Shown: positions 1 to 64,000 of the stretch, piece after piece | Layout: every line of letters starts with the position of its first letter | Numbering within the stretch: position 1 is the first letter of the stretch | IMG/VR virus record: IMGVR_UViG_3300035208_003217 | Reading direction: 5' to 3' (one strand) | Length of the DNA: 64,000 nt | Source: a virus | Notes under the pieces: model-generated | What the model was told of the DNA's origin: nothing | What the model saw: the letters and a program-made list of their open reading frames with translations, nothing else | The model's database searches: none | Translations under genes and position numbers: made by a program

Positions 1-44
1 AAAAATTTAAGGTTATTGATAATCCTGCTACTCATTTTAGAAAT

Positions 45-1376
45 ATGTATTTTAACTTTCTATTATCTGATATTGCCGGATTAAGTCCTCATCGCGTTGA
101 TATCTATGGATCTTCTCTTGTTGATATTATTTATAAAAAAGCAGATTTTATTGAAGCTCGAAATGAAGGATTGTTTGGATCTACATGGACAGGAAATGAA
201 TTGGGTAATATGCTTGATGGAGTTAATAAAAAGAAACTTGACTATTCAAAGATAAAAATAAATGATAAAACAGGAATGTATAAAGTTGATTTTAAAAGTC
301 GTTTAGGTGATTCAGTTTTTAATATAATGTCAAAATTAAAAGATGTGTATGGAAAGGTTCAAGGAAATTTAGGAGCACTTTATGAAGCAGAAGAACAATG
401 GAATAAATTATCTTTATTTAAGTATGCCAAATATGATTTAGGAATGGAAATAAAAGATGCTGTTAGTTTTGCTAAAAAATGGGGATTAAATTATCAAGCT
501 GTTACTCCTTTTTTTGCCAACTTATCACAGAAATGGTATGGAATTCCTTTTATTAGATTTCAATTACTTGCTGCACCTAGAATACTTGAAGCATCTATAA
601 CAAGAATGGCAACTATTGCTAAATGGATACTTATCATGACATTTCTCGAAGAACAAGCAAGAAAGAAATTAGGATTAACAGAAGAAAGACTAAAAGGAAT
701 AAAACAAAATTTATTTCCGAAATGGATGCAATCAGGACTTTATATTTTGTATCCAGAACTTGATAAGTATGGTCAATATCAATTTATGGATTTATCATAT
801 ATAGTTCCTTTCGTTCAGGATGTTAAAGCATTTAATCCAATGAATTTTGTATTTCAAAATCCTGGAGTACAATATGCTGCCGCTATTATATCAAATAAAG
901 ATCCTTTTCTAGGTGTTGATATTCAAGATAAAGATGTTGAACCTGGATTATCAGGATGGTTAAAAGCATATAGTCAATACTTTTATAAACAAATTGTTCC
1001 GCCAATTGTTCCAGGAGGATATAATTGGACAAAAATATCAAAAGCAATTCATGATAGTACAGATCTAACCATTGAAGAAAAAGGAGTTCAAATTCAATCA
1101 ATTTCTTCATCAATTGCTGATTCTGTATTTGGTCTTAAATTAAGAGCGTTTAATCCTACAAAACAACAAGAATTAAGACTTAAAGAAGTTAAAGCAGAAT
1201 ATCAAGCATTGATTCAAGAAGTTAAAAAATTAGGAAAAGGATGGGAACCATATACTCGTTATACAGAAAAACAAAAATTGAATAGACTTGAATTTTTAGC
1301 AAATAGAATAAAAGAAACAATGATAGAAGGAGGAAAAATAACAGGAGTTGATATAAGCACATTACAAGAAGAATAA
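45..1376 (+). CDS. hypothetical protein
   Basis: 443 aa ORF at the window edge with no motif I can recognise. It is the only rightward ORF in the left 30 kb. Confidence 0.5.
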   Translation: MYFNFLLSDIAGLSPHRVDIYGSSLVDIIYKKADFIEARNEGLFGSTWTGNELGNMLDGVNKKKLDYSKIKINDKTGMYKVDFKSRLGDSVFNIMSKLKDVYGKVQGNLGALYEAEEQWNKLSLFKYAKYDLGMEIKDAVSFAKKWGLNYQAVTPFFANLSQKWYGIPFIRFQLLAAPRILEASITRMATIAKWILIMTFLEEQARKKLGLTEERLKGIKQNLFPKWMQSGLYILYPELDKYGQYQFMDLSYIVPFVQDVKAFNPMNFVFQNPGVQYAAAIISNKDPFLGVDIQDKDVEPGLSGWLKAYSQYFYKQIVPPIVPGGYNWTKISKAIHDSTDLTIEEKGVQIQSISSSIADSVFGLKLRAFNPTKQQELRLKEVKAEYQALIQEVKKLGKGWEPYTRYTEKQKLNRLEFLANRIKETMIEGGKITGVDISTLQEE

Positions 1377-1484
1377 AATAAAAAGGCGCCCAAAAAATTG
1401 AGCGTCTTTTTAAATAGCATAATTAGTCGTGACCGATTATTCGTACTTAAAATTACGGTTAAAATTTTATTACGGAAGCTATTG

Positions 1485-1556
1485 TGCGAGTAGAGAGATT
1501 CGAACTCTCGTATCCTGCTTGGAAGGCAGGCGGACTAACCACTATCCTATACTCGC
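1485..1556 (-). tRNA. tRNA-Gly (anticodon UCC)
   Basis: The reverse complement folds as a cloverleaf. Acceptor GCGAGTA pairs with TACTCGC, the D-stem is GGAT/GTCC, the anticodon stem is CCTGC/GCAGG around loop CUUCCAA, and the T-arm is GAGAG-TTCGAAT-CTCTC. Length 72 nt. Confidence 0.8.
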
Positions 1557-2074
1557 TATTTAAACCATTTATAGTATTCCATTTGCTCATTTCCTTCATG
1601 GATAATATGAATTGGTAGTCCTAATTTTAATCTATGAATATTATAAAGTATACGACCAACTCTTCCATTACCATCAATAAATGGATGTATATTTTCAAAT
1701 ATTATATGAATTTGCTTAGCTTTTTCTTCTTTATTAAATTTTCCTCTTGCTAACATTTCAAAACAAATTTTCATTAATAAATCAGATTTAATAAGATCTT
1801 CACTTATAAAAGGTTTAAGTTGTCCTCCAATATAAACATTACAATTTCTAATCTTTCCTGCTATCTCTGGATTAATATGTCTCATTAAAAGATAATGAAT
1901 CTTTAAAATATATTGAATTCCAAACTTTTCATCTTTATTAAGATAAGCCCATTCCCAGGCATTTAAAGCATCTTCTCGAGCTAATTGACTATATTCTTGC
2001 TCAATACAATTTGATTGCCAAATAAATTCAATTACCTGTTTATTAAAATCATTAATTGTTTGTTTCTTTTTCAT
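1556..2074 (-). CDS. fic: Fic family protein (putative AMPylase, Fic/Doc fold)
   Basis: Carries the canonical Fic active-site motif HPFIDGNGRVGR, matching HxFx(D/E)GNGRxxR. 172 aa. Confidence 0.85.
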   Translation of the reverse strand: MKKKQTINDFNKQVIEFIWQSNCIEQEYSQLAREDALNAWEWAYLNKDEKFGIQYILKIHYLLMRHINPEIAGKIRNCNVYIGGQLKPFISEDLIKSDLLMKICFEMLARGKFNKEEKAKQIHIIFENIHPFIDGNGRVGRILYNIHRLKLGLPIHIIHEGNEQMEYYKWFK

Positions 2075-2075
2075 A

Positions 2076-2231
2076 TTATTTATCTTTCTTTATTGTCCAA
2101 AATGAATTATGAACTTCTAGTTGTTTTTTAGCAACTAAAAATATAGTTGGAGACATATGAAGCTCAAGAATTTCTCCTTTTTTACAATGTTTTCTTGCCC
2201 ATTCTTTATAAAATTCTTTAACTTTTTTCAT
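2076..2231 (-). CDS. small ORF (51 aa) directly upstream of fic
   Basis: Translated by hand as MKKVKEFYKEWARKHCKKGEILELHMSPTIFLVAKKQLEVHNSFWTIKKDK. It ends 1 nt before the fic start. No (S/T)xxxE(G/N) anti-Fic inhibitory motif is present. Confidence 0.3.
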   Translation of the reverse strand: MKKVKEFYKEWARKHCKKGEILELHMSPTIFLVAKKQLEVHNSFWTIKKDK

Positions 2232-2279
2232 AATCTTCAAATTAAGTGTCAAAAAATCTAAGAGTCAAAGTCTAAGGAA

Positions 2280-2555
2280 CTAAAAATCAAGTTGCGGGGA
2301 AACAACGCGATGACGATACTCGCCATCCCAGACATCGCCGAGCCCGAGGCGACGCACGCTGACAGCCAAGCCATCGGAGTGCACGTTCACGTAGACCACA
2401 AAATACTCACCATTCTCTATCTGATAATCGTGATTAGGCAAACCAATTTTTCCAAATGACGGCATTAACATTTCTTTGGTAATTTTATCCCAAGCTCTAA
2501 ATTTTATTTCTCTCATATAATTAAAGGCTATTGCCTTGTTAGTTATTACCCACAC
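2280..2555 (-). CDS. YopX-like phage protein (paralog 1)
   Basis: N-terminus MREIKFRAWDK, the hallmark start of YopX-family phage proteins. The C-terminal 40 aa are encoded by a GC-rich segment shared with the ORF at 3221..3862. Confidence 0.55.
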   Translation of the reverse strand: MWVITNKAIAFNYMREIKFRAWDKITKEMLMPSFGKIGLPNHDYQIENGEYFVVYVNVHSDGLAVSVRRLGLGDVWDGEYRHRVVSPQLDF

Positions 2556-2727
2556 AATAAATTAAGCCAGTACTTTCATTATACTCGCTGGTCATTCCAG
2601 CCTCAACACATTGTTTATGAACTTTAATATTACTCAAATTTATTTCTTCATTATATTGCTCAAAAGATTTACAGCCAGTTAGTAATAATGTCGAAATTAG
2701 TAGAACTAATAATAATAATACTCTCAT
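2539..2727 (-). CDS. small lipoprotein
   Basis: Signal peptide followed by lipobox LLLTG-C (MRVLLLLVLLISTLLLTGC). 62 aa. Confidence 0.5.
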   Translation of the reverse strand: MRVLLLLVLLISTLLLTGCKSFEQYNEEINLSNIKVHKQCVEAGMTSEYNESTGLIYCVGNN

Positions 2728-2739
2728 ATAATTAAAAGT

Positions 2740-2835
2740 TTAGTTAATTAAACCTTTTCTTTGTAAATAATAAGTTAATAATATAATTACTATTCCTATA
2801 GCAAACCAAATGATTGGAAATAGTTTATTTTTCAT
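2740..2835 (-). CDS. small hydrophobic peptide (31 aa)
   Basis: Hand translation MKNKLFPIIWFAIGIVIILLTYYLQRKGLIN. It is preceded by the same conserved leader motif as the ORF at 2539..2727. Confidence 0.3.
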   Translation of the reverse strand: MKNKLFPIIWFAIGIVIILLTYYLQRKGLIN

Positions 2836-2870
2836 ATAATTAAAGGCTATTGCCTTGTTAGTTAAATAGG

Positions 2871-3149
2871 CTATTTATTAACATATCCTAACCAAAGTAT
2901 CTGACTTATAGCATCCCAAAATGGTTTAGTAATTTCTAAATCAGATGCCCCTCCACTGATAAAATTCTTCTCTCTCCAGCTAGATAATATTTCTCTTTCG
3001 CCTGAACTTACTTTTGCTGGGTCAATATTTTGACGGTTCATTACGCAATATTGAATATAGGGCATTAGTCTTAATTCATACTGCGTTATTTCGTATCCCA
3101 ATAAATCACTAGATACTTTTTTTATTTCCTTTGTTAATTTTCCACGCAT
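2871..3149 (-). CDS. hypothetical protein
   Basis: 92 aa ORF with no recognisable motif. It is preceded by a leader-motif variant. Confidence 0.45.
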   Translation of the reverse strand: MRGKLTKEIKKVSSDLLGYEITQYELRLMPYIQYCVMNRQNIDPAKVSSGEREILSSWREKNFISGGASDLEITKPFWDAISQILWLGYVNK

Positions 3150-3220
3150 ACTTTTTATATCGCCTTAATAGGCTGTTAGTTATTAAGTGTCCAAGGCTCA
3201 AAGAGCCAAAGACAAAGGGT

Positions 3221-3862
3221 CTAAATATCAAGTTGCGGCACGAAAACGCGATGACGAAACCCAGCATGCCAGACACTGTCGTGCTCGAGGCGATTCACGT
3301 AGACAGACAAGCCATCGGAGTACACGCTCACGAGGACCACAAAATACTCACCATTCTCCTTGATTAAGAAAAAGTTATACCAGTTTTGGCCCAATTCTTC
3401 TTTATGGTTTTTACAGAACTCGATTATCTGTCCTTGAGTCATTACTAACTCATCTAAAGAATTATAGTTAAACCAACTAAAGATGTCTTCAAAAGTTCCG
3501 TCTTTAGTAATCTCATAAACGCTAACTTTAGTTTCTTTAGATGAAGTTTTAGAGTTTAAATTCCAGTTCTTAAAATCACTGTCAATCCAGTTTTTAAAAG
3601 TGTCCTTAGCTTCGTTTATCAAAGCACCTTTTAATTTTGGTAGGACAATGTCTTTTTTAATAAGTTCTAGGCCAGTGTCCTCTACTTTAGGTTGAGGTTT
3701 TTCTGACTCGTTGATAGGCGGATTATCGGTTTCTATAATTTTAGTCATCTTCGCCAAAGCCTCAGTTTCATTTTCGGCACTTAAGGCTATGATGACATTT
3801 CTTTTTTGAGAACCAAATAGCTCTTCAGAAGTTTCTAAGATGTATAATTTTTTGTCGCTCAT
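3221..3862 (-). CDS. protein with YopX-like C-terminal domain (paralog 2)
   Basis: The C-terminal EYFVVLVSVYSDGLSVYVNRLEHDSVWHAGFRHRVFVPQLDI is homologous to the C-terminus of the ORF at 2280..2555 and is encoded by the same GC-rich module. It has an extra 130 aa N-terminal region. Confidence 0.5.
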   Translation of the reverse strand: MSDKKLYILETSEELFGSQKRNVIIALSAENETEALAKMTKIIETDNPPINESEKPQPKVEDTGLELIKKDIVLPKLKGALINEAKDTFKNWIDSDFKNWNLNSKTSSKETKVSVYEITKDGTFEDIFSWFNYNSLDELVMTQGQIIEFCKNHKEELGQNWYNFFLIKENGEYFVVLVSVYSDGLSVYVNRLEHDSVWHAGFRHRVFVPQLDI

Positions 3863-3877
3863 ACTTATTATAGTTAA

Positions 3878-4042
3878 TTATTTTAATATTTTAATTTCTA
3901 TCTTAACTATTTTAGTATTTATTTTTTTGACTTTTTCAAGATAATACTTTAATGACCAACAAATAGCTCTGGTCATACCCAAATTAACAAGAGCATTATT
4001 TTCTTTGCTTATCAATCCCCAAGCCTTTATAGTTTTAGACAT
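3878..4042 (-). CDS. small ORF (54 aa)
   Basis: Hand translation MSKTIKAWGLISKENNALVNLGMTRAICWSLKYYLEKVKK.... It is preceded by the leader TAACTAACTAAACTAAT-ATG. Confidence 0.3.
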   Translation of the reverse strand: MSKTIKAWGLISKENNALVNLGMTRAICWSLKYYLEKVKKINTKIVKIEIKILK

Positions 4043-4052
4043 ATTAGTTTAG

Positions 4053-4256
4053 TTAGTTACATTTTGAATAATCTAAACAATCATAATCTTTACTGCCGTT
4101 ATCATATTTATGACTATCTATATTATCAACTCCACACCTTTCTACTGCCCTATCATAACTTTGCTTAGCATTACAAAGTTTATCATCACCATAGCAACAT
4201 CCAGTGGCTAATAATAGTATTCCAATAAAACTTGTTAACAATAATATTTTTTTCAT
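4053..4256 (-). CDS. small Cys-rich lipoprotein
   Basis: Signal peptide with lipobox LLATG-C, then a Cys-rich mature part. 67 aa. Confidence 0.5.
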   Translation of the reverse strand: MKKILLLTSFIGILLLATGCCYGDDKLCNAKQSYDRAVERCGVDNIDSHKYDNGSKDYDCLDYSKCN

Positions 4257-4279
4257 ACGATTTATTAGGCTTAAAGCCT

Positions 4280-4429
4280 TTAATTATTATCTGCTTTCTT
4301 TTGTAATCTTAATAATCTTCTATGAACGAGGCATACTCTAGCCAATTCTCCGTGATAACTTTCAGTATATTTTGCTTCTTCATTACAATGTGCTGGTCCA
4401 TATTTAAATTCGCAATATTCTTTAGACAT
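4280..4429 (-). CDS. small ORF (49 aa)
   Basis: Hand translation MSKEYCEFKYGPAHCNEEAKYTESYHGELARVCLVHRRLL.... It has the same upstream leader as the ORF at 3878..4042. Confidence 0.3.
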   Translation of the reverse strand: MSKEYCEFKYGPAHCNEEAKYTESYHGELARVCLVHRRLLRLQKKADNN

Positions 4430-4439
4430 ATTAGTTTAG

Positions 4440-4634
4440 TTAGTTAATTGGATGAATCAAATTACCATTTAACCAAAGGTCTACTGGTTCTTTACAATTA
4501 ATTATTATTTCTTTTTTTATACTTTCTGATTTTACTTTAACAAACCACTGAAAGTTTAAAAAACTTTTTCTTTTATATGTTTCTTTAAACACTTCATTCC
4601 CATAAATATATTCTCTTGGTACCGTTGTTGACAT
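4440..4634 (-). CDS. hypothetical protein
   Basis: 64 aa ORF, tightly packed within the leftward operon. Confidence 0.4.
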   Translation of the reverse strand: MSTTVPREYIYGNEVFKETYKRKSFLNFQWFVKVKSESIKKEIIINCKEPVDLWLNGNLIHPIN

Positions 4635-4635
4635 A

Positions 4636-4929
4636 TTATTTTTTAGTAAATTTAGGAATTAAATCATTAAATCTTCTCGCCCTAAACATTGTTCTTATTT
4701 CTTTTGGTAGAGGAACAACTGTAAATATTCCTCTTTTTCTATCTCTTTCTACGAATGTTCCAAATTCAATCTCGTGAATTAATCCGCAGTCACAACATTT
4801 CATCAAGTATGTTTCATCTGGATTGGGATATATCCACTCACTATAACCACCTTTGCCAGCTTTATGTTTCTTAAAATTTAATCTTTTCTTTGCCTCATCT
4901 AATGACATTTTATCTGACATTGTATTCAT
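4636..4929 (-). CDS. hypothetical protein (CxxC-containing)
   Basis: 97 aa with MKCCDCGLIH. It is preceded by the conserved hairpin leader. Confidence 0.45.
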   Translation of the reverse strand: MNTMSDKMSLDEAKKRLNFKKHKAGKGGYSEWIYPNPDETYLMKCCDCGLIHEIEFGTFVERDRKRGIFTVVPLPKEIRTMFRARRFNDLIPKFTKK

Positions 4930-4953
4930 AACGATTTATTAGGCTTAATGCCT

Positions 4954-5331
4954 TTAATTATTATTTAATAGTTCAGGATTTTCATAAATATTGCCTATTA
5001 CTTTTGAATGAGAATAAAATCTATTGTTCTTTCCGTGCTTTTTATCAGCAATCAAAAATTGCAAATGTTCAAAACAGATTTGTCCAAGCTCATCGTATTC
5101 ATCATATTGATTGGTTTTGACAAAATGAGTTTTTACAATATCCCCCTCATAAATCTCTTTGCCATTTTTATCTTTAAGGCCAGTGTATTGTTGCCAATAT
5201 TCAAAATCGTCATTTAGATATTGCCCCTCTCTGTAGATATGAGGGCTGTGATTATTTATTCCTGGGAATAACTGAAAGTAAACAAATCTTTCTCCTCTTT
5301 TATCCCATGCTCTAAATTTAATTTCACGCAT
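4954..5331 (-). CDS. YopX-like phage protein (paralog 3)
   Basis: N-terminus MREIKFRAWDK, as in the ORF at 2280..2555. Confidence 0.55.
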   Translation of the reverse strand: MREIKFRAWDKRGERFVYFQLFPGINNHSPHIYREGQYLNDDFEYWQQYTGLKDKNGKEIYEGDIVKTHFVKTNQYDEYDELGQICFEHLQFLIADKKHGKNNRFYSHSKVIGNIYENPELLNNN

Positions 5332-5518
5332 ATATTTAATTTAATTATTATCAAAATGTAGAGGAGATTGGCTGGGAAATCTTTAATTAACTTTATATTC
5401 CCAAGCATTTCACTTCGCCCAAGGTATTTGTCGTTGCCCCGACACAGCATTGAAACAAACTTCTTACCAGCGAAATTAAGATTATTAGCAGTGAACTTGC
5501 TACAATCCCCACTACATT

Positions 5519-5704
5519 TTAAGAACGATTTATTTTTTTATCACACCTTACACAACATGCTCCCACTAATTTTCCAAAAGTAGTATATAGATGATACCAA
5601 AGATGATTACAATATATTTTTTCAACAATATATCCTTGACTACAAATATAACAAATACCAGATGTAGTATTACATTCTATTTTATGACATTGAGAACATA
5701 ACAT
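5519..5704 (-). CDS. small Cys-rich protein (putative zinc ribbon)
   Basis: 61 aa with several CxxC-like pairs (CSQCHKIEC...CYIC...CCVRC). Confidence 0.4.
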   Translation of the reverse strand: MLCSQCHKIECNTTSGICYICSQGYIVEKIYCNHLWYHLYTTFGKLVGACCVRCDKKINRS

Positions 5705-5708
5705 ATTA

Positions 5709-5906
5709 TTAGCAATAATTATAAATATTAGTATTTATCAAACAAGGATTTGGTGACCAATAAATACAAATTATAATAAAATTAAATAAAGTAAAAATAA
5801 ATAATAAAATAGTTATTAAATAGAACCAGTTTCTCTGATGTTTAGTGGTATTTTCTACTATTTCATTTATTAAATTATTTATTGGTAAATTAATATTTTC
5901 TATCAT
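5709..5906 (-). CDS. small membrane protein
   Basis: 65 aa with a hydrophobic segment (FYLITILLFIFTLFNFIIICIYW). Confidence 0.4.
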   Translation of the reverse strand: MIENINLPINNLINEIVENTTKHQRNWFYLITILLFIFTLFNFIIICIYWSPNPCLINTNIYNYC

Positions 5907-5929
5907 ACAATTATTGTTTAATGATTTAA

Positions 5930-6061
5930 TTACTTATAAACTTGTCCAGTAATATACTGGTAAAAATTTCTAAATCCAGTATCACTTCCGACTGTTCTAT
6001 ATATTTCATAATAATCTCTTAATACCTCACTCAATAATTTTTTAAATTCCTCTTTTGTCAT
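5930..6061 (-). CDS. hypothetical small protein (internal start MTKEEF)
   Basis: The ORF-track entry 5930..6139 overlaps the upstream gene by 74 nt. The internal Met at 6061 removes the overlap. Confidence 0.35.
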   Translation of the reverse strand: MTKEEFKKLLSEVLRDYYEIYRTVGSDTGFRNFYQYITGQVYK

Positions 6062-6065
6062 ACAA

Positions 6066-6344
6066 TTATTGTTTATAGTTAGATAAGACTTTTTTAACTT
6101 TTTCAAGACAACGATTGAACCCAATATCAAATTGTTCACAACCTCCCTGAAAAATGTCTTGGTCTACTTTTTTCATTTCTTTATTATATTTTTCTCTCTC
6201 TTTCGGCAACTCCTCCTCTATACTGGTGATAAGAGATAGTTTGTGTTCTTTAACTAAATAACTTAACATTAAAAATCCGTGAGTTCCTTTTTCAAAGTTC
6301 AATAATTTAAGATATTTTTTAATTATCTTTTTTTCGTTTGTCAT
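6066..6344 (-). CDS. hypothetical protein
   Basis: 92 aa ORF. Confidence 0.45.
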   Translation of the reverse strand: MTNEKKIIKKYLKLLNFEKGTHGFLMLSYLVKEHKLSLITSIEEELPKEREKYNKEMKKVDQDIFQGGCEQFDIGFNRCLEKVKKVLSNYKQ

Positions 6345-6367
6345 ATTATTGATTTATTTTTAATCAG

Positions 6368-6440
6368 CGCCGAGTACTGGATTCGAACCAGTGTTGACCG
6401 TTTTGGAGACGGTAGTCCTAGACCACTAAACGAACTCGAC
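6368..6440 (-). tRNA. tRNA-Trp (anticodon CCA)
   Basis: The reverse complement gives acceptor GTCGAGT pairing with ACTCGGC (one G-U pair). The anticodon stem is ACCGT/ACGGT around loop CUCCAAA, and the T-arm is ACTGG-TTCGAAT-CCAGT. Length 73 nt. Confidence 0.75.
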
Positions 6441-6465
6441 TATGCTATTATTATAGCATTAAATA

Positions 6466-7281
6466 TTATAAAGTAAAATGAACATCTTTATAATCTACAC
6501 GTAATTTTGCTTTCGGAGATCCTAATTTTGTAATAGGAAGATTTTTTGATTGAGCATAAGTATTGTCCCATCTTAAGTAACTTCCTGTTAATACGGCGTA
6601 GCATTTATTTTCTACTACCATATGACTTCTTAAATCAATTTGTTGGGCCATAACAGGTTCAGCGGCAATAGAATGAACATGACCCATAGCTACTATATCT
6701 GCTTTAATCCAGGCAAGGATATCCATAATAGCTTTTAATTTTGTATGCTTGAATTTTGAACCTGAACTTCCATGAGTTGTATACATTGTATAATTTTGTT
6801 TACCAACTTTTAGAAGATTCCAACAACTATATCCTAAATATGGAATATTAAGAAATTTACACATTAATTTAGTAACATTTATAGAAGTCGTTTTAAGAAT
6901 ACGATCTTCATGATTACCTTCATGCAGTCCAATTATCAATCCGGCATCAGCTAATGGTCTTAATAATTCAATTACTTCATCCATTTGTTTTTGTGGATTT
7001 AATTCTTGTTGATATACACTATCTCCAACTGAATTAATAAGACCTGCTTCAATATAATCTCCCATTCCAATAATATATGATTTATTTTTAAGAGCCCAAT
7101 CAAGAAATCCTTTTGCTTTTTTAATATCACATTCAGGATGTCCTAGATGTAGATCTCCAAAGAATAAAAGTTCAACATAATTATCTTTATTTGGAATTAA
7201 TTTAGCACGATTTAATCGAATAGGTCTTCCAATAATCTTATCCTTTTTAAGATTATTATGAATAAACTTTTTTGTTTTCAT
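6466..7281 (-). CDS. calcineurin-like metallophosphoesterase
   Basis: Metallophosphatase motifs GDLHLGH, GMGDYIE and GNHEDR. 271 aa. Confidence 0.7.
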   Translation of the reverse strand: MKTKKFIHNNLKKDKIIGRPIRLNRAKLIPNKDNYVELLFFGDLHLGHPECDIKKAKGFLDWALKNKSYIIGMGDYIEAGLINSVGDSVYQQELNPQKQMDEVIELLRPLADAGLIIGLHEGNHEDRILKTTSINVTKLMCKFLNIPYLGYSCWNLLKVGKQNYTMYTTHGSSGSKFKHTKLKAIMDILAWIKADIVAMGHVHSIAAEPVMAQQIDLRSHMVVENKCYAVLTGSYLRWDNTYAQSKNLPITKLGSPKAKLRVDYKDVHFTL

Positions 7282-7285
7282 ATTA

Positions 7286-8200
7286 TTATTGTTGAATTCC
7301 TCCAGTAGTATTTACTGGAATTGGACCATACATATTATTTGGAACAAAGACTCCATTCCATTTTTCTGCTTTAATTTTAGCAATTTCAAGTTCCATCTTC
7401 TTTAATTCAATATCCCAGTTAACAGCTACTGATTGATTGTATTTCTTAATACCTTCGCCTTCTAAGGCTTTAGCATCAGCATTTAATTGAGCTGCGGCTT
7501 TTTCTCCTTCAGCAACTGTAATGGCAATTTGCTTTTGAGCAGTAGCTTGAACTACACCTTTTTGAGCTTCTTGTTCTGCCATCAATTTTTCCTGTTCTTT
7601 CTGTTTAACCTGTTGGCTACGATTCATAGTTTCTTTAATTTGAGCATCAAAATCATCGGACCAATCGTAGTTAATAATTTGTAGTTCAGTTACTTCAATT
7701 GGATAATTAATTAATTTTTCTTGTAATCTTTTGAATACATTTCCTCTTACTTGATCTTGCATCGTTGCTAATTCAAAAATAGTATAATTACCTATCTCTG
7801 CTTTAAAACTTTCTTTTAATGTTTGACCAATAATATCTCCTATTTTTTGAGTTCCATATTGACTATACATCATTGGTAACTGATCTGGCTTAAATTTATA
7901 GAAGATAGTCATATCAGAACCAATAGTTTGATTGTCTTTTGTAATAGCACCACTACCTCCAACTGGAACATTTTGATCGAGTTGAATTGGTTGAATACTA
8001 ATTTTTTTAACTTTCTGCATAAAAGGAACTTTTGTATGTAATCCTGGTTCAATAATTCTATCACTAACAGCACCCCAATTAAATAATAGTCCCTTTTCGT
8101 TTGCTGATACTTTATAAAATGGATTCAATAAGGCAAGCAAGATAAATGCTATCAACGAAATTACAATCCACTTTACATAATTAATCTCTTTTTGTTCCAT
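7286..8200 (-). CDS. SPFH/band-7 (prohibitin/HflC-like) membrane protein
   Basis: N-terminal transmembrane helix, a band-7 core, and a C-terminal Ala/Gln/Glu-rich coiled coil (QEAQKGVVQATAQKQIAITVAEGEKAAAQL). Confidence 0.65.
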   Translation of the reverse strand: MEQKEINYVKWIVISLIAFILLALLNPFYKVSANEKGLLFNWGAVSDRIIEPGLHTKVPFMQKVKKISIQPIQLDQNVPVGGSGAITKDNQTIGSDMTIFYKFKPDQLPMMYSQYGTQKIGDIIGQTLKESFKAEIGNYTIFELATMQDQVRGNVFKRLQEKLINYPIEVTELQIINYDWSDDFDAQIKETMNRSQQVKQKEQEKLMAEQEAQKGVVQATAQKQIAITVAEGEKAAAQLNADAKALEGEGIKKYNQSVAVNWDIELKKMELEIAKIKAEKWNGVFVPNNMYGPIPVNTTGGIQQ

Positions 8201-8409
8201 ACTTTTTTTGTTTCTTTTTATTATTCTTAAATGATTTGGAAATACGATTCCATAATAACAATAATAATAAGAAAATTATTATAAATAAAAATGGCTCAAA
8301 TAATATTTTCATATTTTATAAACAAATTATAATTAAAGTAATAATTGCTACTAAGATTGGAATGATATGAACTGCACAAAATCTTTTTGATTGAATTGTT
8401 AATTTCATA

Positions 8410-8766
8410 TTATTTTAATAAAGAATCAATAAGTTCTTTTGCTTCATCAAATCCATGACAAATAAATGATTCAACTCCTACACATTTATTAAGTTCTTCT
8501 TGCCATTCTTTTTGTTCTTGACTAACTGTTCCTCCTTTTTTCTTTTTCATTTCAATAAAGATTAAATTATTTTTATTTTTTCCCGGGATAATAATAATCA
8601 TATCAGGAACTCCTTTTCGTAATCCACTTTTTTTATTATTAGTTGTAACTCCCCAATTTGTTGTATATGTTTCTTGGGCAATTTTTGAAAACTTTAAATG
8701 TTTTAATTCAAGATAAATTACAAGATTACATTGTTCTTGAAATTCACTAAGTATAATTTGTTTCAT
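8410..8766 (-). CDS. VRR-NUC domain nuclease (PD-(D/E)XK)
   Basis: The GVPDMIIII...IFIEMKKKKG...SQEQKEW arrangement matches the VRR-NUC pattern of PD...E.K followed by Q..W. 118 aa. Confidence 0.6.
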   Translation of the reverse strand: MKQIILSEFQEQCNLVIYLELKHLKFSKIAQETYTTNWGVTTNNKKSGLRKGVPDMIIIIPGKNKNNLIFIEMKKKKGGTVSQEQKEWQEELNKCVGVESFICHGFDEAKELIDSLLK

Positions 8767-8807
8767 ATTATTTCTTTATAAATTCCTCGTGGCATATTAT
8801 TTAATGG

Positions 8808-9389
8808 TTAATTTCTTTTAGATTTCTTAGTAACTTTAAAATCTTCTGAATTATAAGGTGTTGTTTTAGCTTTTCCACTTTTTATATCATCTACTATTTT
8901 ATTTACATCTTTTATTTTCTTTTGAATAGGAGCTTGTTTAAATCCACAATAAGTCATTTCCCATAAAAAGTGAGCAAGTATCTCGGCTGGTTTATAAGCT
9001 TTTAAAACACTAGGTGCTATCTTCCAATTAGCTGTTTCTTGCCAACGAGTAAATTCAATAGCATAAGTCATATTTTTTTCTCCTTTTTTTAATCCATGAG
9101 TTCTATAATATTCTTCACCAGGTTCGTCCATTGTAACCCATTCTTTTTTATCCTTTAAATAAAATTTATATGGTCTAGACAGTGAAATAAGAATACTCCA
9201 TTCCTTATCCTTTTCTGGATCTTCTTTATATTTAGACATTTCTTTTATTATTCTTTCGTATTGTTCTAATGCCCATTTATTTATTCTGGGATAAGGATAA
9301 TGATACTTTAAAGCACGAGTAACTTCTTTAAAAGGTATTCTTTGAGCTAAGTCAATAATGTTTCGATACTTGTAAATTTTGTAAGTCAT
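8808..9389 (-). CDS. hypothetical protein
   Basis: 193 aa ORF with no recognisable motif. Confidence 0.45.
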   Translation of the reverse strand: MTYKIYKYRNIIDLAQRIPFKEVTRALKYHYPYPRINKWALEQYERIIKEMSKYKEDPEKDKEWSILISLSRPYKFYLKDKKEWVTMDEPGEEYYRTHGLKKGEKNMTYAIEFTRWQETANWKIAPSVLKAYKPAEILAHFLWEMTYCGFKQAPIQKKIKDVNKIVDDIKSGKAKTTPYNSEDFKVTKKSKRN

Positions 9390-9403
9390 ATATTTATATT
9401 ATG

Positions 9404-9474
9404 TACGCAGAGATAGAATCGAACTATCATTAGAGCTATATAAGAACCCCATTCTACCATTGAAATATCTGCGT
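9404..9474 (-). tRNA. tRNA, low-GC, anticodon probably UAU (Ile)
   Basis: Acceptor ACGCAGA pairs perfectly with TCTGCGT. T-arm GATAG-TTCGATT-CTATC. Anticodon stem GGGTT/AGCTC uses two G-U pairs around loop CUUAUAU. The D-stem has only 3 bp. The anticodon call is tentative. Confidence 0.45.
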
Positions 9475-9480
9475 ATTATG

Positions 9481-9551
9481 TCAGAGATGGAAGAGTCGAA
9501 CTTCCCCCACGTGGATCCAAGCCACGCATGCTACCGCAACACTTATCTCTG
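9481..9551 (-). tRNA. tRNA-Pro (anticodon UGG)
   Basis: Acceptor CAGAGAT pairs with ATCTCTG. Anticodon stem CGTGG/CCACG around loop CUUGGAU. T-arm GGAAG-TTCGACT-CTTCC. Confidence 0.7.
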
Positions 9552-9554
9552 TTT

Positions 9555-9626
9555 GGTGACAGCGGAGAATTGAACTCCAATATCCAGGATCACAACCTAG
9601 CACTTTATCCTTTAAGCTATTATCAC
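9555..9626 (-). tRNA. tRNA-His (anticodon GUG)
   Basis: Acceptor GTGATAA pairs with CTGTCAC (6 of 7 pairs). D-stem GCTT/AAGT. Anticodon stem CTAGG/CCTGG around loop UUGUGAU. T-arm TGGAG-TTCAATT-CTCCG. Discriminator C. Confidence 0.6.
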
Positions 9627-9628
9627 AG

Positions 9629-9717
9629 CGGAGAATAAAGGATTCGAACCTTTGAGAAGTTTTTCAACTCCTGCTAGTTTTCAAGACTAGTGCAATCATC
9701 CACTCTGCCAATTCTCC
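9629..9717 (-). tRNA. tRNA-Ser (anticodon UGA), long variable arm
   Basis: Acceptor GGAGAAT pairs with ATTCTCC. Anticodon stem CTAGT/ACTAG around loop CUUGAAA. Long extra arm. T-arm AAAGG-TTCGAAT-CCTTT. Length 89 nt. Confidence 0.8.
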
Positions 9718-9718
9718 G

Positions 9719-9801
9719 TACCTCTAATAGGATTCGAACCTATAATGTCTTTCGACGCTGGTTTCTAAAACCAGTATGTCTACCTATTCCATCATAGAGG
9801 C
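9719..9801 (-). tRNA. tRNA-Leu (anticodon UAG), long variable arm
   Basis: Acceptor GCCTCTA pairs with TAGAGGT (G1-U72 wobble). Anticodon stem CTGGT/ACCAG around loop UUUAGAA. 13 nt extra arm. T-loop TTCGAAT. Confidence 0.7.
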
Positions 9802-9807
9802 AAAATG

Positions 9808-9892
9808 TGGAAGCAGTAAGATTCGAACTTACGAAGTCACATGGGACATATGGTCTACAGCCATACGCATTTGACCGCTTTGCTATACTTCC
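9808..9892 (-). tRNA. tRNA-Tyr (anticodon GUA), long variable arm
   Basis: Acceptor GGAAGTA pairs with TGCTTCC. Anticodon stem TATGG/CCATA around loop CUGUAGA. Long extra arm. T-loop TTCGAAT. Confidence 0.75.
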
Positions 9893-9896
9893 ATTG

Positions 9897-9967
9897 AGGA
9901 TCCACTAAGAATCGAACTTAGATACTATGATTAACAGTCATTTGCTTTACCATTAAGCTATAGATCC
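9897..9967 (-). tRNA. tRNA-Asn (anticodon GUU)
   Basis: Acceptor GGATCTA pairs with TGGATCC. D-stem GCTT/AAGC. Anticodon loop CUGUUAA. T-arm CTAAG-TTCGATT-CTTAG. Confidence 0.7.
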
Positions 9968-9972
9968 TTTAG

Positions 9973-10043
9973 CTCCGGAACAAGGATTCGAACCTCAATT
10001 TCTAGGTTCAAAGCCTAGCGTCCTGCCGTTAGACGATTCCGAA
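9973..10043 (-). tRNA. tRNA-Gln (anticodon UUG)
   Basis: Acceptor starts U1-A72 (TTCGGAA pairs with TTCCGGA), as in bacterial tRNA-Gln. Anticodon stem CTAGG/CCTAG around loop CUUUGAA. T-loop TTCGAAT. Confidence 0.7.
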
Positions 10044-10046
10044 AAA

Positions 10047-11351
10047 TTAGCTACTACTTTCTATATCTACATTGCCTTCATCTAGCAATTTAGTTTCATA
10101 TTCTAAAAACTTAAATGATTTTAACTTATATGTATCAAACTGAAAACCAGATTCTTTTCTTAAGACAATACCTTCTTCAGGAACTTTATTTTTACAAATG
10201 AAACAATCTTTTTCAGTGTATTCTCTTTGTAAATATTTAATAAAATCTCCTCTCCATTCTTCATCTCCTATTAATAAATCTTTTCTAAATAATAAATCAA
10301 TTACTTTTCCATAATAGAATAAAGGAACATATTCTAATCCATATCTATCGCAGAATTCTTTGATTTCAAGTGTAGATAAATTATAGACAAATCCAAATTC
10401 ATTTGTCAATGTTATTCTATATATCATTAACTTTTTCTGTTCTTGTTCACAACCATAATCATATCCTTTCTGAATACAACCTCCACTCTTAGTATACCCA
10501 AGACATTCGCCATAAAGAGTATAACCTTGAGGAATTTTATCTTTTAATTCTTCTTTAATTTCTCCCCATAAATCATATTCATAGTAATGTTCTTTATGAG
10601 AGGTTTCGAACTCGTTCTTGACAACTTTGCGAGAACCATAGACGTAGTCATATTCAATATCTTTGATTTTAACTCCAATTGTTTTAAGAGCTTTTTCATA
10701 TAGTTTTAATTTACGCTTTACTAAAATATTTGAAACCCAAAATGATGTTCCGTGAACTTTATAGGTAATAGAGATATAATCTTCAAGATTTATTTTGTCT
10801 ATATTTCTTAGTAAATTTTCAGTATCAACATGTAAATGAACTTGTCCTTCAACTAATCTTGAAATTCTAGGCTTCTTTCCTTGTCTATTTGACAACCCGC
10901 TATTTCTAGTTGGAACAAAATACTTTTTAAGTATCTGTATCTTATTAACCATATCAAATTCCTTATTTAATTCAATAGGAATATCATATCCTATAAATTT
11001 TTCAAAGGTAGAAAAAGGAAATAAAACTCCCATTGATTTTTGTCCGCGAAGTCTGACAGCTCTTACTCTTCCATTATCTTCAAAGAATCCGCACTTTTCA
11101 TCATTAACTATTTCATTTAGATTACTGTGTCTATATGAATTTGTATGTGCTAAAAAAGAACTATTTATTTGCGACTCGAGTGGAAAAAAGATACAAACAT
11201 CTCCAACTTTAGTATCCATACCAACAATAACTTCCTGAAAATCTATAATAGCAATTTGAAGTTTATCTGCATTTGGATGCTTTTTTAATTCTTTAATTTG
11301 AACTACTTTGGCAAGGTAGTTTTTATTAGCGTCTTTTGAGATTGATAACAT
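10047..11351 (-). CDS. RNA ligase (Rnl2-like nucleotidyltransferase) fused to an N-terminal tRNA-binding (Myf/Trbp111-type OB) domain
   Basis: The N-terminus KVVQIKELKKHPNADKLQIAIIDFQEVIVG...VGDVCIFFPLE matches the tRNA_bind OB-fold signature (HPNADKL). The downstream ligase has motif I YKVHGTS (KxHGT, as in T4 Rnl2), motif IV EGIVLRKE and motif V YKLKS. 434 aa. Confidence 0.7.
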   Translation of the reverse strand: MLSISKDANKNYLAKVVQIKELKKHPNADKLQIAIIDFQEVIVGMDTKVGDVCIFFPLESQINSSFLAHTNSYRHSNLNEIVNDEKCGFFEDNGRVRAVRLRGQKSMGVLFPFSTFEKFIGYDIPIELNKEFDMVNKIQILKKYFVPTRNSGLSNRQGKKPRISRLVEGQVHLHVDTENLLRNIDKINLEDYISITYKVHGTSFWVSNILVKRKLKLYEKALKTIGVKIKDIEYDYVYGSRKVVKNEFETSHKEHYYEYDLWGEIKEELKDKIPQGYTLYGECLGYTKSGGCIQKGYDYGCEQEQKKLMIYRITLTNEFGFVYNLSTLEIKEFCDRYGLEYVPLFYYGKVIDLLFRKDLLIGDEEWRGDFIKYLQREYTEKDCFICKNKVPEEGIVLRKESGFQFDTYKLKSFKFLEYETKLLDEGNVDIESSS

Positions 11352-11364
11352 ATAATTTTATTAG

Positions 11365-11437
11365 CCCAACCGCCTAGATTCGAACTAGAAATTCCGGTTT
11401 AGAAAACCAGTGTTTTATCCTATTAGACTACGGTTGG
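11365..11437 (-). tRNA. tRNA-Arg (anticodon UCU)
   Basis: Acceptor CCAACCG pairs perfectly with CGGTTGG. Anticodon stem CTGGT/ACCGG around loop UUUCUAA. T-arm TCTAG-TTCGAAT-CTAGG. Confidence 0.7.
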
Positions 11438-11440
11438 TTT

Positions 11441-12307
11441 TTAAAAATCTATTCTAGGATCCATTGTATTGACATCGCAAACAAATAGACTAAGATTTTT
11501 CCACATTCTAATTACTTTAGGACGGTCATCAAAGACAGTTAAAACATTATACTTATCTTTAATATACTTATTATAGAATTCTTCTTTAACTATTTCATCA
11601 GGTCTTTTGTCTCCTTCATTTCGCATTACTAATTTTGTATATTTGATATGATTTTTTTCAAGCCAGTCTTCTGTTTCTTTTTTACAATCACTATCGCGTC
11701 CACTAAAAATAAATAAATCAAATTGTTCCAAGTGTTTTAATATCTTAATTAGATTAATGTTAGGAATGTCATCCGATACTTTAGTATAATCATAAGGACT
11801 TCGATAGATTCCTTCTGCTAATGTTCCGTCTATATCACAAATTATACAAGGACTTAAATCATAATTGTATTCTTTGTCTTGATACTTTTTTTCTCTTAAA
11901 TACTGATTATACATATTAAGAATAACTCTTTTACCAACAGATTCTTCTCCTCTTTTGCTATCTCTTTCTATACATTCATATAAAGGAGTATCTATAAACT
12001 TAATTTCTACTTTAACATTCTTATAAATAGATGCTATCCTTTTAATTCTATCAATATGTTTTTGAGCAAAGTTTGTATCATCAACTATAATATTATATCC
12101 TTCTGTAAGAGCACGCATTATAATAGCATCACGAACACTTAATACAAAGTTTTCTGTTTTCTGATTATAAACTTTATTAGAAAGCATTGCTCTTAGATCA
12201 TCTTTATTAACTCGTTTCCAAAAATTCGGTTCTTTAGTTACTAATTCTTTAGCAAAGGTACTTTTTCCGGAAGCGGGTAATCCTTGTAAGATTAATATTT
12301 TTTGCAT
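11441..12307 (-). CDS. pnkp: polynucleotide 5'-kinase/3'-phosphatase (T4 Pnkp-like)
   Basis: N-terminal P-loop GLPASGKST (kinase). C-terminal HAD phosphatase motif CDIDGTL. Collinear similarity to T4 Pnk throughout, for example KRPDEIVKEEFYNKYI and FDDRPKVIRMWKNL. Confidence 0.8.
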   Translation of the reverse strand: MQKILILQGLPASGKSTFAKELVTKEPNFWKRVNKDDLRAMLSNKVYNQKTENFVLSVRDAIIMRALTEGYNIIVDDTNFAQKHIDRIKRIASIYKNVKVEIKFIDTPLYECIERDSKRGEESVGKRVILNMYNQYLREKKYQDKEYNYDLSPCIICDIDGTLAEGIYRSPYDYTKVSDDIPNINLIKILKHLEQFDLFIFSGRDSDCKKETEDWLEKNHIKYTKLVMRNEGDKRPDEIVKEEFYNKYIKDKYNVLTVFDDRPKVIRMWKNLSLFVCDVNTMDPRIDF

Positions 12308-12576
12308 ATAATTATTGCTGTAATAATTTGTGTGTCTAAAAGACTTTCTTCTTGCTTTATATCTATAAATCCTTTTTCATACATTGCTTCGGCTAATTTT
12401 CTTATCATACCTAATTTAATACTTTCAATATATTTTTCATCTATTACATTTTTTAAGAAATCATTTGAAATATGTTGCTGGAAAGAAAATATCTGTTCTT
12501 CGCCATTTCTAATTTTATAAGGATATAAATAATGTGCGATTAATTGTGCCAATCTTTCTAGTAGTTTTTTAAACAT
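12292..12576 (-). CDS. hypothetical protein
   Basis: 94 aa. It begins MFKKLL like the neighbouring ORF, so the two may be paralogs. Confidence 0.4.
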   Translation of the reverse strand: MFKKLLERLAQLIAHYLYPYKIRNGEEQIFSFQQHISNDFLKNVIDEKYIESIKLGMIRKLAEAMYEKGFIDIKQEESLLDTQIITAIIICKKY

Positions 12577-12577
12577 A

Positions 12578-12838
12578 TTATTCTTTTACTGCTTTATGTA
12601 AATCAATTCCAATATGCTTTATAAAAAGTTTACGTAATTCTTGTCCCATTTTTTCTCCTTGAATACACATATCATATATATTCATTCCTTTTTTATTATA
12701 ATAATCATACATTTTATTTGATACTACTTCCATTAATATAAGAGAAGCATTTACAAAATCTTTATTAGTATAATGATCTTTTTTTCCAGATATCTCAAGA
12801 GCCATATCTGCTAATTCATTTAATTTTTTTTTAAACAT
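12578..12838 (-). CDS. hypothetical protein
   Basis: 86 aa, beginning MFKKKL. Confidence 0.4.
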   Translation of the reverse strand: MFKKKLNELADMALEISGKKDHYTNKDFVNASLILMEVVSNKMYDYYNKKGMNIYDMCIQGEKMGQELRKLFIKHIGIDLHKAVKE

Positions 12839-12842
12839 ATTT

Positions 12843-13985
12843 TTATAATAATGTTCCTTGATTCATAAATGCTAATGTAGGTCCTTCTTTTCTACGTTTA
12901 TCTTGAAGGTCTAAATAGAAACAAATATTAGCAAAGTTTCTTGGTTTGTAAGCCTGAGTTTTTTGTGTAGTCATTACAGGCGTTTGACATTTAGGACATT
13001 TACACTCATCTTCTTTACTAGTTTCCATCATTGATTGAATTCCATATCCAATTTTATTTTTAAGATAGCTATCAATATGTTCTTTAATTTCTAATGGTTT
13101 ATTATTAATATGGTCTTCATCATGAAGATTCTGATCTGATACATATATTCTTCCATACCGAGTTAAAATATTTCCCATTGCTGCTGTTAATGAATATGAG
13201 CTAGAATCAACAGTATACCAAGGATATCTTTCAACAAGTCTTTTAGATGTAACAGCAAATCCATGAGTTTTAATTATTTGTCCCTTCTGAATTCTTGGAT
13301 TTTTAGAATAGTCATAATTCATTATATGACGAAATGAAATATCAAGCCATTCCATTTTTGCTTTTTCAGATGAATCATTACAAGGACTAACTCCAATATA
13401 ATCACATTCATCTAACATTCTATTAAGAACCCAAATAGGTTCACCTTGATGATATACATGAATTGTATCCCAACCTCTTTCTTTTAAGTATTTATAGTTT
13501 TTCCATCCTTGTTCTGCTGCTTCAATAATTTGTTCTTCTGTTGGAACACTTCCTTGTTCTCCTGGAATAACATCTAGATTAACACCTCTCCAGATAATAT
13601 CTTTATATTTATTTAAGTGTTCAAGATATTTATCAATATTAACTAAATGTTTTTTCCAGTTTCCAATTTCATCTACTTTAGCAAGAATTTCTTCCCTTCC
13701 TTTTTGATTTAACAATTGCCACATAGGTTCTCCTCCTATCATATCATATGCTTCTTCTCTTCTTGTTTTTTGTGATAAGTTCCATGAAGTAAATGCTCCA
13801 CTATCACAAATTAAATTAACATTATTTTTTTCAATTAATCCTTTCATTTGCCAAGGTTCGGGATAAGCATATGAGATAAGAATATTTTTGACATTACAGA
13901 TAAGAAGAAATTCTAAGTACTGTTTAGATCCAGTCGCCATAAATAGATTAAAATCTTGTATATCGCTACTAGTTTTTTGAAACAT
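12843..13985 (-). CDS. dpdA: DpdA-like tRNA-guanine transglycosylase family protein (7-deazaguanine DNA transglycosylase)
   Basis: TGT-family fold with a C-terminal zinc motif CKCPKCQ (CxCxxC). It is encoded immediately upstream of queF, folE and queC. Confidence 0.65.
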   Translation of the reverse strand: MFQKTSSDIQDFNLFMATGSKQYLEFLLICNVKNILISYAYPEPWQMKGLIEKNNVNLICDSGAFTSWNLSQKTRREEAYDMIGGEPMWQLLNQKGREEILAKVDEIGNWKKHLVNIDKYLEHLNKYKDIIWRGVNLDVIPGEQGSVPTEEQIIEAAEQGWKNYKYLKERGWDTIHVYHQGEPIWVLNRMLDECDYIGVSPCNDSSEKAKMEWLDISFRHIMNYDYSKNPRIQKGQIIKTHGFAVTSKRLVERYPWYTVDSSSYSLTAAMGNILTRYGRIYVSDQNLHDEDHINNKPLEIKEHIDSYLKNKIGYGIQSMMETSKEDECKCPKCQTPVMTTQKTQAYKPRNFANICFYLDLQDKRRKEGPTLAFMNQGTLL

Positions 13986-13986
13986 A

Positions 13987-14460
13987 TTATTTTAATAATG
14001 AGTGTCTTGCTAATATAGCACTAATTCTATCTTCTTCTTCCTGACATATATCATCTCTTAATAATTCAACAAATGGTGTAAGAGTAATACCTCCTCTTGA
14101 ATTAAATTTTCCAATTACTTGTAAATAGAGAGGTTCAAGTAAATCGAATAAATCCTTTGCTATACGATTAGTAACATCTTCCATGAATTCACCTGATTGT
14201 CTAAATGAAAATAAATATAATTTTAATGATTTAGATTCAACACATTTCTTATCTGGAATATAATTAATTTCAATAGTTGCCATATCCGGTTGATGTGTTT
14301 TTGGACAAAGGCTTGAAAATTCAAAACATTCAAATGGAATGACATAATAATTATCTTGATGTTGATTTTCAAATACTTCAAGTAATTCAGGCTTTGGTTG
14401 ATCAAATACATACTCAGTTTTTTTGGAACCTAACGATTTTAATTTTTTTGTGTCTGACAT
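13987..14460 (-). CDS. queF: NADPH-dependent 7-cyano-7-deazaguanine reductase QueF
   Basis: QueF motif ESKSLKLYL, matching E(S/L)K(S/A)hK(L/Y)(Y/F), and catalytic-Cys region SLCPKTHQPD. Confidence 0.8.
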   Translation of the reverse strand: MSDTKKLKSLGSKKTEYVFDQPKPELLEVFENQHQDNYYVIPFECFEFSSLCPKTHQPDMATIEINYIPDKKCVESKSLKLYLFSFRQSGEFMEDVTNRIAKDLFDLLEPLYLQVIGKFNSRGGITLTPFVELLRDDICQEEEDRISAILARHSLLK

Positions 14461-14464
14461 ACTT

Positions 14465-15034
14465 TTATTTATTTATGTTTATAAGTTGAAAAAATTCATT
14501 TCTTGCTGTTGAATCATTTTCAAATGCTCCTCTAACAATTGAAGTTGTCATTTTACCATCTTTCTTAACTCCACGAATTGATTTACAAGAATGACTTGCT
14601 TTCAGAATTAAAATTATACCCTTCGGTTGTAATTTTCTTTCAATAAATTCTACTACTTGAGCTCCTAATCTTTCTTGAACTTGCATTCGACTCGAATAAA
14701 AATCTATAATACGAGCAATTTTTGATAATCCAATAATTCTTTTATCAGGTATATATCCAAAATAATAATCTCCTTGAAACAGTGCCATATGATGCTCGCA
14801 AAACGAATTAAACTTTCCTTGATCACATATAATTTGATTATAAACTATACCATCATCATCATTATCAAATGCTGTTACTTTTGGCATTTCGTCTTTATCA
14901 TATCCTTTAAATACTTCTAGATACATTTTAGCCATTCTTTGAGGTGTATCTTTAAGTCCAGAACGATTAGGATTCTCTCCTATTTCTTTAAGTAAATCTT
15001 TACAGATTATTTTTAATTTTTTTAAATCTCTCAT
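14465..15034 (-). CDS. folE: GTP cyclohydrolase I FolE
   Basis: GLKDTPQRMAKMY, CEHHMALF and QVQERL are near-identical to FolE signature segments. Confidence 0.85.
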   Translation of the reverse strand: MRDLKKLKIICKDLLKEIGENPNRSGLKDTPQRMAKMYLEVFKGYDKDEMPKVTAFDNDDDGIVYNQIICDQGKFNSFCEHHMALFQGDYYFGYIPDKRIIGLSKIARIIDFYSSRMQVQERLGAQVVEFIERKLQPKGIILILKASHSCKSIRGVKKDGKMTTSIVRGAFENDSTARNEFFQLININK

Positions 15035-15035
15035 A

Positions 15036-15728
15036 TTATTTATTGTAATATTCTAATGGATCTTTTATTTTATTTTTATTGAAGGCTTCTAATCTTTCTT
15101 GACAACTTCCGCATTTTCCACAGGATTGACCTTGATTATTTGGACAATAACAAGTATGTGTATTTTTATAATCAACTCCTAATTTAATTCCTTTCTTAAG
15201 GATAGAAATTTTATTCATCTTTATATAAGGAGCTAAAATCTTTACATTAATATATGTTCCAAACTCTGATGCTTCTCTTATTGCTTCTAAAAAGTCTGAA
15301 CGACAATCTGGATAGATAGCATGATCTCCTCCATGAGCACCATAATATACTTTATCTATTCCATATGATTCGGCAATACCAACTGCTAATGATAGAAGAA
15401 TTCCATTACGAAAAGGAACAACTGTACTTTTCATATTGTTATCTTCATAATGTCCTTGTGGAATTACTTCACTATCTTTATGATTAAGCAATGATGATTT
15501 AAAGTTGGTAAATATATTTTTTAAATCAAGAATTTTATGACTAACTCTTAAATTAAAACATGTATTCATTGCCTTACTTAATTCAACTTTATTGTGTTTA
15601 CTTCCATAATTAAATGAAAGTGCTAATATATTTTGATTACCATACTTTTTAACAATATCATATAGAAGTGTCGTTGAATCAAGTCCTCCTGAAAGTATAA
15701 TGACTGCTTTTTTCTTTTCTGTTTTCAT
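15036..15728 (-). CDS. queC: 7-cyano-7-deazaguanine synthase QueC
   Basis: PP-loop KAVIILSGGLDSTT and C-terminal zinc motif CGKCGSC. Confidence 0.85.
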   Translation of the reverse strand: MKTEKKKAVIILSGGLDSTTLLYDIVKKYGNQNILALSFNYGSKHNKVELSKAMNTCFNLRVSHKILDLKNIFTNFKSSLLNHKDSEVIPQGHYEDNNMKSTVVPFRNGILLSLAVGIAESYGIDKVYYGAHGGDHAIYPDCRSDFLEAIREASEFGTYINVKILAPYIKMNKISILKKGIKLGVDYKNTHTCYCPNNQGQSCGKCGSCQERLEAFNKNKIKDPLEYYNK

Positions 15729-15732
15729 ATAA

Positions 15733-16008
15733 TTATTTTTTACCTTTCTCAGGATGTTTAATATTATGTTTTCCGATAGCTGTTACTTTTTTAGTGCCAG
15801 AAGTTGTTTTGGCAATTCCTGGTTTTATTTTCTCAAAGTTACTCTTTGAATTATTAGATTTATCGTGGTCTTTATGATGAATAAGCTCTCCTGGTTTAGC
15901 ATTCATTAATTTACGACGATAATCAGATGACTTTCCTCCTTTCCATGTTGGATTTTCTTTACCATTTCTGGCCATATTTGGATTTTTCTGTCCTTTTGTG
16001 GGCGCCAT
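15733..16008 (-). CDS. HNH endonuclease (small, free-standing)
   Basis: His-Me finger motif ELIHHKDHDKSNNSKSNFE (HH...D...N...N). 91 aa. It is inserted between queC and queE. Confidence 0.6.
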   Translation of the reverse strand: MAPTKGQKNPNMARNGKENPTWKGGKSSDYRRKLMNAKPGELIHHKDHDKSNNSKSNFEKIKPGIAKTTSGTKKVTAIGKHNIKHPEKGKK

Positions 16009-16009
16009 A

Positions 16010-16312
16010 TTATTTATTATTATATTTTATTAAAAATTCTAATAATTTTCTATGAGTATTAGATAATGAATATATTCTTTCAGGAAGACGATATGGTTTA
16101 TATTTTAAGTATGTTTCTAACATATCACGACTTTCTTTTGAACTTCTCATTATTCTTTCATAAAAATTTCTTTGTGTATATTTTTCTTTTTCACATTTTA
16201 AACAATATAATTTCCATCCTTTATTATTTATATACTCATCAAGTCCTAAATAAAGATGAAAACAAAATAATTGATTTAATTTCATATATTTATACACCTC
16301 TTTTAATATCAT
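16010..16312 (-). CDS. hypothetical protein
   Basis: 100 aa ORF between the HNH gene and queE. Confidence 0.4.
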   Translation of the reverse strand: MILKEVYKYMKLNQLFCFHLYLGLDEYINNKGWKLYCLKCEKEKYTQRNFYERIMRSSKESRDMLETYLKYKPYRLPERIYSLSNTHRKLLEFLIKYNNK

Positions 16313-16949
16313 AAATCATAACATGAAGTCGAGGACTAAAATTATATCCATTTTTTAGACATACATCTAAAAAGTTAGCAATTCCATGATATTGTTTTTC
16401 AGTTGTACCTCCTTCTTTCATTAGATAAATTTTTTCCTTATCAATCTGAACTTGATTTTCAATAAATTTAACTTCATCGAGATCTTCATCTGAACTAATA
16501 ACAAACTTAAAGATTGAATCTTTTTTACTATTTATATATTCTAAAACATCATAATCTAATCTTTTATCTATATCATTTCCAGATGTTCCAAGTTTAGGTG
16601 AACAAGCATAATGGTCAATATATGGGATAATTTTATCAGGCATAATTGTTCCATTAGTTTCAACTGTAATATGATATGAACTATCAAGATTTTCTTGAAA
16701 TAATTCTGTTAATGCTTGTTGTTGTGATAAAGGTTCACCTCCTGTAATAACAATTTTTTTACTATTAAATTTTTTAATTTCTTCGGCAACATCTTTAAGT
16801 TCCATATCTTTTCCGCTCCAATGATATTTAGTATCACAGAATGAACAGTTAAGATTACATCCACTTAATCTTAAGAATATTACATTTGTACCAACATATT
16901 TTCCCTCTCCTTGTATAGCTTGAAAAATTTCGCAAACATGTAATTTCAT
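16290..16949 (-). CDS. queE: 7-carboxy-7-deazaguanine synthase QueE (radical SAM)
   Basis: N-terminus VCEIFQAIQGEGKYVG and radical-SAM cluster motif CNLNCSFC. Confidence 0.85.
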   Translation of the reverse strand: MKLHVCEIFQAIQGEGKYVGTNVIFLRLSGCNLNCSFCDTKYHWSGKDMELKDVAEEIKKFNSKKIVITGGEPLSQQQALTELFQENLDSSYHITVETNGTIMPDKIIPYIDHYACSPKLGTSGNDIDKRLDYDVLEYINSKKDSIFKFVISSDEDLDEVKFIENQVQIDKEKIYLMKEGGTTEKQYHGIANFLDVCLKNGYNFSPRLHVMIYDIKRGV

Positions 16950-16953
16950 ATAT

Positions 16954-17286
16954 TTATCGTTTTTGTGTATAAAAATAACTAATTATATTCTTTATCTTAT
17001 GATTTTTTTGATCTTTTATATCTTGTTGATGAAGTCTTTTCAAAATATTTAAGTCTTGTTCTGATATCAATGCTCCTTGTTCAAGACATTTTGATTGACT
17101 TAATTCATCATAAAATTTTTCAGCGTTACCATCTTTAACAAATTCTGTTAAATTAATATTAAATGGTACATAATTTGGTTTATTTTTTATATTACATTCT
17201 ACAGATGAATTAGAATCTATGAATCTTGCTTGAGGTATTCTAGAAGTACTATCATAATCAAGTATATTATTATAAGTATAATTCAT
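16954..17286 (-). CDS. hypothetical protein
   Basis: 110 aa. Confidence 0.4.
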   Translation of the reverse strand: MNYTYNNILDYDSTSRIPQARFIDSNSSVECNIKNKPNYVPFNINLTEFVKDGNAEKFYDELSQSKCLEQGALISEQDLNILKRLHQQDIKDQKNHKIKNIISYFYTQKR

Positions 17287-17287
17287 A

Positions 17288-17674
17288 TTACTTCAAAACA
17301 TTAACTGTATTTTTTGATACAATCCCATCAACTAATTTGTTAAGAATATCTTTCATATCCTTAACATCAAAACCCATATTTTCAAATGCTTTTGTTAAAA
17401 CTTCAATTTCTTTGGCTTGAATACCATTTTTTTCTCTCATTTGTGATAATTCTTCTACTTTAACTTTTGTTGCTTCTTGAACCTTAACTTTTAATTCATT
17501 TTCAAGAATTCTCTTTTGAGATGCTAGATCTTCATCTTTTTGCTTTAATTTTCTTTCACAATCTTCTATAGTTTGATTTTTCTCTTTAAGATAATTCTCT
17601 GCTAATTTTTTATAATAGTCTCGATCGATTATTATTCTACTGAGCTTTTCTTTTACAATTTTTTTTTCAAACAT
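17288..17674 (-). CDS. hypothetical coiled-coil protein
   Basis: 128 aa, Lys/Glu-rich heptad-like sequence. Confidence 0.4.
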   Translation of the reverse strand: MFEKKIVKEKLSRIIIDRDYYKKLAENYLKEKNQTIEDCERKLKQKDEDLASQKRILENELKVKVQEATKVKVEELSQMREKNGIQAKEIEVLTKAFENMGFDVKDMKDILNKLVDGIVSKNTVNVLK

Positions 17675-17694
17675 ACATTTTATAATTAAATAAA

Positions 17695-18090
17695 TTAAAC
17701 TGTTATACTAGCTTCCGGTGATTCATAAAGTGTAACTTTAATGTTGTTAACTTTATTACCTATTTCTTTCAAAATTAGATTTTTTAAATGTAAGACCAAA
17801 TTTTCGGCAGTAGGATTAAATTCTGTAAGATAAAACAAAAGTCCTGATTCAAACATTACATCAATTAATTTTTCATTTTCTATTTTGTTCTGTATAATAG
17901 TAACATGGTCAAGTTTATTAATAATTGCTTTTAGTTTCTTGAAATCAATAATCATATCATTTTTTAATGAATCTGTTTCTATTTCAACTAATACATCCCA
18001 TCTGTGTCCATGAAGGTTATGACAAGGACCATCATAATTTTCTAACTTGTGAGCCGCATCAAAATGATGCTTTAACTTAAGATTGTACAT
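17695..18090 (-). CDS. queD: 6-carboxy-5,6,7,8-tetrahydropterin synthase QueD
   Basis: FDAAHKL...CHNLHGHRW matches the QueD/PTPS motif CxxxHGH. Confidence 0.8.
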   Translation of the reverse strand: MYNLKLKHHFDAAHKLENYDGPCHNLHGHRWDVLVEIETDSLKNDMIIDFKKLKAIINKLDHVTIIQNKIENEKLIDVMFESGLLFYLTEFNPTAENLVLHLKNLILKEIGNKVNNIKVTLYESPEASITV

Positions 18091-18403
18091 AATATTTCTT
18101 ATAAGTTTCTAAAAATTGTAAATCGTCTTTATTTGGTTTATAATCTAAATCGTTCAAATAATTTTTTGTTTTCTGTAAATATTTTGACCTTACATTTTGC
18201 GAACTAAGTGGTTTTAATCCTTTTCTTCCTTCTGGCTGATGTGTTCTAAAATTATTAAGAGGACAAGCATTATATGGACTATTTGAAACTCTTCCTAGTA
18301 TATGATGCAGGCAATCAGCATCATTTCTTCCGTCTTCCCAATCATAACACCAACCTCCCATATCAAATAAATCCCTAGTTTTTTGTGTAAAATCGTTTTT
18401 CAT
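18077..18403 (-). CDS. putative HNH-like nuclease
   Basis: CLHHILGRVSNSPYNACPLNNFRTH shows an HH...N...N...H arrangement. The call is weak. Confidence 0.35.
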   Translation of the reverse strand: MKNDFTQKTRDLFDMGGWCYDWEDGRNDADCLHHILGRVSNSPYNACPLNNFRTHQPEGRKGLKPLSSQNVRSKYLQKTKNYLNDLDYKPNKDDLQFLETYKKYYVQS

Positions 18404-18565
18404 TCTTTATAAAATGTATCTTCTCCTTTATCATCTAATGATTTCTTTCCAAAGATAAAAGCATATTCACTCCAATTTCTTAATGCTTGCCAAAATCTTT
18501 GTTCAGGATATGTATGACAATAAAGAATAAATGAGTCTAATTGTTCTTTTAATTTTTTATTCATA

Positions 18566-19069
18566 TTATTGAATAGATTTGCTTCTCTCTATTTCATTTT
18601 GTTTTTCTTTTATTCTTTGAACAATTGCTGTAATTATATCTTTAAGTGCTGCTAATTTTAATTTATATTTAAAAAATAATGTTTCATAAAGTATTTGCTG
18701 TGTTGCTAATTCTTTTGTTTCTATCACAAGAATATTTATTATTTGATCTTTATTTTGAACCTTACCTTTTTCAGAGCGGATAGTTTCTGAAACTTCATCC
18801 CAACGTTTAGCAATAACATACTTTATTTCTAGTTTTAATTGTTCTGATATTCTGTTTAAATCTGAGATATAATCAGACATATAAAATTCATATCCAGCTA
18901 ATTTCATCTGTTTTGCTGCTAAATCTCCACCACTGAATGTATTCCAATTTTGTCCTAACTCATCAACAATTACTCTAATTTTTTCCATTACTTTTGATCC
19001 ATCGTCTTTTCCTCTTTCAATATCAAATTGTTTTTTTGCTTTTAAAAATTGTTCTAAAATTAGAGACAT
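18566..19069 (-). CDS. hypothetical protein
   Basis: 167 aa. Confidence 0.45.
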   Translation of the reverse strand: MSLILEQFLKAKKQFDIERGKDDGSKVMEKIRVIVDELGQNWNTFSGGDLAAKQMKLAGYEFYMSDYISDLNRISEQLKLEIKYVIAKRWDEVSETIRSEKGKVQNKDQIINILVIETKELATQQILYETLFFKYKLKLAALKDIITAIVQRIKEKQNEIERSKSIQ

Positions 19070-19070
19070 A

Positions 19071-19292
19071 TTATTTTAAATTAATATAATCAAAAACTTT
19101 TTCTATTTTATCAAGTGCAATATCTTCTTTTTGTTTAATAGCCGCACCTGTTATACTGAATTCTTTAGCAACTTCATTCAATGTTTTGTGGCCAATAAAT
19201 CTCTGTGAAAGAATTATTTTTTCATCTATTGTTAGAGTATCAAGTAATTCTAAAAATGCTTTTTGATTATTAGTTAAATTTTTCTTAATCAT
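19071..19292 (-). CDS. small sigma-70 region-4-like HTH protein (putative transcription regulator)
   Basis: LTIDEKIILSQRFIGHKTLNEVAKEFSITGAAIKQKEDIALDKI resembles a sigma-70 region 4 / LuxR-type helix-turn-helix. Confidence 0.5.
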   Translation of the reverse strand: MIKKNLTNNQKAFLELLDTLTIDEKIILSQRFIGHKTLNEVAKEFSITGAAIKQKEDIALDKIEKVFDYINLK

Positions 19293-20035
19293 ATGCTATA
19301 TTTACAGTTATTTGTTCCATTCACTCCATAACTACACCACCGACAATGTATTCCTTGCTTTGGATCAAATTTAGTTTTAGTTTCTATTTCTTTATAAAAG
19401 TTTCTAACATACTCTTCAAAATTTTTCATATCTTCCATTCCATATTCTACTTTCATCTGTTGCGGAATATAATTATCATTATTAACTTTATTTTTATTAT
19501 TAATACAATAAACAACTGGTAATAATTTTCCTTTTTGTTTTAAAACTGCGTAGGTATAAGTCTTGCTTTGAATTGTTTTGATGTCTTCTTCTTTATAATC
19601 AAACGAACTTGTCTTATATTCTGGAATTTTATCTTCATCAACTCTGTCAATAAATCCATAAAGAGGAACAGGAATTCCAGGAATATCTATTTTAAAACAA
19701 AATTCTGTTTCTATAACTTTACCAATAACTGGATTTTTTTTATATTTTTCAAACATTTTTCTAACTAATCCAAATCTTTCTATTTCCTCATCTGACGGTT
19801 TTGGTGACATTAATGATTTTTTTAAATCATTTATAATATCTTCATTTCCATCTCCTTTGTGAAATCTTTCAAGACATTTATGATAAGCTGTTCCTATAAT
19901 GAAGGCTGGATTAGGCAATTGAACTAATTTTAAAATATAAGCATAATACCACTGTAATGGACAAGTTGAATAAGTATTCATTTGTGAGGCAGAAATTGTT
20001 TTTACTTTAGGCATAAAATTCTTCGTAAATACCAA
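19289..20035 (-). CDS. Cas4/RecB-family PD-(D/E)XK exonuclease with Fe-S cysteines
   Basis: N-terminal ISASQMNTYSTCPLQWYY, core GFIDRVDED...EYKTS, and C-terminal CRWCSY...C. The Cys arrangement is typical of Cas4/AddB-type nucleases. Confidence 0.6.
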   Translation of the reverse strand: MVFTKNFMPKVKTISASQMNTYSTCPLQWYYAYILKLVQLPNPAFIIGTAYHKCLERFHKGDGNEDIINDLKKSLMSPKPSDEEIERFGLVRKMFEKYKKNPVIGKVIETEFCFKIDIPGIPVPLYGFIDRVDEDKIPEYKTSSFDYKEEDIKTIQSKTYTYAVLKQKGKLLPVVYCINNKNKVNNDNYIPQQMKVEYGMEDMKNFEEYVRNFYKEIETKTKFDPKQGIHCRWCSYGVNGTNNCKYSI

Positions 20036-20160
20036 TTACTTCTGCTAAGCATAGAAGAAGTGCGGCCATTAATAAGTTATCAAGTATTGATAAAAAGGCA
20101 ATTATTCTAACAGCACTTTTTAGAAAGCTAATTTTTGTATGTTTTGAATACTTTTTCATA

Positions 20161-20877
20161 TTAAGACATTAATTGTATTTTTTTATCATTATATTTTTTT
20201 ATAATAATCTTTTGAACAGAAGTTTCCTTAACTGCCTTAACTGATTCTTCAAGACTTTGAAGTTGTTCAATTGTTTTACAATTATTTATTTTTGTTTCAA
20301 GATCTACTACTTCTTGAGGGATTGTGACTTCAGTGGATTCATCTTCTTTTACTTTAACTTCAATTATATCATCATCAATATTTTGCTCATAAAGTTCTTT
20401 TCCTATTCCAAAATAACGACAAGCATTCTTGAAAGCAGATGTTCTAGCTCCTTTATAAGCATTAGCAATATTTTTGGCAAAGGCACCACCATTTCCAGTT
20501 CTAGAAAATAGTTCTTTATTCAGTTTAATTATTATTTTAATTTCCATAGCAACAGCCCAAGCCTTGCCAATTATTTCTTCTTTTCTTATATCTGATACCA
20601 TTTCCCAATTACCAATGCCTACAACTTCATTTAAACGGTTTATTGCGGCTTGTGCGTTATATCCTTTAAACTTCTTTCCTTCTTCTTCATATTCAATAAT
20701 ATATTTATCTTCAATAGGAGCACTTAATTTTTTATAGAGTTCTAAAAATATATCTTTCTCAGGTTTAGAAGATTTTTTTTGAAGATTAGTAGGAATAGGA
20801 AAAGTTTTTGTCTTAGAATTTTCAACTGTTGTTGAAGTAGTGATACCGCTAGGTCCTAATATTGAATTTTTATCCAT
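20161..20877 (-). CDS. Rad52/Sak-like single-strand annealing protein
   Basis: GYNAQAAINRLNEVVGIGNW and TSAFKNACRYFGIGKELYEQ match the Rad52-family core (cf. TDALKRALRNFGNALGNCLYD). Confidence 0.55.
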   Translation of the reverse strand: MDKNSILGPSGITTSTTVENSKTKTFPIPTNLQKKSSKPEKDIFLELYKKLSAPIEDKYIIEYEEEGKKFKGYNAQAAINRLNEVVGIGNWEMVSDIRKEEIIGKAWAVAMEIKIIIKLNKELFSRTGNGGAFAKNIANAYKGARTSAFKNACRYFGIGKELYEQNIDDDIIEVKVKEDESTEVTIPQEVVDLETKINNCKTIEQLQSLEESVKAVKETSVQKIIIKKYNDKKIQLMS

Positions 20878-20899
20878 ATAATTTTTAGTTAGTTAATAA

Positions 20900-21793
20900 T
20901 TAAAAAGGAATATCATCAACATTTACTTCATTTTCCTGAATTCCTTCTTCTGGAAATTCAAATTCTGTATCTTTAACTTTTGGTTGTGTTACATCAACTT
21001 CATAAACTATTTCGTTATTGTTTTTCTTTTTGATAGGAGCAATAAATGAAAAGAATTTATTTAATTCTTTCTGTAAATTTAATTGTTCTTTAAAATTTGT
21101 AATTTCACCTCTTTCAAACATAATATGCCAATAGGTAATATCTCCAACTTTCTTTTCAATTAAATTAAAATGAGTCATAAATCCTGCCCAAGGCTCATTA
21201 TTTTCAAATGAATTCTTATAATCAAACCAACCATTATCAGAAGTCATCTTTAATTTAATTCTAACAATTGTTCCAGATGCTTCTAGATTAACATAAAGCA
21301 TAACAAATAAATCATAGTCTTTTGTTTTCTTTCCTTTGTCATCTGTATTTGTAAAATTGTCTCTTATGTCAGAATATTGTCCTTCAAAAATTATATTACC
21401 TCTTTTTCCTTTTTCATATAATTGAATATGACTATCCCATCCGTCAAATTCATCTGAGCGATATTGATTTTCATCTTTAACATACTTCTTTTCAATCATA
21501 AACCTTTCTTTTAAGATAACCCCTGAAATATCTCCTGATAAAAAATCCTCAATCATCTGTCCTTCTTCATCTTTCTTAAGCATTAAAAATCCTTTTTTCG
21601 CAGGAACTTCTACTTCTTGTTCTACTCCATCAATGGTTGCCATTTTCTTTGTTTTCTTATTATTAATTGTAACAATAGGAACAAAGGGAATAGACATAGA
21701 TTTTGATTGACCAGCTATAGATTGTGAAGCATCAATATCTTCTTGACTAAATGTTGGTTTATTATCGCTTATTTTAGTTAATTGATTTTCCAT
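20900..21793 (-). CDS. putative ssDNA-binding protein with SSB-type acidic C-terminal tail
   Basis: C-terminus ...NEVNVDDIPF (E. coli SSB ends DDDIPF). It lies in the recombination module next to the annealing protein. Confidence 0.45.
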   Translation of the reverse strand: MENQLTKISDNKPTFSQEDIDASQSIAGQSKSMSIPFVPIVTINNKKTKKMATIDGVEQEVEVPAKKGFLMLKKDEEGQMIEDFLSGDISGVILKERFMIEKKYVKDENQYRSDEFDGWDSHIQLYEKGKRGNIIFEGQYSDIRDNFTNTDDKGKKTKDYDLFVMLYVNLEASGTIVRIKLKMTSDNGWFDYKNSFENNEPWAGFMTHFNLIEKKVGDITYWHIMFERGEITNFKEQLNLQKELNKFFSFIAPIKKKNNNEIVYEVDVTQPKVKDTEFEFPEEGIQENEVNVDDIPF

Positions 21794-21797
21794 AAAT

Positions 21798-22295
21798 TTA
21801 ATTATTATTTTTTATAGTAATAAAAGATGTTTTTTGTTCAATTACTCCATCAAGTAATTTACCTTCTACATTTTCATATTTTTCAATGATATCCATAATC
21901 ATTTTTTTGTCTTTCACAATTATGTCATGTTTGAATGCTTTTTGAGCTTCTTTAATATCTATTCCTAATTCTTTTAATGAGTCTGAATGAGCAGAAATAG
22001 ATGCTAAAAGAACTGACGGATCATCTACTTTAAGAGTCTTTCTTACTTGTTTACTAATAGATACATTCTCTAATGTTACATTAGTTTCATTATTCTTTTC
22101 AAGAATAAGAATAACTTCTTCTCTTAATATTCTATCTCTTTCTATTAACTCTTTAAGTTGTTCTGTTTCCTTAATGATTAATTGTTCAAATTCTGCTTTC
22201 TTTTTTAAAATTAAATCCTCAAGTTCTTTCTTTTGATTATTAACTTCAATTAAACTACCAAAAATACTCATATAATTATATTTTAGTTTGTTCAA
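21798..22295 (-). CDS. hypothetical coiled-coil protein
   Basis: 165 aa. Confidence 0.4.
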   Translation of the reverse strand: MNKLKYNYMSIFGSLIEVNNQKKELEDLILKKKAEFEQLIIKETEQLKELIERDRILREEVILILEKNNETNVTLENVSISKQVRKTLKVDDPSVLLASISAHSDSLKELGIDIKEAQKAFKHDIIVKDKKMIMDIIEKYENVEGKLLDGVIEQKTSFITIKNNN

Positions 22296-23670
22296 TTAGT
22301 TTTATTAGAGATTCTCCTTCCTCAATATACTTCATAAAATCAAAGATTCTATCTGAATATCCTCCTAAATGAATAGCTTTATTTGAAGATATATCCTTAG
22401 TTCCATATCCTTGTAAATCAAAACAATAAATAAAGCAATCATTTAATTTTCGATATTCATTGTAATATTTTTGAACTCCATATTTACCCTCTAGCCAACT
22501 TTCATTATCTGATAAGATAATAATCCTATCATATTTAACACCTTTTTCAAGTTGTTTGAGGGCATATTTATAAACTAAAGATGTTTCTGTTCCACCTCCA
22601 TTAGCTTTTTCAATTATCTGATTAGTAATAGTTAATGTGCTATCACCTTTCATTAGTTTAAAATTACTAACTGAACTATTATATTGAATTAAATCTGCAT
22701 CATTAGATTTAAACAAAGTCGCCGCTAAGATAGATGCCTTTTTAACTGGATCGCCTGACATTGAACCAGAAGTATCAATAGCGATAAGAGTTTTACCTTC
22801 AAATTTTGGAACACTGGACAATGAAATATCAAGAGCTTTTGAAATAGATTCAAGCATTGTCTGATTATCTATATTATCATAGGCATTATAAAATCTAAAT
22901 GGTAATTGTTTTGAATTCTTGACAGCATTAATATCTTCAATTATATTACAAGCTTTCTTAATAGTAATATCATCTCCATCTTTAGCAATATTTCTTAAAT
23001 TACGAAGTAAAGCCATATAACCAATCTTATTCTCAGAAACTAAATCTTTCCATACTTTCTTTTTATCTTCTCCAGATGAAAGACGAGCCTCCCATGTTTC
23101 TGTATTTTTAAGATTTCCTTCAATCAAATCTTTCCAGGCTTGTTTTTGGTCTTCTCTAGCAAATTTTGGATTAGGATGTGCGATATTAAATAAATCAACT
23201 AACTTAACTTTCTTTGCTTCTGCTTTATATTTTGCTAATTGATAAGGACTAAATTTTAATAATGAATGTCTAATTCCTTTTTTAATTTGTTTTGGAATAG
23301 GTTTCTTTATTAGAGCCACTAATTCTGTTAAATCATCTGGTCTCTCTGCTGTTTCAATAAGCAATCTACATATTAGACTATCTCCTCTATGCTTTTTTGC
23401 TAATAAACTAATTAAAAGAGTAGAAACTGATCTAAGATGAAATTGACAACGAGCAACAACTACTAATTGTGCAATAAATATATCATCTACTAATCCGCAT
23501 AACTCAGTAATTCTTTTTATTCTATCTTTTTCTGTTTCATAAAATTTATCTTCAAGAAAAGTTGTTAAAACTGCCATTACAAGTTCAGTTTTATAATCAT
23601 GTTTAAATGCTTTGCCACCTGCTAAGTTTGCGACTTTGGTGGTTTCTTTTTTTTGATTAAATTTTGACAT
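22276..23670 (-). CDS. rsr: Ro60 ortholog (Rsr): TROVE domain plus vWA domain
   Basis: N-terminal LAGGKAFKHD...FLEDKFYETEKD fits the Ro60 start pattern (AGG.AF...GGTYY..E). YMALLRNLRNI matches Ro60 LTALLRNLGKM and LPFRFYNAY matches HPFHILIAL. C-terminal vWA MIDAS motif DTSGSM. 464 aa. Confidence 0.7.
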   Translation of the reverse strand: MSKFNQKKETTKVANLAGGKAFKHDYKTELVMAVLTTFLEDKFYETEKDRIKRITELCGLVDDIFIAQLVVVARCQFHLRSVSTLLISLLAKKHRGDSLICRLLIETAERPDDLTELVALIKKPIPKQIKKGIRHSLLKFSPYQLAKYKAEAKKVKLVDLFNIAHPNPKFAREDQKQAWKDLIEGNLKNTETWEARLSSGEDKKKVWKDLVSENKIGYMALLRNLRNIAKDGDDITIKKACNIIEDINAVKNSKQLPFRFYNAYDNIDNQTMLESISKALDISLSSVPKFEGKTLIAIDTSGSMSGDPVKKASILAATLFKSNDADLIQYNSSVSNFKLMKGDSTLTITNQIIEKANGGGTETSLVYKYALKQLEKGVKYDRIIILSDNESWLEGKYGVQKYYNEYRKLNDCFIYCFDLQGYGTKDISSNKAIHLGGYSDRIFDFMKYIEEGESLIKLIEQTKI

Positions 23671-23677
23671 AATGTTT

Positions 23678-23810
23678 TTTGAGGGGAAAGTTTAAAACAG
23701 AAATTTATCGTGCTCTACCACTGAGCTAACTCTCCATAATGGAGAGTGTTGGACTCGAACCAACGACCACGTCGTTAAAAGCGAAGTAACTGTTTTTATC
23801 ACCACCTCTA
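23678..23810 (-). ncRNA. Y-RNA-like ncRNA (YrlA-type) with permuted tRNA-like module
   Basis: Read on the minus strand, the order is T-arm (GTTGG-TTCGAGT-CCAAC), then acceptor 3' strand ACTCTCC, a 5 nt loop, acceptor 5' strand GGAGAGT, then D-arm TAGCTCAGTGGTAGAGC. The outer ends pair (AAAACAG with CTGTTTT, and GAGG(T)GG with CCCCTC with one bulge). It lies immediately 5' of rsr. Confidence 0.5.
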
Positions 23811-24143
23811 ATTAAAAATTAACTAACTACATCTTTATTTTATGTCCAAGAAAGACTATTTCTGGAGTATGCTAGAAATGAGCGACTCAGTATATCGAGT
23901 CTATTGTCTCGCTTTATAGAGGCTTGAAGATCACTTGAGAGGTCGATATCTCAAAGTCTTAGTATTTATAATCCGAAGATTATAACTGTAATTTCATATG
24001 TTTATGATGAACTCATTTACTTTACTACCAGTTGTGAGGAGATAAATATAAGCGATAATCTAGGCGAACCTAGTATCTAAATAAAGCAAAATTTATTGAT
24101 GTATTCGCTTATGTTACAACCTCATAACTGCTAATAAAAATTG

Positions 24144-24611
24144 TTAAAAATCTATATCATCAGCTTCCCATTCTTTCTTTTTTATTTCTTTGTTTATATG
24201 CTTTTCATTTGGATCCTGATATTCTTCTGATTTGTATCTTTTAGTATACCATTCCATAAATTTCTTTGATGGTCCATAATATTTAGCTCCAATAGTTCCA
24301 ATCTTAGAATTTTCAACATAATAAGTATCAATTGGAATTCGCATATATCCAATAGCCTTATCAACCATTTTTCCTTCTTTATTATCCCAAACATATTCTA
24401 AATTGTTATCAAAGATTAACCCAGCCTCTTCTATATCTTTTGGACTTAACCATCCCATACAAGTATAACGCCATCCTTCAAGCTCTTTTTGTTCTACCCA
24501 TTCCTTTCCTTTTTGAAGAAAATCTTTAAATGTTTTTTTGTTGGAACCACTTATTATTTCTCCAACAGATGATTCCATTTGATTCAAGTTCTTTAAGTCT
24601 ATTAAGCTCAT
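24144..24611 (-). CDS. hypothetical protein with acidic C-terminal tail
   Basis: 155 aa ending ...KKEWEADDIDF. The start is uncertain because it overlaps the upstream ORF. Confidence 0.4.
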   Translation of the reverse strand: MSLIDLKNLNQMESSVGEIISGSNKKTFKDFLQKGKEWVEQKELEGWRYTCMGWLSPKDIEEAGLIFDNNLEYVWDNKEGKMVDKAIGYMRIPIDTYYVENSKIGTIGAKYYGPSKKFMEWYTKRYKSEEYQDPNEKHINKEIKKKEWEADDIDF

Positions 24612-25035
24612 ATACTTTTTCTCCGTTAGTTAATATAATAATTGGCTCTTGACCATTAAGTAAATCTAAATCTTCTTCAAGATACTTTCCAATTGTTTCA
24701 AGTGCTATGCGATAATCTCCAATTTTAGCTTTTAAATAGTTATAAACCTTCTCAATCTTTTCTAAAGAGAATCCTGACATCTTACTTGCTATAGATTGAT
24801 TTCTAGTATAAAAGAAAATTGCTTGCTCATAATTATCAATTGCTGTTCCTTTTAATTGTAAAAATTTTGACATTATTTTTTGATATGGAAGTCCTGTTTC
24901 TATGCTATATCTTAAATAGTAATCTTTATTCCAATGTTCTTTCCACCAAGTAGCTTTTGAATATAATATTCCATTTTTTTTACTTATAGCATCAGGTAGG
25001 TCTTTTAATTCATTTTTAACTTCTTCATAGGACAT
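24526..25035 (-). CDS. hypothetical protein
   Basis: 169 aa. First gene downstream of the minus-strand consensus promoter. Confidence 0.45.
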   Translation of the reverse strand: MSYEEVKNELKDLPDAISKKNGILYSKATWWKEHWNKDYYLRYSIETGLPYQKIMSKFLQLKGTAIDNYEQAIFFYTRNQSIASKMSGFSLEKIEKVYNYLKAKIGDYRIALETIGKYLEEDLDLLNGQEPIIILTNGEKVYELNRLKELESNGIICWRNNKWFQQKNI

Positions 25036-25056
25036 ATGTTTTAATTTCTTACTTAT

Positions 25057-25085
25057 ATTATATGTTATATTTAAAAAAAAGTCAA
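25057..25085 (-). promoter_or_regulatory. promoter-like element (minus strand): TTGACT, 17 bp spacer, TATAAT
   Basis: Reverse complement reads GGTTGACTTTTTTTTAAATATAACATATAATATAAG, about 15 bp upstream of the ATG at 25035. It shares the extended consensus GGTTGACTTT...AACATATAATA with two plus-strand copies. Confidence 0.5.
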
Positions 25086-25208
25086 CCTATCTCTTTTTGC
25101 TTAATTTTAAACCACCTCAATAATAGTCTATTTTAATTAATTTTATTTTAAATTATTACTCTTAATAGTTATCCCCAGATTATCCGGTCTATTATAGTTT
25201 TAGAGGGG

Positions 25209-25237
25209 TTGACTTTTTGATTTTAATAACATATAAT
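25209..25237 (+). promoter_or_regulatory. promoter-like element: TTGACT, 17 bp spacer, TATAAT
   Basis: AGGGGTTGACTTTTTGATTTTAATAACATATAATAGT. Same extended consensus as the copy at 30915. Confidence 0.5.
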
Positions 25238-25706
25238 AGTATTATAAAATTAATTATTCTCATATGATAAAAAATATTTCATCGTAGTTAAATCCTTTTT
25301 TGTTTGCTAGTGTAAATAAGAAAGGTTTTTTTATTTCCATCTCCAAACAAAAAATATACTGCAGGTTAGGTAACGGTTTAGAGTTTGAGGGCGCCTCCTG
25401 CGGATACCAATTTAATGCCCCTCCAACTAAGAGCTACGCCTATTGACTCATTCTTCCCAATTAGCTTTTTCTGTCTATTACATTACGCTTTATTTTGTCT
25501 TGTGTAATAGAATTACTCTGCCCCAAACTGCTGGTTAGCAGAAGAGAAGACAAAAAGATAATTCTCAAATAACAAGAGATAAAAATTATCTAAGAATCCG
25601 TTAAGAACGGTATCTGTGGAATCAGAACACGGTACATTTACTACAACCTTGATCTATTCTCCCAATTAGTATTACCCAAGTTGTAACAACAATTAATTTT
25701 AATATT

Positions 25707-25844
25707 ATGTGTCCTATTGAAACTAAACACCGACAAGAATGTGAAGTTTATTCAAGAGTAACAGGATATTTAACTCCGATTCGTCAATGGAATGATGCTA
25801 AGTTAGCAGAATTTAAAGATCGTAGGACATTTAAAACAAAATAA
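25707..25844 (+). CDS. small ORF resembling the C-terminal glycyl-radical tail of anaerobic ribonucleotide reductase NrdD
   Basis: 45 aa, MCPIETKHRQECEVYSRVTGYLTPIRQWNDAKLAEFKDRRTFKTK. SRVTGY fits the glycyl-radical motif RVxGY. No upstream exon exists in this frame. Confidence 0.4.
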   Translation: MCPIETKHRQECEVYSRVTGYLTPIRQWNDAKLAEFKDRRTFKTK

Positions 25845-25845
25845 T

Positions 25846-25980
25846 ATGAATAAACTTTATTATAAAGATGATGATGAAGATAGTAGTATATCAGATAGTA
25901 TTAAAGTTATTTGGATGGTAGCTTGGCGCTTAGGTCTTATTTATTTATTTGTAATTTGTATTAGTTTAATTGTGACTTAA
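25846..25980 (+). CDS. small membrane peptide (44 aa)
   Basis: MNKLYYKDDDEDSSISDSIKVIWMVAWRLGLIYLFVICISLIVT. Its ATG overlaps the stop of the preceding ORF, which suggests translational coupling. Confidence 0.3.
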   Translation: MNKLYYKDDDEDSSISDSIKVIWMVAWRLGLIYLFVICISLIVT

Positions 25981-25985
25981 GTGGT

Positions 25986-26276
25986 TTAATCTTTTTTTAA
26001 CATTCTTTTCATCTTATATCCTGTTCTAAATTTAGCTATTCTAATTTTAGGTAAGGTAATAGGATTAAATAATCTTGATAAGTCTACCCCTTTTCTTTCA
26101 TGACGAATGAATGGTTCGAATAATCCAAATCCAATTAAGTGAACTTGATTTCCATTTCTTAAGTTATCAATGATAACATCTTTTAGACTATTTAATACTC
26201 TTTTAGTTGTTATCATAGTTATTCCTGATTCAGAAGAAATTTGTCTTACTAAATCACCTTCTTTTAACTTCTTCAT
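25986..26276 (-). CDS. hup: HU/IHF-family DNA-binding protein
   Basis: HLIGFGLFEPFIRHERKG...ITLPKIRIAKFRTGYKMK matches the HU arm region (GFG.FE...R..RNP.TG). Confidence 0.75.
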   Translation of the reverse strand: MKKLKEGDLVRQISSESGITMITTKRVLNSLKDVIIDNLRNGNQVHLIGFGLFEPFIRHERKGVDLSRLFNPITLPKIRIAKFRTGYKMKRMLKKD

Positions 26277-26694
26277 ATAGTTTTAATATCTTATCCGTTG
26301 TCTTTCCATAGAAAGGTTCGGCAAGATCTATTAAGATTAATTCTTCATTAAGAGACCATCCATCTTCATATACAATTTCGGTTAATCGTCTATGATATTT
26401 ATCTTTTCCATGATAAATAAACTTGGCTTTAACTTCTCTATTTATTACATCTTTAACAGATTGACAGGTATAGAAAGAAGCTTCTCTATAACCTGGCTGT
26501 CCTTTTTCAGGCGTATCAATAAAAGCTAATCTAAAATATACTCTTCCTGAAGCATTCTCAGTTGCGAATGTATCACCATCATAACAAATAACTTGAGAAT
26601 ATGGCGTCTCTTGTCTTGTTTGATAATAGATACTAATAGTCGCTATTAAGAGCATAGTAACCATTGTCCAATTTATTTTTTTAATCATTTTCAT
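26254..26694 (-). CDS. staphylococcal-nuclease-like (SNase/thermonuclease) protein with N-terminal membrane anchor
   Basis: VICYDGDTF and LAFIDTPE motifs, as in SNase (DGDT and LLLVDTPE). Confidence 0.65.
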   Translation of the reverse strand: MKMIKKINWTMVTMLLIATISIYYQTRQETPYSQVICYDGDTFATENASGRVYFRLAFIDTPEKGQPGYREASFYTCQSVKDVINREVKAKFIYHGKDKYHRRLTEIVYEDGWSLNEELILIDLAEPFYGKTTDKILKLYEEVKRR

Positions 26695-26869
26695 ATAAGT
26701 CTTTTAATCTTTCGCATTCTAATTTTTCATCAAGTGATTCTTGGCTATCAATTGAACAATCTTCACATAACAAAGTATCATTAATTATTGAGCAATGGCT
26801 ACCTTTTGGTAGTTCTTTTGAACAATAATCACATTGAACATCTGATTGTGTTATAAATGATTCAATCAT
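26681..26869 (-). CDS. small zinc-ribbon protein
   Basis: CDYC...C...C...CEDC. Confidence 0.4.
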   Translation of the reverse strand: MIESFITQSDVQCDYCSKELPKGSHCSIINDTLLCEDCSIDSQESLDEKLECERLKDLYEND

Positions 26870-26870
26870 A

Positions 26871-27137
26871 TTAGACTTTATTATAACGGACTTTATGTTT
26901 CATCTGATGAATAGCTTTCTTTGTATGAGAGTTATTAAGAAATTTTCTGATAATAGAAACCGGAGCATTAATGTTTTCTCTAACAATATTTTTTTCTTCC
27001 TCAGTCCATTTATTATAAGAAGAATTCTTTCGTCTTACCTTTCTTTGAATTTTGTTCTTATCCATCTCTTTCATTAGAGATGCTAACTCCTTTGTGTCAT
27101 TAGATTCAAGAGTGAATCCTTTGAATGTTACTTTCAT
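26871..27137 (-). CDS. hypothetical basic protein
   Basis: 88 aa, Lys/Arg-rich. Confidence 0.4.
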   Translation of the reverse strand: MKVTFKGFTLESNDTKELASLMKEMDKNKIQRKVRRKNSSYNKWTEEEKNIVRENINAPVSIIRKFLNNSHTKKAIHQMKHKVRYNKV

Positions 27138-27172
27138 ACTTTTTATTATTATCCAGCTCTAAATTGGCTGGT

Positions 27173-27514
27173 TTAAATTGTTCTAAATTCAGGATTATAC
27201 CCTAATTGTTTTCTCCATTCTTCTTCATTAATCTTTCTTTGTTTTCTTATATCAGGATCTGTTGGAAGAAATAAATGTTTACCATTTTGAATCTTTTGTC
27301 TTACTCTTTTTATATCTGCTTGATTAGGAATAGTATAAAGGCTTACAAGTCTTATACACCACTTTCTATCAACTTCAAATAGATGCTCTTTATAAAATGT
27401 TACAAAGATTGTATTCATTAATTTAATGTCTGAATTTCTTGTTTCAGGATATTCTTTTAAACAATATTCTATTTTACTTTTTAGGTTATGATAACCTATT
27501 TTATTTATTCGCAT
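27173..27514 (-). CDS. hypothetical protein
   Basis: 113 aa. Confidence 0.4.
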   Translation of the reverse strand: MRINKIGYHNLKSKIEYCLKEYPETRNSDIKLMNTIFVTFYKEHLFEVDRKWCIRLVSLYTIPNQADIKRVRQKIQNGKHLFLPTDPDIRKQRKINEEEWRKQLGYNPEFRTI

Positions 27515-27905
27515 ATTTTACTTCAACGTTTATTAATCCTTTATCAAGAAAAGACAATTCATTAAAAGCATGACTACTTAAATCTATTTCTCTTCCTGTT
27601 GATTCCTCTGGTCCATAATCATTAACATAACAATCAACTGTCTTTCCATTATCTAAATTCTTTACAGTTATAATCGTATATCTTTTGAATCGTCTTGATG
27701 CGCAGGTATTGTGTTGTGTTGACCATTGTAATCCGCTTAATTTATAATCATACCATGAAGCAATACCAATAATTTCTTTATGTTTAATAGTTATTTCCGG
27801 CTGTATGTAAGGCTTTGGTGATAGTTCAATTGCCATAATAAATCCTAACCAATAACATAATACAAGATAAAAAGGAATTGCTATAATTGGATTAATATTT
27901 TTCAT
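27501..27905 (-). CDS. RlpA-like double-psi beta-barrel protein (putative cell-wall lytic/binding) with N-terminal transmembrane helix
   Basis: GIASWYD...NTCASRRF...ITVKNLDNGKTVDCYVNDYGP...GREIDLS matches the RlpA/DPBB pattern (ASWYG...vtN..NGksv.vrvnDrGP...r.iDLS). Confidence 0.6.
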   Translation of the reverse strand: MKNINPIIAIPFYLVLCYWLGFIMAIELSPKPYIQPEITIKHKEIIGIASWYDYKLSGLQWSTQHNTCASRRFKRYTIITVKNLDNGKTVDCYVNDYGPEESTGREIDLSSHAFNELSFLDKGLINVEVKYANK

Positions 27906-27925
27906 ATGATTGGGACTTTTATGGA

Positions 27926-28126
27926 TTAAAACATTTTAAGATTCTTATTTTCTACAACCTCTAGATTTTCAGCAATAATATTTGCCAAAGAAAGATTTGT
28001 TTCATTTTCTAATTCTTCTAAGAAGTTAGATTTAGCTTCTTCCTCGTCTTCTGCTTCAATTTCTTTCTCGATCAGTAATTTAACGTTAAATGTTTTCATA
28101 TTATTATAAATTAATACAGCGTTCAC
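27926..28126 (-). CDS. small acidic protein
   Basis: 66 aa, Glu-rich. Confidence 0.35.
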   Translation of the reverse strand: MNAVLIYNNMKTFNVKLLIEKEIEAEDEEEAKSNFLEELENETNLSLANIIAENLEVVENKNLKMF

Positions 28127-28673
28127 AGCGATTAATTGTTTCGCTTATGATTGCTTTTTTATCATTAGCATTTATTTTTCGATTACAATTACCACAATGA
28201 ACTATTTTTTTATTAGAATTTATTTTATTTAATAATATTTCAATAAACATTTCTTCTTTCATATATTTATCGCTTAATTATATTAGTAGGCCAATTCTTT
28301 TTTTTGTTTAATGCTTTATGCTCTTCGTGTTCATTCTCAAGATTATCAGCAAGAGCTTTTGCTCCATAATAACGGAGAGTTTCTATTGCCTGTTTTTTTC
28401 TTGCTTGCTTATTTTTGCGTCCTTGCATTGACATATGATTGTGAGTTAAGTGGCTAAAAATATTTAGCCAATGTATTAATTATTATTAAAAACAAGATTG
28501 AAAGAACTATAATAATACAGCCTATCTTTACTTTTGGATTTAAAATCATAGATTATAAGAATTATGGAATAATTGTTATTATTGATTCTTCTTTAATATT
28601 AAGAAAGAAAGAATAAGTATCAGTGATAGAAAAAATAATAAGAGACGAAATCTTGGCGGCTATATGTAAAGCA

Positions 28674-28970
28674 TTAGTTTTGTGATTGGGAACAAGTCCA
28701 TAAACTATTATCAATAAGAAATGTTTGAAGCTCATCAAAACTAACATCATTTGTTCCAATATGCCATTCACCAATTTCATAAATAGGACAATTTGTCTTA
28801 TAGTCATAAATAGTAATTATTTTTTTTCTATAACTAAATTGCCATTCAAGTTGAACCTTATTATCACCACTTCCAATAATTGTTGGATTGCCTAATTTAT
28901 CAAGTAGATAATAAACATCACATTTTAGAATCATATTAGCAAAACTACTACCTTGTATTTTGTTTTTCAT
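28674..28970 (-). CDS. hypothetical protein
   Basis: 98 aa. Its 3' end lies inside repeat copy R1. Confidence 0.4.
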   Translation of the reverse strand: MKNKIQGSSFANMILKCDVYYLLDKLGNPTIIGSGDNKVQLEWQFSYRKKIITIYDYKTNCPIYEIGEWHIGTNDVSFDELQTFLIDNSLWTCSQSQN

Positions 28971-28971
28971 A

Positions 28972-29154
28972 TTATTCGTTGACTGAGCAAGCCTTTAAAA
29001 ACTTGCTTCTATTAAATAAGTTATTTGTTTTAGATAATTCATCTGCAAACTTAATAGCAACTTGCTTCTTTTTAGGATGTGCCATTACTCCGCTATTAAT
29101 AATATTAGCAATTAATTGAAAGTCTTTTTTAGTCATATATTTAAAATTTGTCAA
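28972..29154 (-). CDS. hypothetical protein
   Basis: 60 aa. Confidence 0.35.
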   Translation of the reverse strand: MTNFKYMTKKDFQLIANIINSGVMAHPKKKQVAIKFADELSKTNNLFNRSKFLKACSVNE

Positions 29155-29368
29155 TTGTTTTTGTTAATGTTGATATCTTTCCTACCGAACAGTCAATAGC
29201 CGTTCCTTGTCCTTGAATTTCTCCTGATGAATTTAATGAACGAATATGACCATTTTCAATACATTCTTCAATTTGCTTGATTGTTCTTTTCATCCACAAA
29301 ACAGATTGTTTTAATGAGAATACTTCATTATTTAATTCTTCTTCGAGTTGTTTTTTTAATTCGTTCAT
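29141..29368 (-). CDS. hypothetical protein
   Basis: 75 aa, begins MNEL. Confidence 0.4.
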   Translation of the reverse strand: MNELKKQLEEELNNEVFSLKQSVLWMKRTIKQIEECIENGHIRSLNSSGEIQGQGTAIDCSVGKISTLTKTIDKF

Positions 29369-29470
29369 AATTTTAAAGTTAAAAAATTATTAATGATTGC
29401 TAGTTTCGGCGGTATATGTAAAGCATTTGTGTGTGGCACATACGTAACCAATAACTATTACAATTAGATG

Positions 29471-29647
29471 TTATAACGACTGTAGTTTGTTTTTTAGTTC
29501 CATAATACGATTCATTTCATCTTGGATTTCATTAGAATTATCTAAGTTATTCACAAGACCATTTTTTAAATCGTTCTCTGTTTCATAATATAGACTTGAA
29601 AGACCTCTTATTAATAGTTGGATTTCAAATTGTGTTAATTCGTTCAT
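29471..29647 (-). CDS. small ORF (58 aa)
   Basis: Hand translation MNELTQFEIQLLIRGLSSLYYETENDLKNGLVNN.... Its 3' end lies inside repeat copy R2. Confidence 0.3.
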   Translation of the reverse strand: MNELTQFEIQLLIRGLSSLYYETENDLKNGLVNNLDNSNEIQDEMNRIMELKNKLQSL

Positions 29648-30195
29648 ATAATTAAATGTTAAGAATTATATACTTTATCCAATATACTTTGAGAGGATGT
29701 GAGCACCAGCTTCAAAATATACTAGATAAAAAATATTAAATGGTTAGGATATTAAATGGTTGAGTATAGGTTGTGCGTATATATGACAACACCTTTTCAC
29801 CTACACCTTGCTACAAATTAATTCTAGAAGATTTTATAAGCTACCTTTGGATTTATTGCTAACTCCTTGAACTAATTCTATTAATTATGATAAAAATAAT
29901 TCCAAGAGGTAGTAATACTTATGTAAATCTCAGTATTAGTATAAAATTACTTTAGTAGTTTCCTTTTATACTTCATACATCCAAGAAATACTTTCTTGCT
30001 ACCTCCTAGAAATTATATTACTTCATTGAAACATGATTATTATTGTCAATGATATGTTAATTTGCTATTAATTGACGAAGAGGGTAGTATGTGGTAACTA
30101 CCACACCTATTGCCCCCTCTGCCACCGTTTAAATTGGTTTAATAGGTAGTCTACTATTGCCAAGCTTTGGTGTTTAGCAATAGTATGACTCTCTA

Positions 30196-30468
30196 CTAGT
30201 CCTCAAAGTCTAAGCCAATACTTACCGGAGTTGAGGCTTTAACGACTTTTGACTTTGCTTTTGGCATTGTCTTTTTAATAGTATCGTTAATTAAGCCTAA
30301 TTTGCTTTCTGCTAATTCTTGGTATTCCAATTCTGTCTTTGAGAACTCTACTAATTGGTCTTCCAAGCCATTTTCTTTTACGACTCTTAGAAGCTCTTCT
30401 TTAATATGCTTCTGCTTATCGCACCACCATAAGTCGTAACGCTTTACTTCTAATTTTGTCTTAGCCAT
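30196..30468 (-). CDS. hypothetical protein (first gene of the leftward block)
   Basis: 90 aa. Confidence 0.45.
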   Translation of the reverse strand: MAKTKLEVKRYDLWWCDKQKHIKEELLRVVKENGLEDQLVEFSKTELEYQELAESKLGLINDTIKKTMPKAKSKVVKASTPVSIGLDFED

Positions 30469-30667
30469 ATATTTATATTGTTAATGTATTGGCTTATTGC
30501 CATTACCTTTTTTAATTATGTTTATATAATAGCATAAATTCATTTAATTTTAAAGAGGAAATTGTTGGAGGTGTTTAATATTAAAGAAAAGCAGTGGGGG
30601 GTTCAGAAATCGAATCAAGATAATTGGCGGAGGTATTTATATATAATACCTAGAGGCACTCGCTCCT

Positions 30668-30731
30668 TACTCCTTCCTATCTTTAAAAATTCTAAACTAC
30701 ACTCCTTCCTATCTTTAAAAATTCTAAACTA
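30668..30731. repeat. tandem direct repeat, 2 copies of about 32 bp (ACTCCTTCCTATCTTTAAAAATTCTAAACTA)
   Basis: Two identical 31-nt units separated by 1 nt, in the intergenic region where transcription switches direction. Confidence 0.8.
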
Positions 30732-30914
30732 TATTATCTTTAATTATTTTATATTTTAGAAAAGAGGTAGGGGGTATCTCTTTCTTTTTCTACCTTTTTT
30801 ATTTTAAAAAAATATTAAATTTTAAATAAAAAATTTTATTTTCAAAAACCAGTCAGTGGGGATAACTTTGTTTCTTGTTTATTTTTAAACTAAAAATCTG
30901 CGGATAAAAAAGGG

Positions 30915-30943
30915 TTGACTTTATTTATTTTTTAACATATAAT
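30915..30943 (+). promoter_or_regulatory. promoter-like element: TTGACT, 17 bp spacer, TATAAT
   Basis: AAGGGTTGACTTTATTTATTTTTTAACATATAATATAAT, 29 bp upstream of the terS ATG. Confidence 0.55.
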
Positions 30944-30971
30944 ATAATCAAGGATTAATCTAAGATATAAT

Positions 30972-31442
30972 ATGGCAACATTGAATGAAAAACAAACAAA
31001 ATTCTGTGAAGAATATGTAGCTAATGGTTATAATGGAACAGCAGCTTATAGAACAGTTTATAGTCAGGAAGATGATAACTCAGCAGCTGTAGCCGCCCAT
31101 AAATTATTACGTAATAGTAAAATTGTTGATAAGATAAAAGAAATTGAAGGAGACTATCGTATTATTGGTCATAAGTTAGGTATTGATAAAAAATTAATAT
31201 TAACTCGTTTGAGGGATCTGTTAAGTGCGAAAAAACAGGTCTTTTTTAATGGAGAAGAAGTTGGATTAATTGATGACAATTCATCTGTTAATAAAGCTAT
31301 CGAGAATATAATGAAAATAATGGGTGATTTTGCTCCTGAGAAGAAAGAGTTAAGTATTGAAGAAACAGATGTTGATTTATCTAAAATGTCAGAAGAAGAA
31401 AGAAAAGAATATAAAGAAAAACTTTTGCGTAGTTTAACATAG
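30972..31442 (+). CDS. terS: terminase small subunit
   Basis: LNEKQTKFCEEYVANGYNGTAAYRTVYS...AAVAAHKLLRNSKI matches the Terminase_2-type small-subunit N-terminal HTH. It sits upstream of terL. Confidence 0.75.
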   Translation: MATLNEKQTKFCEEYVANGYNGTAAYRTVYSQEDDNSAAVAAHKLLRNSKIVDKIKEIEGDYRIIGHKLGIDKKLILTRLRDLLSAKKQVFFNGEEVGLIDDNSSVNKAIENIMKIMGDFAPEKKELSIEETDVDLSKMSEEERKEYKEKLLRSLT

Positions 31443-31599
31443 TTAGTTTATCTCTCGTCGTATAAGACTCCTAAATTATGCGATTTTGCTCTTCGTAGCA
31501 TAAAAATCGAACCCCTCATCTTGGAGAAAAAAACGAGAAGGCGTAATTTCTAGCAGTTTGGAAATTGCCATAATATACGATGAGGGATAACTTAATTAT

Positions 31600-31779
31600 A
31601 TGCCGTTAAGTAATAGTAAAAATGCGCAACAAAAAAATATTGCCGAACTTCAATCTAGTAAGCCTGGAGTAGCAAGAAAAAAAGCTATTCATACTTATAT
31701 GAAAAGTCATGGCGTAGATTATAGTACTGCTAAAACAAAAATCGCAGTAGCCATAGCAATGAATATGAAAAGAGGATGA
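31600..31779 (+). CDS. small ORF (59 aa)
   Basis: MPLSNSKNAQQKNIAELQSSKPGVARKKAIHTYMKSHGVDYSTAKTKIAVAIAMNMKRG. It lies between terS and the tRNAs. Confidence 0.3.
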   Translation: MPLSNSKNAQQKNIAELQSSKPGVARKKAIHTYMKSHGVDYSTAKTKIAVAIAMNMKRG

Positions 31780-31962
31780 TCTCTTACGATTAAAAAAGCA
31801 AGAGAATTTTCTAAGTCGATAAAGAAGACACCTCTCTTTATCACGGGCTATAAAGGTTTCGATTGCCTATAGCAAGACCTACGTTCAATTCGTAGATAGT
31901 CCACAAACAACATTATAATACCGGTGAATTCCGAAGTAATAGCTTATAGCTATTAAGTAAAG

Positions 31963-32035
31963 TCCCGTCTAGCTCAATTGGATGAGCATCTGTCTTGTAA
32001 ACAGAAGGTTGTGGGTTCGATCCCCACGATGGGAT
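31963..32035 (+). tRNA. tRNA-Thr (anticodon UGU)
   Basis: Acceptor TCCCGTC pairs with GATGGGA. D-stem GCTC/GAGC. Anticodon stem TCTGT/ACAGA around loop CUUGUAA. T-arm GTGGG-TTCGATC-CCCAC. Length 73 nt. Confidence 0.8.
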
Positions 32036-32041
32036 CATAAT

Positions 32042-32112
32042 AGCTGAGTGGAGAAATGGCATCTCGATGGTCTCATAAGCCATAGTTACGAGTTCGACTC
32101 TCGTCTGAGCAA
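32042..32112 (+). tRNA. tRNA-Met-like (anticodon CAU) with an imperfect acceptor stem
   Basis: D-stem GAGA/TCTC. Anticodon stem ATGGT/GCCAT around loop CUCAUAA. T-arm ACGAG-TTCGACT-CTCGT. The acceptor AGCTGAG pairs with CTGAGCA at only 5 of 7 positions, with mismatches at 1-72 and 5-68. Confidence 0.5.
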
Positions 32113-32121
32113 CATAATTAA

Positions 32122-32820
32122 ATGAAAGATGTAGAATATTTAAAGAAAGTTAGTGAATCAAAAGAATTACAAGACCTTGAATGGTGGAATTGTCATGATG
32201 ATCCTTACTATTATCTTACAAATTGGGCGTTTACTTTAGATGCTCATGATTCTGAAAATCCTATTAAATCATTTCCAGAAAAGGAATATCTTAAAGTACT
32301 TGTTAATATTTGGTTAACACAAAATTTATTATTAGTTCCAAAAACTCGTCAAATGCAGATGAGTTGGCTCTTTACAGCATTATATGGATGGGATGTACAA
32401 TTTCATCATGGAAAATTAGTCTTTTTTCAAAGCAAAAAAGCTGAAGATGCCGATGATCTTGTCAAAAGAGCAAAATTTATTTATGATCACCAACCAAAAT
32501 TTCTTAAAAGATACTTTATTGATGGAAAATTCTATGATCTTCATGTGAATCCACAACATAATGGTAAACATACTGAAGGAAAAATGACATTTCCTGAGAT
32601 AAATTCGGAAATTCGTGGTATTCCAGAAGGAGGAGATGTAATCAGAATGCACACAGCATCAGGAATATTAGAAGATGAGATGGCTTTTCAACCAGAAGCC
32701 GAGAATGCCTATACGGCAGCTAAACCAACTATTTCTTCTAAAGGTCGTTTTACCGGATTAAGTACAGCTGAAGACAATACTTTTTTTGAAGATATGGTTT
32801 TTGATCGTATTGAAACTTAA
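32122..32820 (+). CDS. terL: terminase large subunit, N-terminal ATPase fragment
   Basis: Walker-A-like LVPKTRQMQMSWLF (cf. vlk.RQ.GfS in T4-type TerL) and Walker-B-like GILEDE. The ORF stops after 232 aa. Confidence 0.65.
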   Translation: MKDVEYLKKVSESKELQDLEWWNCHDDPYYYLTNWAFTLDAHDSENPIKSFPEKEYLKVLVNIWLTQNLLLVPKTRQMQMSWLFTALYGWDVQFHHGKLVFFQSKKAEDADDLVKRAKFIYDHQPKFLKRYFIDGKFYDLHVNPQHNGKHTEGKMTFPEINSEIRGIPEGGDVIRMHTASGILEDEMAFQPEAENAYTAAKPTISSKGRFTGLSTAEDNTFFEDMVFDRIET

Positions 32821-32825
32821 AATGT

Positions 32826-33251
32826 ATGAAAAAATATATTATTACAGATGAGATATATCATCAAGGATTTATAATGATAGTAAATTGTTCAGAAAAACAA
32901 TTTAATGAACATCTTAAAAAAAAGTATAATCTTAAAACTGATCTTTTAAAAGCTGATGGAAAGTTTTTAGTAATAGAACGAACAAACAAGAAAACAAAAG
33001 AATATGAATGTAGGAGTTTTTTATGGTTACAGAAATTTGACTGGACAATTCAAGGCCAATGTATATTAGTTCATGAACTTCAGCATTTATGTTTTAATCA
33101 TCTAACAACTATTGGAATTAAACATGAAGATTCTACTGATGAAGCATATTCTTATTATATAGCATATTTGCTTGAGAAATGTTGTAAGGCATTAAAGAAT
33201 CTAGAGAAAAAACCGAAGAAAGTTAAAAGAAAAATTAAAAAAAAGAAATAA
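32826..33251 (+). CDS. HExxH-motif protein inserted between the two terL fragments
   Basis: 141 aa, ILVHELQHLCFNH (HExxH). Very basic C-terminus KKPKKVKRKIKKKK. It abuts both terL fragments, leaving 5 nt and 1 nt of spacer. Confidence 0.5.
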   Translation: MKKYIITDEIYHQGFIMIVNCSEKQFNEHLKKKYNLKTDLLKADGKFLVIERTNKKTKEYECRSFLWLQKFDWTIQGQCILVHELQHLCFNHLTTIGIKHEDSTDEAYSYYIAYLLEKCCKALKNLEKKPKKVKRKIKKKK

Positions 33252-33252
33252 A

Positions 33253-34236
33253 ATGTATACAGATATTGAAAAGCCAGAATTAATTAAGGGATTAAAATAT
33301 TGGAAGAATCCTAATAATCAATTTGCTGTAGCAATGCTTCATTATACAGCAGATCCTGATAAAGATCCAGAGAGAGATGGAAAAGAATGGTATGAAAATG
33401 AAAGAAAAGGAACTCCAAAAGCTACTTGGTTAAAAGAGTATGAAATTGATTTTTCAACAAAATCAGGTAAATTAATTTTTGGACCAGAATTTTGTGATTT
33501 TGATCCAAAGATACATTTTATCAATTCATTCGAATTACCAGAACCTTATGAATTATTAATGAGTTTAGATTTTGGACAAAGAAATCCTACAGCCTGTCTT
33601 ATTGGAGCTTGGACAATGGATCAAAGATTATATATTATTGATGAATATTATAAACCAAATCTTCCTTCAAAAAGTTCTAAGGAAATGTTTGAACAATTTG
33701 ATTATTTAACAGGATATAAGTTTAAAGGAAAAACTCCAAGAGAGAAATCAATTATTGTTAATAATACATTTCCGATTAGAGTAATTGATCCAAGTACAAC
33801 GGCAAAAAATAGAACAAAAATTAAACAAGGAGAAGAAATTGAGTATAGTGTTATAGAAGACTTTGAAGATCATGGATGGGAATTTGAACCTGGATCAAAT
33901 GATGTGGCTAATGGAATTACAAGAATTAGAGAATATTTACAACTTGATAGAGATAGTAAACCTCATCTTTATATTTTTAAGGATAAATGTCCATATTTAG
34001 TTAATGAATTTACTAAATATAAATATAAAGAATATAATGAGAACATGAGAAGACAAAAGAATGAATCAGAAGAACCTGTTAAAAAAGATGATCACGCAGT
34101 TGATTCTTTGCGGTATATGATAATGACAAGACCAGCAACACCACAGAAACCACCAAAGGAATTATCAAGAATTGAAAAAGATATACAAAATTTATTAAAA
34201 CCTAGAATCATTACAGATGATTGGGATAGTAATTAA
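33253..34236 (+). CDS. terL: terminase large subunit, C-terminal nuclease fragment
   Basis: LDFGQRNPTACLIGAW and KKDDHAVDSLRYMIM match the RNase-H-like terminase nuclease motifs (D.G...D and DDH..DALRY). Confidence 0.7.
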   Translation: MYTDIEKPELIKGLKYWKNPNNQFAVAMLHYTADPDKDPERDGKEWYENERKGTPKATWLKEYEIDFSTKSGKLIFGPEFCDFDPKIHFINSFELPEPYELLMSLDFGQRNPTACLIGAWTMDQRLYIIDEYYKPNLPSKSSKEMFEQFDYLTGYKFKGKTPREKSIIVNNTFPIRVIDPSTTAKNRTKIKQGEEIEYSVIEDFEDHGWEFEPGSNDVANGITRIREYLQLDRDSKPHLYIFKDKCPYLVNEFTKYKYKEYNENMRRQKNESEEPVKKDDHAVDSLRYMIMTRPATPQKPPKELSRIEKDIQNLLKPRIITDDWDSN

Positions 34237-34242
34237 AAATTT

Positions 34243-34638
34243 ATGAAGCAAAATTTAAAAAAATTTGTAACAAAAACAAGTATGAAATTAAAGTTAGAAG
34301 AGATTATCAATGCCTCACCAGCATTACAAACATTGTCAAATACAAAACTTCCAGTATTAGTTAGTTTTAAACTTTCAATGTTATTAAAAGAATTGAATCC
34401 AGTCTATCAATCTTATAATGAAAGTAGAACAAAGTTGCTTGAAAAATATGGAAAGTTAAATAAAGAAAAGACAAATTATGACTTTGATGGAAATAAGAGA
34501 GAAGAATATGCTGAAAAACATAAAGAACTATTACAAGCAGATATAAAACTTGATATTCCAGATATCAAAATTTCAGAGCTTGATGATATAAAAATTGAAC
34601 CTATATTTTTAGAACAACTTAATTGGTTACTAAAATAA
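34243..34638 (+). CDS. hypothetical protein
   Basis: 131 aa. Confidence 0.45.
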   Translation: MKQNLKKFVTKTSMKLKLEEIINASPALQTLSNTKLPVLVSFKLSMLLKELNPVYQSYNESRTKLLEKYGKLNKEKTNYDFDGNKREEYAEKHKELLQADIKLDIPDIKISELDDIKIEPIFLEQLNWLLK

Positions 34639-34648
34639 TTATAAAAGT

Positions 34649-34867
34649 ATGAAAGAAAAAAAAGGTATTGAGATTAAATTAAATGAAGAATCTCAAGAAA
34701 AGATGAAAGATGCAGAATCAAAAACACGTTTACAAAAATTTATTGAACAACTTGAGAAACTTCAAGAACAATATAGTGTAAAAATCTATTCAGTTAATCA
34801 AGTTCAAGAAAATGGAGAAGTTATTCCAATGACTAAAATAATTGATGTATTAAATAAAAAATTATGA
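34649..34867 (+). CDS. hypothetical protein
   Basis: 72 aa, coiled-coil-like. Confidence 0.4.
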   Translation: MKEKKGIEIKLNEESQEKMKDAESKTRLQKFIEQLEKLQEQYSVKIYSVNQVQENGEVIPMTKIIDVLNKKL

Positions 34868-35127
34868 AGATAAAACCAAAACAAGGTATTTTGGTTATTA
34901 AGAAACATAACCAAACAGCGTTAAAAGTTGATATCATTCAAGTTGAAGATGAACAAGATAAACGACTTATTACAGGAGAAGTACTTTCGGATAATAGTAA
35001 GTTATATACTCAAGGAGACACAGTAATCTTTGGAAAGTATGCTCTCTATTTATTAACAATTGAAGGAGAGGATTTTTATCTTCTTGACGAAGAGGATGTC
35101 ATAGGAACTACAAACTATAAAGAATAA
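34864..35127 (+). CDS. groES: co-chaperonin GroES-like
   Basis: MKIKPKQGILVIKK...GEVLSDNSKLYTQGDTVIFGKYA...LLDEEDVIG is collinear with GroES (MKIRPL.DRVIVKR...GEVLAVG...GD.V.F..Y...). It lies immediately upstream of groEL. Confidence 0.65.
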   Translation: MKIKPKQGILVIKKHNQTALKVDIIQVEDEQDKRLITGEVLSDNSKLYTQGDTVIFGKYALYLLTIEGEDFYLLDEEDVIGTTNYKE

Positions 35128-35132
35128 AATGT

Positions 35133-36704
35133 ATGTATAAAATGTTACTTTTTGGGCAAGATGCTCGTGAAAAAATTAAAAAAGGTGTTAATATTTTAGC
35201 TGATGCTGTTAGTTCAACATTAGGACCTAGAGGACAAAATGTTATCTTTGAAGAAAGTTCATTCCCAACTATAACGAAAGATGGTGTAACAGTAGCTCAG
35301 CAAGTTTTTCTTGAAGATAAATTTGAAAATATGGGCAATATGACTGCTCGTGAAGCAGCAGAAAATACTAATCGTGAAGCAGGAGATGGAACAACAACAA
35401 CCATCGTTTTATTAAGAGAAATATTTAATGAAGGATATAAAGCTATAACATCAGGAATGAATTCTGTTCTTCTTAAAAGAGGAATGGATGAAGGATTAAA
35501 ATTTGTTTTAGAGAATTTAGATAAACAAGCTAAAAAAATTACAACAGATAAAGAAAAAGAACAAGTAGCTATTATTTCAGCAAACAATGATATTGAAATG
35601 GGAAAAATGATAGCTTCGGTTATTAAAGAAGTTGGGCAAGATGGAGTTGTAACTGTTTCAAGTTCTAATAATTTAAAGACAGAAGTAGAGTACATTAAAG
35701 GAACAAAATTAAACAGTGGATATGAAAGTCATTTATTTATGAATGATCCAAGAAATCTTTCAGCAGTAATGAATGATCCAGAAATTATTATTACAACAGA
35801 AAGAATAACTATGTCTTCTCAGATTTCTCCTATTATTCAAAAATGTATAGCAGCCGGTAAAAAGAATATGGTTCTATTTGCTGATGTAATTGAAGGACAA
35901 GCAATGGTATTTTTGGTTCAGAATTATTTACAAGGAAAGTTTGCTTGTGTTCCTGTTAAAGTTCCATCTTATGGAGGATATCAAAGAGATTTAATTTATG
36001 ATCTAGCAACACTAACAGAGGCTACAGTATTAGGACAACAAGATGCTAAAATGATAGAAGATGCAGAACTTACAGATTTAGGAAATGCTAAAAATGTTAT
36101 AATAGGAAGAGATCAGACAATTATTTCAGGATCTGAAGGAGATATTAAGAATCGTGTTAAAGAAATTAAAGCATTACTTGAAGAGGAAAAAGATCTTTTT
36201 AAGAAGGAAAAATTAAGACAAAGATTAGGAAGACTAAATGGAAAAATTGCTAATATTAAAGTAGGAGGAGCATCAGATTCAGAACAATTAGAAATTCGTT
36301 ATCGTGTTGAAGATGCTGTTAATGCTACTCGCTCAGCAATTGAAGAAGGAATTGTAGAAGGAGGAGGAACTGCTTTATTAAGATGTTATCAGGCAATACA
36401 AAAAATAGAAGAAAAAGGAACCAAAGAAGAACTTGAAGGATTAAAAATAGTTATTGAAGCATTAAAAGCTCCGTTAAGAAAGATAGTTGATAATGGAGGT
36501 ATCACCGGAGATTCGGTCGTTGCTAAAGTCTTAGAAGGAAAGTTAGGATATAATGCTCTTACTAATGAATATGAAGATTTATTTAAAACAGGAATTATTG
36601 ACCCTAAAAAAGTTGTAAGAAATGAAATAATTAATGCAGTAGCAACAGCCGGTATTTTATTAACATCAGGATGTGCAATTGTTATTAAACCAGAAATAAA
36701 ATAA
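35133..36704 (+). CDS. groEL: chaperonin GroEL (Hsp60)
   Basis: N-terminus LLFGQDAREKIKKGVNILADAVSSTLGPRGQNV and ATP-site AGDGTTTTIVL (GDGTTT). 523 aa. Confidence 0.85.
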   Translation: MYKMLLFGQDAREKIKKGVNILADAVSSTLGPRGQNVIFEESSFPTITKDGVTVAQQVFLEDKFENMGNMTAREAAENTNREAGDGTTTTIVLLREIFNEGYKAITSGMNSVLLKRGMDEGLKFVLENLDKQAKKITTDKEKEQVAIISANNDIEMGKMIASVIKEVGQDGVVTVSSSNNLKTEVEYIKGTKLNSGYESHLFMNDPRNLSAVMNDPEIIITTERITMSSQISPIIQKCIAAGKKNMVLFADVIEGQAMVFLVQNYLQGKFACVPVKVPSYGGYQRDLIYDLATLTEATVLGQQDAKMIEDAELTDLGNAKNVIIGRDQTIISGSEGDIKNRVKEIKALLEEEKDLFKKEKLRQRLGRLNGKIANIKVGGASDSEQLEIRYRVEDAVNATRSAIEEGIVEGGGTALLRCYQAIQKIEEKGTKEELEGLKIVIEALKAPLRKIVDNGGITGDSVVAKVLEGKLGYNALTNEYEDLFKTGIIDPKKVVRNEIINAVATAGILLTSGCAIVIKPEIK

Positions 36705-36705
36705 T

Positions 36706-36966
36706 ATGAATATTTTAATTATAATTTTGTTTATAGGAACTCTTGCATTTATTTATTTTTGGCAAAAAAGACAAGACAAAGCAGAAGAAAATAGATTTAG
36801 AGAATTTGTTATTGCTAGCAAAGCAAAGAATGTTGAAGATTATGTGACAGCTATTCCTTCTCGTGATGATAGTATTATTCCACAGCAAGAGGAATTACAT
36901 GACATTGATAATATTGATCCAGAAGTATTATTGAATGCTATAAAACAAGAACATCAAGAAAACTAA
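36706..36966 (+). CDS. small membrane protein
   Basis: N-terminal hydrophobic helix MNILIIILFIGTLAFIYFW. Confidence 0.4.
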   Translation: MNILIIILFIGTLAFIYFWQKRQDKAEENRFREFVIASKAKNVEDYVTAIPSRDDSIIPQQEELHDIDNIDPEVLLNAIKQEHQEN

Positions 36967-36967
36967 T

Positions 36968-37225
36968 ATGAAAGTGACAAATATAAAAATTAAACAAGTA
37001 ATTCCAGATAAAGGACATATTGGATTTATTTCATGTGTTGTTGATAGTTGGTTATTTTTAAATAATATTGCTGTATTTACAAGACTCTCAGATCCTGAGA
37101 AAATTAGACTTGTATTTCCAGAAAAGAAAGTTGGAGATAAAAAAATTAATCTTTTTTATCCTTTGACTTCAGAAGCATATTTTGAATTAGAAAAAGCAAT
37201 TCAAGAAAAACTTAAACAATTATGA
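36968..37225 (+). CDS. spoVG: SpoVG-like protein
   Basis: MKVTNIKIKQVIPDKGHIGFISCVVDSWLFLNNIAVF...VFPEKK is collinear with B. subtilis SpoVG ([37 protein letters not shown]...AMPSKR). Confidence 0.65.
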   Translation: MKVTNIKIKQVIPDKGHIGFISCVVDSWLFLNNIAVFTRLSDPEKIRLVFPEKKVGDKKINLFYPLTSEAYFELEKAIQEKLKQL

Positions 37226-39096
37226 CATTTAAAGAATTACAAAGTGAAAAAATAAAACCACAAGATAAAGAAGTGGCATCTTTTATTGATCAATTATATA
37301 CACAGACACTGTCTAAGTATATGAAACTACATCGTGATTGGTATCTTAATGAAAGATTTGTTAGAGGAGATCATTGGATTGTCTATAATAAAACATTAAA
37401 TAAAATACAAACACTTCCAGTTTCAGATGGTGAAATTCGTAGAACTATTAATAAAATAAGAACACAATTAAGAGGTGTTAAGAATTTTATTAAAAGAAAT
37501 CAACCTAGATGGGAAGCTCATCCAGAAGATTCATCAGATGAATCATTAAAAAATGCACAAAAAACAAATAAGATTTTACAATATTATTATAGAATTTTAA
37601 AAATTAAATCTGTATTAACAGACATTATTGTATCAGGGCTTAAATATTCTGTTGGATTTCTTGAGGCAGCTGTTGTTGAAACAGGAAAAGAGACAAAGAT
37701 TAAATTATGGCATGATGATACATTCTCTATTCTTTTAGATCTTGATGCTAGTCATATTCAAGATTGCCGTTACATTTTAAAAGTAATGAAAAAACCCGTT
37801 ACACAAGTTCAAGAAAATAAAAATTATAAAATTGCAGGAAATATTGGCTCCGATTCCAAAGAGAATGGAGGTTCTACATACAAAGAAATGTTAGAACAAG
37901 AAAAATATGGAACAAATATAAATAAAGGTGTTAAAGATCTTGAATCAACTCTTGTTAAAGAATTATGGATTAAATGGTATGATGAAAATGGAAAGTCACA
38001 TGTTAAAATATTTACAAATGTCTCAGATCAACTTGTAAGAGTTCAAGAAACAAAATATAGAAGATATCCTTTTTTTTCTTATAATCCAGAACATGAACCT
38101 GGAGCAATATACTCAGATGCTTGGATTAAGGATTTAATTCAAATTAATAAATCATTAGACAAAAGTGTTTCACAAATTGAAGGATATATTCAAAGAATGT
38201 TGGCTGGTAAATTTATGATTAAACAAGGTGTTGAAGTTTCTTCAATTACTGATAAAGGAGCAGAAAAAATTTATTATAAAGGTTCAGTTCCTCCAACACA
38301 ATTAGAATTACAACCATTACCAAGCACACCATTTTCATATACTAATAATCTTGAAAGATGGATTGAAGAAGGTGGAGGAATGAGAGAAGCATCACTTGGA
38401 AGAGCTCCATCAGGAATTCAATCAGGAAAAGGCGTTGAAGCACTACAGGCAGCCGATGCCTCTACTGTTGCTGAACCAGTTGAAAATCTTGAAACATTTT
38501 TAGAAGAAATTTCAGAATTTATTTTAGAATTATTGACAGATTATCAAATTACTTCAATGGAGATTACAGAAGAAAATGAATCAATTAAGTTTATTGGAGG
38601 AGAAATTTCTAATGAAGAAGTTCCTGATGGAGTAATGAAATTAAAACCATTAAATGTAAGAGTTGCTATTGTTCCAGAAATTGCTTATAGTGAAGATGCT
38701 AAATTTGATAGATTGATGCAATTAGCTAATGCTCAAATGATTGATCCGCAAACTATACTTGAAAAACTTTCTATTTCAAATGTTTCAGATATTATTGAAA
38801 GAATGAATAAAGCAAAAGAAGAAGGATTTAAACAAGAAATGATGAAACAAAAAGAAAGTCACCGAACATCAGGAAATGCTCCAGAAGATACAGCTGATTT
38901 AGCAGATCAAGAGAATATGCAGATATCAGCAGGACAAGAAGTTCCAATGACTCCTCAAGCAGTCTGGGCGCCTGAACATACAGAGCTACATTTAGCATTT
39001 ATACAAGAAAATCAAGATGCTTATACACAATATAAAAATTTGTTTGATGCTCATATTCAAAATGAAGAACAGTATCAAGCACAACAACAAAAATAA
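37222..39096 (+). CDS. putative portal protein
   Basis: 624 aa protein in the position after terL and before scaffold and capsid. Gln-rich C-terminus. Assigned by gene order only. Confidence 0.5.
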   Translation: MTFKELQSEKIKPQDKEVASFIDQLYTQTLSKYMKLHRDWYLNERFVRGDHWIVYNKTLNKIQTLPVSDGEIRRTINKIRTQLRGVKNFIKRNQPRWEAHPEDSSDESLKNAQKTNKILQYYYRILKIKSVLTDIIVSGLKYSVGFLEAAVVETGKETKIKLWHDDTFSILLDLDASHIQDCRYILKVMKKPVTQVQENKNYKIAGNIGSDSKENGGSTYKEMLEQEKYGTNINKGVKDLESTLVKELWIKWYDENGKSHVKIFTNVSDQLVRVQETKYRRYPFFSYNPEHEPGAIYSDAWIKDLIQINKSLDKSVSQIEGYIQRMLAGKFMIKQGVEVSSITDKGAEKIYYKGSVPPTQLELQPLPSTPFSYTNNLERWIEEGGGMREASLGRAPSGIQSGKGVEALQAADASTVAEPVENLETFLEEISEFILELLTDYQITSMEITEENESIKFIGGEISNEEVPDGVMKLKPLNVRVAIVPEIAYSEDAKFDRLMQLANAQMIDPQTILEKLSISNVSDIIERMNKAKEEGFKQEMMKQKESHRTSGNAPEDTADLADQENMQISAGQEVPMTPQAVWAPEHTELHLAFIQENQDAYTQYKNLFDAHIQNEEQYQAQQQK

Positions 39097-39097
39097 T

Positions 39098-39334
39098 ATG
39101 GATACAAAAACAATGATAATGAATATTTGGAATGGTAAAAGAAAGCAGATAAAACAAAATGCTGCTAAAGAAGCTGAAAAAATATTTATAAAAACAAATC
39201 CAGGAACGGCAGATAAGAATGGAAATTTTCCGCAAGTAGGTCCTAATATGCCTAAAGCGTATAATAAAGAGGCTAAAAGAATTGAAAGACAAGTAATAAA
39301 GACTAGAGTTGAACAATCTAAAAAATCTAAGTAA
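39098..39334 (+). CDS. small basic protein
   Basis: Internal start MDTKTMIMNIWNGKRK immediately after the portal stop. 78 aa. Confidence 0.35.
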   Translation: MDTKTMIMNIWNGKRKQIKQNAAKEAEKIFIKTNPGTADKNGNFPQVGPNMPKAYNKEAKRIERQVIKTRVEQSKKSK

Positions 39335-39395
39335 AGTTTTAATATAATTCCCAGATCGGTTCCTGGGTTATCAAAGAATCGTTAACATAAAATTT

Positions 39396-40136
39396 ATGCC
39401 AAATCCACAAGATTTAAAAATGGAAGTAAATGCAGCAATTGATGCTGCCGCTGAAGTACCTTCCACTCCAGCAGAAAATGTATCCTCAACTCCAGAGGTA
39501 AAAGAGTCAGTTGTAGAGCCAGTTGCTCCAATTGAGAAAGATCCGTTAAAGTTAAAAGAGCAGATTGACAATCTAAATATAGCTCTAAAAACAGAAAGAG
39601 ATTCTAATAAAACAAAAATTGAAGAAATGAAAAAGAAACTCGAAGAATCTGTTTCTAGCTATGAAAAGATTAAGAATGTTTTTGCTCCTCCACAAGAGGA
39701 AAAACCTCAAGAACCTATTTACGCCACATCAGATGATGTTGATAAGGCTGTTGAAAAAAAACTTCAAGCATTGAAAGAGGATCAAATCCAAAATCAAAAA
39801 GTTGAAGAATATAAGAAAGAAATTAAAAGCCTTGAAACAGAATGGGATGGACAAAATGGAAAACCAAAATATGATGATGAGGAAGTTCTAAATTGGCAGA
39901 GAGAAAATGAGAAAACTTATCTTTCTCCAAAGGATGCTTTTCTTCAGATGAAGCACAATGAACTTCTTGATTATGAGGTAAAACAAAGACTTTCTGGTGT
40001 CAAACCTGTTATAGAAGTAGAAAAACCTTCTTCAATGTCTGGTAATCATCCATCAGGTGATTCAGTTAAAAATGCTGATATTAACACTAGAGATGCTATT
40101 AGACAGGCAATGGAAGAAGTATCAAAAGAGATGTAG
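39396..40136 (+). CDS. putative scaffolding protein
   Basis: 246 aa, acidic and Glu/Lys-rich coiled coil, between portal and capsid. Confidence 0.5.
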   Translation: MPNPQDLKMEVNAAIDAAAEVPSTPAENVSSTPEVKESVVEPVAPIEKDPLKLKEQIDNLNIALKTERDSNKTKIEEMKKKLEESVSSYEKIKNVFAPPQEEKPQEPIYATSDDVDKAVEKKLQALKEDQIQNQKVEEYKKEIKSLETEWDGQNGKPKYDDEEVLNWQRENEKTYLSPKDAFLQMKHNELLDYEVKQRLSGVKPVIEVEKPSSMSGNHPSGDSVKNADINTRDAIRQAMEEVSKEM

Positions 40137-40182
40137 CTTAAAAATTAAGTTATATTCTATACTGAAATAGAATCAAAATAAT

Positions 40183-41403
40183 ATGGGACAATCTGTCTCT
40201 AATTTAGCCAATGCGGCTATGAGAGTCTACGATAAGGTTGTTCATGATCAAGTATTTCAAAAGAATGTTTTATTCATGAATATCTTACGTAATGTTGCTC
40301 AAGAAATTGGTGCAACTACAAAATACATTTCTCTTCATTATGATAGAAATGTAGGATCTGCTGCTGGAAGTGAAACAGTTGTTTTACCTATTGCTGGCAA
40401 TCAACAATACTTACAAGCTAATGTTACAATGAAATACAACTTTCATACAGTTAGTATTACAGATGTAGCTATTAAAGCTTCAGCAAGATCTAAAGAGTTT
40501 TTGGTTAATGTTCTTGAATCCGAATATCAAGGTGCCAAGAATGATATGCAAAGACAGTTAAGTCGTCAAGGTTATGGTATTGGTACTGGTGTTATCTGTC
40601 GTGTGAATGGAACTCCTTCACAAGGTGCTACATCAACAGTTACATTAGATACTCCAATGATTGGAAAATATCCAACAGATTATATTTCTATTGGAAATGG
40701 ATTAATGTTTTCAAGTGCTGCTGCCGCTGAAACTTCAGCTGTCTTTGGAACAGTATCTTCCATTCCGTCCAATACTACTTTAGTTTTTTCTGATGCTACT
40801 GGTGTTGCTGATGATGATTATGTATTTTTAGCACATACCAATGGTAGTACTCCAACAGTTTCCAATCTTAATGCCGAAATGATGGGTCTCAAAGGACTTA
40901 TTGATGATGGTGCTAATATTGATAGTTTTCAAGGTTTAGCTCGTACTACTTACAAATGGTGGCAATCTTATGTTGATGATGCTTCAACTCAAAGATCATT
41001 AACAGATGCTCTATTACATTCTACTTTTTTGGAAGCTAAAAAGAAAGGTGATCCGAAGTATATTTTAACATCTTTTGATGTTACTTCTGCTTATGGACAA
41101 CTTTTAACTCCAGATCGTAGATATGGTGTAGAGTTAAAACTTGAAGGTGGATTTTCCGGAGTTGGATTCAATGGTATTCCTATGGTAGCTGATTTTGATG
41201 CTCCATATGATGAAGCTTACTTTATTGATCCGAGTACATTATCTGTTGAAGATTTAGCTCCTATGTCCTTCTTACAAGAAGATGGTGCTATCTTAAATAG
41301 AAGTTCAACTCAACCAATTTGGAATGCTACTCTTCGTTACTATGCTAACTTAGCAAATAGCGCTCCAAATCAAAGTTCTGCTCTTCGTGATATCGTTAAA
41401 TAA
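40183..41403 (+). CDS. putative major capsid protein
   Basis: 406 aa ORF downstream of the scaffold gene. It is followed by a strong GC hairpin. Assigned by gene order only. Confidence 0.5.
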   Translation: MGQSVSNLANAAMRVYDKVVHDQVFQKNVLFMNILRNVAQEIGATTKYISLHYDRNVGSAAGSETVVLPIAGNQQYLQANVTMKYNFHTVSITDVAIKASARSKEFLVNVLESEYQGAKNDMQRQLSRQGYGIGTGVICRVNGTPSQGATSTVTLDTPMIGKYPTDYISIGNGLMFSSAAAAETSAVFGTVSSIPSNTTLVFSDATGVADDDYVFLAHTNGSTPTVSNLNAEMMGLKGLIDDGANIDSFQGLARTTYKWWQSYVDDASTQRSLTDALLHSTFLEAKKKGDPKYILTSFDVTSAYGQLLTPDRRYGVELKLEGGFSGVGFNGIPMVADFDAPYDEAYFIDPSTLSVEDLAPMSFLQEDGAILNRSSTQPIWNATLRYYANLANSAPNQSSALRDIVK

Positions 41404-41413
41404 TTAACAAGTA

Positions 41414-41443
41414 TCCCTCCCTTCTTAATTGAGGGGAGGGGGG
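41414..41443 (+). terminator. GC-rich stem-loop after the capsid gene (CCCTCCC...GGGAGGG)
   Basis: Stem of 7 to 8 bp with 100% GC in a roughly 30% GC genome, 11 nt after the capsid stop. No clear U-tract, so it may be a terminator or a stabilising hairpin. Confidence 0.5.
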
Positions 41444-42049
41444 CAACTATTCAAAAATATGATAAAAGATCGAAATTTAGATCTATTAGCAAGAAAACAG
41501 TATACAATTCTACATCCAGATGTTGCTGCAAATAGTATTGTTAATGGAGAAGATATTTCTGCAGGTACAGTTGCTGCTGCTACTCTGGTAAAAACATTAC
41601 TAGATTATCCTCGCAACTTGCTTTATACACTAGCTGACAATTCATCTAATACATTAGAAGCAGTTTTTACTGTAGTTGGTGAAGATCAATTTGGTGAAGT
41701 TGTTACTGAAGTTGCTTCAGTGGATTATAGTGTAGCCGCAACAACTGATGGAACTCAAATCTTTTCGAAAATTACTTCTATAAAGATTGTTCCTACAAAT
41801 AATGCAGCTTCTGATACAGCTTCAGTCGGTGTATCAATTACGGCTGATGTTGCTTCATTTGGATTACCAGATAAAATTGGTGCAATTACTGATGTAAAAA
41901 ATGTTGTTTTTGATGATGCTGGAACTGTTAAAGTTCAAAATATTGATTCAACATCAGTAGTATTAGCTAGAAATTGCTTTAGACCAGAACAGACTGTTGC
42001 TGCTGCTGATAATTATATTATCATCTATAAAAGTACAGGTTATCGATAA
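41429..42049 (+). CDS. hypothetical virion protein (Ala/Thr/Val-rich, possible decoration protein)
   Basis: 206 aa. The likely real start is MIKDRN at 41459. Confidence 0.4.
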   Translation: MRGGGQLFKNMIKDRNLDLLARKQYTILHPDVAANSIVNGEDISAGTVAAATLVKTLLDYPRNLLYTLADNSSNTLEAVFTVVGEDQFGEVVTEVASVDYSVAATTDGTQIFSKITSIKIVPTNNAASDTASVGVSITADVASFGLPDKIGAITDVKNVVFDDAGTVKVQNIDSTSVVLARNCFRPEQTVAAADNYIIIYKSTGYR

Positions 42050-42149
42050 ATAATTAAATAATTATAAGGTGCCTATGACAGATATCTGTCTTCGTAGAAT
42101 AGGCTAAGCGGCGCGTGAGAACGGCCTTATAATTTAACTTAACAAGCAT

Positions 42150-42461
42150 ATGAAATTAAGAAACAATGGAGGTTCCTTTATTGTAATCTTCTCTGGAAAA
42201 GATTATCCGGTGCCATCAGGAGAATTTGAAGTTTTCTCTGATCAATTGGGATATTTTATTCTTGGTAGAGCTGCAAAATGGGGGAAAGATGTTATTTCTG
42301 TAGATGAAAAAAAGATGGAAGATATTCGTCCTGATATTAAAGAAGTAGAAGTTAAAATTGTAGAACCTGTTGAAGAAGTTATAGTTGATGCTGTCGAAGT
42401 ATTAACTAGTGGAACTGTAACAAAAACTAAAACAAAAATCAAAGAAGTAGAAACTAAATAG
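42150..42461 (+). CDS. hypothetical structural protein
   Basis: 103 aa. Confidence 0.4.
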   Translation: MKLRNNGGSFIVIFSGKDYPVPSGEFEVFSDQLGYFILGRAAKWGKDVISVDEKKMEDIRPDIKEVEVKIVEPVEEVIVDAVEVLTSGTVTKTKTKIKEVETK

Positions 42462-42462
42462 T

Positions 42463-42771
42463 ATGAGAAATATTAAGAAGTATGATAAACTTCTAAAAAC
42501 CAAAAGAAATATTGATGGTTCTATTCAGATAGTTCGTCAAAGTCCATTTAATAGTCAAAGACAATTTGAAATTATTGATATAAAAAATGAATATTGTGGA
42601 AGTTTTAGATGGATTTTAGATCAATTAATTAAAATGGATACAAGAAAATTTGATATTGTTGGAAAAAGTATGCGAAATAATTTAGCTATTCGAAATCGAA
42701 AAGATGATGATAGAATGACTAAAGATATTGCGGACTTTTGGGAAGTTGGAGGTGAATCAATAATTACTTAA
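42463..42771 (+). CDS. hypothetical structural protein
   Basis: 102 aa. Confidence 0.4.
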   Translation: MRNIKKYDKLLKTKRNIDGSIQIVRQSPFNSQRQFEIIDIKNEYCGSFRWILDQLIKMDTRKFDIVGKSMRNNLAIRNRKDDDRMTKDIADFWEVGGESIIT

Positions 42772-42852
42772 TTAAATAATTTGATTTTTGTTATGAGAGG
42801 GGGGCAAGTTTAACTTGACTCTCAGTAAGAAAAATTAAGTTATATCAATCCT

Positions 42853-43734
42853 ATGTTAATGGATAAACAATCAAAGATTACCGCAAAACGTGGTATGCCT
42901 ATTGATTTAACAAACATCGCAAAAAAAACTGTTACTAAAAATTCAGAAACTGTACAGTTATATTATTTTAATGGTACAACTTATACAATAGATGGTGGAC
43001 AAGTAGCTGGAACGGTTGTAGTTGGAAAAACTGCTTATGATCCAATTATTGGTCGTATTAATGGTAGTGTAGCATCTTATCAAGATTCCTCGTTATCATT
43101 TACATGTGCTGCTCTTACAACTGAAGTCGAATTAGAAGAAAATGCTTTTGAAGCGGCAGATTATTTAAGTCCTTCAGATAGAGCAATCTTTCTTACAAGA
43201 AATTTTGCTAATGGAGAATATTGTATTGATTATAAAAAAGGTATAATTTATGGAGTAAAAGCAACTACGGCAACTTCTTTAACATCAGTTCGTTATAGTA
43301 TTGCGGCAATTGTTACAATTGAATTTGCTGATGGACCTTCCACAAGTCCAAGTTCTTCACCTTCTTCTAGTAGATCAACTTCTATTTCAAGTTCACCATC
43401 AAGTTCTGTCTCACCATCTACCTCACCTTCAACAAGCCCTTCTTCTTCAGTATCTCCAAGTACCTCACCTTCAACATCTCCTTCTAGCAGTAAATCGACT
43501 TCACCTTCCTCTTCACCTTCTTCCTCTCCTAGCAGTTCTGAATCACCGTCAACAAGTCCTTCTAGTTCTGAATCAACATCTCCATCAACCTCTGAGTCTA
43601 CATCACTTTCCTCAAGTCCAAGTAGTTCTCCGTCTACATCACCTAGTTCTTCAGAATCCCCATCAACCAGTCCGTCATCTAGTCCAAGTAGTTCAGAATC
43701 TTCTTCTCCTTCAAGTTCTCCATCTGGAGCTTAA
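42853..43734 (+). CDS. virion-module protein with C-terminal Ser/Pro/Thr-rich low-complexity repeat tail (about 140 aa)
   Basis: A 150 aa globular N-terminal part, then PSTSPSSSPSSSRSTSISSSPSSSVSPSTSPSTSPSSS... running to the C-terminus. Confidence 0.6.
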   Translation: MLMDKQSKITAKRGMPIDLTNIAKKTVTKNSETVQLYYFNGTTYTIDGGQVAGTVVVGKTAYDPIIGRINGSVASYQDSSLSFTCAALTTEVELEENAFEAADYLSPSDRAIFLTRNFANGEYCIDYKKGIIYGVKATTATSLTSVRYSIAAIVTIEFADGPSTSPSSSPSSSRSTSISSSPSSSVSPSTSPSTSPSSSVSPSTSPSTSPSSSKSTSPSSSPSSSPSSSESPSTSPSSSESTSPSTSESTSLSSSPSSSPSTSPSSSESPSTSPSSSPSSSESSSPSSSPSGA

Positions 43735-43752
43735 TAATTAATTAATAAATTT

Positions 43753-43953
43753 ATGAGAAACACTTTAATTAAAATCTTAACTTGGTTAAGTGGAAAAAAG
43801 GGTGCTATTGCCACAATTTTAATGGGTATTGTTGCTTATTTAGCAACAAAATCAATTTTTGGTGAAGCCGAAGTAGTTTTGGTTACGTTAATTATTGGAA
43901 CATTATTTGGCATAACAAGTCATTTAACTGGAAAGTTAGTATATAAAAAATAA
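43753..43953 (+). CDS. small two-helix membrane protein (holin-like)
   Basis: 66 aa with two hydrophobic helices and a Lys-rich C-terminus. Confidence 0.35.
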   Translation: MRNTLIKILTWLSGKKGAIATILMGIVAYLATKSIFGEAEVVLVTLIIGTLFGITSHLTGKLVYKK

Positions 43954-43973
43954 AGTAGATTAAATTTAAAGTT

Positions 43974-44279
43974 ATGACCGAAGATCAAAATACAATTGCT
44001 AATCAAGTCCAAACTGAGAGTATAGTTAAAAAGATATTAACCTCGGAGGTTAAATATATTATTGGAATTGTTATTTTTCTAGTAGGAGTTGTTGCTCCAT
44101 ATTATGATATTAAGACTGAGATTGCCCTAATTAAACAAAATCATATAGCTCATATTGAGACAATGGAAAAACAGATTGAAACCAATTCTACTGATATAAA
44201 GAGTTTAACAGAGACGCAGGTTAAACTAATGACAGTTATTGCCGAAAATAGTGTAAGGTTAACAAACCTAGAAAAATAA
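43974..44279 (+). CDS. membrane-anchored coiled-coil protein
   Basis: One transmembrane helix (YIIGIVIFLVGVVAPYY), then a coiled coil. Confidence 0.35.
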   Translation: MTEDQNTIANQVQTESIVKKILTSEVKYIIGIVIFLVGVVAPYYDIKTEIALIKQNHIAHIETMEKQIETNSTDIKSLTETQVKLMTVIAENSVRLTNLEK

Positions 44280-44280
44280 T

Positions 44281-45222
44281 ATGAATTTTAACGACCGAAA
44301 ATTTGGTTTGATTGAAGGTAAGAAGATAACTGACTATATTGCTGGTTCAAGTTCGCCCATTGTTAGAAAGAAATTAACAGATGGTGATTGGATAAATTAT
44401 AAACCAGAACATGAACAACAATTTAATAGTGAGAATCTTTATGATACTTTAATGTGTGTTACCTTCGCAACTTTAGATGCTCTTGAAACATTGTTTATGT
44501 ATCATTTACATAATGGAAACGTTTCTAAAGAGGATGTTGTATGGTTAAAAGAAAAAGGATACTTTAAGAATGGATTTATTAATTTTAATGATAGATTTTC
44601 GGCTATTAATGGAGAAACAAGTATTCATGGAGCATATCAATTCGCAGTTATAGATGGCATTAGACATAAAGGTTGTATTCCTCAAGATATATTTCCAATG
44701 GCTAATAATTTTATAGATAATATTGATCCTAAATTTATTACCCAAGAAATGTATGGTTTAGGAAAAGAATTTGTTAAGAGATTTCCAATTTTATATGAAT
44801 GGGTAGATAATAAAGATATCCACGAATATTTACAGTATGCCCCTCTAACTGCTTCTGTGCGTTATGATAGTGGAGATAATATATTAGATCCAATAGGTAG
44901 TCCAAATCATAGGATAATGGTATATAAAGCTACAGACGAATTTATTGGAGTTAATGATAGTTATGAGGAATTTAAAAAATATAATCCAAGTAAAGTCTAT
45001 TCTTATATGGCATTTTATTTGGAAACAAAAAATGATATGATATTAAAAAAAGAGAAAGGTAGTTCAGCAATTTATTTAATTAATGAAGATAACAAAACAA
45101 AAACAATGATTGTTGATATGCCTACGCTTGATTCATTAGGAGGAATATTTGAAGAGGTAGATAGTTTACAAATGTATTCAGATAAAGGAACTCTTATCTG
45201 GACTGAAAGAATTATAAATTAA
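44281..45222 (+). CDS. hypothetical protein (possible Cys/His peptidase-like)
   Basis: 313 aa with a conserved-looking Cys (DTLMCVTFATLDALE) and a distal His (SPNHRIMVY). The call is weak. Confidence 0.3.
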   Translation: MNFNDRKFGLIEGKKITDYIAGSSSPIVRKKLTDGDWINYKPEHEQQFNSENLYDTLMCVTFATLDALETLFMYHLHNGNVSKEDVVWLKEKGYFKNGFINFNDRFSAINGETSIHGAYQFAVIDGIRHKGCIPQDIFPMANNFIDNIDPKFITQEMYGLGKEFVKRFPILYEWVDNKDIHEYLQYAPLTASVRYDSGDNILDPIGSPNHRIMVYKATDEFIGVNDSYEEFKKYNPSKVYSYMAFYLETKNDMILKKEKGSSAIYLINEDNKTKTMIVDMPTLDSLGGIFEEVDSLQMYSDKGTLIWTERIIN

Positions 45223-45223
45223 T

Positions 45224-46036
45224 ATGTTATCAATAATAATTCCAAGTTATAAAGATCCATATCTTCATAAAACAATAGATTCTCTTTTAGAAAATGCTGA
45301 AGGAGAAGTAGAAATAGTTGTTGTATTAGATGGATATCAGCCTACTATACCAATAAAAGAAGATAAAAGAATAAAAGTTATTCATTTAGGAAAAAATAGA
45401 GGAATGAGAGGAGCTATAAATGCTGGAGTATTAGTATCAAAAGGAGAATATATAATGAGAACTGATGAACATTGTTTATTTGGAAAAGGATATGATATTA
45501 TTCTTACAAAAGATATTGAAAATAATTGGATTGTTACTCCTAGACGTTATTTTTTAAATCCAGTAGATTGGAAAATAATGGATATTCCTCCTACAGATTA
45601 TGGAGACTTAAAGATACAAGGAACTGGTTCAGGAAGAAAATTTCATGGTCAAGAAAATAAAGAACTAGCAGAACAAAGAAAGAATATCATGATTGATGAA
45701 ACATTTGCTATGCAAGGTAGTTGTTGGATAATGAGACGATCTTGGTGGGATAAAGTTATTGGAGAACTTCAAATAGAAGGATATGGACCTCTCTATCAAG
45801 ATAGTCATGAAATGGTTTTTAAGACTTGGAAAGCAGGAGGCAAATTAATGGTTAATAAAAATACTTGGCACGCACATAAACATAGAAGCTTTAATAGAAC
45901 ACATAGCAATGGAACAAAAGAAAATCCGTCTAATAATGAAGCTTGTTTTGCTTATTCACTTAGTGTTTGGGAAGATTATTATAACGAATTAAAACAAAAT
46001 GGCAGATTTGACTATACTGTTCTTGACAAACAATAA
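45224..46036 (+). CDS. family 2 glycosyltransferase (GT-A)
   Basis: N-terminus LSIIIPSYKD...EIVVVLDG is typical of GT2 (IIP.YN then DD/DG). It is a paralog of the ORF at 49356..50321 (shared WHAHKHR / WYAHMFR region). Confidence 0.65.
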   Translation: MLSIIIPSYKDPYLHKTIDSLLENAEGEVEIVVVLDGYQPTIPIKEDKRIKVIHLGKNRGMRGAINAGVLVSKGEYIMRTDEHCLFGKGYDIILTKDIENNWIVTPRRYFLNPVDWKIMDIPPTDYGDLKIQGTGSGRKFHGQENKELAEQRKNIMIDETFAMQGSCWIMRRSWWDKVIGELQIEGYGPLYQDSHEMVFKTWKAGGKLMVNKNTWHAHKHRSFNRTHSNGTKENPSNNEACFAYSLSVWEDYYNELKQNGRFDYTVLDKQ

Positions 46037-46691
46037 GGTTCCTAAAAAATGGGCGGAATATCATTTTCAGAAATTAAAAGAAGCTGCAGGAGAATACCCT
46101 ATAATAACCATTTCAAGAATTCCAATGTCAGGAATAAATTTAATACAGACAGAATCAGAAAGTTCTTCGAATATTTATTGGCAATTATTAAGAGGTGCAA
46201 AACTTGCCGAGACTGAATATATTGCAGTAGCAGAGGATGATACACTTTATACTAAAGAACATTTTCATTCATTTAGACCTGATGGGGTATTTGCTTATAA
46301 TCTAAATCGTTGGACTTTATATACTTGGGGTGAACCTATTTATTCTTTAAAAAACTTTATAAGAACCAATGCAGTTTTAATTGCTCCTAGACAATTAGTT
46401 ATTGAAGCATTAGAGGAAAGATTTGCTAGATATCCACATGATATGAAAAATATTCCGTTAGGGATGTGTGGGGAGCTTGGATACTTTGAAAAGGAATTAG
46501 GAATAACATTAAGACGAGCAATTGAATTTAAAACAATAGAACCAGTTGTTCAATTCGACCACGATTATTTTACAGGGGATAATTCAGAGAAAGGATTAAA
46601 AAGAAGACATACAAAAATATTAGGAACCATAAGAGCTTATGATATTCCTGTATGGAGAAAAGCAAAAGATTTAGTAACAAAATTTATATGA
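45999..46691 (+). CDS. paralog A of a 3-member tandem family (putative nucleotide-sugar transferase-like)
   Basis: Shares AEDDTLY, TWGEP and LIAPR.L.IEALEERFA blocks with the next two ORFs. Confidence 0.45.
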   Translation: MADLTILFLTNNKVPKKWAEYHFQKLKEAAGEYPIITISRIPMSGINLIQTESESSSNIYWQLLRGAKLAETEYIAVAEDDTLYTKEHFHSFRPDGVFAYNLNRWTLYTWGEPIYSLKNFIRTNAVLIAPRQLVIEALEERFARYPHDMKNIPLGMCGELGYFEKELGITLRRAIEFKTIEPVVQFDHDYFTGDNSEKGLKRRHTKILGTIRAYDIPVWRKAKDLVTKFI

Positions 46692-46809
46692 TAGAAAATA
46701 TTAAAAAAAGAATTCCTTGGAATAAAGGTAAAAAAGGATTACAAATAGCCTGGAACAAAGGATTAAAAAGAAAAAGAATATTGGACAAATTATTTTAAAA
46801 TTAAAATGT

Positions 46810-47493
46810 ATGAAAATTAACGACATCACCGTTATTTATTTAACAGCAAGTTTAATTCCGGAAGAATTTGGAAAATTTCAAAGACAAACTTTAATAGATG
46901 CTATTGGAGATACTGCTTTAATTAGTGTATCAAGAAAACCTTTAGACTTTGGAATTAATATTATAGACGATGGGAAAAAGTGTACACACAATATATACGT
47001 CCAAATGTTACGAGCTGCTAAAATGGCTACTACAAAATATATAGCCATAGCGGAAGATGATACTTTATATCATGAAACACACTTTACATTTCATAGACCA
47101 GCAGATGATGTATTTGCTTACGACCAAAATAGATTAGCATTGTTTACTTGGGGTGAACCAATGTTTCACTGGAGAAATCGTCGAAGTAATTGTTCATTAA
47201 TTGCTCCTCGTGAACTTCTTATTGAAGCTCTCGAAGAACGATTTGCGAAATGGCCGAATGGAATTCCTGAAAATATTGTTGGAGAATTAGGAAGAGGAAT
47301 GGTTGAAAGAAATTTACATGTTATTGAACGTAAGTCAGAAGATGTATTTAATAAATTTTCCTTAATTCAGTTTAATCATGAAGCAGCATCAGAAAAAAGA
47401 CAAAGATTACATCGAAAATCATATGGTCCGATAAAAGCCTATGATATTCCAATCTGGGGCAAGGCTGGCGAATTAGTTAAAAAATATGTTTAA
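46810..47493 (+). CDS. paralog B of the tandem family
   Basis: AEDDTLY, TWGEP and LIAPRELLIEALEERFA. Confidence 0.45.
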   Translation: MKINDITVIYLTASLIPEEFGKFQRQTLIDAIGDTALISVSRKPLDFGINIIDDGKKCTHNIYVQMLRAAKMATTKYIAIAEDDTLYHETHFTFHRPADDVFAYDQNRLALFTWGEPMFHWRNRRSNCSLIAPRELLIEALEERFAKWPNGIPENIVGELGRGMVERNLHVIERKSEDVFNKFSLIQFNHEAASEKRQRLHRKSYGPIKAYDIPIWGKAGELVKKYV

Positions 47494-48145
47494 AGATTCA
47501 TATACTATCATCTATTATACCGGAAATCGTGAAAATTCTGAATTTGAAAAAAAGATAGTTGATAATTTAAAAGAACAAGCAGGTGATATACCAATTATAA
47601 GTGTCTCACAAAAACCAATGGATTTAGGAAAGAATATTTGTGTTGGTAATGTGGGATTTTCTTATTTAAACGAATGGAGACAGATATTAATTGGAGCTAA
47701 AGAAGCAACAACACCTTACATTATATTTGCTGAATCAGATTTTCTTTATCCTAAAGATTATTTTAAATTAATACCAAAAGGTTTAATGTATGTATATGAT
47801 AATATTTGGATTGTAATGGATAAAAAATATGGTGATTGGTTTTGGAGAAAGAAACAATCAGAAGGAGCACAAATTGTAGATAGAAAACTTTTAATAGAAA
47901 GATATACAGAATTTTTAGCAGGATATCCAATGTGGTGGGAAGGAGAAATAGTAATAGGTAAAAGAGGAAATAGTCCTTTATGTGGTGTTGCTTATGAATA
48001 TTTTACAGGAGACCCAGCAATTAGTTTCAAAACTGGAGATGGATTAAGAACAGTAACAAATGTTATTAAAAAAGATAAAAAAGAAAAACTTCCATTTTGG
48101 GGGTCTATAAAACAATTAAGACAAAAATATTATGAGGTTAACTAA
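47486..48145 (+). CDS. paralog C of the tandem family (more diverged)
   Basis: Collinear with paralogs A and B (AESDFLY). Confidence 0.4.
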   Translation: MFKDSYTIIYYTGNRENSEFEKKIVDNLKEQAGDIPIISVSQKPMDLGKNICVGNVGFSYLNEWRQILIGAKEATTPYIIFAESDFLYPKDYFKLIPKGLMYVYDNIWIVMDKKYGDWFWRKKQSEGAQIVDRKLLIERYTEFLAGYPMWWEGEIVIGKRGNSPLCGVAYEYFTGDPAISFKTGDGLRTVTNVIKKDKKEKLPFWGSIKQLRQKYYEVN

Positions 48146-48614
48146 AAATTGGAGTAGTCATATGGCTATGCTTATTAAAACAATAATGCTAACAGATAAA
48201 CCAGTACTGGAAATTGGTTCAGGATTATTTAGTACTCCTCTTATGCATTGGCTATGTAAGATGCGAGGTCTTAAATTAGTTACATATGAAAATATAGAAG
48301 AATATTATAAATTTGCTAAAGGATTTCAAAGTCCTAATCATCGAATTAAATTTGTCAAAGATTGGAATGAAATTGATTTAAAAACTCATTGGGGAGTTGT
48401 TTTAATAGATCATCATCCAAGTGAACAAAGAGGACTTGATGCTATTCGTTTAAAAGATAAGGCAGATTATTTAGTATTACATGATTCAGAAAAACCAGAA
48501 TTTTATAACTATGAACAAGCATACCCACATTTTAAATATAGATTTGATTGGATAGAGTGTAAACCTTGGACAACAGTACTTTCAAACTTTAAAGATTTAA
48601 CAAACTTAAAATAA
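48132..48614 (+). CDS. class I SAM-dependent methyltransferase-like protein
   Basis: Motif I VLEIGSGLFS (hh(D/E)hGxGxG). Confidence 0.5.
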   Translation: MRLTKNWSSHMAMLIKTIMLTDKPVLEIGSGLFSTPLMHWLCKMRGLKLVTYENIEEYYKFAKGFQSPNHRIKFVKDWNEIDLKTHWGVVLIDHHPSEQRGLDAIRLKDKADYLVLHDSEKPEFYNYEQAYPHFKYRFDWIECKPWTTVLSNFKDLTNLK

Positions 48615-48618
48615 ACGT

Positions 48619-49377
48619 ATGACAACAAAAATTTATGGATTAGGGTGGGTTGGTAAAGCTATGAAGACTCTTTTTCCGGAGTCATTAGTTCACGACCCAC
48701 AACAAGGATTATTTAGTGAAGAAAAATGTGATGTAGCATTTATCTGCGTTCCTACTCCATTAAAAGATGGAAAATTAGACACATCAATTGTAGAAAGTGT
48801 TATTAAAAATTGTGAAGAAGATTTAATAATTTGTCGTTCTACTGTGATGCCTGGAACTTGTGATAAGTTAGAAAAATTGGGAAAAAATATTGTCTTTCAA
48901 CCTGAATATTTAGGCGAAACAGTTAATCATCCAATGACAGATCAAAAAGCAAGACCATTTTTAATATTAGGAGGTAAGCCTGAAAACAGACGCAAGGTTA
49001 TAGAGCTTTATCAAAAATGCTATAACGCAAATATAACAATCAGACAGGTTAGCAATTACGAAGCAGAAATTATAAAGATGACAGAGAATCGGGCAATCGC
49101 ATTTAAAGTTGCTCAATGTCAAGAGTTATATGATGTATGTCAAGCTGCTGGTGTAGACTATTATACTATTCGCGATGCTGTCTATGGAGATGATCCTCGC
49201 TTTAACCTATGGTTTACATTTATATTTCCAGAAGCAAGAGGTTTTAATTCTAAATGTATTCCTAAAGATATTTATGGTTGGGCAAGTTGGGCGGAGTCAG
49301 TTGGTTGTATTCCTGAATTAACAAAAAAATTATTAGAAGTAAATGATAAATTAATATGCCAAAACTTAGTATCTTAA
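48619..49377 (+). CDS. UDP-glucose/GDP-mannose dehydrogenase family protein (short form)
   Basis: Rossmann GLGWVG, ICVPTP, STVMPGT and the catalytic-Cys motif GFNSKCIPKD (cf. GGSCFPKD). The usual C-terminal domain is absent. Confidence 0.6.
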   Translation: MTTKIYGLGWVGKAMKTLFPESLVHDPQQGLFSEEKCDVAFICVPTPLKDGKLDTSIVESVIKNCEEDLIICRSTVMPGTCDKLEKLGKNIVFQPEYLGETVNHPMTDQKARPFLILGGKPENRRKVIELYQKCYNANITIRQVSNYEAEIIKMTENRAIAFKVAQCQELYDVCQAAGVDYYTIRDAVYGDDPRFNLWFTFIFPEARGFNSKCIPKDIYGWASWAESVGCIPELTKKLLEVNDKLICQNLVS

Positions 49378-50321
49378 TACCATCAAGAAATGAAATGTTT
49401 CTTGGCAGAACAGTACAGGATATTCTTGAAAATATAGAAGACGATACTGAAATTATAGTTGGACTTGATGGATGTAAAGATAATTCAGAAATATTAAGTG
49501 ATCCACATGTTGTCGTAGTCAGAGTTGCTGAAGCTATCGGACAAAGAGCAATGACAAATTTATGTGCTAGATTATCAAAAGCAAAGTACCTAATGAAAGT
49601 TGATGCACATTGTTCATTTGATAAAGGATTTGATAGAAAGATGATAGAAAGAATGAAAGATAATTGGACAATGGTACCAACAATGAGAAATTTATGGGCA
49701 TATGATTGGAAATGTAATAATTGTGGTTGGAAAATGTATCAAGGACCTACTCCTCAAATTTGTCCAAGTTGTGATAAGAAAGGAAAGATAAGAAGAAAGA
49801 TGATGTGGATTGGAAAAATAAAACCACAAAGTAATTCTTACTGCTTTGATCAAGAACCACATTTTCAATATTTCAATGAATATACAAAAAGAGATGAATA
49901 TAAAAAGATGCTTGCTGATACTGGATTAACTGAAACAATGTCATTACAAGGTTCATGTTTTATGTTAACAAGAGAAAAGTATTGGGAATTAAATATCTGT
50001 GATGAATCATTTGGTAGTTGGGGAAGTCAAGGAATTGAAGTAGCTTGTAAAACTTGGTTATCAGGAGGAAAGGTTGTTGTTAATCACGATACTTGGTACG
50101 CTCATATGTTTAGGACTCAAGGAGGGGATTTTGGATTTCCTTATCCTCAATCTGGAACAAAAGTACAACAAGCAAAACAAACAGTAAGGGAATTGTTTTA
50201 TGATAATCGTTGGGAAGGTCAAGTTAGACCACTGTCGTGGTTAATCGAGAAATTTTGGCCAGTCCCAGGATGGGATGAAGATGCAAGACAGAAATTGCTG
50301 GCGTGGCCACTAAAGAGATAA
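49356..50321 (+). CDS. family 2 glycosyltransferase with inserted zinc ribbon
   Basis: LSILIPSRNE...IIVGLDG and an inserted CNNCGW...CPSCDKK zinc ribbon. Confidence 0.65.
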   Translation: MPKLSILIPSRNEMFLGRTVQDILENIEDDTEIIVGLDGCKDNSEILSDPHVVVVRVAEAIGQRAMTNLCARLSKAKYLMKVDAHCSFDKGFDRKMIERMKDNWTMVPTMRNLWAYDWKCNNCGWKMYQGPTPQICPSCDKKGKIRRKMMWIGKIKPQSNSYCFDQEPHFQYFNEYTKRDEYKKMLADTGLTETMSLQGSCFMLTREKYWELNICDESFGSWGSQGIEVACKTWLSGGKVVVNHDTWYAHMFRTQGGDFGFPYPQSGTKVQQAKQTVRELFYDNRWEGQVRPLSWLIEKFWPVPGWDEDARQKLLAWPLKR

Positions 50322-50336
50322 TAATTAATAAATAAT

Positions 50337-52856
50337 ATGGCTAATCAAAAATTAACAGAACTTTCAGAAGACGCAACACCGTTAGATACAGATATAACTT
50401 ATGGTGTAAAAGACCCAACTGGATCTCCGTCTTCTATAAAATGGGCTTGGTCTACTTTAAAAACCTTTTTAAAGACTTATTTTGATACGTTTTATCAAGC
50501 TATTGGTTCTTATGAAGTAACGACTAATAAAGAAACCTCCACCGCCTCTAAAGGAGGAGTATTAAGGAATATAGACGGAGCAGTAGGGGATGTGGCACAG
50601 ACTGGGACAGGTTGGATTGAAGATGAGAAGTATGGTTTTGGGTTAGTGCGAACAGCCACCGCCGTTTCTGCTGAATTTGATAGTGCCGTTACAAGAACTG
50701 GCAGGTTAACATTAAAATTATCTACAACAGATGCGACTGGTAATTTATTAGTAGCTACAATGGGGACAACAGGAGCTTCACTTGGAGCTACAGCTTCTAA
50801 ATATGGCATACCATTAAAACCATCTACTACATATAGACTATCTTGTTATGTAAAAACTTCTGCTGTTGGTTCTGTAACATTAGGAATACACGAACATAAT
50901 TCTACAGGCACAAGACTGGCTACTGGTTCATTTACTACGAGTGCTTTAACAGGAACAAATGACTGGGTTCTTTTAACTAAAACAGGAATTACAAACGCTT
51001 CCACCGCCTTTGCTAATTTAATATTAAATAATCCTGGAACAGGTGGAGCATCTGACGCTTGGTTTGATGTTAATTCAATGACCCTTGAAGAAGTAGTAAC
51101 CGACACCACCTTTACTGGTAAGGTAGCAGAAAAGATAAGACCAGTATTACAAGCTGTTACTTCAACTGATAACATTGACCAGTCTTTAGACCCAACAGGA
51201 GCTTATACTAATACCTATGCTCTTACAAACGCAGTAAATGAGGGGGCAACGCATATTCAGACTTTTACTCCGACTAAAAAATACACCACAAGAATAGGGG
51301 TTTGGGTTGTAGAAGCTGGAACTGGCGTAGATTGGACTTTAGTAGTTCATACCGCTGGAAACGTGGTTGTGGTTTCAAAAACTATTGCCGCTGCTTCTTT
51401 AGTAGAGGGTGCGATGAACTACTTTGATGTGCCAAATATCTGGGCTAGTGGTGCTTTACACTTTCATTTATACGCCTCAGCAACAACTGGAACTCCAACT
51501 TGTAAAGCTAACACCTCTAACGATTTAGAAACTGCTTCTTATATCCAGAACTACGCCAAAAAAACCGAGTCCTTTTCTCTTATTGCTAACGGAATAAAAA
51601 CTCAACTAAAAGCAGATAAAGACGGCTTACTTTCTAATGCTATTATTGATTTAGATAATGGGAAGTATAATTATTATAGGGTTGGTAATAATACTCTAGC
51701 GTATGCTGATATTTTAACCGATATTTACGAGGTTAATACTATTTATGCTTCTGACGGTCCAAACATTGGAAGTGCTGGTAGATATGTTACCTATAAAATA
51801 AACACAATTTTACCAATAAAAAAAGCCTCAATTAAAGCTGTTCTACACGGAGCTTCAACTAGATTTGTTGATATTTCAGTATCGGTAAATAATATTGATT
51901 GGGTGCTATTAAAAACACAAGAAACCGCAGCACATTTTTTTACTGAAAGTTTATTAACAAATATAGCAAATAAGGGAAATATTATTTATGTAAAATTGGC
52001 TTATAGTTCTGGCGGTGCTTCTTATGCCGAGGGATTAGTATTTGAAGCCGACCTTGATACCTCCTCTATTCCTCAAGGACTATTCTATCCTATCGGCTTA
52101 AATCAATTCGCAGAAACTTGGAAAGCAACAGGCACAGTTTTATCTTATGTTTATCGCCAAGCTAAATACACTAATGAATACGGAGTTGTAATGCCTGCTA
52201 TTGAATTAAATAGTTTGTCGAATGGTGCTGGAGCGGCTCTTGGTTACTTACCTCTTAAAATAGATAACTCACAAGAAACTACCCCAGCTATCACAATTCT
52301 TGCTTCTTCTGGCGTGGCTTCTGATACAGTTTTAGACGCTGACGGAGAATATGTCGCTTTATCAAGTGGAGCAACGGAAGGTTCAGTAAATTACCAAGTA
52401 ACGATTACTAAAAATACCCTTTACCTTTCTTCAAATGCCGAAAGTGTAGATAGCACCCAAGACCCCTCACATCAAGGCAACTTTATTATCGGAGTAAGAC
52501 AGCAAGGTTTAACTGACAGGGTTAAGGATGTTGGTAACGAAATAGCTGATATAAAACAAGGAGTGCTGGCAATGGTAAATAGTTCCCCTAAAGTTGGTTA
52601 TGACGCTGGAACGACAGACGCTTATGAGATTACTATTCCTAATTTCACAGGTTATTACGCTGGTATGTCAGTAATATTTAAGGCTAATACCGCTAATACG
52701 ACTGATGCTACTCTAAACATAAATGGTATGGGAGCTAAAGCAATTGTAAAGGGAGTTTCAACTGCTTTATCAACTAACGATATTCTAGCTTTAATGTGGT
52801 GTCAATGTGTTTATGACGGAACTGCTTTCGTGCTTATGAATCCGAGAGCATTGTAA
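50337..52856 (+). CDS. large virion protein (putative tail fibre / receptor-binding protein)
   Basis: 839 aa, Thr/Ala/Gly-rich, located in the tail module. Assigned by gene order only. Confidence 0.4.
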   Translation: MANQKLTELSEDATPLDTDITYGVKDPTGSPSSIKWAWSTLKTFLKTYFDTFYQAIGSYEVTTNKETSTASKGGVLRNIDGAVGDVAQTGTGWIEDEKYGFGLVRTATAVSAEFDSAVTRTGRLTLKLSTTDATGNLLVATMGTTGASLGATASKYGIPLKPSTTYRLSCYVKTSAVGSVTLGIHEHNSTGTRLATGSFTTSALTGTNDWVLLTKTGITNASTAFANLILNNPGTGGASDAWFDVNSMTLEEVVTDTTFTGKVAEKIRPVLQAVTSTDNIDQSLDPTGAYTNTYALTNAVNEGATHIQTFTPTKKYTTRIGVWVVEAGTGVDWTLVVHTAGNVVVVSKTIAAASLVEGAMNYFDVPNIWASGALHFHLYASATTGTPTCKANTSNDLETASYIQNYAKKTESFSLIANGIKTQLKADKDGLLSNAIIDLDNGKYNYYRVGNNTLAYADILTDIYEVNTIYASDGPNIGSAGRYVTYKINTILPIKKASIKAVLHGASTRFVDISVSVNNIDWVLLKTQETAAHFFTESLLTNIANKGNIIYVKLAYSSGGASYAEGLVFEADLDTSSIPQGLFYPIGLNQFAETWKATGTVLSYVYRQAKYTNEYGVVMPAIELNSLSNGAGAALGYLPLKIDNSQETTPAITILASSGVASDTVLDADGEYVALSSGATEGSVNYQVTITKNTLYLSSNAESVDSTQDPSHQGNFIIGVRQQGLTDRVKDVGNEIADIKQGVLAMVNSSPKVGYDAGTTDAYEITIPNFTGYYAGMSVIFKANTANTTDATLNINGMGAKAIVKGVSTALSTNDILALMWCQCVYDGTAFVLMNPRAL

Positions 52857-52953
52857 TATTAGAATTATTACTTATGTTAATCTCAACAAGTAGCTAAATA
52901 TTATACGATGAGCCGAGGGATGTTTGGAATAATTTAATTAATATATATAGATA

Positions 52954-54156
52954 ATGGCTAGTTATTTATTAAAAGAAGATGGGGATTATGTCCTAAAAGA
53001 AGACGGAGATCTGATATTATTAGATGGTGTCTTTTCTAGTCCATCTACTAGTATTAGTTCATCGCCAAGTAGAAGTGTATCAAGCTCACCTAGCACGTCT
53101 TTATCTTTAAGTCCGTCAAGAAGTATTAGTAGTTCAGTATCTCCTTCTACTTCTCCGAGTAGCAGTTTATCTTCTTCTCCTAGTACGTCGGAGTCAACCT
53201 CACCATCTTCATCCGTTAGTAGCTCTATTTCTCCAAGCACCTCACCAAGTTCATCAGAATCAACTAGTATTTCTGATAGTCCCTCCGTATCCGAATCAAC
53301 CTCCCCTAGCAGCTCTCCTTCTGTAAAACCATCTATATCGTCTAGCCCTAGTGAAAGCCTATCATTATCTCCTTCTTCTAGTGAATCAACATCTGAATCT
53401 ACATCAATATCTAGTTCAGTAAGTCCTTCTAGTTCAATTAGTGAATCTCCTTCTAGTTCAGAAAGTACTAGTATTTCTAGCTCTGTGTCTCCATCAACTT
53501 CAATAAGTAGTTCCCCTTCTTTATCTATATCGAGTTCGGTATCACCTTCTACATCGATAAGTAGTTCATTATCTACATCACCTAGTACTTCTATTAGTAC
53601 ATCACCTTCTACATCGATTTCAAGTTCTGAATCTACATCAATTTCCTCTTCAGTATCACCATCTACATCGATTAGTTCTAGTATTTCATTAAGTCCTTCT
53701 AGCAGTATTTCTACTTCCATTAGTAGTTCTTTAAGTTCTTCACCATCAACAAGTCCAAGTCCATCAATCTCTCCTAGTACTTCTCCGAGTAGTTCTATTA
53801 GCACTTCTCCTTCAAGATCTATATCATCGTCAATTAGTAGTTCGATATCAAGCTCAATTTCTTTATCACCTAGTCGATCAATTAGTTTATCTCCTAGTAG
53901 ATCTTTATCGAGTTCTCCGTCAAGTTCTATTTCTTCTTCTATTTCACATAGTCCATCTAGTTCTATTAGTAGTTCGCCTAGTACTAGTATTAGTAGTTCC
54001 GTCTCAGCAAGTCCTTCTCCGCCATCAGATTTTACTCCAAAAGTCTTAAACTTTATTCAAGATAAGAAACCTAAATCAATCTACTTTATTCAAGATAAGA
54101 AACCTAAATCAATCTACTTTATTACGGATAAAGTACCTAAGATATTTAAAAAATAA
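52954..54156 (+). CDS. protein composed mostly of (S-x-S-P-S) Ser/Pro/Thr repeats (about 330 aa) with duplicated LKEDGD N-terminus and FIQDKKPKSIY C-terminal repeats
   Basis: MASYLLKEDGDYVLKEDGDLILLDG, then SPSTSISSSPSRSVSSSPS..., ending FIQDKKPKSIYFIQDKKPKSIYFITDKVPKIFKK. Confidence 0.55.
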   Translation: MASYLLKEDGDYVLKEDGDLILLDGVFSSPSTSISSSPSRSVSSSPSTSLSLSPSRSISSSVSPSTSPSSSLSSSPSTSESTSPSSSVSSSISPSTSPSSSESTSISDSPSVSESTSPSSSPSVKPSISSSPSESLSLSPSSSESTSESTSISSSVSPSSSISESPSSSESTSISSSVSPSTSISSSPSLSISSSVSPSTSISSSLSTSPSTSISTSPSTSISSSESTSISSSVSPSTSISSSISLSPSSSISTSISSSLSSSPSTSPSPSISPSTSPSSSISTSPSRSISSSISSSISSSISLSPSRSISLSPSRSLSSSPSSSISSSISHSPSSSISSSPSTSISSSVSASPSPPSDFTPKVLNFIQDKKPKSIYFIQDKKPKSIYFITDKVPKIFKK

Positions 54157-54160
54157 CAAT

Positions 54161-55351
54161 ATGCCATCATATCTACAGACTAAACAAAACAAAATAAAAA
54201 TTGCTAACCCGCCATTAGAAGATGAAGCAAGAACATATCTAACAGCAGATTGTGCTATTGGAGCCACAACTCTTGCCACACTAGATAATGGAGGATTTAT
54301 TATAACAGGAACATCTGATTATTATATTATTATAGGTGAATATGGATCAGAAAAAGCTGAGATAGTATTAGTCGATGCTAACGGAGCAGGAACATCATCT
54401 ACTGGATTTACAGTATCTGCGACAAAATATTCACATGAAGCTTCAGATCCTATTACTTTTATAAGATTTAATCAAATTTTATTTTATGGAAAAATAGCAA
54501 CAGAAGGAACAAGAGTTCTTTTGTCGACAAAAGAAATAGATTGTTCACAATTATTTACGGATTACACATATGCTGGTGATACTTACAGTTTTTTTGATTC
54601 GGCATATTATAATAGTACAGATGATAAAATATCAGTTTATTCAGATGAAATAGATAATACTTCGTTTACTCGTCAATCAATAAAAAGAATTATAGAATCT
54701 GGTCTTAGAAAAGCATTAACAAAACTTGAAGATAATCCTGAAGCAGAATTAAATTGGGATGTAGCTATTGAAACAGTTCAAGATGGAGTAGACGAAATAG
54801 TTGCTAAAAAAAGACGCTGGCCATTTTTAAGAACAATAAATTCTAGTACATCAACAGTAGCATCTCAACAATATATTGATAAACCAGATGATTTATTATT
54901 ATTAGAATACATTAAAGTAAATTCTAGAAAACTTGACTTTATGAGTCAGACTGATTATAATAACTATACAGCAACAGGAGATACAGTTCCAACAGGACAA
55001 CCTACAAATTATACAATTAAAAATAATAAATTTTATTTATTTCCAACACCTGATGCGGTTTATACCATTATCTTTGAATACTATAAAACAATAGCAGAAA
55101 TTACATCAGATTTATCTACTGAAATTGACTTTCCTTTTATTCCTATTTTAATATATTATTGTGCAGCACAATTTGCTTATATTAGAGGAAATGACAAAAG
55201 AGGAGACAAAATGTATAATATGTTTCTTAAGATACTCGATGACCAGATTATTGAATATTCTGGTCCAGAGCAAATGGGGGATGCTGAATATGTAGAAAAA
55301 ACATCAACTTATAATAGCAATGATGATGCTATAGTTGTCGAATTAGAATAA
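54161..55351 (+). CDS. hypothetical structural protein
   Basis: 396 aa. Confidence 0.45.
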   Translation: MPSYLQTKQNKIKIANPPLEDEARTYLTADCAIGATTLATLDNGGFIITGTSDYYIIIGEYGSEKAEIVLVDANGAGTSSTGFTVSATKYSHEASDPITFIRFNQILFYGKIATEGTRVLLSTKEIDCSQLFTDYTYAGDTYSFFDSAYYNSTDDKISVYSDEIDNTSFTRQSIKRIIESGLRKALTKLEDNPEAELNWDVAIETVQDGVDEIVAKKRRWPFLRTINSSTSTVASQQYIDKPDDLLLLEYIKVNSRKLDFMSQTDYNNYTATGDTVPTGQPTNYTIKNNKFYLFPTPDAVYTIIFEYYKTIAEITSDLSTEIDFPFIPILIYYCAAQFAYIRGNDKRGDKMYNMFLKILDDQIIEYSGPEQMGDAEYVEKTSTYNSNDDAIVVELE

Positions 55352-55352
55352 T

Positions 55353-56819
55353 ATGGCTCAAACAGCAATAAGATATACTAATTTTGATGGACTCTTAAAT
55401 GTAGGAGTATCAGATTTTTTATTACAGGATAATGAATTAACAGCTTGTAAAAATTGTTGGATTTATAAAATTGGAAAATTACAAAAAGTTCCAGGATATT
55501 CTTTAGCTGTTAATAGTCAAGTTATTGATAGTAAAGATGTAAGTTATTTACATTATTATTATGACACAGCATCATCAACTAATTATTTATTAGCAACAGC
55601 AGATAACGGAACAGCATTAACACTTGAATATAGAACAACAGGTAATTTCGCAACTATCTCAGGAATAAGTACAAGTTGGGATTCATATGCTACTTCAATT
55701 CCGGCAATGACAAATTATCTTGGAAAAGCGTTCATCGTTGGTTATAAATCAGGAACAACATTTTTACCAAACGCTACTGTAAAAGCAACAACATTTTCAA
55801 TTGTAGATACTGATCTTACATCAATGCCTCAAGCAAAATATATAACTACTTATAGGGATTTACTTTATATTGGTTATTGTAAAGTTAGTTCAACTGTATA
55901 TCCTTCAAGAGTTTATTTTTCAGATGAACCAACAGCCGGTGCTATTGGGTGGACTGGAATTTTAACTAATTTTGTGGAATTTGGACAAGATGACGGAGAT
56001 GAAATAACTGGAATTGCTGAATGTGCTGATAGACTTATTGTATTTAAACATTTTTCAATGTGGAGATATGATGAATCAAATAAAGTTAGAATAGCTAGTG
56101 TTGGATGTGATAGCTTTCGTTCAATTGTTAATATTAATGGTGTTTTATACTGGACTAATCGTCAAGGTACTTGGAGATATTCTGGAGGAATGCCAGAATT
56201 GATATCAGCAAAAGCACAAGAATATTTTGATGCTGTTGATCAAACAACATTAGGAAATCAAATAGGAGCTTGTTATAATGAATCAGAATATAGAGTATTT
56301 TTAGGAACAATAACAGTAGGAGAAAATACTTATACAAATACTTGGTTTTGTTGGGATACAAATAGAGAAAAATGCTATACTAGATGTACTTATGATATAG
56401 CTAAATCAGCTTGTTCATATATTGAATCAGGCAAGAAACGTTGTTATTTTGGAAATGATGATGGATTTGTTATGAAATTTGCTATACCAATTGATAAAGT
56501 ATATTCAGATAACGGTAATGAAATTGATTCATTTTTTGATACAAAGGCAATGGATCATGGAGTTCCTGAAGATGTTAAATTTACAACCCATCTAACTATA
56601 TTTTCTAATTATGCTAATGGAATGAAGTGTTCTGTTCAAAAGGATAATGAAGTAGCATTTCGGGAAGCTAATATTTCAATATTAAAGAAAAATATAGAAC
56701 AAAGAGATATATCAGGATCAGCTAATCGATTTAGATATAAATTTTATGAAAAAGGATTAGGAAAGTCATGGGAATTTGAAGGTTTTGTGATTCAAACAGA
56801 AATTAAACAAGAACCATAA
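55353..56819 (+). CDS. hypothetical structural protein
   Basis: 488 aa. Confidence 0.45.
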   Translation: MAQTAIRYTNFDGLLNVGVSDFLLQDNELTACKNCWIYKIGKLQKVPGYSLAVNSQVIDSKDVSYLHYYYDTASSTNYLLATADNGTALTLEYRTTGNFATISGISTSWDSYATSIPAMTNYLGKAFIVGYKSGTTFLPNATVKATTFSIVDTDLTSMPQAKYITTYRDLLYIGYCKVSSTVYPSRVYFSDEPTAGAIGWTGILTNFVEFGQDDGDEITGIAECADRLIVFKHFSMWRYDESNKVRIASVGCDSFRSIVNINGVLYWTNRQGTWRYSGGMPELISAKAQEYFDAVDQTTLGNQIGACYNESEYRVFLGTITVGENTYTNTWFCWDTNREKCYTRCTYDIAKSACSYIESGKKRCYFGNDDGFVMKFAIPIDKVYSDNGNEIDSFFDTKAMDHGVPEDVKFTTHLTIFSNYANGMKCSVQKDNEVAFREANISILKKNIEQRDISGSANRFRYKFYEKGLGKSWEFEGFVIQTEIKQEP

Positions 56820-58450
56820 TGGCAAATTATTCTGATTTAGGATATTCAAGCCTCCTAAATATACAAACAAATGCTAGTTCAATTAACAGCTCAAACTCTG
56901 AGTCTCTTATTGCTGATGGTTCAATTGGTTATAGTCGAACAAGCTTATCAAAACTTCAACCAGGAGAAGATGTAGAATCAGGAAATTTTCTTTCTGGAAT
57001 AAGAGGATGGAAACTTTATGGCGATGGTAATGCTGAATTTGTTGGCATTACACTTTCTGGAGGTATTTTAAAGTATGGTAAAACTTCATTCTCTGATTCA
57101 ACAAATGCTGGATATTATTTTGGTCCAGAAGGTTCTTATCAAGGATCAGCTTCTGATGCTTCATATATTAAATATACAATAGCCGATGAAACTTATACAA
57201 TAAAAGCAACAATTGATGGAGATTCAACTATTGGAGGAAGAATAGCAAGTACACTTGCCGCTGCCATTGATGCATCGGGACATTTTGCCGATGATGCTAT
57301 TGATACAGCAAATGGAACAATTCTTGGTGATTTTACTTTTGGAGTATTAGGAGCCATTCAAATAGGAAACTATGTTAATGGAGTTACAGGAGATATTAGA
57401 ATAAGTCCTACAGGTATTTTAGGAAGAGATAAAGATAATAATACTACTTTTTCAATTAATGCGACAACAGGTATCGCTATTTTAAATGGATTAGTTGTTG
57501 GAATGAATGTCGGATTAGGAACGGCACAAGATAGTGCAGGTGTTACAACAATTATTGGAGATACTGTTACTACTTCTTTCATAAATGCTTTAAATGTTAA
57601 TGCGGCAACAGTATCTGCTAGTATTTCTATTACTACACCAACAATTACTGGAGGAACAATTCAAACATCAGCAACTGGTCAAAGAGCAGTTATGTCTGGT
57701 ACATCTTTTTCTGCTTATGATGGTTCCGATGTTTTAAGAGTTACTATTTATGGAGGTTCAGATGCTTCAATTATCTTATATGATGATGCTACAATAGAAC
57801 AAGCATACTTTTTATCAACAAAAGATACACTAGGAGCATCATCAGCTCAAAATCATAATGGATTACTTAAAATTCAAGCTAACAATGATTTCTTTTTAAG
57901 AACAGGAATAAATAATACAGATAATATAGTATCATTTCAATCACCATTTGATGATGGAAGAGTAAATAGTACTACTAATACTTGGCTAAGATTTAGAGTT
58001 AATAATTCAACCACTGATAATGATTATGCTTTGTCATTATATACAAAAACATTCATTAATCCGGCTGTAATTGTATTTGGATTATGTGATACACCTGTTG
58101 CCGACCATCTAAAAAGAAAAGCTGGAACAGGATTTACAGCAGCTGATGTTGGAAAAAAAGTTTGGAATAGAAAAGATAATACATTTGCGATTGTAACAGC
58201 TTATAATTCATCGTCTGATTTAACAATAGATACTGATATATTTACAGAGATAGATGTGGGATATGAGTTATTCTTTGAACCAACAGCATATTTAGATGTT
58301 AATTCAGATATAGTAAGAATAAGAACTGCTAAAACTCCAGCGACAGCCGCAGCAACAGGAAATATAGGAGACATATGTTGGGATGATTCAAATATTTATG
58401 TATGTGTTGATACGGATACATGGAAAAAAGTAGCAATAGCAACTTGGTAA
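56819..58450 (+). CDS. hypothetical structural protein (fibre-like, Gly/Thr/Ser-rich)
   Basis: 543 aa. Confidence 0.45.
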   Translation: MANYSDLGYSSLLNIQTNASSINSSNSESLIADGSIGYSRTSLSKLQPGEDVESGNFLSGIRGWKLYGDGNAEFVGITLSGGILKYGKTSFSDSTNAGYYFGPEGSYQGSASDASYIKYTIADETYTIKATIDGDSTIGGRIASTLAAAIDASGHFADDAIDTANGTILGDFTFGVLGAIQIGNYVNGVTGDIRISPTGILGRDKDNNTTFSINATTGIAILNGLVVGMNVGLGTAQDSAGVTTIIGDTVTTSFINALNVNAATVSASISITTPTITGGTIQTSATGQRAVMSGTSFSAYDGSDVLRVTIYGGSDASIILYDDATIEQAYFLSTKDTLGASSAQNHNGLLKIQANNDFFLRTGINNTDNIVSFQSPFDDGRVNSTTNTWLRFRVNNSTTDNDYALSLYTKTFINPAVIVFGLCDTPVADHLKRKAGTGFTAADVGKKVWNRKDNTFAIVTAYNSSSDLTIDTDIFTEIDVGYELFFEPTAYLDVNSDIVRIRTAKTPATAAATGNIGDICWDDSNIYVCVDTDTWKKVAIATW

Positions 58451-58468
58451 TAATTAATTTATATAAAT

Positions 58469-60061
58469 ATGGCACTAAAAAATCAAGGAATAGCATCAGC
58501 TAATCCAAGCGCAATAGCAAATAGAGCATATATTGATGCTTTATATAAAGAAGTATATGGTAGATATGCTACTGAAAATGAATATAATAGATTTAAAAAC
58601 AATACAGTAAAAGATGCTGCTAATATTATATTAGGTCAAAATTTAAGTCCTTTTGCTGATAAATCTACAGTAGCTACATCTTCTCAGACAACTTCTGTTC
58701 CTACTCAAACACAACAAACATCATCAACTCAAAAGGCAACTTTATCATCTCCTGATGGAAGATATAAAACAATTGTAAGCATTGGGTCATCTGAAGCATC
58801 ACGACTTCAAGGATCAGGATGGAAAGTTGGAGCATCTGGAACTAATATTATAGATACTAATACTGCTTTAAATTATAAACCAACAACAGTACAATCTACT
58901 CCAACTCCTTCATCAATTCAACCAACAGGACAAAAGGCAACTTTATCATCTCCTGATGGTAAATATAAAATTGTCGTTACAACTGGTTCTGCTGAAGCAT
59001 CTCGTCTTCAAAGTTCTGGATGGACAGTTGGAGCAACAGGAAAGAATATTTTAACTAATATTAATGACGCTTTAAGTTATAGCGGAGTTCCAGTAACACA
59101 AGAAAATAATCAAACAACATCATATGATCCTTATGAAGAAGCTTTAAAATATGGATATAGTCGTGAAGATTTTGCTAATGATCCTGGATTTGAAGCATAT
59201 TGGAGTCGTAAAACACCCGAACAATTAAAAGCAGCTTTGACTTCACGTTCTGATTATGATAAAACAACTGGAAAGAAAAAAGCAGATGCTGGAACATCAA
59301 CTACTACAACAGATGAATCTGGATTAACATCAGAACAAAAAGCAGAACTTGATAAATTAAATATAGATATTGATGGAATGGATTTAAGTATTGAAGAAAA
59401 AGCTATCTTAAAACAAATTGCAGGAATGGATTTTACATCAGGAAATAAAATACCAACAGTATCCGAACTACAAACTATTATAGATACAGCAGCAAAAAAT
59501 GCTGAAACTGATTTAAGTCCTTATTATGAAAAAATAACAGGAAGAACTATTGAAGATTTATCAAATAAAATGGCTGATATTAGAAACGAATCAGCTAGAT
59601 ATACTCAACAAGAAGCATTAGCATATAAAGATAAATTAGCAACAACAAAACAAAGTTTAAGAGCAAGAGGACTAACTTTCTCAGGATCAGCAAGAGGAAC
59701 GCTTGGAGCAGAAGGTGCAATTGAAAATGCTGGAATTGAAGGAGCTATTCCAACTGAGAGACGCTATAATTGGGAAGATCAAAGAGCTGGATGGCAAGAA
59801 AAAGCTAGAGATCTTGGAATAGAAGCAGAAAGACAATTGGGTTCTGCTACTTTAAATGAAAAACAAGATATGCTTGGAAATATTATTAATCCTTACAAAC
59901 AAGGAATAACTTATAATGCTAGCAATGTTTCACCTTTATATAATGTTAATCAAAAAGGAACATCTGGATATGTAGCAACTGGAGACATAGCACTTGACAG
60001 ATTAAAAGAAATTGAAAAGAGTAAATGGGACAGAGTATCTAAATATAGATCTAATATTTAA
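58469..60061 (+). CDS. structural protein with internal tandem duplication of a 45 aa module
   Basis: QKATLSSPDGRYKTIVSIGSSEASRLQGSGWKVGASGTNI and QKATLSSPDGKYKIVVTTGSAEASRLQSSGWTVGATGKNI. Confidence 0.45.
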   Translation: MALKNQGIASANPSAIANRAYIDALYKEVYGRYATENEYNRFKNNTVKDAANIILGQNLSPFADKSTVATSSQTTSVPTQTQQTSSTQKATLSSPDGRYKTIVSIGSSEASRLQGSGWKVGASGTNIIDTNTALNYKPTTVQSTPTPSSIQPTGQKATLSSPDGKYKIVVTTGSAEASRLQSSGWTVGATGKNILTNINDALSYSGVPVTQENNQTTSYDPYEEALKYGYSREDFANDPGFEAYWSRKTPEQLKAALTSRSDYDKTTGKKKADAGTSTTTTDESGLTSEQKAELDKLNIDIDGMDLSIEEKAILKQIAGMDFTSGNKIPTVSELQTIIDTAAKNAETDLSPYYEKITGRTIEDLSNKMADIRNESARYTQQEALAYKDKLATTKQSLRARGLTFSGSARGTLGAEGAIENAGIEGAIPTERRYNWEDQRAGWQEKARDLGIEAERQLGSATLNEKQDMLGNIINPYKQGITYNASNVSPLYNVNQKGTSGYVATGDIALDRLKEIEKSKWDRVSKYRSNI

Positions 60062-60072
60062 TATATAATAAT

Positions 60073-61551
60073 ATGGCCATAAAAACATATAAAACGCCTG
60101 ATAATAAAATCTATACTGAAGGAGGAGAATGGATTAGAGATTTAGGTGATTATCAAGCTAAAGTTAGAGCTGGTGTTTATCAAACATCTATTCCTGTTAA
60201 CTCATTACCGTCGGCAACAAGGACACCTGATGGAGGAATTCAATATAAGAATGAAAGCTCCCTTACTAGCAAATTTTCAAATCTTGATAAATTAAACAGT
60301 AATACTGGATTTTTACAAACAGCAAAAGATATTATTCAAAGAAAATCACAAATTCAGCAACCATTATCAGAGGCTAAGGCATATTGGAGAACTATTCAAC
60401 GAGATACTACTCCTTTTGGTGGATTGAGAGATAAGGCACTTGAAGTACCAGGAATGTTTACAGATGAAAGAATGAGAGAATTAAGTCCTAGTGAACAAGC
60501 ATCAGTGCAAGCCGCAAGAGATGCTGCTGCCTCAGCTCATATTCAAGGAATTACGGAAGAAGAAGAATATCGTGGAACAAGAGAGGAAGATATGATTACT
60601 GCTATGAAAGATTTATTAGAAGAAAAAGATAAAATTGCTAAGGAAGCTATTAATTCCGAAGAACAAAAACTTGATATAATTAAAAAGAAAACAGAATTAG
60701 GATTACCAGTTAGTGATTCTGATTATAAAGCTGCTGGACTTGATGCAACTTCTGGTCGTGTTGGTGGTACTATTTCATGGCGTTATAATAATCCTGGAAA
60801 TATTAAATTTGGAAACTTTGCCGCAAGTTATGGTGCTACAAAAGGTGCAGAAGCGTCTGATGGTGGATCTTTTGCTATTTTTCCAGATCTTGCTACAGGA
60901 GAACAAGCTCGCAAAGATTTATTATTAGGTAAAACTTACGCAAGTCTCGATCCTGATACAGCTATGCTTAAATGGTCAGGCGGACTTACTAATGGAAAGC
61001 CAAATGGAAAAGGATATACATATCAAAAATTAGTAAAATTAGGAGCTCCTTCTATTTCTAAACCGTTTAGTCAATTCACAGATGAAGAATGGTCTCAACT
61101 ACAAACAGCCTGGAATAAAGCTGAAGGATGGAAAGAAGGAACAATTGTTGGTCAAGATCAAGGAATCAAACATGTTACATGGACAGAATCAGCTGTCAGA
61201 GCATTGGCGGCAAAAATTCCTAATATTGATTCTACTCAATTATGGAATAATTATACAGATGCACAACTTGATGAAATGGCAAAAGGTGCCTCAGGTGATG
61301 TTGTTGAACAAATTATTACTAAAATAAAACCAGCCGCTTTTTTAAGAATTGGAATTACACAATCTGATGCTAGAGAATTATTGACAATGAAACAAATGGG
61401 ATTAACAGATATAGAAATTAAAGAAGCAATGACTGGATTAAATCTTGACCCAAAAATATTAGATGAGCTAAATAAATTATTAACAACACAAGAAAATTCT
61501 TCTGATATTTTTGCTTTATTTTCTTTACTAGGACAACAAACAACTGAGTAA
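60073..61551 (+). CDS. hypothetical structural protein
   Basis: 492 aa. GGTISWRYNNPGNIKFGNF is a conserved-looking block of unknown meaning. Confidence 0.4.
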   Translation: MAIKTYKTPDNKIYTEGGEWIRDLGDYQAKVRAGVYQTSIPVNSLPSATRTPDGGIQYKNESSLTSKFSNLDKLNSNTGFLQTAKDIIQRKSQIQQPLSEAKAYWRTIQRDTTPFGGLRDKALEVPGMFTDERMRELSPSEQASVQAARDAAASAHIQGITEEEEYRGTREEDMITAMKDLLEEKDKIAKEAINSEEQKLDIIKKKTELGLPVSDSDYKAAGLDATSGRVGGTISWRYNNPGNIKFGNFAASYGATKGAEASDGGSFAIFPDLATGEQARKDLLLGKTYASLDPDTAMLKWSGGLTNGKPNGKGYTYQKLVKLGAPSISKPFSQFTDEEWSQLQTAWNKAEGWKEGTIVGQDQGIKHVTWTESAVRALAAKIPNIDSTQLWNNYTDAQLDEMAKGASGDVVEQIITKIKPAAFLRIGITQSDARELLTMKQMGLTDIEIKEAMTGLNLDPKILDELNKLLTTQENSSDIFALFSLLGQQTTE

Positions 61552-61565
61552 ATAATTATAATATT

Positions 61566-64000
61566 ATGTTTACAACAGATAAAAAAATATATTCATCAGG
61601 CAGTCTTCTTGAATTAGCTAAGAAAAAAGTATTAGAAAAACAAGCTAAAGAAACTTCGGCGCAAACGGCTATTAAAAATCCTTATCTAAAGACTTCTACT
61701 TCATATCAAAATCTTAAACCTCAAGAACCTATTGTTAAAGAAAAACCACAAGCTGAAACTACTCTTAGAACCTTATTTCCTCAAGACGAAAAACCTCTTA
61801 CTACACTTGCTACAAAATTAGCAAAAGGAGGTGAAGTTGTTGGTAATATTTTAGGAAGAATTGCTGGTGCTGCTATTGGTTCTCAACTAGGATATATAAC
61901 TTCAAGAAAACAAGGATTAGGAAAAATTCAAGATTCAATTAAGGCAGCAAAAGATTTATCAAAAGAAGAAGGAAGATTTGGAAGCCAGATTGTTAGTCAA
62001 GGAGTATCTATGTTTCCAAAAGCAATTCAAACAACAATAGATATAGGAAAAATGACTCCTCAAGTTATCAAAGGAAATGAAGAACAATTTATTAATTATG
62101 TTGCTCAAAAGTTTATTGAACAAGTTCCTGAAACTACATTAGAACAAGCAAGAAATTATTTATTAACTGGTAATTATGAAGGAAATATTAAAAATATTGA
62201 TAAGAATGAAGTAGCAAAAGCTTGGTATGCTTCATTATTGCCTATTGGAATGGATATGTGGATGGCTTCAAGTTTAGCCACTTCTGCTTATAATAGTTAC
62301 TATAAAAATAACCCAACTGCCGGATATAGACCAACCGAGTCTATTAAGATGGATTTTGACAAAGGTGTAGCTACATTAATAAAAGATAAGTCGGTATCAT
62401 CTGAATTATTTAAACCGAAAGAAGGAGTTACAGGGCAACTTGAAGTAACAAAAGGCGAACCAACATTAGGAAGAAAATTAGCATCTCCTATTATACAAAT
62501 TAATAAATCAATAATTAAATCTCAATACTTAACACCTGAACAAGCAAGACTTCAAGCATCAGAAGTTCCAGAAGCTCCAACTACACAACCAACATTAACA
62601 ACTCCTCAAACATCATTATCTGTAAGATCTCAATTACCTATTGGTACATCAGCAATTCCAGAAATTACACCGATTGTTAGTTCGCAGGTTGGTTTTCAAA
62701 TGCTTGATTCTAAAGCGATAAAAACTGCTCAAATATTAAAGACAAAACTTGAAAAAGCAATTCAAGAAAAACAAGTATTAATCAAAAAAGGAGCATCACA
62801 AACTACTATTGATGAGATAAAAAAATTACAAACTATTATTAATAAAATTGATAATAAATTACAAGTAGCAGAACAGAAAAAAGTTATTGGAGTTGGTCCA
62901 GTTACTCAACGAGAACAAATTTCTACTGTTCAACCTTCTATAGTAAAAGAACCTACTAAAGTTATATCTAATCCTATAACACCTAGCACACCAACAGTTA
63001 CCCTGGTAAAACCTACCATCAAACAAATATCACCAAAAGTAGAACAAGCAATAAAAGTACCAACATTATATCATGGAACAGATGAAGGAAAATTAAAGAT
63101 AGATAAGAATGGAAATATTAATTTAGGAACTTCTAAATCTGAAATAGAAAGATTCGGACCATCAGTAGAAATTGATTCATCTAAAATGAAAATAAAATCT
63201 TTTCCAACTAAAGAAGAGTTATTTAATGCTGTTAAAAATAAAGGATATTATAGTCGTAAAGGATATGATATATTAATGTCCGAAAATCATGCTCTTGCTA
63301 TTAATCCTATCAAATTTGCGTCTCAAGTGGATCTTCCTGTTCGTGATATTCGTAAAATGACTATTGGAGGCGAACTTTCTAAATTAAAAGAAATAACAAA
63401 AGAGAAAAAATCAATTGGAAGACCAAAGGAAGAGGGCACAGTTTCAGTAGATGAAGCAAAAGCTATACAATCAAAGATTCTTCAAAAATCAAGAGAAGGC
63501 AAAACATACAAAGATTATTTAGCAGAAGCTGAAAAGAAAGGAACTATCAAAAAAACAGAAGCTCCTGAACAAATTAGAGAAAGATTAAAAATTGAACGTG
63601 AAAGATTTGCTAAAGTACAAGAAAAACAACTTCAAGAAAAATATGGAAATTTTGAAAAAGTTCCAAGTAAAGAAGAAATTCAAAAAAGAGCATATTTACA
63701 ACAACTTGAAAAATATAAAAAAGAAGGAAAAAATGAAGATTTCTTTCGTAAGTTATATCAAGAAGAATTTGATTCTGGCAACGACTTAAGAGCTGATGTT
63801 ATATTTGATTTCATGCAAGACCTTCCAGGATTTACAAAGATAAGTCAGTTGATTGATATGATGACATTAAAACCTTTAGAACGTGCTCTTAATAAAGGAA
63901 TTGAAACTGGTCTTAAATTTTTATGGAAAAAAGTTTATGGTCCACAATTACTTGATTCATTACAACATACATTAAAAAAGAGTGAATTTGTTAATTATCT
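61566..64000 (+). CDS. large virion protein, 3'-partial (tape-measure-like or internal protein)
   Basis: Open frame from the ATG at 61566 to the window end (at least 811 aa). It is absent from the ORF track, presumably because no stop falls inside the window. Coiled-coil and Lys/Glu/Gln-rich. Confidence 0.5.
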   Translation, partial: MFTTDKKIYSSGSLLELAKKKVLEKQAKETSAQTAIKNPYLKTSTSYQNLKPQEPIVKEKPQAETTLRTLFPQDEKPLTTLATKLAKGGEVVGNILGRIAGAAIGSQLGYITSRKQGLGKIQDSIKAAKDLSKEEGRFGSQIVSQGVSMFPKAIQTTIDIGKMTPQVIKGNEEQFINYVAQKFIEQVPETTLEQARNYLLTGNYEGNIKNIDKNEVAKAWYASLLPIGMDMWMASSLATSAYNSYYKNNPTAGYRPTESIKMDFDKGVATLIKDKSVSSELFKPKEGVTGQLEVTKGEPTLGRKLASPIIQINKSIIKSQYLTPEQARLQASEVPEAPTTQPTLTTPQTSLSVRSQLPIGTSAIPEITPIVSSQVGFQMLDSKAIKTAQILKTKLEKAIQEKQVLIKKGASQTTIDEIKKLQTIINKIDNKLQVAEQKKVIGVGPVTQREQISTVQPSIVKEPTKVISNPITPSTPTVTLVKPTIKQISPKVEQAIKVPTLYHGTDEGKLKIDKNGNINLGTSKSEIERFGPSVEIDSSKMKIKSFPTKEELFNAVKNKGYYSRKGYDILMSENHALAINPIKFASQVDLPVRDIRKMTIGGELSKLKEITKEKKSIGRPKEEGTVSVDEAKAIQSKILQKSREGKTYKDYLAEAEKKGTIKKTEAPEQIRERLKIERERFAKVQEKQLQEKYGNFEKVPSKEEIQKRAYLQQLEKYKKEGKNEDFFRKLYQEEFDSGNDLRADVIFDFMQDLPGFTKISQLIDMMTLKPLERALNKGIETGLKFLWKKVYGPQLLDSLQHTLKKSEFVNY

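Follow-up and report, generated by a model that had tools for sequence, protein, structure and literature searches.

Sugars are attached to the Ser-dipeptide repeats of Sdr and SRRP proteins, which adjoin dedicated glycosyltransferases (PMC8360574, PMC3794999, PMC6973325). The SRRPs of Gram-positive bacteria, such as GspB, Fap1, SraP and PsrP, are encoded with GtfA/GtfB-initiated glycosylation loci, are glycosylated in the cytoplasm before export and form an extended fibril (PMC6973325, PMC7661464). In staphylococci, the Ser-Asp repeats of Clf/Sdr proteins are glycosylated by the adjacent SdgA/SdgB, a modification that shields as well as decorates a surface stalk (PMC3794999, PMC8360574). Among phages, accounts that cite Freeman 2023 describe the mycobacteriophages Che8, Corndog and Myrna as using their own glycosyltransferases to modify capsid and tail-tube proteins (PMC12363180, PMC11600133). 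A literature search of incomplete coverage returned no paper tying Patescibacteria or phages to serine-repeat glycoproteins or to GT27-like enzymes.

The window analysed here, a 64,000-nucleotide stretch of viral DNA (IMG/VR record IMGVR_UViG_3300035208_003217), contains a gene whose product ends in a strict Ser-X repeat and, downstream of it, a seven-gene sugar cassette. This product is probably an O-glycosylated, virion-anchored filament, modified by a phage cassette of host origin.

A phage protein with a (Ser-X)65 tail

The target gene and its two parts are as follows.

42853..43734, + strand: target gene; 293 aa, ATG start, N-terminal domain plus C-terminal (Ser-X)65 tail; homologs P0001, P0002, P0003
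42853..43335, + strand: N-terminal domain, aa 1-161; member of an unannotated phage family, presumed virion anchor
43339..43728, + strand: (Ser-X)65 dipeptide repeat, aa 163-292; proposed O-glycosylation substrate

The initial annotation, made from the sequence alone, had delimited this reading frame exactly. Its layout of an ordered domain followed by a tail also stands, with the domain revised from 150 to about 160 residues and the tail from 140 to 130-132. The tail had been read as degenerate PS(T/S)SPSSS repeats running to the C-terminus; they do reach it, but the pattern is stricter. Ser occupies 65/65 alternate positions at aa 163-291, a perfect alternation with a chance of about 1e-21 given the composition. 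Over this alternation lies a less strict four-residue unit, (P/V/E/K/I/L/R)-S-(S/T)-S, and the X position is Pro in 35%, Ser in 26%, Thr in 20% and Glu in 8% of cases, with no Asp. From aa 161 to the C-terminus, the 132 residues include 82 S, 24 P, 13 T and 5 E; residues 1-160 have an ordinary composition. The protein ends ...SSSPSSSPSGA-stop with no distal domain, and the earlier suggestion of a flexible linker is rejected because no sequence follows the repeat.

Codon usage within the repeat is varied, as had been noticed, with all six Ser codons, from both boxes, at the invariant position (TCA 37%, TCT 34%, AGT 18%, TCC 6%, AGC 3%, TCG 2%). The DNA copies of the repeat are only 60-81% identical to one another, and its GC content is 43.6% vs 32.1% in the N-terminal domain. 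The predicted artefactual antisense reading frame is present as a stop-free frame of 145 codons (43296-43730), and a shifted open frame of 152 codons on the same strand is listed as ORF 43301..43741. Public gene callers often choose the antisense frame over (S-X)n repeats.

Comparison across related phages, which the initial annotation had proposed, finds the tail in frame in at least eight related lineages, two of them with TGA = Gly. It is confined to the target phage's own clade and varies in length from 48 to 130 aa. Perfect alternation, the use of all six Ser codons and the retention of the frame in at least eight lineages together indicate that the tail is real and selected at the protein level.

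A new N-terminal domain family

AlphaFold2 models the N-terminal domain (residues 1-160) with a mean pLDDT of 85.7 and a pTM of 0.80 from a 50-sequence alignment; a model from a 4-sequence alignment (pLDDT 30.5) was discarded. The domain has no match in Pfam, PHROG, NCBIfam or PDB, and tblastn with the domain and with a typical family member found none in 50,697 phage records. Scanning IMG/VR with a single protein as query returned nothing, and relatives were found with an alignment-based query. The profile search recovered at least 474 cluster representatives at E<=1e-3, 133 of them at E<=1e-30. All family matches fall at residues 1-155, so that the domain is always N-terminal, and the C-terminal module is hypervariable. 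Members are 159-762 aa long in total, with (S-X)n in close relatives only, and share the conserved motifs QRGxPVD, TxDAGQAAG, SLSFTSTALTTE and NGxYCVDYxxGxIYGKK. As judged by these searches, the family is new and unnamed in databases.

In 60 IMG/VR loci and the window, the family gene lies 1-4 genes past the major capsid gene, upstream of fibre-like genes and an SU10-type adaptor and nozzle; the nozzle-like protein of the target phage has 488 aa. The target is the fourth gene after the major capsid gene, and its description as head-proximal holds as a statement of gene order only. Its small neighbours gave no match in Pfam, PHROGs and NCBIfam scans. The phage is of the short-tailed type and lacks a tail tube. 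No Ser-rich extension is present on its major capsid protein (40183-41403); only the target and a second protein bear (S-X)n tracts, and the gene of the latter lies directly 5' of the SU10-type adaptor gene (54161-55351).

52954..54156, + strand: second (Ser-X)n protein of 400 aa; begins with a 27-aa peptide, contains two (S-X) stretches (96 and 230 aa) and ends in a Lys-rich, conserved segment (SDFTP...KKPK x3...PKIFKK)

In this second protein the X position is I/S/P-rich, vs P/S/T-rich in the target.

The sugar cassette and its glycosyltransferases

The initial annotation placed a glycosyltransferase cassette 1.5 kb downstream of the target, and the first GT2 gene indeed begins at 45224, 1.49 kb past the stop codon. 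The cassette spans 45224-50321.

45224..46036, + strand: GT2a, 270 aa; resembles polypeptide GalNAc-transferases; motifs TDEHC ... SHEMVFKTWKAGG ... HAHKHR; Pfam PF00535, E 1.4e-17
45999..46691, + strand: p230, which opens a tandem of three paralogs from an uncharacterised 'p226' family; conserved AEDD (DxD-like) motif
46810..47493, + strand: p227, second p226-family paralog
47486..48145, + strand: p219, third and most diverged p226-family paralog; weak GT2 match
48132..48614, + strand: g160, conserved cassette member with a GxGxG-like motif, VLEIGSGLFS
48619..49377, + strand: truncated nucleotide-sugar dehydrogenase, 252 aa, without the C-terminal UDP-binding domain; PF00984, PF03721
49356..50321, + strand: GT2b, 321 aa; resembles polypeptide GalNAc-transferases but contains a Zn-ribbon insert; motifs KVDAHC ... 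WGSQGIEVACKTWLSGG ... AHMFR

Sequence and profile comparisons place GT2a and GT2b, which are paralogs, closest to the polypeptide GalNAc-transferases (ppGalNAc-Ts), the initiators of mucin-type O-glycosylation. All PDB matches of GT2b (16/16) are ppGalNAc-Ts, the best at E 1.3e-7; with a GT2b profile the top seven PDB matches are again all ppGalNAc-Ts, led by ppGalNAc-T1 (E 8.9e-12). Residues 44-257 of GT2a align to ppGalNAc-T 6s22. At the DxH motif, KVDAHC of GT2b and TDEHC of GT2a align to the LDSHC and LDAHC of ppGalNAc-T9, T1 and 6s22, and D83, H85 and C86 are invariant in seven cassette enzymes. The Gal/GalNAc-T motif with its following His likewise aligns, WGSQGIEVACKTWLSGG...AHMFR of GT2b with WGGENLELSFKTWMCGG...GHIFR. 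The C-terminal halves of both enzymes match polypeptide GalNAc-transferases only. Their N-terminal halves give weak NCBIfam matches to generic polysaccharide synthases such as PgaC and TuaG, which counts against O-glycosylation, as does the truncation of the cassette dehydrogenase. A further weak NCBIfam match is to TuaD. The top PDB match of GT2a, the SRRP enzyme GalT1 (5hea), was set aside and is not relied on because it covers the generic GT-A N-terminal region only.

The p226 family has no Pfam match and gave only a weak hit to SpsA (E 0.69). For g160, Pfam and NCBIfam scans found no family match; cassettes at many loci, L067 and L068 among them, retain it, and it may have a methyltransferase-like fold, which is proposed because of its GxGxG-like motif. 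The dehydrogenase matches TIGR03026 at E 6.6e-32 over profile positions 75-295 of 413. Homologs are abundant: GT2b has 5,352, and p227 has more than 1,000, of which the best 120 listed are 61-91% identical and include several named to Patescibacteria MAGs.

The cassette lies within the late structural block, between the capsid and adaptor genes, with all genes on the + strand and the two (S-X)n genes flanking it. Three lysis-like genes separate it from the target, which counts against O-glycosylation of the tail. Family scans found no kinase genes in the region, and a promoter/terminator scan of 39-55 kb of the window gave counts equal to the shuffled expectation.

Co-occurrence in phages and in Patescibacteria

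Wherever a phage contig is long enough to check, the tail comes with the seven-gene cassette. The window and L007/L008/L070/L071 have both of these together with the second (S-X)n protein; L001 and L072 have tail and cassette on contigs that stop short of the second (S-X)n gene's position, and the P0004 contigs, which stop short of the cassette position, are outside the count. In the sister lineage L023-25, whose capsid protein is 69% identical, the target's counterpart is a 362-aa globular version, and the fully sequenced interval from this gene to the adaptor holds neither cassette nor (S-X)n. Phage loci that lack the cassette, 912 kb in all, contain (S-X)>=12 runs at one locus only. The co-occurrence in phages reflects essentially a single gain or loss within one clade, and this also counts against O-glycosylation.

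Bacterial genomes add further cases, as the core of the cassette also lies on Patescibacteria chromosomes. In Cand. Andersenbacteria the cassette is chromosomal, flanked by IF-2, RbfA, TatC and UvrD, and the protein encoded after it has 687 aa, about 230 of them (S-X)n. A 568-kb contig has the cassette within a prophage-like region, with (S-X)n proteins of 535 and 740 aa encoded after it. Of 46 bacterial species-representative loci, 18 have (S-X)>=12 runs on the same strand downstream, one has them upstream and none has them on the opposite strand (binomial p 2.5e-11). Where at least 6 kb is available on both sides (23 bacterial loci), the figures are 13 downstream vs 0 upstream; the 10 of these 23 with no downstream (S-X)n within the 10 kb fetched are mostly labelled Gammaproteobacteria and count against the O-glycosylation reading. 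Overall, the directional, same-strand linkage of cassette and (S-X)n recurs in three unrelated genomic contexts of 29-47% GC.

The bacterial (Ser-X)n reading frames downstream of the cassette reach 2,323 aa, and such giant proteins are often missed because gene callers annotate the antisense frame. Close homologs of the core enzymes number in the thousands in Patescibacteria and are annotated only as 'glycosyltransferase' or 'hypothetical'.

Proposed mechanism and alternatives

The suggestion that the tail is a mucin-like O-glycosylation substrate tied to the cassette gains support from four independent comparative lines: tail conservation, co-occurrence in phages, co-occurrence in bacteria, and enzyme type. 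In the proposed mechanism, the target would be a structural protein of a short-tailed phage infecting Patescibacteria (CPR bacteria), docked onto the virion by its conserved 160-aa N-terminal domain. The variable globular C-terminal module usual in the family would have given way to the (Ser-X)65 tail of 130 residues. The tail serines would be O-glycosylated in the host cytoplasm, at a late stage of infection, by the phage cassette with its two ppGalNAc-T-like GT-A enzymes, three uncharacterised DxD-protein paralogs, truncated nucleotide-sugar dehydrogenase and small conserved g160 protein. This cassette would also glycosylate the second (Ser-X)n protein, whose gene directly precedes that of the adaptor. 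The product would be extended mucin-like glycofilaments on the particle, about 30-40 nm long for the target. Enzyme and substrate module would have been acquired from hosts, in whose chromosomes giant (Ser-X)n proteins are encoded downstream of the cassette. We infer the glycosylation itself, the sugar used, the position on the head or tail of the virion and the role of the filament from what is directly observed, namely protein architecture, conservation, co-occurrence statistics, and enzyme similarity and motifs. That role is most likely host-surface adhesion or mimicry, or particle protection.

The best-surviving alternative is that the tail is an unmodified disordered 'bristle' or spacer and that the cassette remodels the host envelope, acting on cell-wall or surface polysaccharide or in superinfection exclusion. 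GT2 enzymes commonly make polysaccharides, there are weak matches to PgaC, TuaG and TuaD, the CPR-phage literature treats such glycan genes as auxiliary genes for modifying the host surface (bioRxiv 10.1101/2025.02.25.640227), and the lysis genes set target and cassette apart. However, a tail without a distal domain is no linker, the GT2 C-terminal halves match ppGalNAc-Ts only, and the directional linkage in three contexts and the place of the cassette inside the late structural block, between two (S-X)n genes, also count against it; this explanation is unlikely. It is still more improbable that host enzymes or another chemistry, such as phosphorylation, modify the tail and that the phage cassette serves the second (S-X)n protein or other targets only. 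A phage copy could be redundant given that hosts have this cassette as well, and the X composition differs between the two phage proteins, but the tailed homolog is always accompanied by the phage cassette in contigs long enough to test, and the region yielded no kinase. That the repeat is an artefact of low-complexity DNA, is read in the wrong frame or is left over from a decaying gene, as the two other open frames and the antisense preference of gene callers might suggest, is hardly credible, since the Ser-X frame runs on without a break from a conserved domain that can fold, uses both Ser codon boxes at the invariant position and persists in at least eight lineages despite differing DNA, lengths and genetic codes.

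Beyond O-glycosylation of the target, a wider proposal is put forward tentatively. Patescibacteria and their phages may share an undescribed mucin-type O-glycosylation system that combines ppGalNAc-T-like GT-A enzymes with a novel DxD family and acts on (Ser-X)n substrates that reach lengths above 1,300 residues; phages may have captured both enzymes and substrates for a host-like glycofilament coat serving mimicry or adhesion, and the enzymes could perhaps be prokaryotic relatives of the eukaryotic mucin initiators. If true, this would be a major unnoticed surface system of uncultured bacteria, and it would represent a second kind of phage virion glycosylation, based on dedicated mucin-like carriers instead of modified capsid subunits. 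It raises the questions of how the surface of CPR cells, which live in attachment to other cells, is built, whether phages copy that surface, and whether bacterial relatives of the initiators of mucin-type O-glycosylation exist.

Comparison with known systems

The target resembles SRRPs in having Ser at every second residue over long tracts and dedicated glycosyltransferase genes alongside, but SRRP membership is ruled out by the lack of a signal peptide, LPXTG, accessory Sec and GtfA/B. SRRPs carry a long atypical signal peptide, whereas the target's N-terminus (MLMDKQSKITAKRGMPIDL...) is hydrophilic and lies within the conserved domain. They depend on accessory SecA2/SecY2/Asp, while the 20 neighbouring gene products scanned here gave no Sec-related Pfam match, and they end in a C-terminal LPXTG anchor that the target lacks. 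Their GtfA/GtfB pair is of the GT4, GT-B type; the enzymes here are GT2/GT-A (PF00535), ppGalNAc-T-like and accompanied by a novel DxD family. SRRPs belong to Gram-positives, unlike the present system of Patescibacteria and phages, in which the phage carrier is predicted to be a virion protein.

Like the target, the Clf/Sdr proteins combine a strict dipeptide repeat, one residue of which is Ser, with adjacent glycosyltransferase genes. Their X residue is Asp, in contrast to P/S/T/V/I/E here, and the enzyme families differ. Their repeat forms a stalk between a ligand-binding domain and a wall anchor, whereas that of the target is a free C-terminal tail.

The mycobacteriophage systems, in the accounts cited above, offer a parallel in phages: glycosyltransferases among or beside structural genes, a methyltransferase nearby, and virion proteins modified during assembly. 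As described there, the substrates are major capsid and tail-tube subunits, whereas two dedicated (S-X)n proteins are proposed here. Glycans demonstrated on virion proteins by mass spectrometry are a mark of the mycobacteriophage type; the present phage is known from metagenomes only. The host phylum differs.

For the enzymes, the closest counterpart is the eukaryotic GT27 family. Its members are longer and carry a ricin-type lectin domain and a type II membrane anchor, whereas the phage GT2 proteins have neither by Pfam, are 270-321 aa long, one of them with a Zn-ribbon insert, and show low identity outside the motifs. Shared between the two are the DxH motif, the Gal/GalNAc-T motif WGxExxE..W.xGG and the third-ligand His in xHxFR. 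The substrates may correspond as well, since eukaryotic GT27 enzymes act on the PTS tandem repeats of mucins and the presumed phage substrate is likewise a Pro/Ser/Thr-rich repeat.

A strictly alternating serine tail

The target gene lies exactly where the initial annotation placed it, at 42853..43734 on the + strand, and encodes 293 aa. Residues 1-160 have an ordinary composition, and the 132 residues from position 161 to the stop include 82 S, 24 P, 13 T and 5 E. The Ser/Pro/Thr repeat tail described earlier is therefore real, but its reading as degenerate PS(T/S)SPSSS repeats gives way to a more regular pattern: Ser occupies 65 of 65 alternate positions at aa 163-291 (probability given the composition, ~1e-21). 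A looser tetrapeptide, [P/V/E/K/I/L/R]-S-[S/T]-S, is superimposed on this alternation, and 35% of the X positions are proline. Codon usage varies as previously described, the invariant position drawing on both codon boxes and on all six codons for Ser. Since the repeat copies are also only 60-81% identical as DNA, the Ser-X pattern is kept at the protein level rather than through recent DNA slippage. Two artefactual frames stay open across the repeat, as already noted for the antisense strand: 145 codons antisense and 152 codons in a shifted frame on the same strand. A wrong frame or artefact for the repeat itself is ruled out by its conservation across lineages, genetic codes and codon boxes.

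For the N-terminal domain (N-domain), a word-indexed search finds three relatives only; a full profile search recovers 474 cluster representatives at E<=1e-3, 159-762 aa in total length, every one matching at residues 1-155. Their C-terminal parts are mutually unrelated and mostly beta-rich globular in appearance. None of 67 members scanned matches Pfam, PHROG matches among them are sporadic, and AlphaFold2 with 50 sequences yields a confident N-domain model (pLDDT 85.7). Across 60 IMG/VR loci, the gene sits 1-4 genes after a capsid-like gene and upstream of fibre-like genes, and also upstream of adaptor and nozzle genes wherever the contig extends so far. Virion proteins that attach at one end and present the other are built in this way, with the N-terminus conserved and the C-terminus hypervariable. 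From this arrangement, we infer that the N-domain is a putative dock to the virion (head or tail), displaying the C-terminal module. On the 98-kb viral contig L014, an ORF directly upstream of a family member (9428-9841) encodes long (S-T-S-S)n tracts, a different Ser-rich repeat adjoining the same gene family.

The tail across related phages

Among the 151 best N-domain family members, (S-X)n is confined to the target's closest relatives. Within this clade the tail is present in other lineages, and its length varies between related phages, as suspected of such tracts, from 48 to 130 aa in the listed lineages.

Length of the (S-X)n tail in related phages
Window: 130 aa
L001 / P0002: 118 aa
L007 group: 96 aa
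P0004: 88 aa
L122: 72 aa
P0001: 48 aa
L121: at least 57 aa (contig ends)
L123: at least 43 aa (contig ends)

Compared across five contigs, each from a different assembly, the target gene of one lineage shows 0 differences over 780 nt, so the tract is not hypermutable on short timescales. In-frame TGA occurs where all other homologs have a conserved Gly in L002 (9174-10010; P0003, a tail-less relative), L121 (1123-1785) and L123 (643-1263), indicating genetic code 25 in these phages, as in Gracilibacteria and Absconditabacteria. The window reads cleanly with the standard code, with TGA ending only 3 of 69 ORFs.

Genomic setting and co-occurrence in phages

The window belongs to a short-tailed phage of ~29% GC, whose capsid protein is only ~25% identical to that of any cultured phage. 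Its late genes form a + strand block from ~31 kb to the end.

Late genes of the window, in order, all + strand
Terminase, preceding the chaperonin gene
35133-36704: full-length GroEL-like chaperonin, 523 aa, between terminase and portal
From 37222: P22/SU10-type portal
Scaffold-like gene, between portal and major capsid genes
From 40183: major capsid protein (phrog_14242, E 9e-50)
Three small genes, between major capsid gene and target
42853-43734: target
Lysis-like trio (66-aa and 101-aa membrane proteins, 313-aa protein), between target and cassette
45224-50321: cassette of seven sugar-related genes
Fibre-like protein, 839 aa, after the cassette and before 52954
52954-54156: 400-aa protein, nearly all (Ser-X)n
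From 54161: SU10-type adaptor (PF24175, E 1.5e-18), with further tail genes behind

The first glycosyltransferase gene begins 1.49 kb past the target, matching the ~1.5 kb first estimated. Long (S-X)n runs occur in two proteins of the window only, the target and the product of 52954-54156. The chaperonin gene is kept in the relatives L001, L002, L023 and L027. Where the gene blocks of the - and + strands diverge, the gap contains a perfect 32-nt direct repeat (two copies, 30669-30731), a possible regulatory or origin element.

Tailed protein, cassette and second (S-X)n protein in phages
Window: tailed protein yes; cassette yes; second protein, before the adaptor, yes
L007, L008, L070, L071: yes; yes; yes
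L001, L072: yes; yes; contig ends before the position
L023-L025: no, 362-aa globular version; no; no

L023-L025 form a sister lineage, with 69% identity in the capsid protein and 64% in the portal. Their gene-to-adaptor interval is fully sequenced and holds a 459-aa structural protein and lysis genes only, with no cassette or second (S-X)n protein. This phage co-occurrence is essentially one evolutionary event; taken alone, it is thus only suggestive of a link among the three elements.

The C-terminus of the second (S-X)n protein contains three copies of a Lys-rich 11-residue unit, FIQDKKPKSIY; at the DNA level this is a near-perfect 33-nt tandem repeat (54050-54140). Its C-terminal SDFTP...KKPK...PKIFK motif is conserved in relatives, which carry interchangeable N-terminal domains of 300-370 aa; L070 and L071 have identical target genes but differ by a swap of the N-terminal part of this protein. 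A conserved C-terminus with a swapped N-terminus points to an anchor at the C-terminal end and a distal domain open to exchange, and the repeat is probably a glycosylated stalk. Antisense to (Ser-X)n genes runs a long open frame rich in Asp/Glu/Leu (52986-53804, - strand, in the window). Public gene calls annotate this antisense ORF instead of the real gene in L067 (12783-13388), L068 (13998-14654), L070 (14439-15149) and L071 (15221-16057), so (Ser-X)n proteins are largely missing from protein databases.

Cassette enzymes resemble ppGalNAc-Ts

The glycosyltransferases GT2a and GT2b are paralogs. All 16 PDB matches of GT2b at E<=0.01 are polypeptide N-acetylgalactosaminyltransferases (ppGalNAc-Ts; best E 1.3e-7), with KVDAHC aligned to LDSHC at the DxH motif, WGSQGIEVACKTWLSGG to WGGENLELSFKTWMCGG at the Gal/GalNAc-T motif, and AHMFR to GHIFR at the third catalytic signature. 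GT2a residues 44-257 align to a ppGalNAc-T with the same motifs. A seven-enzyme cassette profile reaches ppGalNAc-T1 at E 8.9e-12, its top seven matches all being ppGalNAc-Ts; ordinary GT2 structures match the generic N-terminal half only. On repeats rich in Pro, Ser and Thr, ppGalNAc-Ts start mucin-type O-glycosylation, with a preference for sites near prolines, the residue at 35% of the X positions here. GT2b has >5,000 homologs, whose annotation goes no further than 'glycosyltransferase involved in cell wall biosynthesis'. Between its two GT-A halves, GT2b (49356-50321) carries a CxxC...CxxC zinc-ribbon insertion (residues 116-147), kept in bacterial copies and lacking in GT2a.

Three tandem paralogs of the p226 family (46% and 32% identity) occupy 45999-48145. 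This 226-aa family has an invariant AEDD motif, >1,000 homologs and no database family, including in Pfam; the gene lists of bacterial loci L067 and L068 each hold a single annotated copy. The nucleotide-sugar dehydrogenase (48619-49377, 252 aa) covers profile positions 75-295 of 413, lacking the C-terminal UDP-binding domain. For this truncated enzyme, conservation reaches 88% in related phages; in bacterial loci it is 56-78%.

The module in bacterial genomes

The p226-family protein p227 has >1,000 homologs, the best 120 at 61-91% identity and several named to Patescibacteria MAGs. In Cand. Andersenbacteria (L068/L069, 44.6% GC), a cassette core of GT2a, p226, a g160-like gene and GT2b, accompanied by a sulfotransferase-like gene, sits among the housekeeping genes IF-2, RbfA, TatC and UvrD; after the cassette comes a 687-aa protein in which ~230 aa of (S-X)n form the C-terminal third. 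On L067 (568-kb contig, 42% GC), the cassette sits within a prophage-like region that also includes a tail-collar domain, a collagen-like protein and an integrase. Behind the cassette come a LamG-domain protein, of which 282 aa are (S-X)n, and a 740-aa protein carrying (S-X)n in two segments. Extra tailoring genes, sulfotransferase-like (L068 12171-12758) and class I methyltransferase (L067 9405-10016), hint at varied glycan decoration.

A scan of all species-representative genomes yielded 47 cassette loci, 46 of them bacterial and mostly labelled Patescibacteria. Of these 46, 18 have (S-X)>=12 runs downstream on the same strand, 1 has one upstream and none has one on the opposite strand; with >=6 kb on both sides (n=23), the split is 13 to 0 (binomial p 2.5e-11). 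Cassette-less phage loci (912 kb) contain such a run in 1 locus only. Ser alternation holds though X drifts from P/S/T to P/V/I/A and GC spans 29 to 47%. Two Patescibacteria ORFs are giants, of 1,551 aa with a 1,122-residue run (L100 11132-15787) and 2,323 aa with a 1,370-residue run (L114 13336-20307), neither with a signal peptide. Both terminate in short tandem motifs, IKT(I/V)NG among them, and the L100 protein's N-terminal domain resembles that of L067's 740-aa prophage protein.

Proposed mechanism and alternatives

Drawing on the observed protein architecture, conservation, co-occurrence, enzyme similarity and motifs, we propose that the cassette enzymes O-glycosylate the serines of both the tail and the second (S-X)n protein in the cytoplasm late in infection. 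The N-domain would then dock the target protein on the particle, its glycosylated tail projecting as an extended filament of roughly 30-40 nm at ~2.5-3 A per residue.

That the tail is a bare bristle and the cassette instead remodels the envelope of the host seems to us unlikely: it would leave unexplained both the directional, same-strand linkage of cassette and (S-X)n in three genomic contexts and the ppGalNAc-T-specific half of the enzymes, although envelope modification is how glycan genes of CPR phages are ordinarily read (bioRxiv 10.1101/2025.02.25.640227) and the generic GT2 matches fit it. The tail may instead be modified by host enzymes or other chemistry. For a tail glycosylated by the cassette, the leading guess is adhesion to, or mimicry of, the host surface, since the tail stands in place of a module presumed to bind a ligand and copies the (S-X)n proteins of the host; particle protection is the alternative.

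Comparison with known systems

A literature search of incomplete coverage found no description of the enzyme and (S-X)n module. The cassette enzymes share the catalytic motifs of GT27 but have neither its lectin domain nor its membrane anchor. In the SRRP and Sdr systems of Gram-positive bacteria, proteins with Ser-dipeptide repeats have dedicated glycosyltransferases encoded beside them (PMC6973325, PMC3794999, PMC8360574), an arrangement also seen in the window phage, where glycosylation is predicted. The target has no signal peptide, accessory Sec system, LPXTG or GtfA/B, as SRRPs would, and its X position is not the Asp of Sdr proteins. Mycobacteriophage virion glycosylation, as outlined in the accounts cited (PMC12363180, PMC11600133), offers a precedent for how the present system is proposed to work, but here the capsid protein is not the proposed substrate. 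The system thus resembles the SRRP, Sdr and mycobacteriophage systems, yet belongs to none of the three.

Follow-up and report, generated by a model that had tools for sequence, protein, structure and literature searches.

What does a phage of ultra-small (CPR) bacteria do with a compact set of sugar enzymes placed among its structural genes? The set occupies positions 45224-50321 of a window of 64,000 nucleotides, the whole stretch of viral DNA analyzed here. An earlier note had described seven tightly packed, co-oriented genes in the structural module and proposed that the phage glycosylates its own virion proteins. All seven open reading frames (ORFs) are present on the plus strand; they overlap or lie a few bases apart throughout, with the sole exception of a 118-nt gap at 46691-46810. 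The cassette does sit in the structural module, between the head genes (portal, scaffold, and MCP) and an SU10-type adaptor. It was also said to lie between tail or fibre genes, but upstream it adjoins genes for two small membrane proteins and for one protein of 313 aa without an assignment. Directly 3' of the cassette, an 839-aa protein (50337..52856, plus strand; Pfam CBM_4_9, E 0.014, below cutoff) is read as fibre-like and is a neighbor with putative membership only; it has zero Ser-Pro-Ser (SPS) repeats and no BLAST homolog among the fetched loci. From the identities of the enzymes and the comparative evidence on cassette and SPS repeats, we regard the cassette as probably a cytoplasmic O-glycosylation system for SPS 'tags' on the phage's own virion proteins.

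The predicted gene products comprise five sugar-transferring and two sugar-modifying enzymes. The outermost, GTa (ORF1, 45224..46036, plus strand) and GTz (ORF7, 49356..50321, plus strand), are soluble GT-A glycosyltransferases and paralogs of each other (31% identity, E 1e-34). Their earlier description as GT2 enzymes holds, as they score 64.5 bits (E 1.4e-17) and 42.3 bits against Pfam Glycos_transf_2 (PF00535), whose gathering cutoff is 23.3 bits. GTa carries its DxH motif as D-E-H-C and lacks the Zn ribbon; its best PDB match, S. parasanguinis GalT1 (5hea), spans the generic N-terminal half. The inserted Zn ribbon that had been recognized in GTz is a Cys4 element at aa 118-147, in which the CxxC...CxxC cysteines (C120, C123, C136, and C139) are nearly invariant across 30 homologs and rubredoxin/Zn-ribbon profile matches are weak. 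With the single GTz sequence, the best PDB matches by phmmer are polypeptide GalNAc-transferases (E 1.3e-7); a 30-sequence profile reaches 1xhb (E 8.7e-10) across both halves, so that the DxH half and the Gal/GalNAc-T motif half both align with these enzymes. D83, H85, and H250 are invariant in the homolog alignment. The nearest solved relatives of GTa and GTz thus appear to be the mucin-type polypeptide GalNAc-transferases, with the same predicted DxH and His metal ligands. This resemblance strengthens the case for a peptide acceptor and makes GTz a candidate initiating peptide O-glycosyltransferase. The Gal/GalNAc-T motif also occurs in beta4-galactosyltransferases, which act on sugars, so likeness to family GT27 does not by itself prove a peptide acceptor.

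Three tandem paralogs follow GTa: ORF2 (45999..46691), ORF3 (46810..47493), and ORF4 (47486..48145), all on the plus strand. Their paralogy is clear (ORF3 is 46% and ORF4 34% identical to ORF2), but the AEDDTLY block attributed to all three is confined to ORF2 and ORF3; ORF4, the most divergent, has AESDFLY and keeps the invariant Asp. ORF3 has an E-x-D metal/nucleotide motif, and its AF2 model (pLDDT 96.5) matches SpsA in the PDB by Foldseek (E 8.5e-7), followed by the WrtF fucosyltransferase, TarP, and beta4GalT7; in BFVD its matches are GT-A proteins of phages and giant viruses, the Che8 glycosyltransferase among them. None of its 1087 database homologs carries a Pfam domain, and ORF4 has a weak Pfam GT2 match (E 0.026). 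On the basis of this model, with the fold of ORF2 assigned via ORF3, the three are predicted GT-A glycosyltransferases of a family without a Pfam model, and this brings the putative transferases in the cassette to five. Homologs of GTa are found in 61 of 62 viral loci selected by GTz. A tblastn search against 50,697 GenBank phage records returned no match for GTz or for the paralog.

The two remaining genes encode the sugar-modifying enzymes. ORF5 (48132..48614, plus strand) bears the VLEIGSGLFS motif by which a SAM-dependent methyltransferase had been proposed, and structure confirms that assignment: the sequence has no Pfam or PDB match, but the AF2 model (pLDDT 96.6) retrieves the O-methyltransferase 8c9v by Foldseek against the PDB (E 2.6e-6, TM 0.68), then COMT and TrmR. 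It is a class I, COMT-like (cation-dependent) O-methyltransferase with invariant E27, G29, G31, H117, and D118, and it may methylate a sugar hydroxyl. ORF6 (48619..49377, plus strand; 252 aa) is a mini NDP-sugar 6-dehydrogenase homolog, as its GFNSKCIPKD motif had led the earlier note to expect; the motif lines up with the one around the catalytic Cys of GDP-mannose 6-dehydrogenase (PDB 1mfz, E 3.7e-11). It consists of a shortened NAD domain and the central catalytic-Cys domain (PF03721 and PF00984 only), lacks the C-terminal nucleotide-sugar-binding domain, and scores 110.8 bits against NCBIfam TIGR03026 (cutoff 189.8). About a dozen distinct loci encode this short form, at 250-286 aa, and in loci L076 and L079 it is fused to GTz as a single 650-aa ORF. 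The idea that the cassette suffices to make, oxidize, methylate, and transfer a sugar is therefore sustained for the transferase and methyltransferase folds but not supported for making one: the dehydrogenase is truncated, and no sugar-nucleotide synthesis gene is present.

Two proteins in the window stand out as candidate acceptors. The first (42853..43734, plus strand) has an N-terminal domain of 156 aa and ends in a Ser/Pro/Thr tail of 137 aa (aa 157-293, nt 43321-43731; 60% Ser, 18% Pro) with 23 SPS motifs. The second (52954..54156, plus strand; 400 aa) lies directly upstream of the adaptor gene. Most of it is a Ser-rich repeat of 339 aa (aa 25-363; 59% Ser, 36 SPS), preceded by 24 aa at the N terminus and followed by a basic C-terminal segment of 37 aa that it has in common with a 711-aa SPS protein of a relative (L001). 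Only 2 SPS motifs occur in the 15,253 residues of the remaining 59 window proteins, so the Ser/Pro/Thr-rich tails pointed out earlier are far above chance. The repeats are encoded by mixed Ser codons, which indicates that they are kept at the protein level. An antisense ORF at 52986-53804 is an artefact of the repeat, and in relatives annotation pipelines call such ORFs in place of the real SPS gene. The N-terminal domains of both proteins have no match to a known virion protein family in Pfam or PHROG; gene position, together with an unrelated phage with a Mu-like capsid (L210), suggests that both sit in the particle. In that phage, SPS tails are found on two of three tandem Phage_cement_2 proteins, whose genes adjoin three other GT-A genes and an RmlA-like gene.

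The co-occurrence check that had been proposed gave a clean result: cassette and SPS repeats are gained and lost together in related phages. Within the same lineage, proteins of five cassette-positive genomes carry 14-60 SPS motifs; the maximum is one motif in six distinct cassette-negative genomes, counted where at least 6.5 kb of sequence lies past the MCP. On the portal tree, genomes with and without the cassette are interleaved in four sister contrasts, with no discordant genome. Among orthologous proteins, SPS tails or insertions are found solely in cassette-positive genomes: the SPS-tailed protein of L127 has SPS-free orthologues in L113 and L114 (E 5e-36), an L121 protein belongs to the same 160-aa family as one in L115 but holds an internal SPS insertion of about 205 aa (E 5e-35), and the homolog of the first window acceptor in cassette-negative L116, L117, and L125 has a 43% identical N-domain and a globular C-terminal domain of about 200 aa in place of the tail. 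In diverse other phages, GTz is usually followed by a large SPS protein. An SPS protein occurs in 36 of 48 distinct GTz-selected viral loci and no more than two genes after GTz in 25 of the 33 eligible ones; the head, portal, terminase, and tape-measure genes in the flanks of these loci fall into many different PHROG families. In the reverse test, GTz or GTa plus a paralog was found in three of seven SPS-type repeat loci versus none of 70 TPT-type loci; L224 and L248, with the SPS gene at the locus edge, fell outside it. Since cassette and SPS tails come and go together across related phages, the phage likely coats its particle with sugars, and all the computational tests run favor the earlier proposal.

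A working scheme can be built on the enzyme folds and motifs, solubility, repeat statistics, and evolutionary coupling shown here; by inference we add a peptide acceptor, an enzyme order, the identities of the sugars, and a place for the SPS proteins in the virion. Late in infection, GTa and/or GTz would start the glycan on Ser hydroxyls of the xSPS repeats, taking the first sugar from a nucleotide sugar made by the host, with catalysis at a Mn2+ site formed by the DxH motif and a distal His. The three paralogs would extend the glycan, the COMT-like enzyme would O-methylate a sugar, and the mini-dehydrogenase with GTz may supply or generate a uronic acid. The 42853-43734 tail and the 52954-54156 repeat body would be the acceptors, joining the particle as a mucin-like glycan brush. 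To our knowledge, phage virion glycosylation has so far been shown only for a few mycobacteriophages.

The system is not phage-specific. GTz homologs in species-representative genomes are nearly all in CPR MAGs, and Levybacteria chromosomes carry the same cassette (GTa, methyltransferase, paralog, GTz, and mini-dehydrogenase) near TatA/TatC, UppS, PAP2, and L33. The gene after it encodes a protein of 1257-1539 aa that contains over 200 SPS motifs. Host-protein modification is therefore a live rival or an extra role: the cassette may (re-)glycosylate the giant SPS protein or other surface proteins of the host, with the phage SPS proteins as incidental or secondary substrates. The phage might in this way block superinfection, free its progeny from debris, or change adhesion. 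In published work, CPR-phage sugar genes have been interpreted as AMGs that modify the host surface (PMC12911398). We judge this unlikely as the main purpose. It leaves unexplained why SPS modules are gained and lost with the cassette in one lineage, on different proteins each time, and why they tail head cement proteins in L210; moreover, the surface location of the giant cellular protein is itself putative, since no signal peptide is obvious in it. Against our main reading, on the other hand, count the presence of the cassette in CPR chromosomes and its weaker link to an SPS protein in MAG loci (adjacent SPS protein in 10 of 34, within two genes in 6 of 26).

Three features would suit transferases that make or remodel a host polysaccharide, such as a capsule, a teichoic-acid-like polymer, or a lipid-linked glycan, with SPS repeats as flexible linkers: NDP-sugar and heptose-type genes join the cassette in cellular loci, the dehydrogenase belongs to a family typically found in pathways for uronic-acid polysaccharides, and the N-terminal regions match PgaC, TuaG, and GtrB-like enzymes weakly in NCBIfam and PHROG. 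We hold this reading to be improbable. The matches fall far under curated cutoffs and span the generic nucleotide-binding half only, no transmembrane segment is predicted in any of the seven proteins, and Pfam and NCBIfam searches found nothing in the cassette resembling a lipid-carrier, flippase, or polymerase gene, nor Pfam a polyprenyl-phosphate transferase; moreover, the cassette tracks SPS-type and not TPT-type repeats. There is equally little to recommend the absence of any functional link, in which cassette and repeats are independent traits common in CPR-associated mobile DNA and the repeats are unglycosylated spacers or fibres. The whole case does rest on co-occurrence in loci that are fragments, and 12 of 48 GTz loci have no SPS protein in the available sequence, but independence fits poorly with the interleaved contrasts, with independent acquisition of SPS modules by different proteins in cassette-positive genomes only, and with GTz directly adjoining an SPS gene in many unrelated phages. 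Transfer of sugars to modified bases of phage DNA, the classical role of phage glycosyltransferases, is hardly credible here, given that the DNA-modification genes that the window does carry form a 7-deazaguanine pathway on the other arm (QueF-like, FolE, QueC, and QueE), which suggests that the DNA is modified by another route, that 20 scanned early/replication-side proteins include no hydroxymethylase, TET, or cytosine-methyltransferase, that the transferases are ppGalNAc-T-like, unlike the T4 alpha- or beta-GT folds, and that the cassette also stands beside SPS proteins in cellular chromosomes.

Glycosylation of the phage's own virion proteins has several partial precedents. One is virion glycosylation in the mycobacteriophages Che8, Corndog, and Myrna (Freeman et al. 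2023, as summarized in PMC11256854, PMC12363180, and PMC12619734), where soluble transferases encoded by the phage, joined in some phages by a methyltransferase, act in the cytoplasm on C-terminal extensions of the phage's structural proteins. The Che8 enzyme and the paralog model match at the level of the generic GT-A fold (E 4.4e-5), but the cassette enzymes have no sequence relationship to the mycobacteriophage ones. Here the presumed acceptor is a long dedicated xSPS module, C-terminal, N-terminal, or internal, on accessory proteins rather than the MCP or tail tube; the hosts are CPR bacteria, host chromosomes share the cassette, and the system is predicted from its genes. The GT27 polypeptide GalNAc-transferases are the best solved-structure relatives of GTz, with conserved DxH, Gal/GalNAc-T motif, and third His, and mucins resemble the presumed acceptors in their Ser/Pro-rich tandem repeats. 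Pro at -1 and +3 of the acceptor Ser is a known GalNAc-T preference, which xSPS repeats fit. In contrast to GT27, the cassette enzymes have no ricin-type lectin domain, membrane anchor, or Golgi context, GTz has the Zn-ribbon insertion, and what little sequence identity there is falls within motifs.

Chloroviruses and other giant viruses glycosylate structural proteins with their own cytoplasmic GT-A and sugar-modifying enzymes, and giant-virus transferases are among the fold matches of ORF3; these, however, are eukaryotic viruses whose glycans are atypical, N-linked, and placed on the major capsid protein, with no repeat tag. [quoted passage not shown] The cassette differs in having neither a GtfA/GtfB-type GT-B initiating pair nor an accessory Sec system, in its xSPS rather than SxSx/SASxSx repeat, and in targets that would include virion proteins. 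GtrABC-type seroconversion genes and AMGs are likewise phage-borne GT2-type genes resembling host cell-surface glycosylation genes, and a GtrB-like PHROG family matches the cassette weakly (E 8e-4). GtrB, however, uses a polyprenyl-phosphate carrier with the membrane proteins GtrA and GtrC, whereas the cassette is free of membrane components and its genes co-vary with acceptor repeats in the phage's proteins.

The window corresponds to roughly a single phage genome of ~64 kb at ~29% GC, and a contig of 63.9 kb represents a close relative. A plus-strand block at ~32-61.5 kb holds the head genes, an SU10-type adaptor (54161-55351), and GroEL; it also carries the major capsid gene (40183-41403), a terminase nuclease domain, a P22/SU10-type portal, and a scaffold-like gene. 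The seven-ORF cassette that an earlier note read from the sequence at 45224-50321 is present as described, and the order is capsid gene, cassette, adaptor. Against GenBank phages, blastn of 44000-51000 gave zero matches. PDB searches with 55353-56819 (the expected nozzle) and 44281-45222 found no meaningful match, and a promoter and terminator scan of 39000-56000 gave the same counts as shuffled sequence.

Several features of the wider genome deserve description. Between the first repeat-tailed protein and the cassette, 43753-45222 encodes an unassigned 313-aa protein along with two short proteins, of 66 and 101 aa, that each have a single TM segment. The 313-aa protein has a possible Cys/His peptidase-like pattern, judged by eye, and the trio may be a lysis module within the structural block. 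In the large terminase region (32122-34236), the nuclease half (Terminase_3C, in 33253-34236) is alone recognisable. A conserved 232-aa ORF (32122-32820) lies upstream, with a 141-aa ORF between them, and may be the ATPase half of a split terminase. In five related loci (L124, L126, L127, L128, and L129), the major capsid gene is in 2-3 pieces with ORFs of 180-230 aa between, and in L124 the counterpart of the terminase-region gene at 32122 is likewise in pieces. These split structural genes suggest inteins, introns, or homing-endonuclease insertions; a NUMOD3 match follows the nozzle-position gene of another locus, L251. Other genes, at 35133-36704, 1556-2074, and 7286-8200, specify a GroEL-type chaperonin (PHROG E 1e-131), a Fic/DOC protein, and an SPFH/Band 7 protein. 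An RNA-repair set on the minus strand (9403-12307 and 22276-23670) comprises an RNA ligase (10047-11351), a polynucleotide kinase-phosphatase (11441-12307), and a Ro60/TROVE-vWA protein (22276-23670), and is adjoined by a block of eight tRNA genes (9403-10043).

The candidate acceptors are two proteins, at 42853-43734 and 52954-54156, whose tails are ~60% Ser and hold 23 and 36 Ser-Pro-Ser (SPS) motifs, against 2 in all other window proteins together (15,253 residues); the major capsid protein (406 aa) is free of a Ser/Pro extension. The repeats are encoded by mixed Ser codons. The antisense of such a repeat is a long ORF rich in E, L, G, and D, seen on the minus strand at 52986-53804 of the window, at 14439-15149 of L250, and at 15221-16057 of L251. 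We rejected the window ORF as a gene, since it is the Ser-codon repeat read from the opposite strand. Public gene calls for relatives list the antisense ORF in place of the SPS gene, so SPS-repeat proteins are largely invisible in annotations: a blind spot in which genes are displaced by artefact ORFs. The window carries 13 tRNA genes (e.g., 9480-9551, 9628-9717, and 31963-32036). Its tRNA-Ser(UGA), tRNA-Pro(UGG), and tRNA-Thr(UGU) read TCA/TCT, CCA/CCT, and ACA/ACT, the codons that dominate the SPS repeats, and may aid repeat translation.

The earlier note proposed that the phage glycosylates its own virion proteins and asked whether cassette and Ser/Pro tails co-occur in related genomes. They do: across contrasts within the lineage, the two are present together or absent together. 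We assembled the same-lineage set by capsid gene and required at least 6.5 kb after that gene in cassette-negative genomes. The five cassette-positive genomes encode SPS proteins with 14-60 motifs; the six distinct cassette-negative genomes contain at most 1 SPS motif. In a portal tree, cassette-positive and cassette-negative genomes are intermingled. Sister contrasts place the window and L112 against L114 (bootstrap 100), L121 against L122 (76), and L115 against L116 (61), and a further contrast, L127 against L128, falls inside a clade with support of 99. The repeats themselves sit on different proteins. A 252-aa protein of L127 bears an SPS tail that is absent from its orthologues in L113 and L114; a 364-aa protein of L121 is the 160-aa family of L115 plus an SPS insertion of ~205 aa; and the L116 counterpart of the window tail protein has a globular domain in the tail's place. 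Since orthologues differ exactly in the repeat, repeats entered separate proteins independently, and solely in cassette-positive genomes.

The association extends beyond this lineage. Among distinct viral loci selected by GTz, the glycosyltransferase encoded by the last cassette ORF, 36 of 48 have an SPS protein, which lies no more than 2 genes after GTz in 25 of the 33 eligible loci. These loci carry many head, portal, terminase, and tape-measure families, and thus represent diverse lineages, long-tailed phages included. In the reverse direction, we searched viral contigs for [S/T]-P-[S/T]-x repeats with a DNA pattern that also catches TPT-type repeats, which dominated the matches and served as a specificity control. 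GTz or its paralog GTa (ORF1), together with one of the three paralogs encoded by ORF2-4, was found in 3/7 SPS-type loci (two of the remainder end at the SPS gene) versus 0/70 TPT-type loci. L210 (6718-12446), an unrelated phage whose capsid is Mu-like, has three tandem Phage_cement_2 head decoration paralogs followed by its capsid gene; 2 of the three bear SPS tails, which shows such tails on a family recognised as virion proteins. Next come three GT-A genes that belong to other families, with an RmlA-like gene beside them. We considered whether L210 contradicts the association of SPS repeats with glycosyltransferases and rejected this, because other GT-A genes adjoin its SPS-tailed cement proteins; the idea of an SPS tag therefore extends beyond the GTz family. 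As a separate observation, a 67% GC viral contig, L159, has a gene whose product is clearly homologous to the methyltransferase of the cassette (4158-4664; E 1.9e-34), along with an ORF that holds 23 SPS motifs; the available contig sequence contains no GTz, GTa, or paralog.

In species-representative genomes, GTz relatives occur nearly always in MAGs of CPR/Patescibacteria, a radiation of ultra-small bacteria. A phage contig almost identical to a close relative of the phage in the window was assigned by binning to a Paceibacterota MAG (L088), which points to a CPR host. Levybacteria chromosomes carry the same cassette with NDP-sugar genes, flanked by TatA/TatC, UppS, and L33; after it comes a 1257-1539-aa protein that contains over 200 SPS motifs and whose repeat number varies between otherwise identical alleles. 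Three such proteins, from 12205 onward in L065, L066, and L067 (1257, 1317, and 1539 aa), have identical N- and C-termini, which indicates rapid change in repeat number. The Levybacteria protein has no obvious signal peptide; its C-terminal domain of ~75 aa also occurs in giant SPS proteins from further CPR MAGs, with a weak match in viral loci L025 and L026. The main alternative to virion glycosylation arises here: the phage enzymes may be directed at the host and modify a cellular SPS protein. Such a role could coexist with virion glycosylation, but leaves the co-variation within the phage lineage unexplained.

The proposed virion glycosylation draws further on the composition of the cassette. 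Paralogy of ORF2-4, which the earlier note described together with a shared AEDDTLY block, holds; the block itself is exact in two and reads AESDFLY in the third. By sequence, the paralogs fall below the cutoff of PF00535 (best E 0.026), and a PDB profile search gave nothing useful. Their family has 1087 database relatives, 0 with a Pfam domain. PHROG and Pfam searches were empty for the paralogs, the methyltransferase, and the N-domains of the SPS proteins. As PDB sequence and profile searches were empty or marginal for the paralogs and the methyltransferase, their families were settled by structure prediction. The paralog AF2 model (pLDDT 96.5) has a GT-A glycosyltransferase fold, matching in Foldseek SpsA (E 8.5e-7), then WrtF, TarP, and beta4GalT7, as well as viral GT-A proteins that include the Che8 enzyme. 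ORF5 (48132-48614) has no Pfam match, an empty PDB phmmer result, and a marginal PDB profile match (E 0.033). Its model (pLDDT 96.6) matches the O-methyltransferase 8c9v (E 2.6e-6, TM 0.68) and COMT; with a Rossmann-like fold and a glycine-rich motif I (ExGxG, invariant in homologs), it has the features of a Class I SAM-dependent methyltransferase, and its predicted fold is that of a COMT-like (cation-dependent) O-methyltransferase.

ORF6 (48619-49377; 252 aa) has the N-domain and central domain of the UDP-glucose/GDP-mannose dehydrogenase family: a shortened NAD-binding domain (PF03721, E 7.7e-12, profile positions 75-183) and PF00984 (E 3.1e-13), with a Cys motif that lines up with the catalytic Cys of 1mfz. 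Pfam finds no C-terminal nucleotide-sugar-binding domain (PF03720), and the score against NCBIfam TIGR03026 is 110.8 bits, below the cutoff of 189.8. The missing substrate-binding domain makes this enzyme a puzzle; the short form recurs across the fetched loci. In two MAG loci, it is fused to GTz in one 650-aa ORF (L076 1-1953; L079 788-2740), with 65% identity to the window in the GTz part, 60% in the dehydrogenase part, and a linker of ~75 aa. This Rosetta-stone link suggests that the two enzymes act together. Counting ORF1 and ORF7, the cassette thus encodes five glycosyltransferases, an O-methyltransferase, and a sugar dehydrogenase that is truncated. Matches that are generic and below threshold are the basis for a second alternative, that the cassette acts on a polysaccharide; against it, the cassette has no membrane or lipid-carrier component. 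Hydrophobic segments were found in none of its proteins, and nothing in it resembles a lipid carrier, flippase, or polymerase.

The two remaining transferases are paralogs of each other (31% identity) and pass the Pfam Glycos_transf_2 cutoff (PF00535, 23.3), GTa at 64.5 bits and GTz at 42.3 bits; in NCBIfam, no cassette glycosyltransferase reaches any curated family cutoff. Among solved structures, polypeptide GalNAc-transferases rank best for GTz, both by single sequence (E 1.3e-7) and by a 30-sequence profile (E 8.7e-10), which covers both halves of the catalytic domain. In the alignment, the metal motif DAHC pairs with DSHC, WGSQGIEVACKTWLSGG pairs with WGGENLELSFKTWMCGG, the Gal/GalNAc-T motif, and YAHMFR pairs with VGHIFR/VGHVFR, its His at the position of the third metal ligand. 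All 30 sequences keep D83, H85, and H250, and the four Cys of the Zn-ribbon are nearly invariant. GTz therefore has the catalytic features of GT27: a GT-A domain, the DxH Mn2+ motif, and the Gal/GalNAc-T motif with the third His. The protein (321 aa) terminates after the catalytic domain, Pfam gives no lectin match, and hydrophobic segments are absent (maximum KD 0.97); lacking the GT27 lectin domain and type II membrane anchor, it is classed as GT27-like and not as a GT27 member. GTz relatives number in the thousands, at 60-99% identity, and tblastn of GTz and a paralog against 50,697 GenBank phage records gave zero matches.

Glycosylation of phage DNA, for which the earlier note had named T4 alpha/beta-GT folds as the telling sign, is unlikely: the fold is GT-A and ppGalNAc-T-like instead of T4-type GT-B, hydroxymethylase, TET, and cytosine-methyltransferase families are absent from the 20 early or replication-side proteins scanned, and the DNA-modification genes found belong to the 7-deazaguanine (preQ) pathway on the other arm. 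These genes, all on the minus strand, encode a QueF-like protein (13987-14460), GTP cyclohydrolase I (14465-15034), QueC (15036-15728), and a radical-SAM QueE-like protein (16290-16949); they imply that the phage DNA is deazaguanine-modified. An adjoining 380-aa ORF (12843-13985) has no Pfam match and could be a DNA transglycosylase.

Returning to virion glycosylation, the cassette transferases are GT-A enzymes that are soluble and keep their metal-binding motifs intact, the repeats co-vary with the enzymes, and beside them stand an O-methyltransferase fold and a dehydrogenase core with a catalytic Cys. In the mechanism we propose, GTa and/or GTz would begin a glycan on the repeat Ser, the paralogs would lengthen it, the methyltransferase would cap it, and the dehydrogenase would provide uronic acid. 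As the window has no gene for making nucleotide sugars, donors must come from the host. Comparative genomics supports the pairing of cassette and SPS tag well; glycosylation of the tag by the cassette is the proposed function. A broader reading is tentative, and we consider it possible and not probable: CPR bacteria and their phages may have in common a prokaryotic version of mucin-type O-glycosylation, built from a portable xSPS tag and a soluble cassette led by a ppGalNAc-T-like enzyme. The tag could then be grafted onto any structural protein as a tail, an insertion, or a whole body, and virions would show the same glycan brush as the giant SPS protein of the host. Mimicry, adhesion, or shielding are possible roles of such a brush, which would take the place of a globular distal domain in some proteins. 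Among prokaryotic and viral enzymes, this family would be the nearest relative of the eukaryotic GT27 initiating enzymes, and the GTz-fused mini-dehydrogenase would act in complex with the transferase, not on free nucleotide sugar.

If true, these proposals have consequences for phage biology and beyond. Self-glycosylation would be a widespread trait in many phage lineages whose hosts belong to a vast, uncultured radiation of bacteria. The system would supply a prokaryotic relative of the initiating enzymes of mucin-type O-glycosylation, with a bearing on their origin, and the tag and enzymes would form a compact, soluble, genetically portable set for glycoengineering. The literature searched reads CPR-phage sugar genes as host-directed AMGs (PMC12911398) and nowhere describes the arrangement of cassette and SPS tag; glycosyltransferase "AMGs" in viromes would need reinterpretation. 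The hypothesis is open to direct test by heterologous co-expression, with no need for host culture.

Two known systems are alike in function. The first is virion glycosylation in mycobacteriophages (Freeman et al. 2023, as summarised in PMC11256854, PMC12363180, and PMC12619734). Virion glycosylation is not known to have been demonstrated beyond a few mycobacteriophages. The window enzymes are unrelated in sequence to the glycosyltransferases of Che8, Corndog, and Myrna: homology searches with GTz and a paralog gave no match, and the likeness is that of a generic GT-A fold. Widespread self-glycosylation would accordingly use enzymes sequence-unrelated to the mycobacteriophage ones, together with a modular acceptor tag. 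The second is the cytoplasmic glycosylation of serine-rich repeat adhesins in Gram-positive bacteria, whose enzymes are likewise unrelated in sequence; no Glycos_transf_1/GT-B or Sec family, as in the GtfA/GtfB initiating pair and the accessory SecA2/SecY2, occurs in the cassette or its neighbours. What sets the window system apart from both is its ppGalNAc-T-like candidates for initiation, its portable repeat tag, and its sharing with CPR hosts.

Follow-up and report, generated by a model that had tools for sequence, protein, structure and literature searches.

A serine-rich protein encoded beside the adaptor gene of an uncultured short-tailed phage: a probable virion whisker and candidate substrate of phage-encoded mucin-type O-glycosylation

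The closest analogue of the protein described here is provided by the serine-rich repeat (SRR) glycoprotein adhesins of Gram-positive bacteria (Fap1, GspB, SraP, PsrP), which contain hundreds of residues of O-glycosylated SX dipeptides, of the type S(V/I/E) in Fap1, and whose extended stalk is thought to project an N-terminal adhesive region from a C-terminal anchor (PMC2952246). Stretches of Ser/Thr are also present in the mucin-like targets on which the polypeptide GalNAc-transferases (ppGalNAc-Ts) act (PMC3417536). As regards phages, glycosyltransferases of mycobacteriophages have been linked to the glycosylation of structural virion proteins, to judge from the accounts of Freeman et al. 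(2023) given in PMC11256854 and PMC12582341. In SU10, the adaptor is the fibre-docking site, and it is through their N-termini that the fibres of both SU10 and T7 are attached; in SU10, gp12 was built on the adaptor from residue 1 to residue 90 (PMC9509320). In a literature search, neither SX arrays nor ppGalNAc-T-like enzymes were met with in any earlier account of phages, which does not prove that none exists.

The DNA analysed here (the window, 64,000 nucleotides, IMG/VR record IMGVR_UViG_3300035208_003217) belongs to an uncultured, short-tailed (SU10/T7-like) phage. We propose that its gene at 52954..54156 (+) encodes an accessory virion whisker with probable O-glycosylation by phage enzymes, a reading that we regard as rather likely. 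The presence in one genome of a Ser-rich, thread-like protein and of genes for enzymes resembling those with which animals glycosylate mucins is the reason for supposing that the virus particle probably carries a sugar-coated 'mucin' filament of the phage's own making. There is no cultured relative to lean on, because no match was obtained either for 50337..56819 among deposited phages (megablast) or for the adaptor in the phage collection (tblastn), and the capsid protein matches only actinophage capsids that are about 25% identical.

The ORF at 52954..54156, which is present exactly as initially annotated, starts with ATG and encodes a protein of 400 aa with 50.5% Ser, against a median of 5.8% for the window ORFs of at least 100 aa. 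No family was assigned to it by Pfam, PHROGs or NCBIfam. The protein consists of a 26-aa N-terminus, a 331-aa Ser array and a 43-aa C-terminal module. The N-terminus (MASYLLKEDGDYVLKEDGDLILLDGV, 52954..53031, +), encoded by a 24-nt x2 tandem repeat, carries a duplicated LLxEDGD motif, the two copies of which read YLLKEDGD and YVLKEDGD, in agreement with the duplicated LKEDGD already recognized in the initial annotation. This motif is also N-terminal in other array proteins (P0032, P0050, P0059, P0086, P0095, L077, L100) and in L034 and L035, which have it at the same locus and are both devoid of arrays; in L051, L074 and L100 it is found internally, between arrays.

The array (aa 27-357, 53032..54024, +, 59.8% Ser) makes up 83% of the protein, and is the proposed O-glycosylated extended spacer. 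It had been described as about 330 aa of SxSPS repeats; the length is right (331 aa), while the basic pattern is rather an (S-x)n dipeptide, in which 94% of the alternate positions are taken by Ser over about 331-348 aa, and SxSPS occurs 35 times. The x residues are P (39), S (36), I (30), T (24), L (12), V (11) and E (9). Pro amounts to 11-12% of the array (39 of 331 residues), shows a weaker 8-residue periodicity, and stands at -1, +1 or +3 of 100 of the 198 array serines. Thr, for which ppGalNAc-Ts generally have a preference, makes up 7% of the array, as against 60% for Ser, and this speaks against the whisker model. The AF2 model of the 400-aa protein (single sequence, low confidence, mean pLDDT 37) has no secondary structure in residues 1-360, with pLDDT 30-43 in the array, and shows structure only in the C-terminal module (strands 375-380 and 386-391, pLDDT 50-60); it weakly supports a disordered array.

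The C-terminal module (aa 358-400, 54025..54153, +), the proposed virion anchor, comprises four 11-residue units (FTPKVLNF / IQDKKPKSIYF / IQDKKPKSIYF / ITDKVPKIFKK) of the pattern Phi-x-Phi-x-x-D/N-K-K-P-K-Phi, in which P-K occurs four times with spacings of 11, 11 and 11. The repeat had been counted as 2.5 copies of FIQDKKPKSIY; it is indeed there, but is better described as four register-true 11-aa units, two of which are an exact 33-nt duplication (33-nt x2.2 tandem repeat at 54050..54123, +, with 100% matches in TRF, and a 41-nt exact repeat). The 99% relative L001 is short of exactly one 33-nt unit. Compared with L001 the array is hypervariable, its length and sequence differing freely between 99%-related phages.

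Because all six Ser codons (TCN and AGY) are used in the array, no 21-mer recurs in its DNA, and the frame is kept in relatives through the C-terminal module, we conclude that 52954..54156 is a real gene under protein-level selection. The possibility of collapsed repeats, against which the initial annotation had warned, is ruled out by the longest exact repeat in the array DNA, which measures 18 nt. More generally, there is a very small probability that the ORF results from a repeat that was collapsed or wrongly assembled, or that it merely shadows an opposite-strand gene. The sequence is of low complexity and comes from a metagenome assembly, the copy number of the exactly duplicated 33-nt unit could be misassembled at small k, and there is a long antisense ORF (52986..53804, 272 aa, Glu/Asp/Leu-rich). 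However, the antisense ORF has no conserved ends, while the gene itself recurs with conserved termini and in the + frame in independent assemblies of other samples, and it has the orientation of its neighbours and lies close to them, with only 4 nt to the start of the adaptor gene. A scan for promoters and terminators was uninformative, since shuffled sequences gave as many matches.

Just after the stop at 54156, an ATG at 54161 begins the gene of a head-to-tail adaptor of the SU10 type (54161..55351, +; Pfam PF24175, E=1.5e-18, residues 183-361; phrog_10775, tail protein), which has an extra N-terminal region of about 180 aa, and the same arrangement is found in about 13 relatives. A profile of the adaptor compared with the PDB gave a phage adaptor at E=0.036, which is not informative. 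This adaptor is a candidate docking partner. The initial annotation had placed the gene between fibre-like and baseplate-like proteins; the PF24175 match does away with the baseplate, and 'fibre-like' describes the composition only of the 839-aa upstream protein (50337..52856, +), which has no significant family or PDB match and no homolog among the fetched relatives. The two genes are in different frames and 97 nt apart, and it is a matter of speculation whether the 839-aa and 400-aa proteins represent a split version of one fibre gene. For the gene downstream of the adaptor (55353..56819), comparison with PDB sequences gave nothing informative, so that we call it 'nozzle-like' by synteny only. 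A second array protein, encoded at 42853..43734 (+), consists of a 160-aa globular N-domain and a 133-aa C-terminal S-x array (43333..43731, 62% Ser); its match to the NCBIfam model 'ser_rich_anae_1' is far below cutoff and compositional.

We define here a 'pre-adaptor KPK' family by a gene position directly upstream of the SU10-type adaptor and by C-terminal P-K units of 11 residues. The window protein shows both features (position; P-K spacings 11, 11, 11, ending in PKIFKK), and so do about 13 diverged relatives, in which the C-terminal module is kept at this position and the body and N-terminus vary. In these 13 relatives the P-K spacing is exactly 11, there are 2-6 units, and between the final P-K and the stop the distance is 3-4 residues. 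The bodies comprise a repeat domain of about 385 aa followed by an S-x array (L002), a ConA-like lectin (Laminin_G_3, E=1.9e-20) followed by about 240 aa of pure poly-Ser (L007), SPSx arrays (L011, L029, L038), and non-Ser repetitive bodies (L018, L027, L030-L035). This succession of a variable N-terminal domain, a Ser-rich spacer and the conserved 11-mer, together with the unstructured residues 1-360 of the AF2 model, supports the earlier suggestion of an extended tether. In L011, the homolog of 55353..56819 also has N-terminal domains joined by an SPSx linker, with the same polarity.

Close relatives (the L004 type and L023) lack the gene altogether, and no small KPK ORF was found hidden in the L004 lineage, which also lacks the glycosyltransferases; the gene is therefore dispensable, a circumstance that sits awkwardly with the whisker model. 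A protein search with the 400-aa sequence returned 186 matches of a compositional or linker type, from which it appears that such arrays are common linkers; none of the best 120 of the 186 has a KPK C-terminus. LPXTG proteins of L. reuteri, which are among these matches, were considered as relatives and rejected, since they have different termini and only the Ser array is common.

In the cassette upstream of 52954..54156 (ORFs in 44281..50321), the Pfam matches are confined to enzymes of GT2 (PF00535) and one sugar dehydrogenase. The glycosyltransferases GT2b (49356..50321, +, PF00535), with a Zn-ribbon insert, and its paralog GT2a (45224..46036, +, 32% identity) lie 3-8 kb upstream of 52954..54156, and their closest solved relatives are mucin-type ppGalNAc-Ts; GT2b is the candidate initiating O-glycosyltransferase. 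When GT2b was compared with the PDB, all but one of the 16 matches at E<=0.01 were ppGalNAc-Ts (best E=1.3e-7); with a GT2a/GT2b profile, 14 of 19 matches were ppGalNAc-Ts, including 6s22 at E=2.6e-10 over the whole catalytic domain, and a match to 5hea (GalT1) covered only the generic N-terminal 100 residues. The DxH motif (DAHC/DEHC; D83, H85, C86) is invariant in four sequences and aligns to the DAHC of 6s22, and the residues of the Gal/GalNAc-T motif E..R/K.W..GG....H..R (E228, K232, W234, G237, G238, H250, R253) are likewise invariant and aligned in the profile match. Both enzymes begin directly with the first GT-A strand, and neither a TM segment nor a signal peptide is present (maximum hydropathy below 1.0). 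No Ricin_B_lectin domain was found in them by Pfam, and an N-terminal membrane anchor is also absent; the want of a ricin-type lectin domain speaks against the whisker model. The only PHROG match of the window glycosyltransferases is a weak, generic one of GT2b to GtrB-like O-antigen conversion (E=8e-4).

The remainder of the cassette includes three paralogous proteins of 219-230 aa (45999..46691, 46810..47493 and 47486..48145, all +) that share an AEDD/AESD motif on alignment. They are probably further GT-A glycosyltransferases: the AF2 model of one (pTM 0.59) retrieved almost exclusively GT-A enzymes as top Foldseek matches, which are weak and not significant (E>=7e-3), and the domain is fused to a ppGalNAc-T-like domain in L157, L159 and L161, while comparison of one paralog with PDB sequences gave nothing informative. 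The ORF at 48132..48614 (+) is methyltransferase-like by a visible 'VLEIGSG' motif only, with no family match, and 48619..49377 (+) encodes a compact nucleotide-sugar dehydrogenase (NCBIfam TIGR03026, E=6.6e-32; Pfam UDPG_MGDP_dh; phrog_9148) that is 81-88% identical in relatives. The family of ppGalNAc-T-like enzymes comprises more than 5,300 protein clusters and is present on 228 IMG/VR contigs, and its members frequently come with a second GT-A domain and a compact sugar dehydrogenase, either in a fusion or as a pair.

Glycosyltransferases and arrays occur together. Alternating S-x arrays are present in 67 of the 80 viral loci with a GT2b relative, and in 51 of 54 when at least 3 kb of downstream sequence is available; the strand of all 133 array segments is that of the GT, and 39 array ORFs have their start no more than 1 kb from the GT stop. 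Among relatives selected by the capsid protein and having at least 6 kb downstream, nine have both GT and array and eleven have neither, with no mixed case (Fisher p=6e-6), it being understood that these statistics ignore shared ancestry. In a GT-bearing 76% relative, the arrays of the two window proteins are both retained; homologs of 42853..43734 have the array in L012, where the GT cassette is present, and are devoid of it in the GT-less L004, L128 and L151. When array proteins were picked without regard to glycosyltransferases, three of five informative contigs had GT2a/GT2b relatives directly upstream. Two array-bearing contigs (L156 and the P0111 contig) have no GT2 within 10 kb on either side, and L011, with four arrays, has no GT in the 16.6 kb examined of its 40-kb contig; these cases count against the whisker model.

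Two readings of the protein had been put forward initially, as a glycosylation substrate and as a tether, and they are compatible rather than alternative. The likeness of the GT2 enzymes to ppGalNAc-Ts and the tight GT-array co-occurrence argue, as far as sequence comparison goes, for the former. Starting from the conserved module and its adjacency to the adaptor, we infer that the protein is packaged in the virion, where the C-terminal module, the one part conserved across relatives, would most likely anchor it at the neck or tail beside the adaptor. The 331-residue array would serve as an extended spacer devoid of structure, with a length of roughly 80-120 nm in the stretched state. On the grounds of comparative genomics, its serines would most likely be O-glycosylated in the host cytoplasm by the soluble ppGalNAc-T-like enzymes of the phage, helped by the other enzymes of the cassette, and the result would be a 'bottle-brush', stiff and hydrated, comparable to a mucin domain or to an SRR adhesin stalk. 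The N-terminus would be displayed. Relatives appear to project lectin-like or repeat-built heads from the same scaffold, while in the window phage the head seems reduced to the duplicated LLxEDGD motif; if so, either the functional surface is the glycan brush itself, with a role in shielding or in adhesion to host envelope or matrix, or another component is docked by the motif.

The array might instead be an unmodified flexible Ser linker, as in bacterial carbohydrate-active enzymes, with the GT cassette serving some other purpose. Polyserine linkers between functional domains are documented in Saccharophagus (PMC2386152), pure poly-Ser stands between the lectin domain and the same C-terminal module in L007, and the contigs with arrays and no nearby GT2, as well as the examined portion of L011, would be easily accommodated. 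We nevertheless consider this unlikely, given the very tight association of GT and array in presence, strand and adjacency. In addition, there is little for 331 aa to link when, as in the window protein, they are flanked by no more than a 26-aa motif and a repeat module of 43 aa, whereas two folded modules are joined in L002 and L007; and a bare, strict alternation with I/L/V/P at x would be expected to be aggregation-prone.

Two other explanations accept part of the same evidence. That the array folds into a regular fibre shaft (silk-like beta, super-helix or trimeric shaft), with or without glycans, is suggested by the tendency of short perfect repeats towards extended fibrous structures, the SX repeats of Fap1 having been modelled as a super-helix (PMC2952246), by the shaft-typical repetitive bodies of the non-Ser family members, and by the 8-residue Pro periodicity; yet a Pro content of 11-12%, the free change of array length and sequence between 99%-related phages and, as weaker evidence, the lack of structure in the single-sequence AF2 model make it fairly improbable. 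Finally, the cassette could modify targets other than virion proteins, for example host envelope polysaccharide (as in seroconversion) or phage DNA, its linkage to arrays reflecting a common location in the late or structural module. The GtrB-like PHROG match of GT2b, the JGI name of relatives ('glycosyltransferase involved in cell wall biosynthesis') and the resemblance of the N-terminal GT-A halves to many polysaccharide GT2s point in this direction, but the full-length similarity, including the DxH and Gal/GalNAc-T motifs, is specific to ppGalNAc-Ts, the enzymes are soluble and, unlike those of the GtrB type, have no membrane segment, and the perfect presence/absence match among the capsid relatives is hard to explain by position alone, so that we judge it improbable.

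If the whisker reading is extended beyond this phage, many uncultured phages, whose hosts may be CPR/Patescibacteria, could run their own mucin-type O-glycosylation on (Ser-x)n or SPSx shafts and linkers of fibres, head decorations and tail proteins ('viral mucins'). We put forward this generalization tentatively, as having a little less than an even chance of being correct; the 400-aa protein would be its minimal form, an anchor and a brush. A large, unannotated group of environmental phages would then make heavily O-glycosylated, mucin-like virion filaments, using relatives of the enzymes by which mucin glycosylation is initiated in animals, and an enzyme family regarded as eukaryotic would have a counterpart in viruses of prokaryotes. 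Virion glycosylation would widen from a few actinophages to a broad, recognizable genomic signature (GT plus S-x arrays), hundreds of "hypothetical" Ser-rich virome ORFs would be explained, and a testable enzyme-substrate pair would be available for engineering glycosylated phage particles or bacterial O-glycoproteins. The matter would also be relevant to the ways in which phages adhere to host envelopes, biofilm matrices and immune systems, or conceal themselves from them. In addition, the 11-residue KPK module may be a portable virion-docking tag.

Compared with known systems, the window gene shares with the adaptor-docked T7 and SU10 fibres its adjacency to the adaptor, repetitive bodies and variable distal domains. 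It differs from them in being dispensable in close relatives and in having no similarity detectable by Pfam or PHROG; moreover, a conserved N-terminal adaptor-binding domain, as in T7 gp17 or SU10 gp12, is absent: in the relatives the N-terminus varies or is missing, and it is the C-terminal end that is conserved. The polarity of such an anchor would be opposite to that of the T7/SU10 fibres, which is a further point against the whisker model. With the polyserine linkers of carbohydrate-active enzymes, in which Ser runs separate modules (PMC2386152), the lectin, poly-Ser and anchor of L007 have the design in common; those linkers, however, are short and join catalytic and binding modules of secreted enzymes, whereas the window array is 83% of its protein, strictly alternates Ser with x, and is linked to a dedicated GT family. 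The glycosylated mycobacteriophages are high-GC siphoviruses; here the putative acceptor is a dedicated SX array of 100-1400 aa.

GT2a and GT2b resemble the enzymes of mucin-type O-glycosylation (CAZy GT27), which act on tandem repeats rich in Ser/Thr/Pro, over the whole catalytic domain, and the putative acceptors are Ser/Pro-rich repeats. The two enzymes differ in being phage-encoded and soluble, without a ricin lectin domain or Golgi anchor, and in the Zn-ribbon insert of GT2b; sequence identity is low (E ~1e-10 at best) and the putative acceptor is almost all Ser rather than Thr. The window protein is not a member of the SRR adhesin family: it contains no LP.TG motif, its C-terminus being the KPK 11-mer repeat, and neither a signal peptide nor an export signal for the accessory Sec system (N-terminus MASYLLKEDGD, maximum 19-residue hydropathy 0.74, no KxYKxGKxW motif), and the GtfA/GtfB pair of SRR loci is not among the cassette ORFs, which encode GT-A/GT2 ppGalNAc-T-like enzymes instead. 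Unlike the SRR adhesins, it is made by a phage and would be assembled in the cytoplasm rather than exported, and it is Pro-rich (SPS), unlike Fap1. The SRR adhesins are nonetheless its closest analogue, with the same dipeptide pattern and, in the relatives of the window protein, the same layout of N-terminal head, Ser stalk and C-terminal anchor.

The 400-aa protein predicted by the initial annotation at 52954..54156 (+) is present both in the ORF listing and in the sequence, and serine accounts for 50.5% of its residues, against a median of 5.8% for the window ORFs of at least 100 aa, among which the only other Ser outlier is 42853..43734 (32%). The protein can be divided into an N-terminus (aa 1-26, MASYLLKEDGDYVLKEDGDLILLDGV), an array of 331 aa (aa 27-357, 59.8% Ser) and a C-terminus (aa 358-400, SDFTPKVLNFIQDKKPKSIYFIQDKKPKSIYFITDKVPKIFKK). 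The array had been described as SxSPS repeats, and this motif can be counted 35 times; however, (S-x)n fits better and describes it best, with Ser in 94% of alternate positions, x being P, S, I, T, L, V or E, and a weak periodicity of 8 for Pro. In the AF2 model, residues 1-360 are devoid of secondary structure (pLDDT 30-43) and strands are confined to the C-terminal units, which agrees, as far as such a model can, with a spacer-plus-anchor layout.

It had been considered that the ORF might be an assembly artefact of collapsed repeats. At the DNA level, the array is not tandemly repeated: exact repeats within it reach 18 nt at most, there is no recurring 21-mer, and the invariant positions draw on all six Ser codons (TCT 53, AGT 45, TCA 40, TCG 11, TCC 8, AGC 6). 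Assembly collapse could not have yielded such an array, and these features indicate that selection has acted on the amino-acid pattern. Exact DNA duplication within the gene is limited to the C-terminal 33-nt unit, and the gene is also found in independent assemblies of other samples. An antisense ORF of 272 aa was rejected as a compositional shadow. It may be added that a cluster of nine tRNA genes (9403..10043) includes tRNA-Ser(UGA) (9628..9717); the two array proteins alone require about 300 Ser codons, and TCN codons represent 63% of those of the 400-aa protein.

The window derives from an uncultured phage (GC about 29%) encoding GroEL, a portal, a major head protein and 13 tRNAs, for which no close relative was found among deposited phages. 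After the head genes come 42853..43734 (+), two probable lysis genes, a glycosylation cassette (45224..50321), an 839-aa protein that could not be assigned to a family (50337..52856, +), the Ser-rich protein and, four nt downstream of it, an SU10-type head-to-tail adaptor (54161..55351, +; PF24175, E=1.5e-18). The long tail fibres of phage SU10 dock on the adaptor dodecamer (PMC9509320). The 'baseplate-like' neighbour of the initial annotation should therefore be read as the adaptor/tail of a short-tailed phage; the product of the following gene, 55353..56819, appears nozzle-like from its synteny. The genes in 43974..45222, between head genes and cassette, encode a small membrane protein (maximum hydropathy 2.04) and a 313-aa protein, probably holin and endolysin; the latter is suggested by analogy with a 338-aa ORF of the phage locus L159 with weak Peptidase_C1 and PG_binding_1 matches. 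The GroEL-type chaperonin gene (35133..36704; phrog_5725, E=1e-131) lies just upstream of the portal gene. An exact tandem duplication of 32 nt (30669..30731) occupies the intergenic space between two divergent gene blocks, at whose junction, around 28-31 kb, the GC skew switches; this zone could contain a replication origin or have a regulatory role.

About 40 related loci were gathered using the adaptor as search handle. The C-terminal module of the 400-aa protein recurs in roughly 13 distinct relatives, at the end of the gene that immediately precedes the adaptor. It is composed of 2-6 units of 11 residues in tandem (Phi-x-Phi-x-x-(D/N)-(K/N)-K-P-K-Phi), with a P-K spacing of exactly 11 and the last P-K 3-4 residues before the stop. 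Everything N-terminal of this KPK module varies. The body may be an S-x or SPSx array (L001, L002, L011, L029, L038, L040), a pure poly-Ser run (L007), a non-Ser repetitive sequence (L018, L027, L030, L033-35) or almost absent (L031, 71 aa), while the N-terminus is a domain of about 385 aa with eight 'VNTSTWAVTT…HFLNFW' repeats in L002, a ConA-like lectin in L007 (Laminin_G_3, E=1.9e-20) and a short LLxE(D/N)GD motif in the window and in L034/L035. This N-terminal motif of the 400-aa protein, in the form LLxE(D/N/S)G, also occurs internally, two to three times and with S-x arrays on both sides like beads on a string, in L051 (15466..18135), L074 (5219..8017) and L100 (11680..14568); its behaviour there is that of a small independent module. 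In L011, the homologue of 55353..56819 (5710..8628) carries two extra N-terminal domains through an SPSx linker, with the same polarity. Also in L011, a tyrosine recombinase gene (512..1330) lies between an array-gene fragment (33..506) and fibre genes, an arrangement that could reflect fibre switching or an insertion event.

The gene is missing from the L004 lineage (adaptor identity 50%) and from L023 (79%), and is therefore accessory. Even in L001, which is 99% identical to the window and colinear in the flanks, no alignment of the arrays is possible upstream of 53784; that of L001 exceeds that of the window by at least 70 residues, and the window has exactly one more C-terminal 33-nt unit. 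On the basis of these sequence comparisons, the simplest reading would be a virion whisker, with a conserved C-terminal anchor, a repetitive spacer and a variable N-terminus displayed.

The second array protein (42853..43734) has the opposite polarity, with a conserved 160-aa globular N-domain and a 133-aa S-x tail ending in a free C-terminus; a role as head decoration or head fibre is possible, given that its gene follows the capsid gene at a distance of 2.5 kb. The S-x tail is present in the homologue from a GT-bearing relative; in those from GT-less L004 (3801..4940), L128 and L151, the tail is absent or the C-terminal domain is different.

The cassette includes two paralogous glycosyltransferases, GT2a (45224..46036, +) and GT2b (49356..50321, +), which Pfam recognizes only as generic GT2 and for which no PHROGs family was found. 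Among matches of GT2b to solved structures, 15 of 16 were polypeptide GalNAc-transferases (ppGalNAc-Ts). A profile built from GT2a, GT2b and their L002 orthologues spans the whole ppGalNAc-T catalytic domain (6s22, E=2.6e-10, positions 3-252 vs chain residues 186-448), and 14 of its 19 significant matches were ppGalNAc-Ts. The DxH (DAHC/DEHC) and Gal/GalNAc-T (E…K-T-W-x-x-G-G…H-x-x-R) motifs, which we take to define the family, are invariant in the profile sequences. Enzymes of this family initiate mucin-type O-glycosylation on Ser/Thr-rich targets (PMC3417536). Unlike them, GT2a and GT2b have neither a lectin domain nor a membrane anchor, and solubility is predicted for both; these properties would fit enzymes that modify virion proteins within the cytoplasm. 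GT2b has a CxxC…CxxC rubredoxin/Zn-ribbon-like insert in its GT-A domain (aa 118-147, 49707..49796; Pfam RUBY_RBDX, E=0.0019), absent from GT2a and kept in L002, L157, L159 and L161.

Three paralogous proteins of about 225 aa with a DxD-like AEDD motif (45999..48145) had no match in Pfam, PHROG or NCBIfam; the AF2 model of one is moderate (pTM 0.59), and its weak fold matches are almost all GT-A enzymes. This domain is fused C-terminally to a ppGalNAc-T-like domain in three other phage loci (L157 153..1787, L159 8215..9807, L161 6695..8515), which argues for a shared pathway. The best-conserved cassette gene (81-88% identity in relatives) encodes a compact nucleotide-sugar dehydrogenase (48619..49377, 252 aa), with an N-terminal region shortened relative to the profile and no Pfam match to the C-terminal UDP-binding domain. 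Almost all of the more than 5,300 clusters in the ppGalNAc-T-like family lack a name; the only organism names among close GT2b relatives are the CPR/Patescibacteria MAG bins WWE3, Levybacteria and Curtissbacteria (P0140, P0155, P0239), possibly a host clue for the phage group, or mis-binned phage contigs.

The association between these enzymes and arrays (strictly alternating S-x over at least 50 aa) was examined in the best 80 of 228 IMG/VR GT relatives (56-82% identity). At least one array was present in 67 of these 80 loci, and in 51 of the 54 whose sequence continues for 3 kb or more downstream of the GT; the loci devoid of arrays were mostly truncated. All 133 array segments in these 80 loci were on the GT strand, and the array ORF started less than 1 kb from the GT stop in 39 loci (less than 100 nt in 17). 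Among relatives of the window capsid protein that retained 6 kb or more of downstream sequence, nine had both GT and array, 11 had neither, and none had only one (Fisher p=6e-6, kinship ignored); crude de-duplication left about 8 vs 8, with p roughly estimated to be of order 1e-4, again ignoring kinship. Conversely, when array proteins were picked by sequence alone, GT2a/GT2b relatives (44-64% identity, same motifs) were directly upstream of the arrays in three of five informative contigs (L157, L159, L161). In the other two, L156 and that of P0111, no GT was seen within 10 kb of the array; the P0111 array protein directly precedes an SU10-type adaptor, as in the window. Thus, the GT is nearly always accompanied by arrays, but arrays are not always accompanied by a nearby GT. 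The siphovirus-like L156 encodes, downstream of its tail genes (15343..17977), a radical-SAM/B12-binding enzyme and two methyltransferases, which may be a different modification system.

The observation made in the initial annotation is confirmed, and its proposal of a glycosylation substrate or flexible tether is supported. The data show the sequence features, the synteny, the enzyme similarity and the co-occurrence, whereas expression, packaging, docking partner, glycosylation and function are inferred. The protein would be made late in infection, and its array serines (Pro lies at -1, +1 or +3 for 100 of 198) would be O-glycosylated by the soluble phage GTs. The array would then become an extended bottle-brush of some 80-120 nm, assuming 0.25-0.36 nm per residue, attached near the adaptor through the KPK module; the brush may carry a head in relatives, and in this phage may itself mediate adhesion or shielding. 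We regard this composite explanation, a glycosylated, C-terminally anchored accessory virion whisker, as moderately probable.

Taken by itself, the protein looks ordinary; the larger pattern does not. Neither phage SX arrays nor phage ppGalNAc-T-like enzymes turned up in the literature that we searched, and mucin-type glycosylation of Ser-x fibre arrays by phage-encoded enzymes appears to be undescribed. In mycobacteriophages, phage GTs are known to glycosylate virions, according to papers that cite the original study (PMC11256854, PMC12582341), and polyserine linkers (PMC2386152) are a non-glycosylated analogue of the array. In the SRR adhesins, glycosylated SX dipeptide repeats form an extended stalk from an N-terminal adhesive region to a C-terminal anchor (PMC2952246). 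The phage protein has neither signal peptide nor LPXTG, and its locus has no GtfA/B pair, so that it is not a member of this family, which is nevertheless, by analogy of layout, its nearest functional counterpart.
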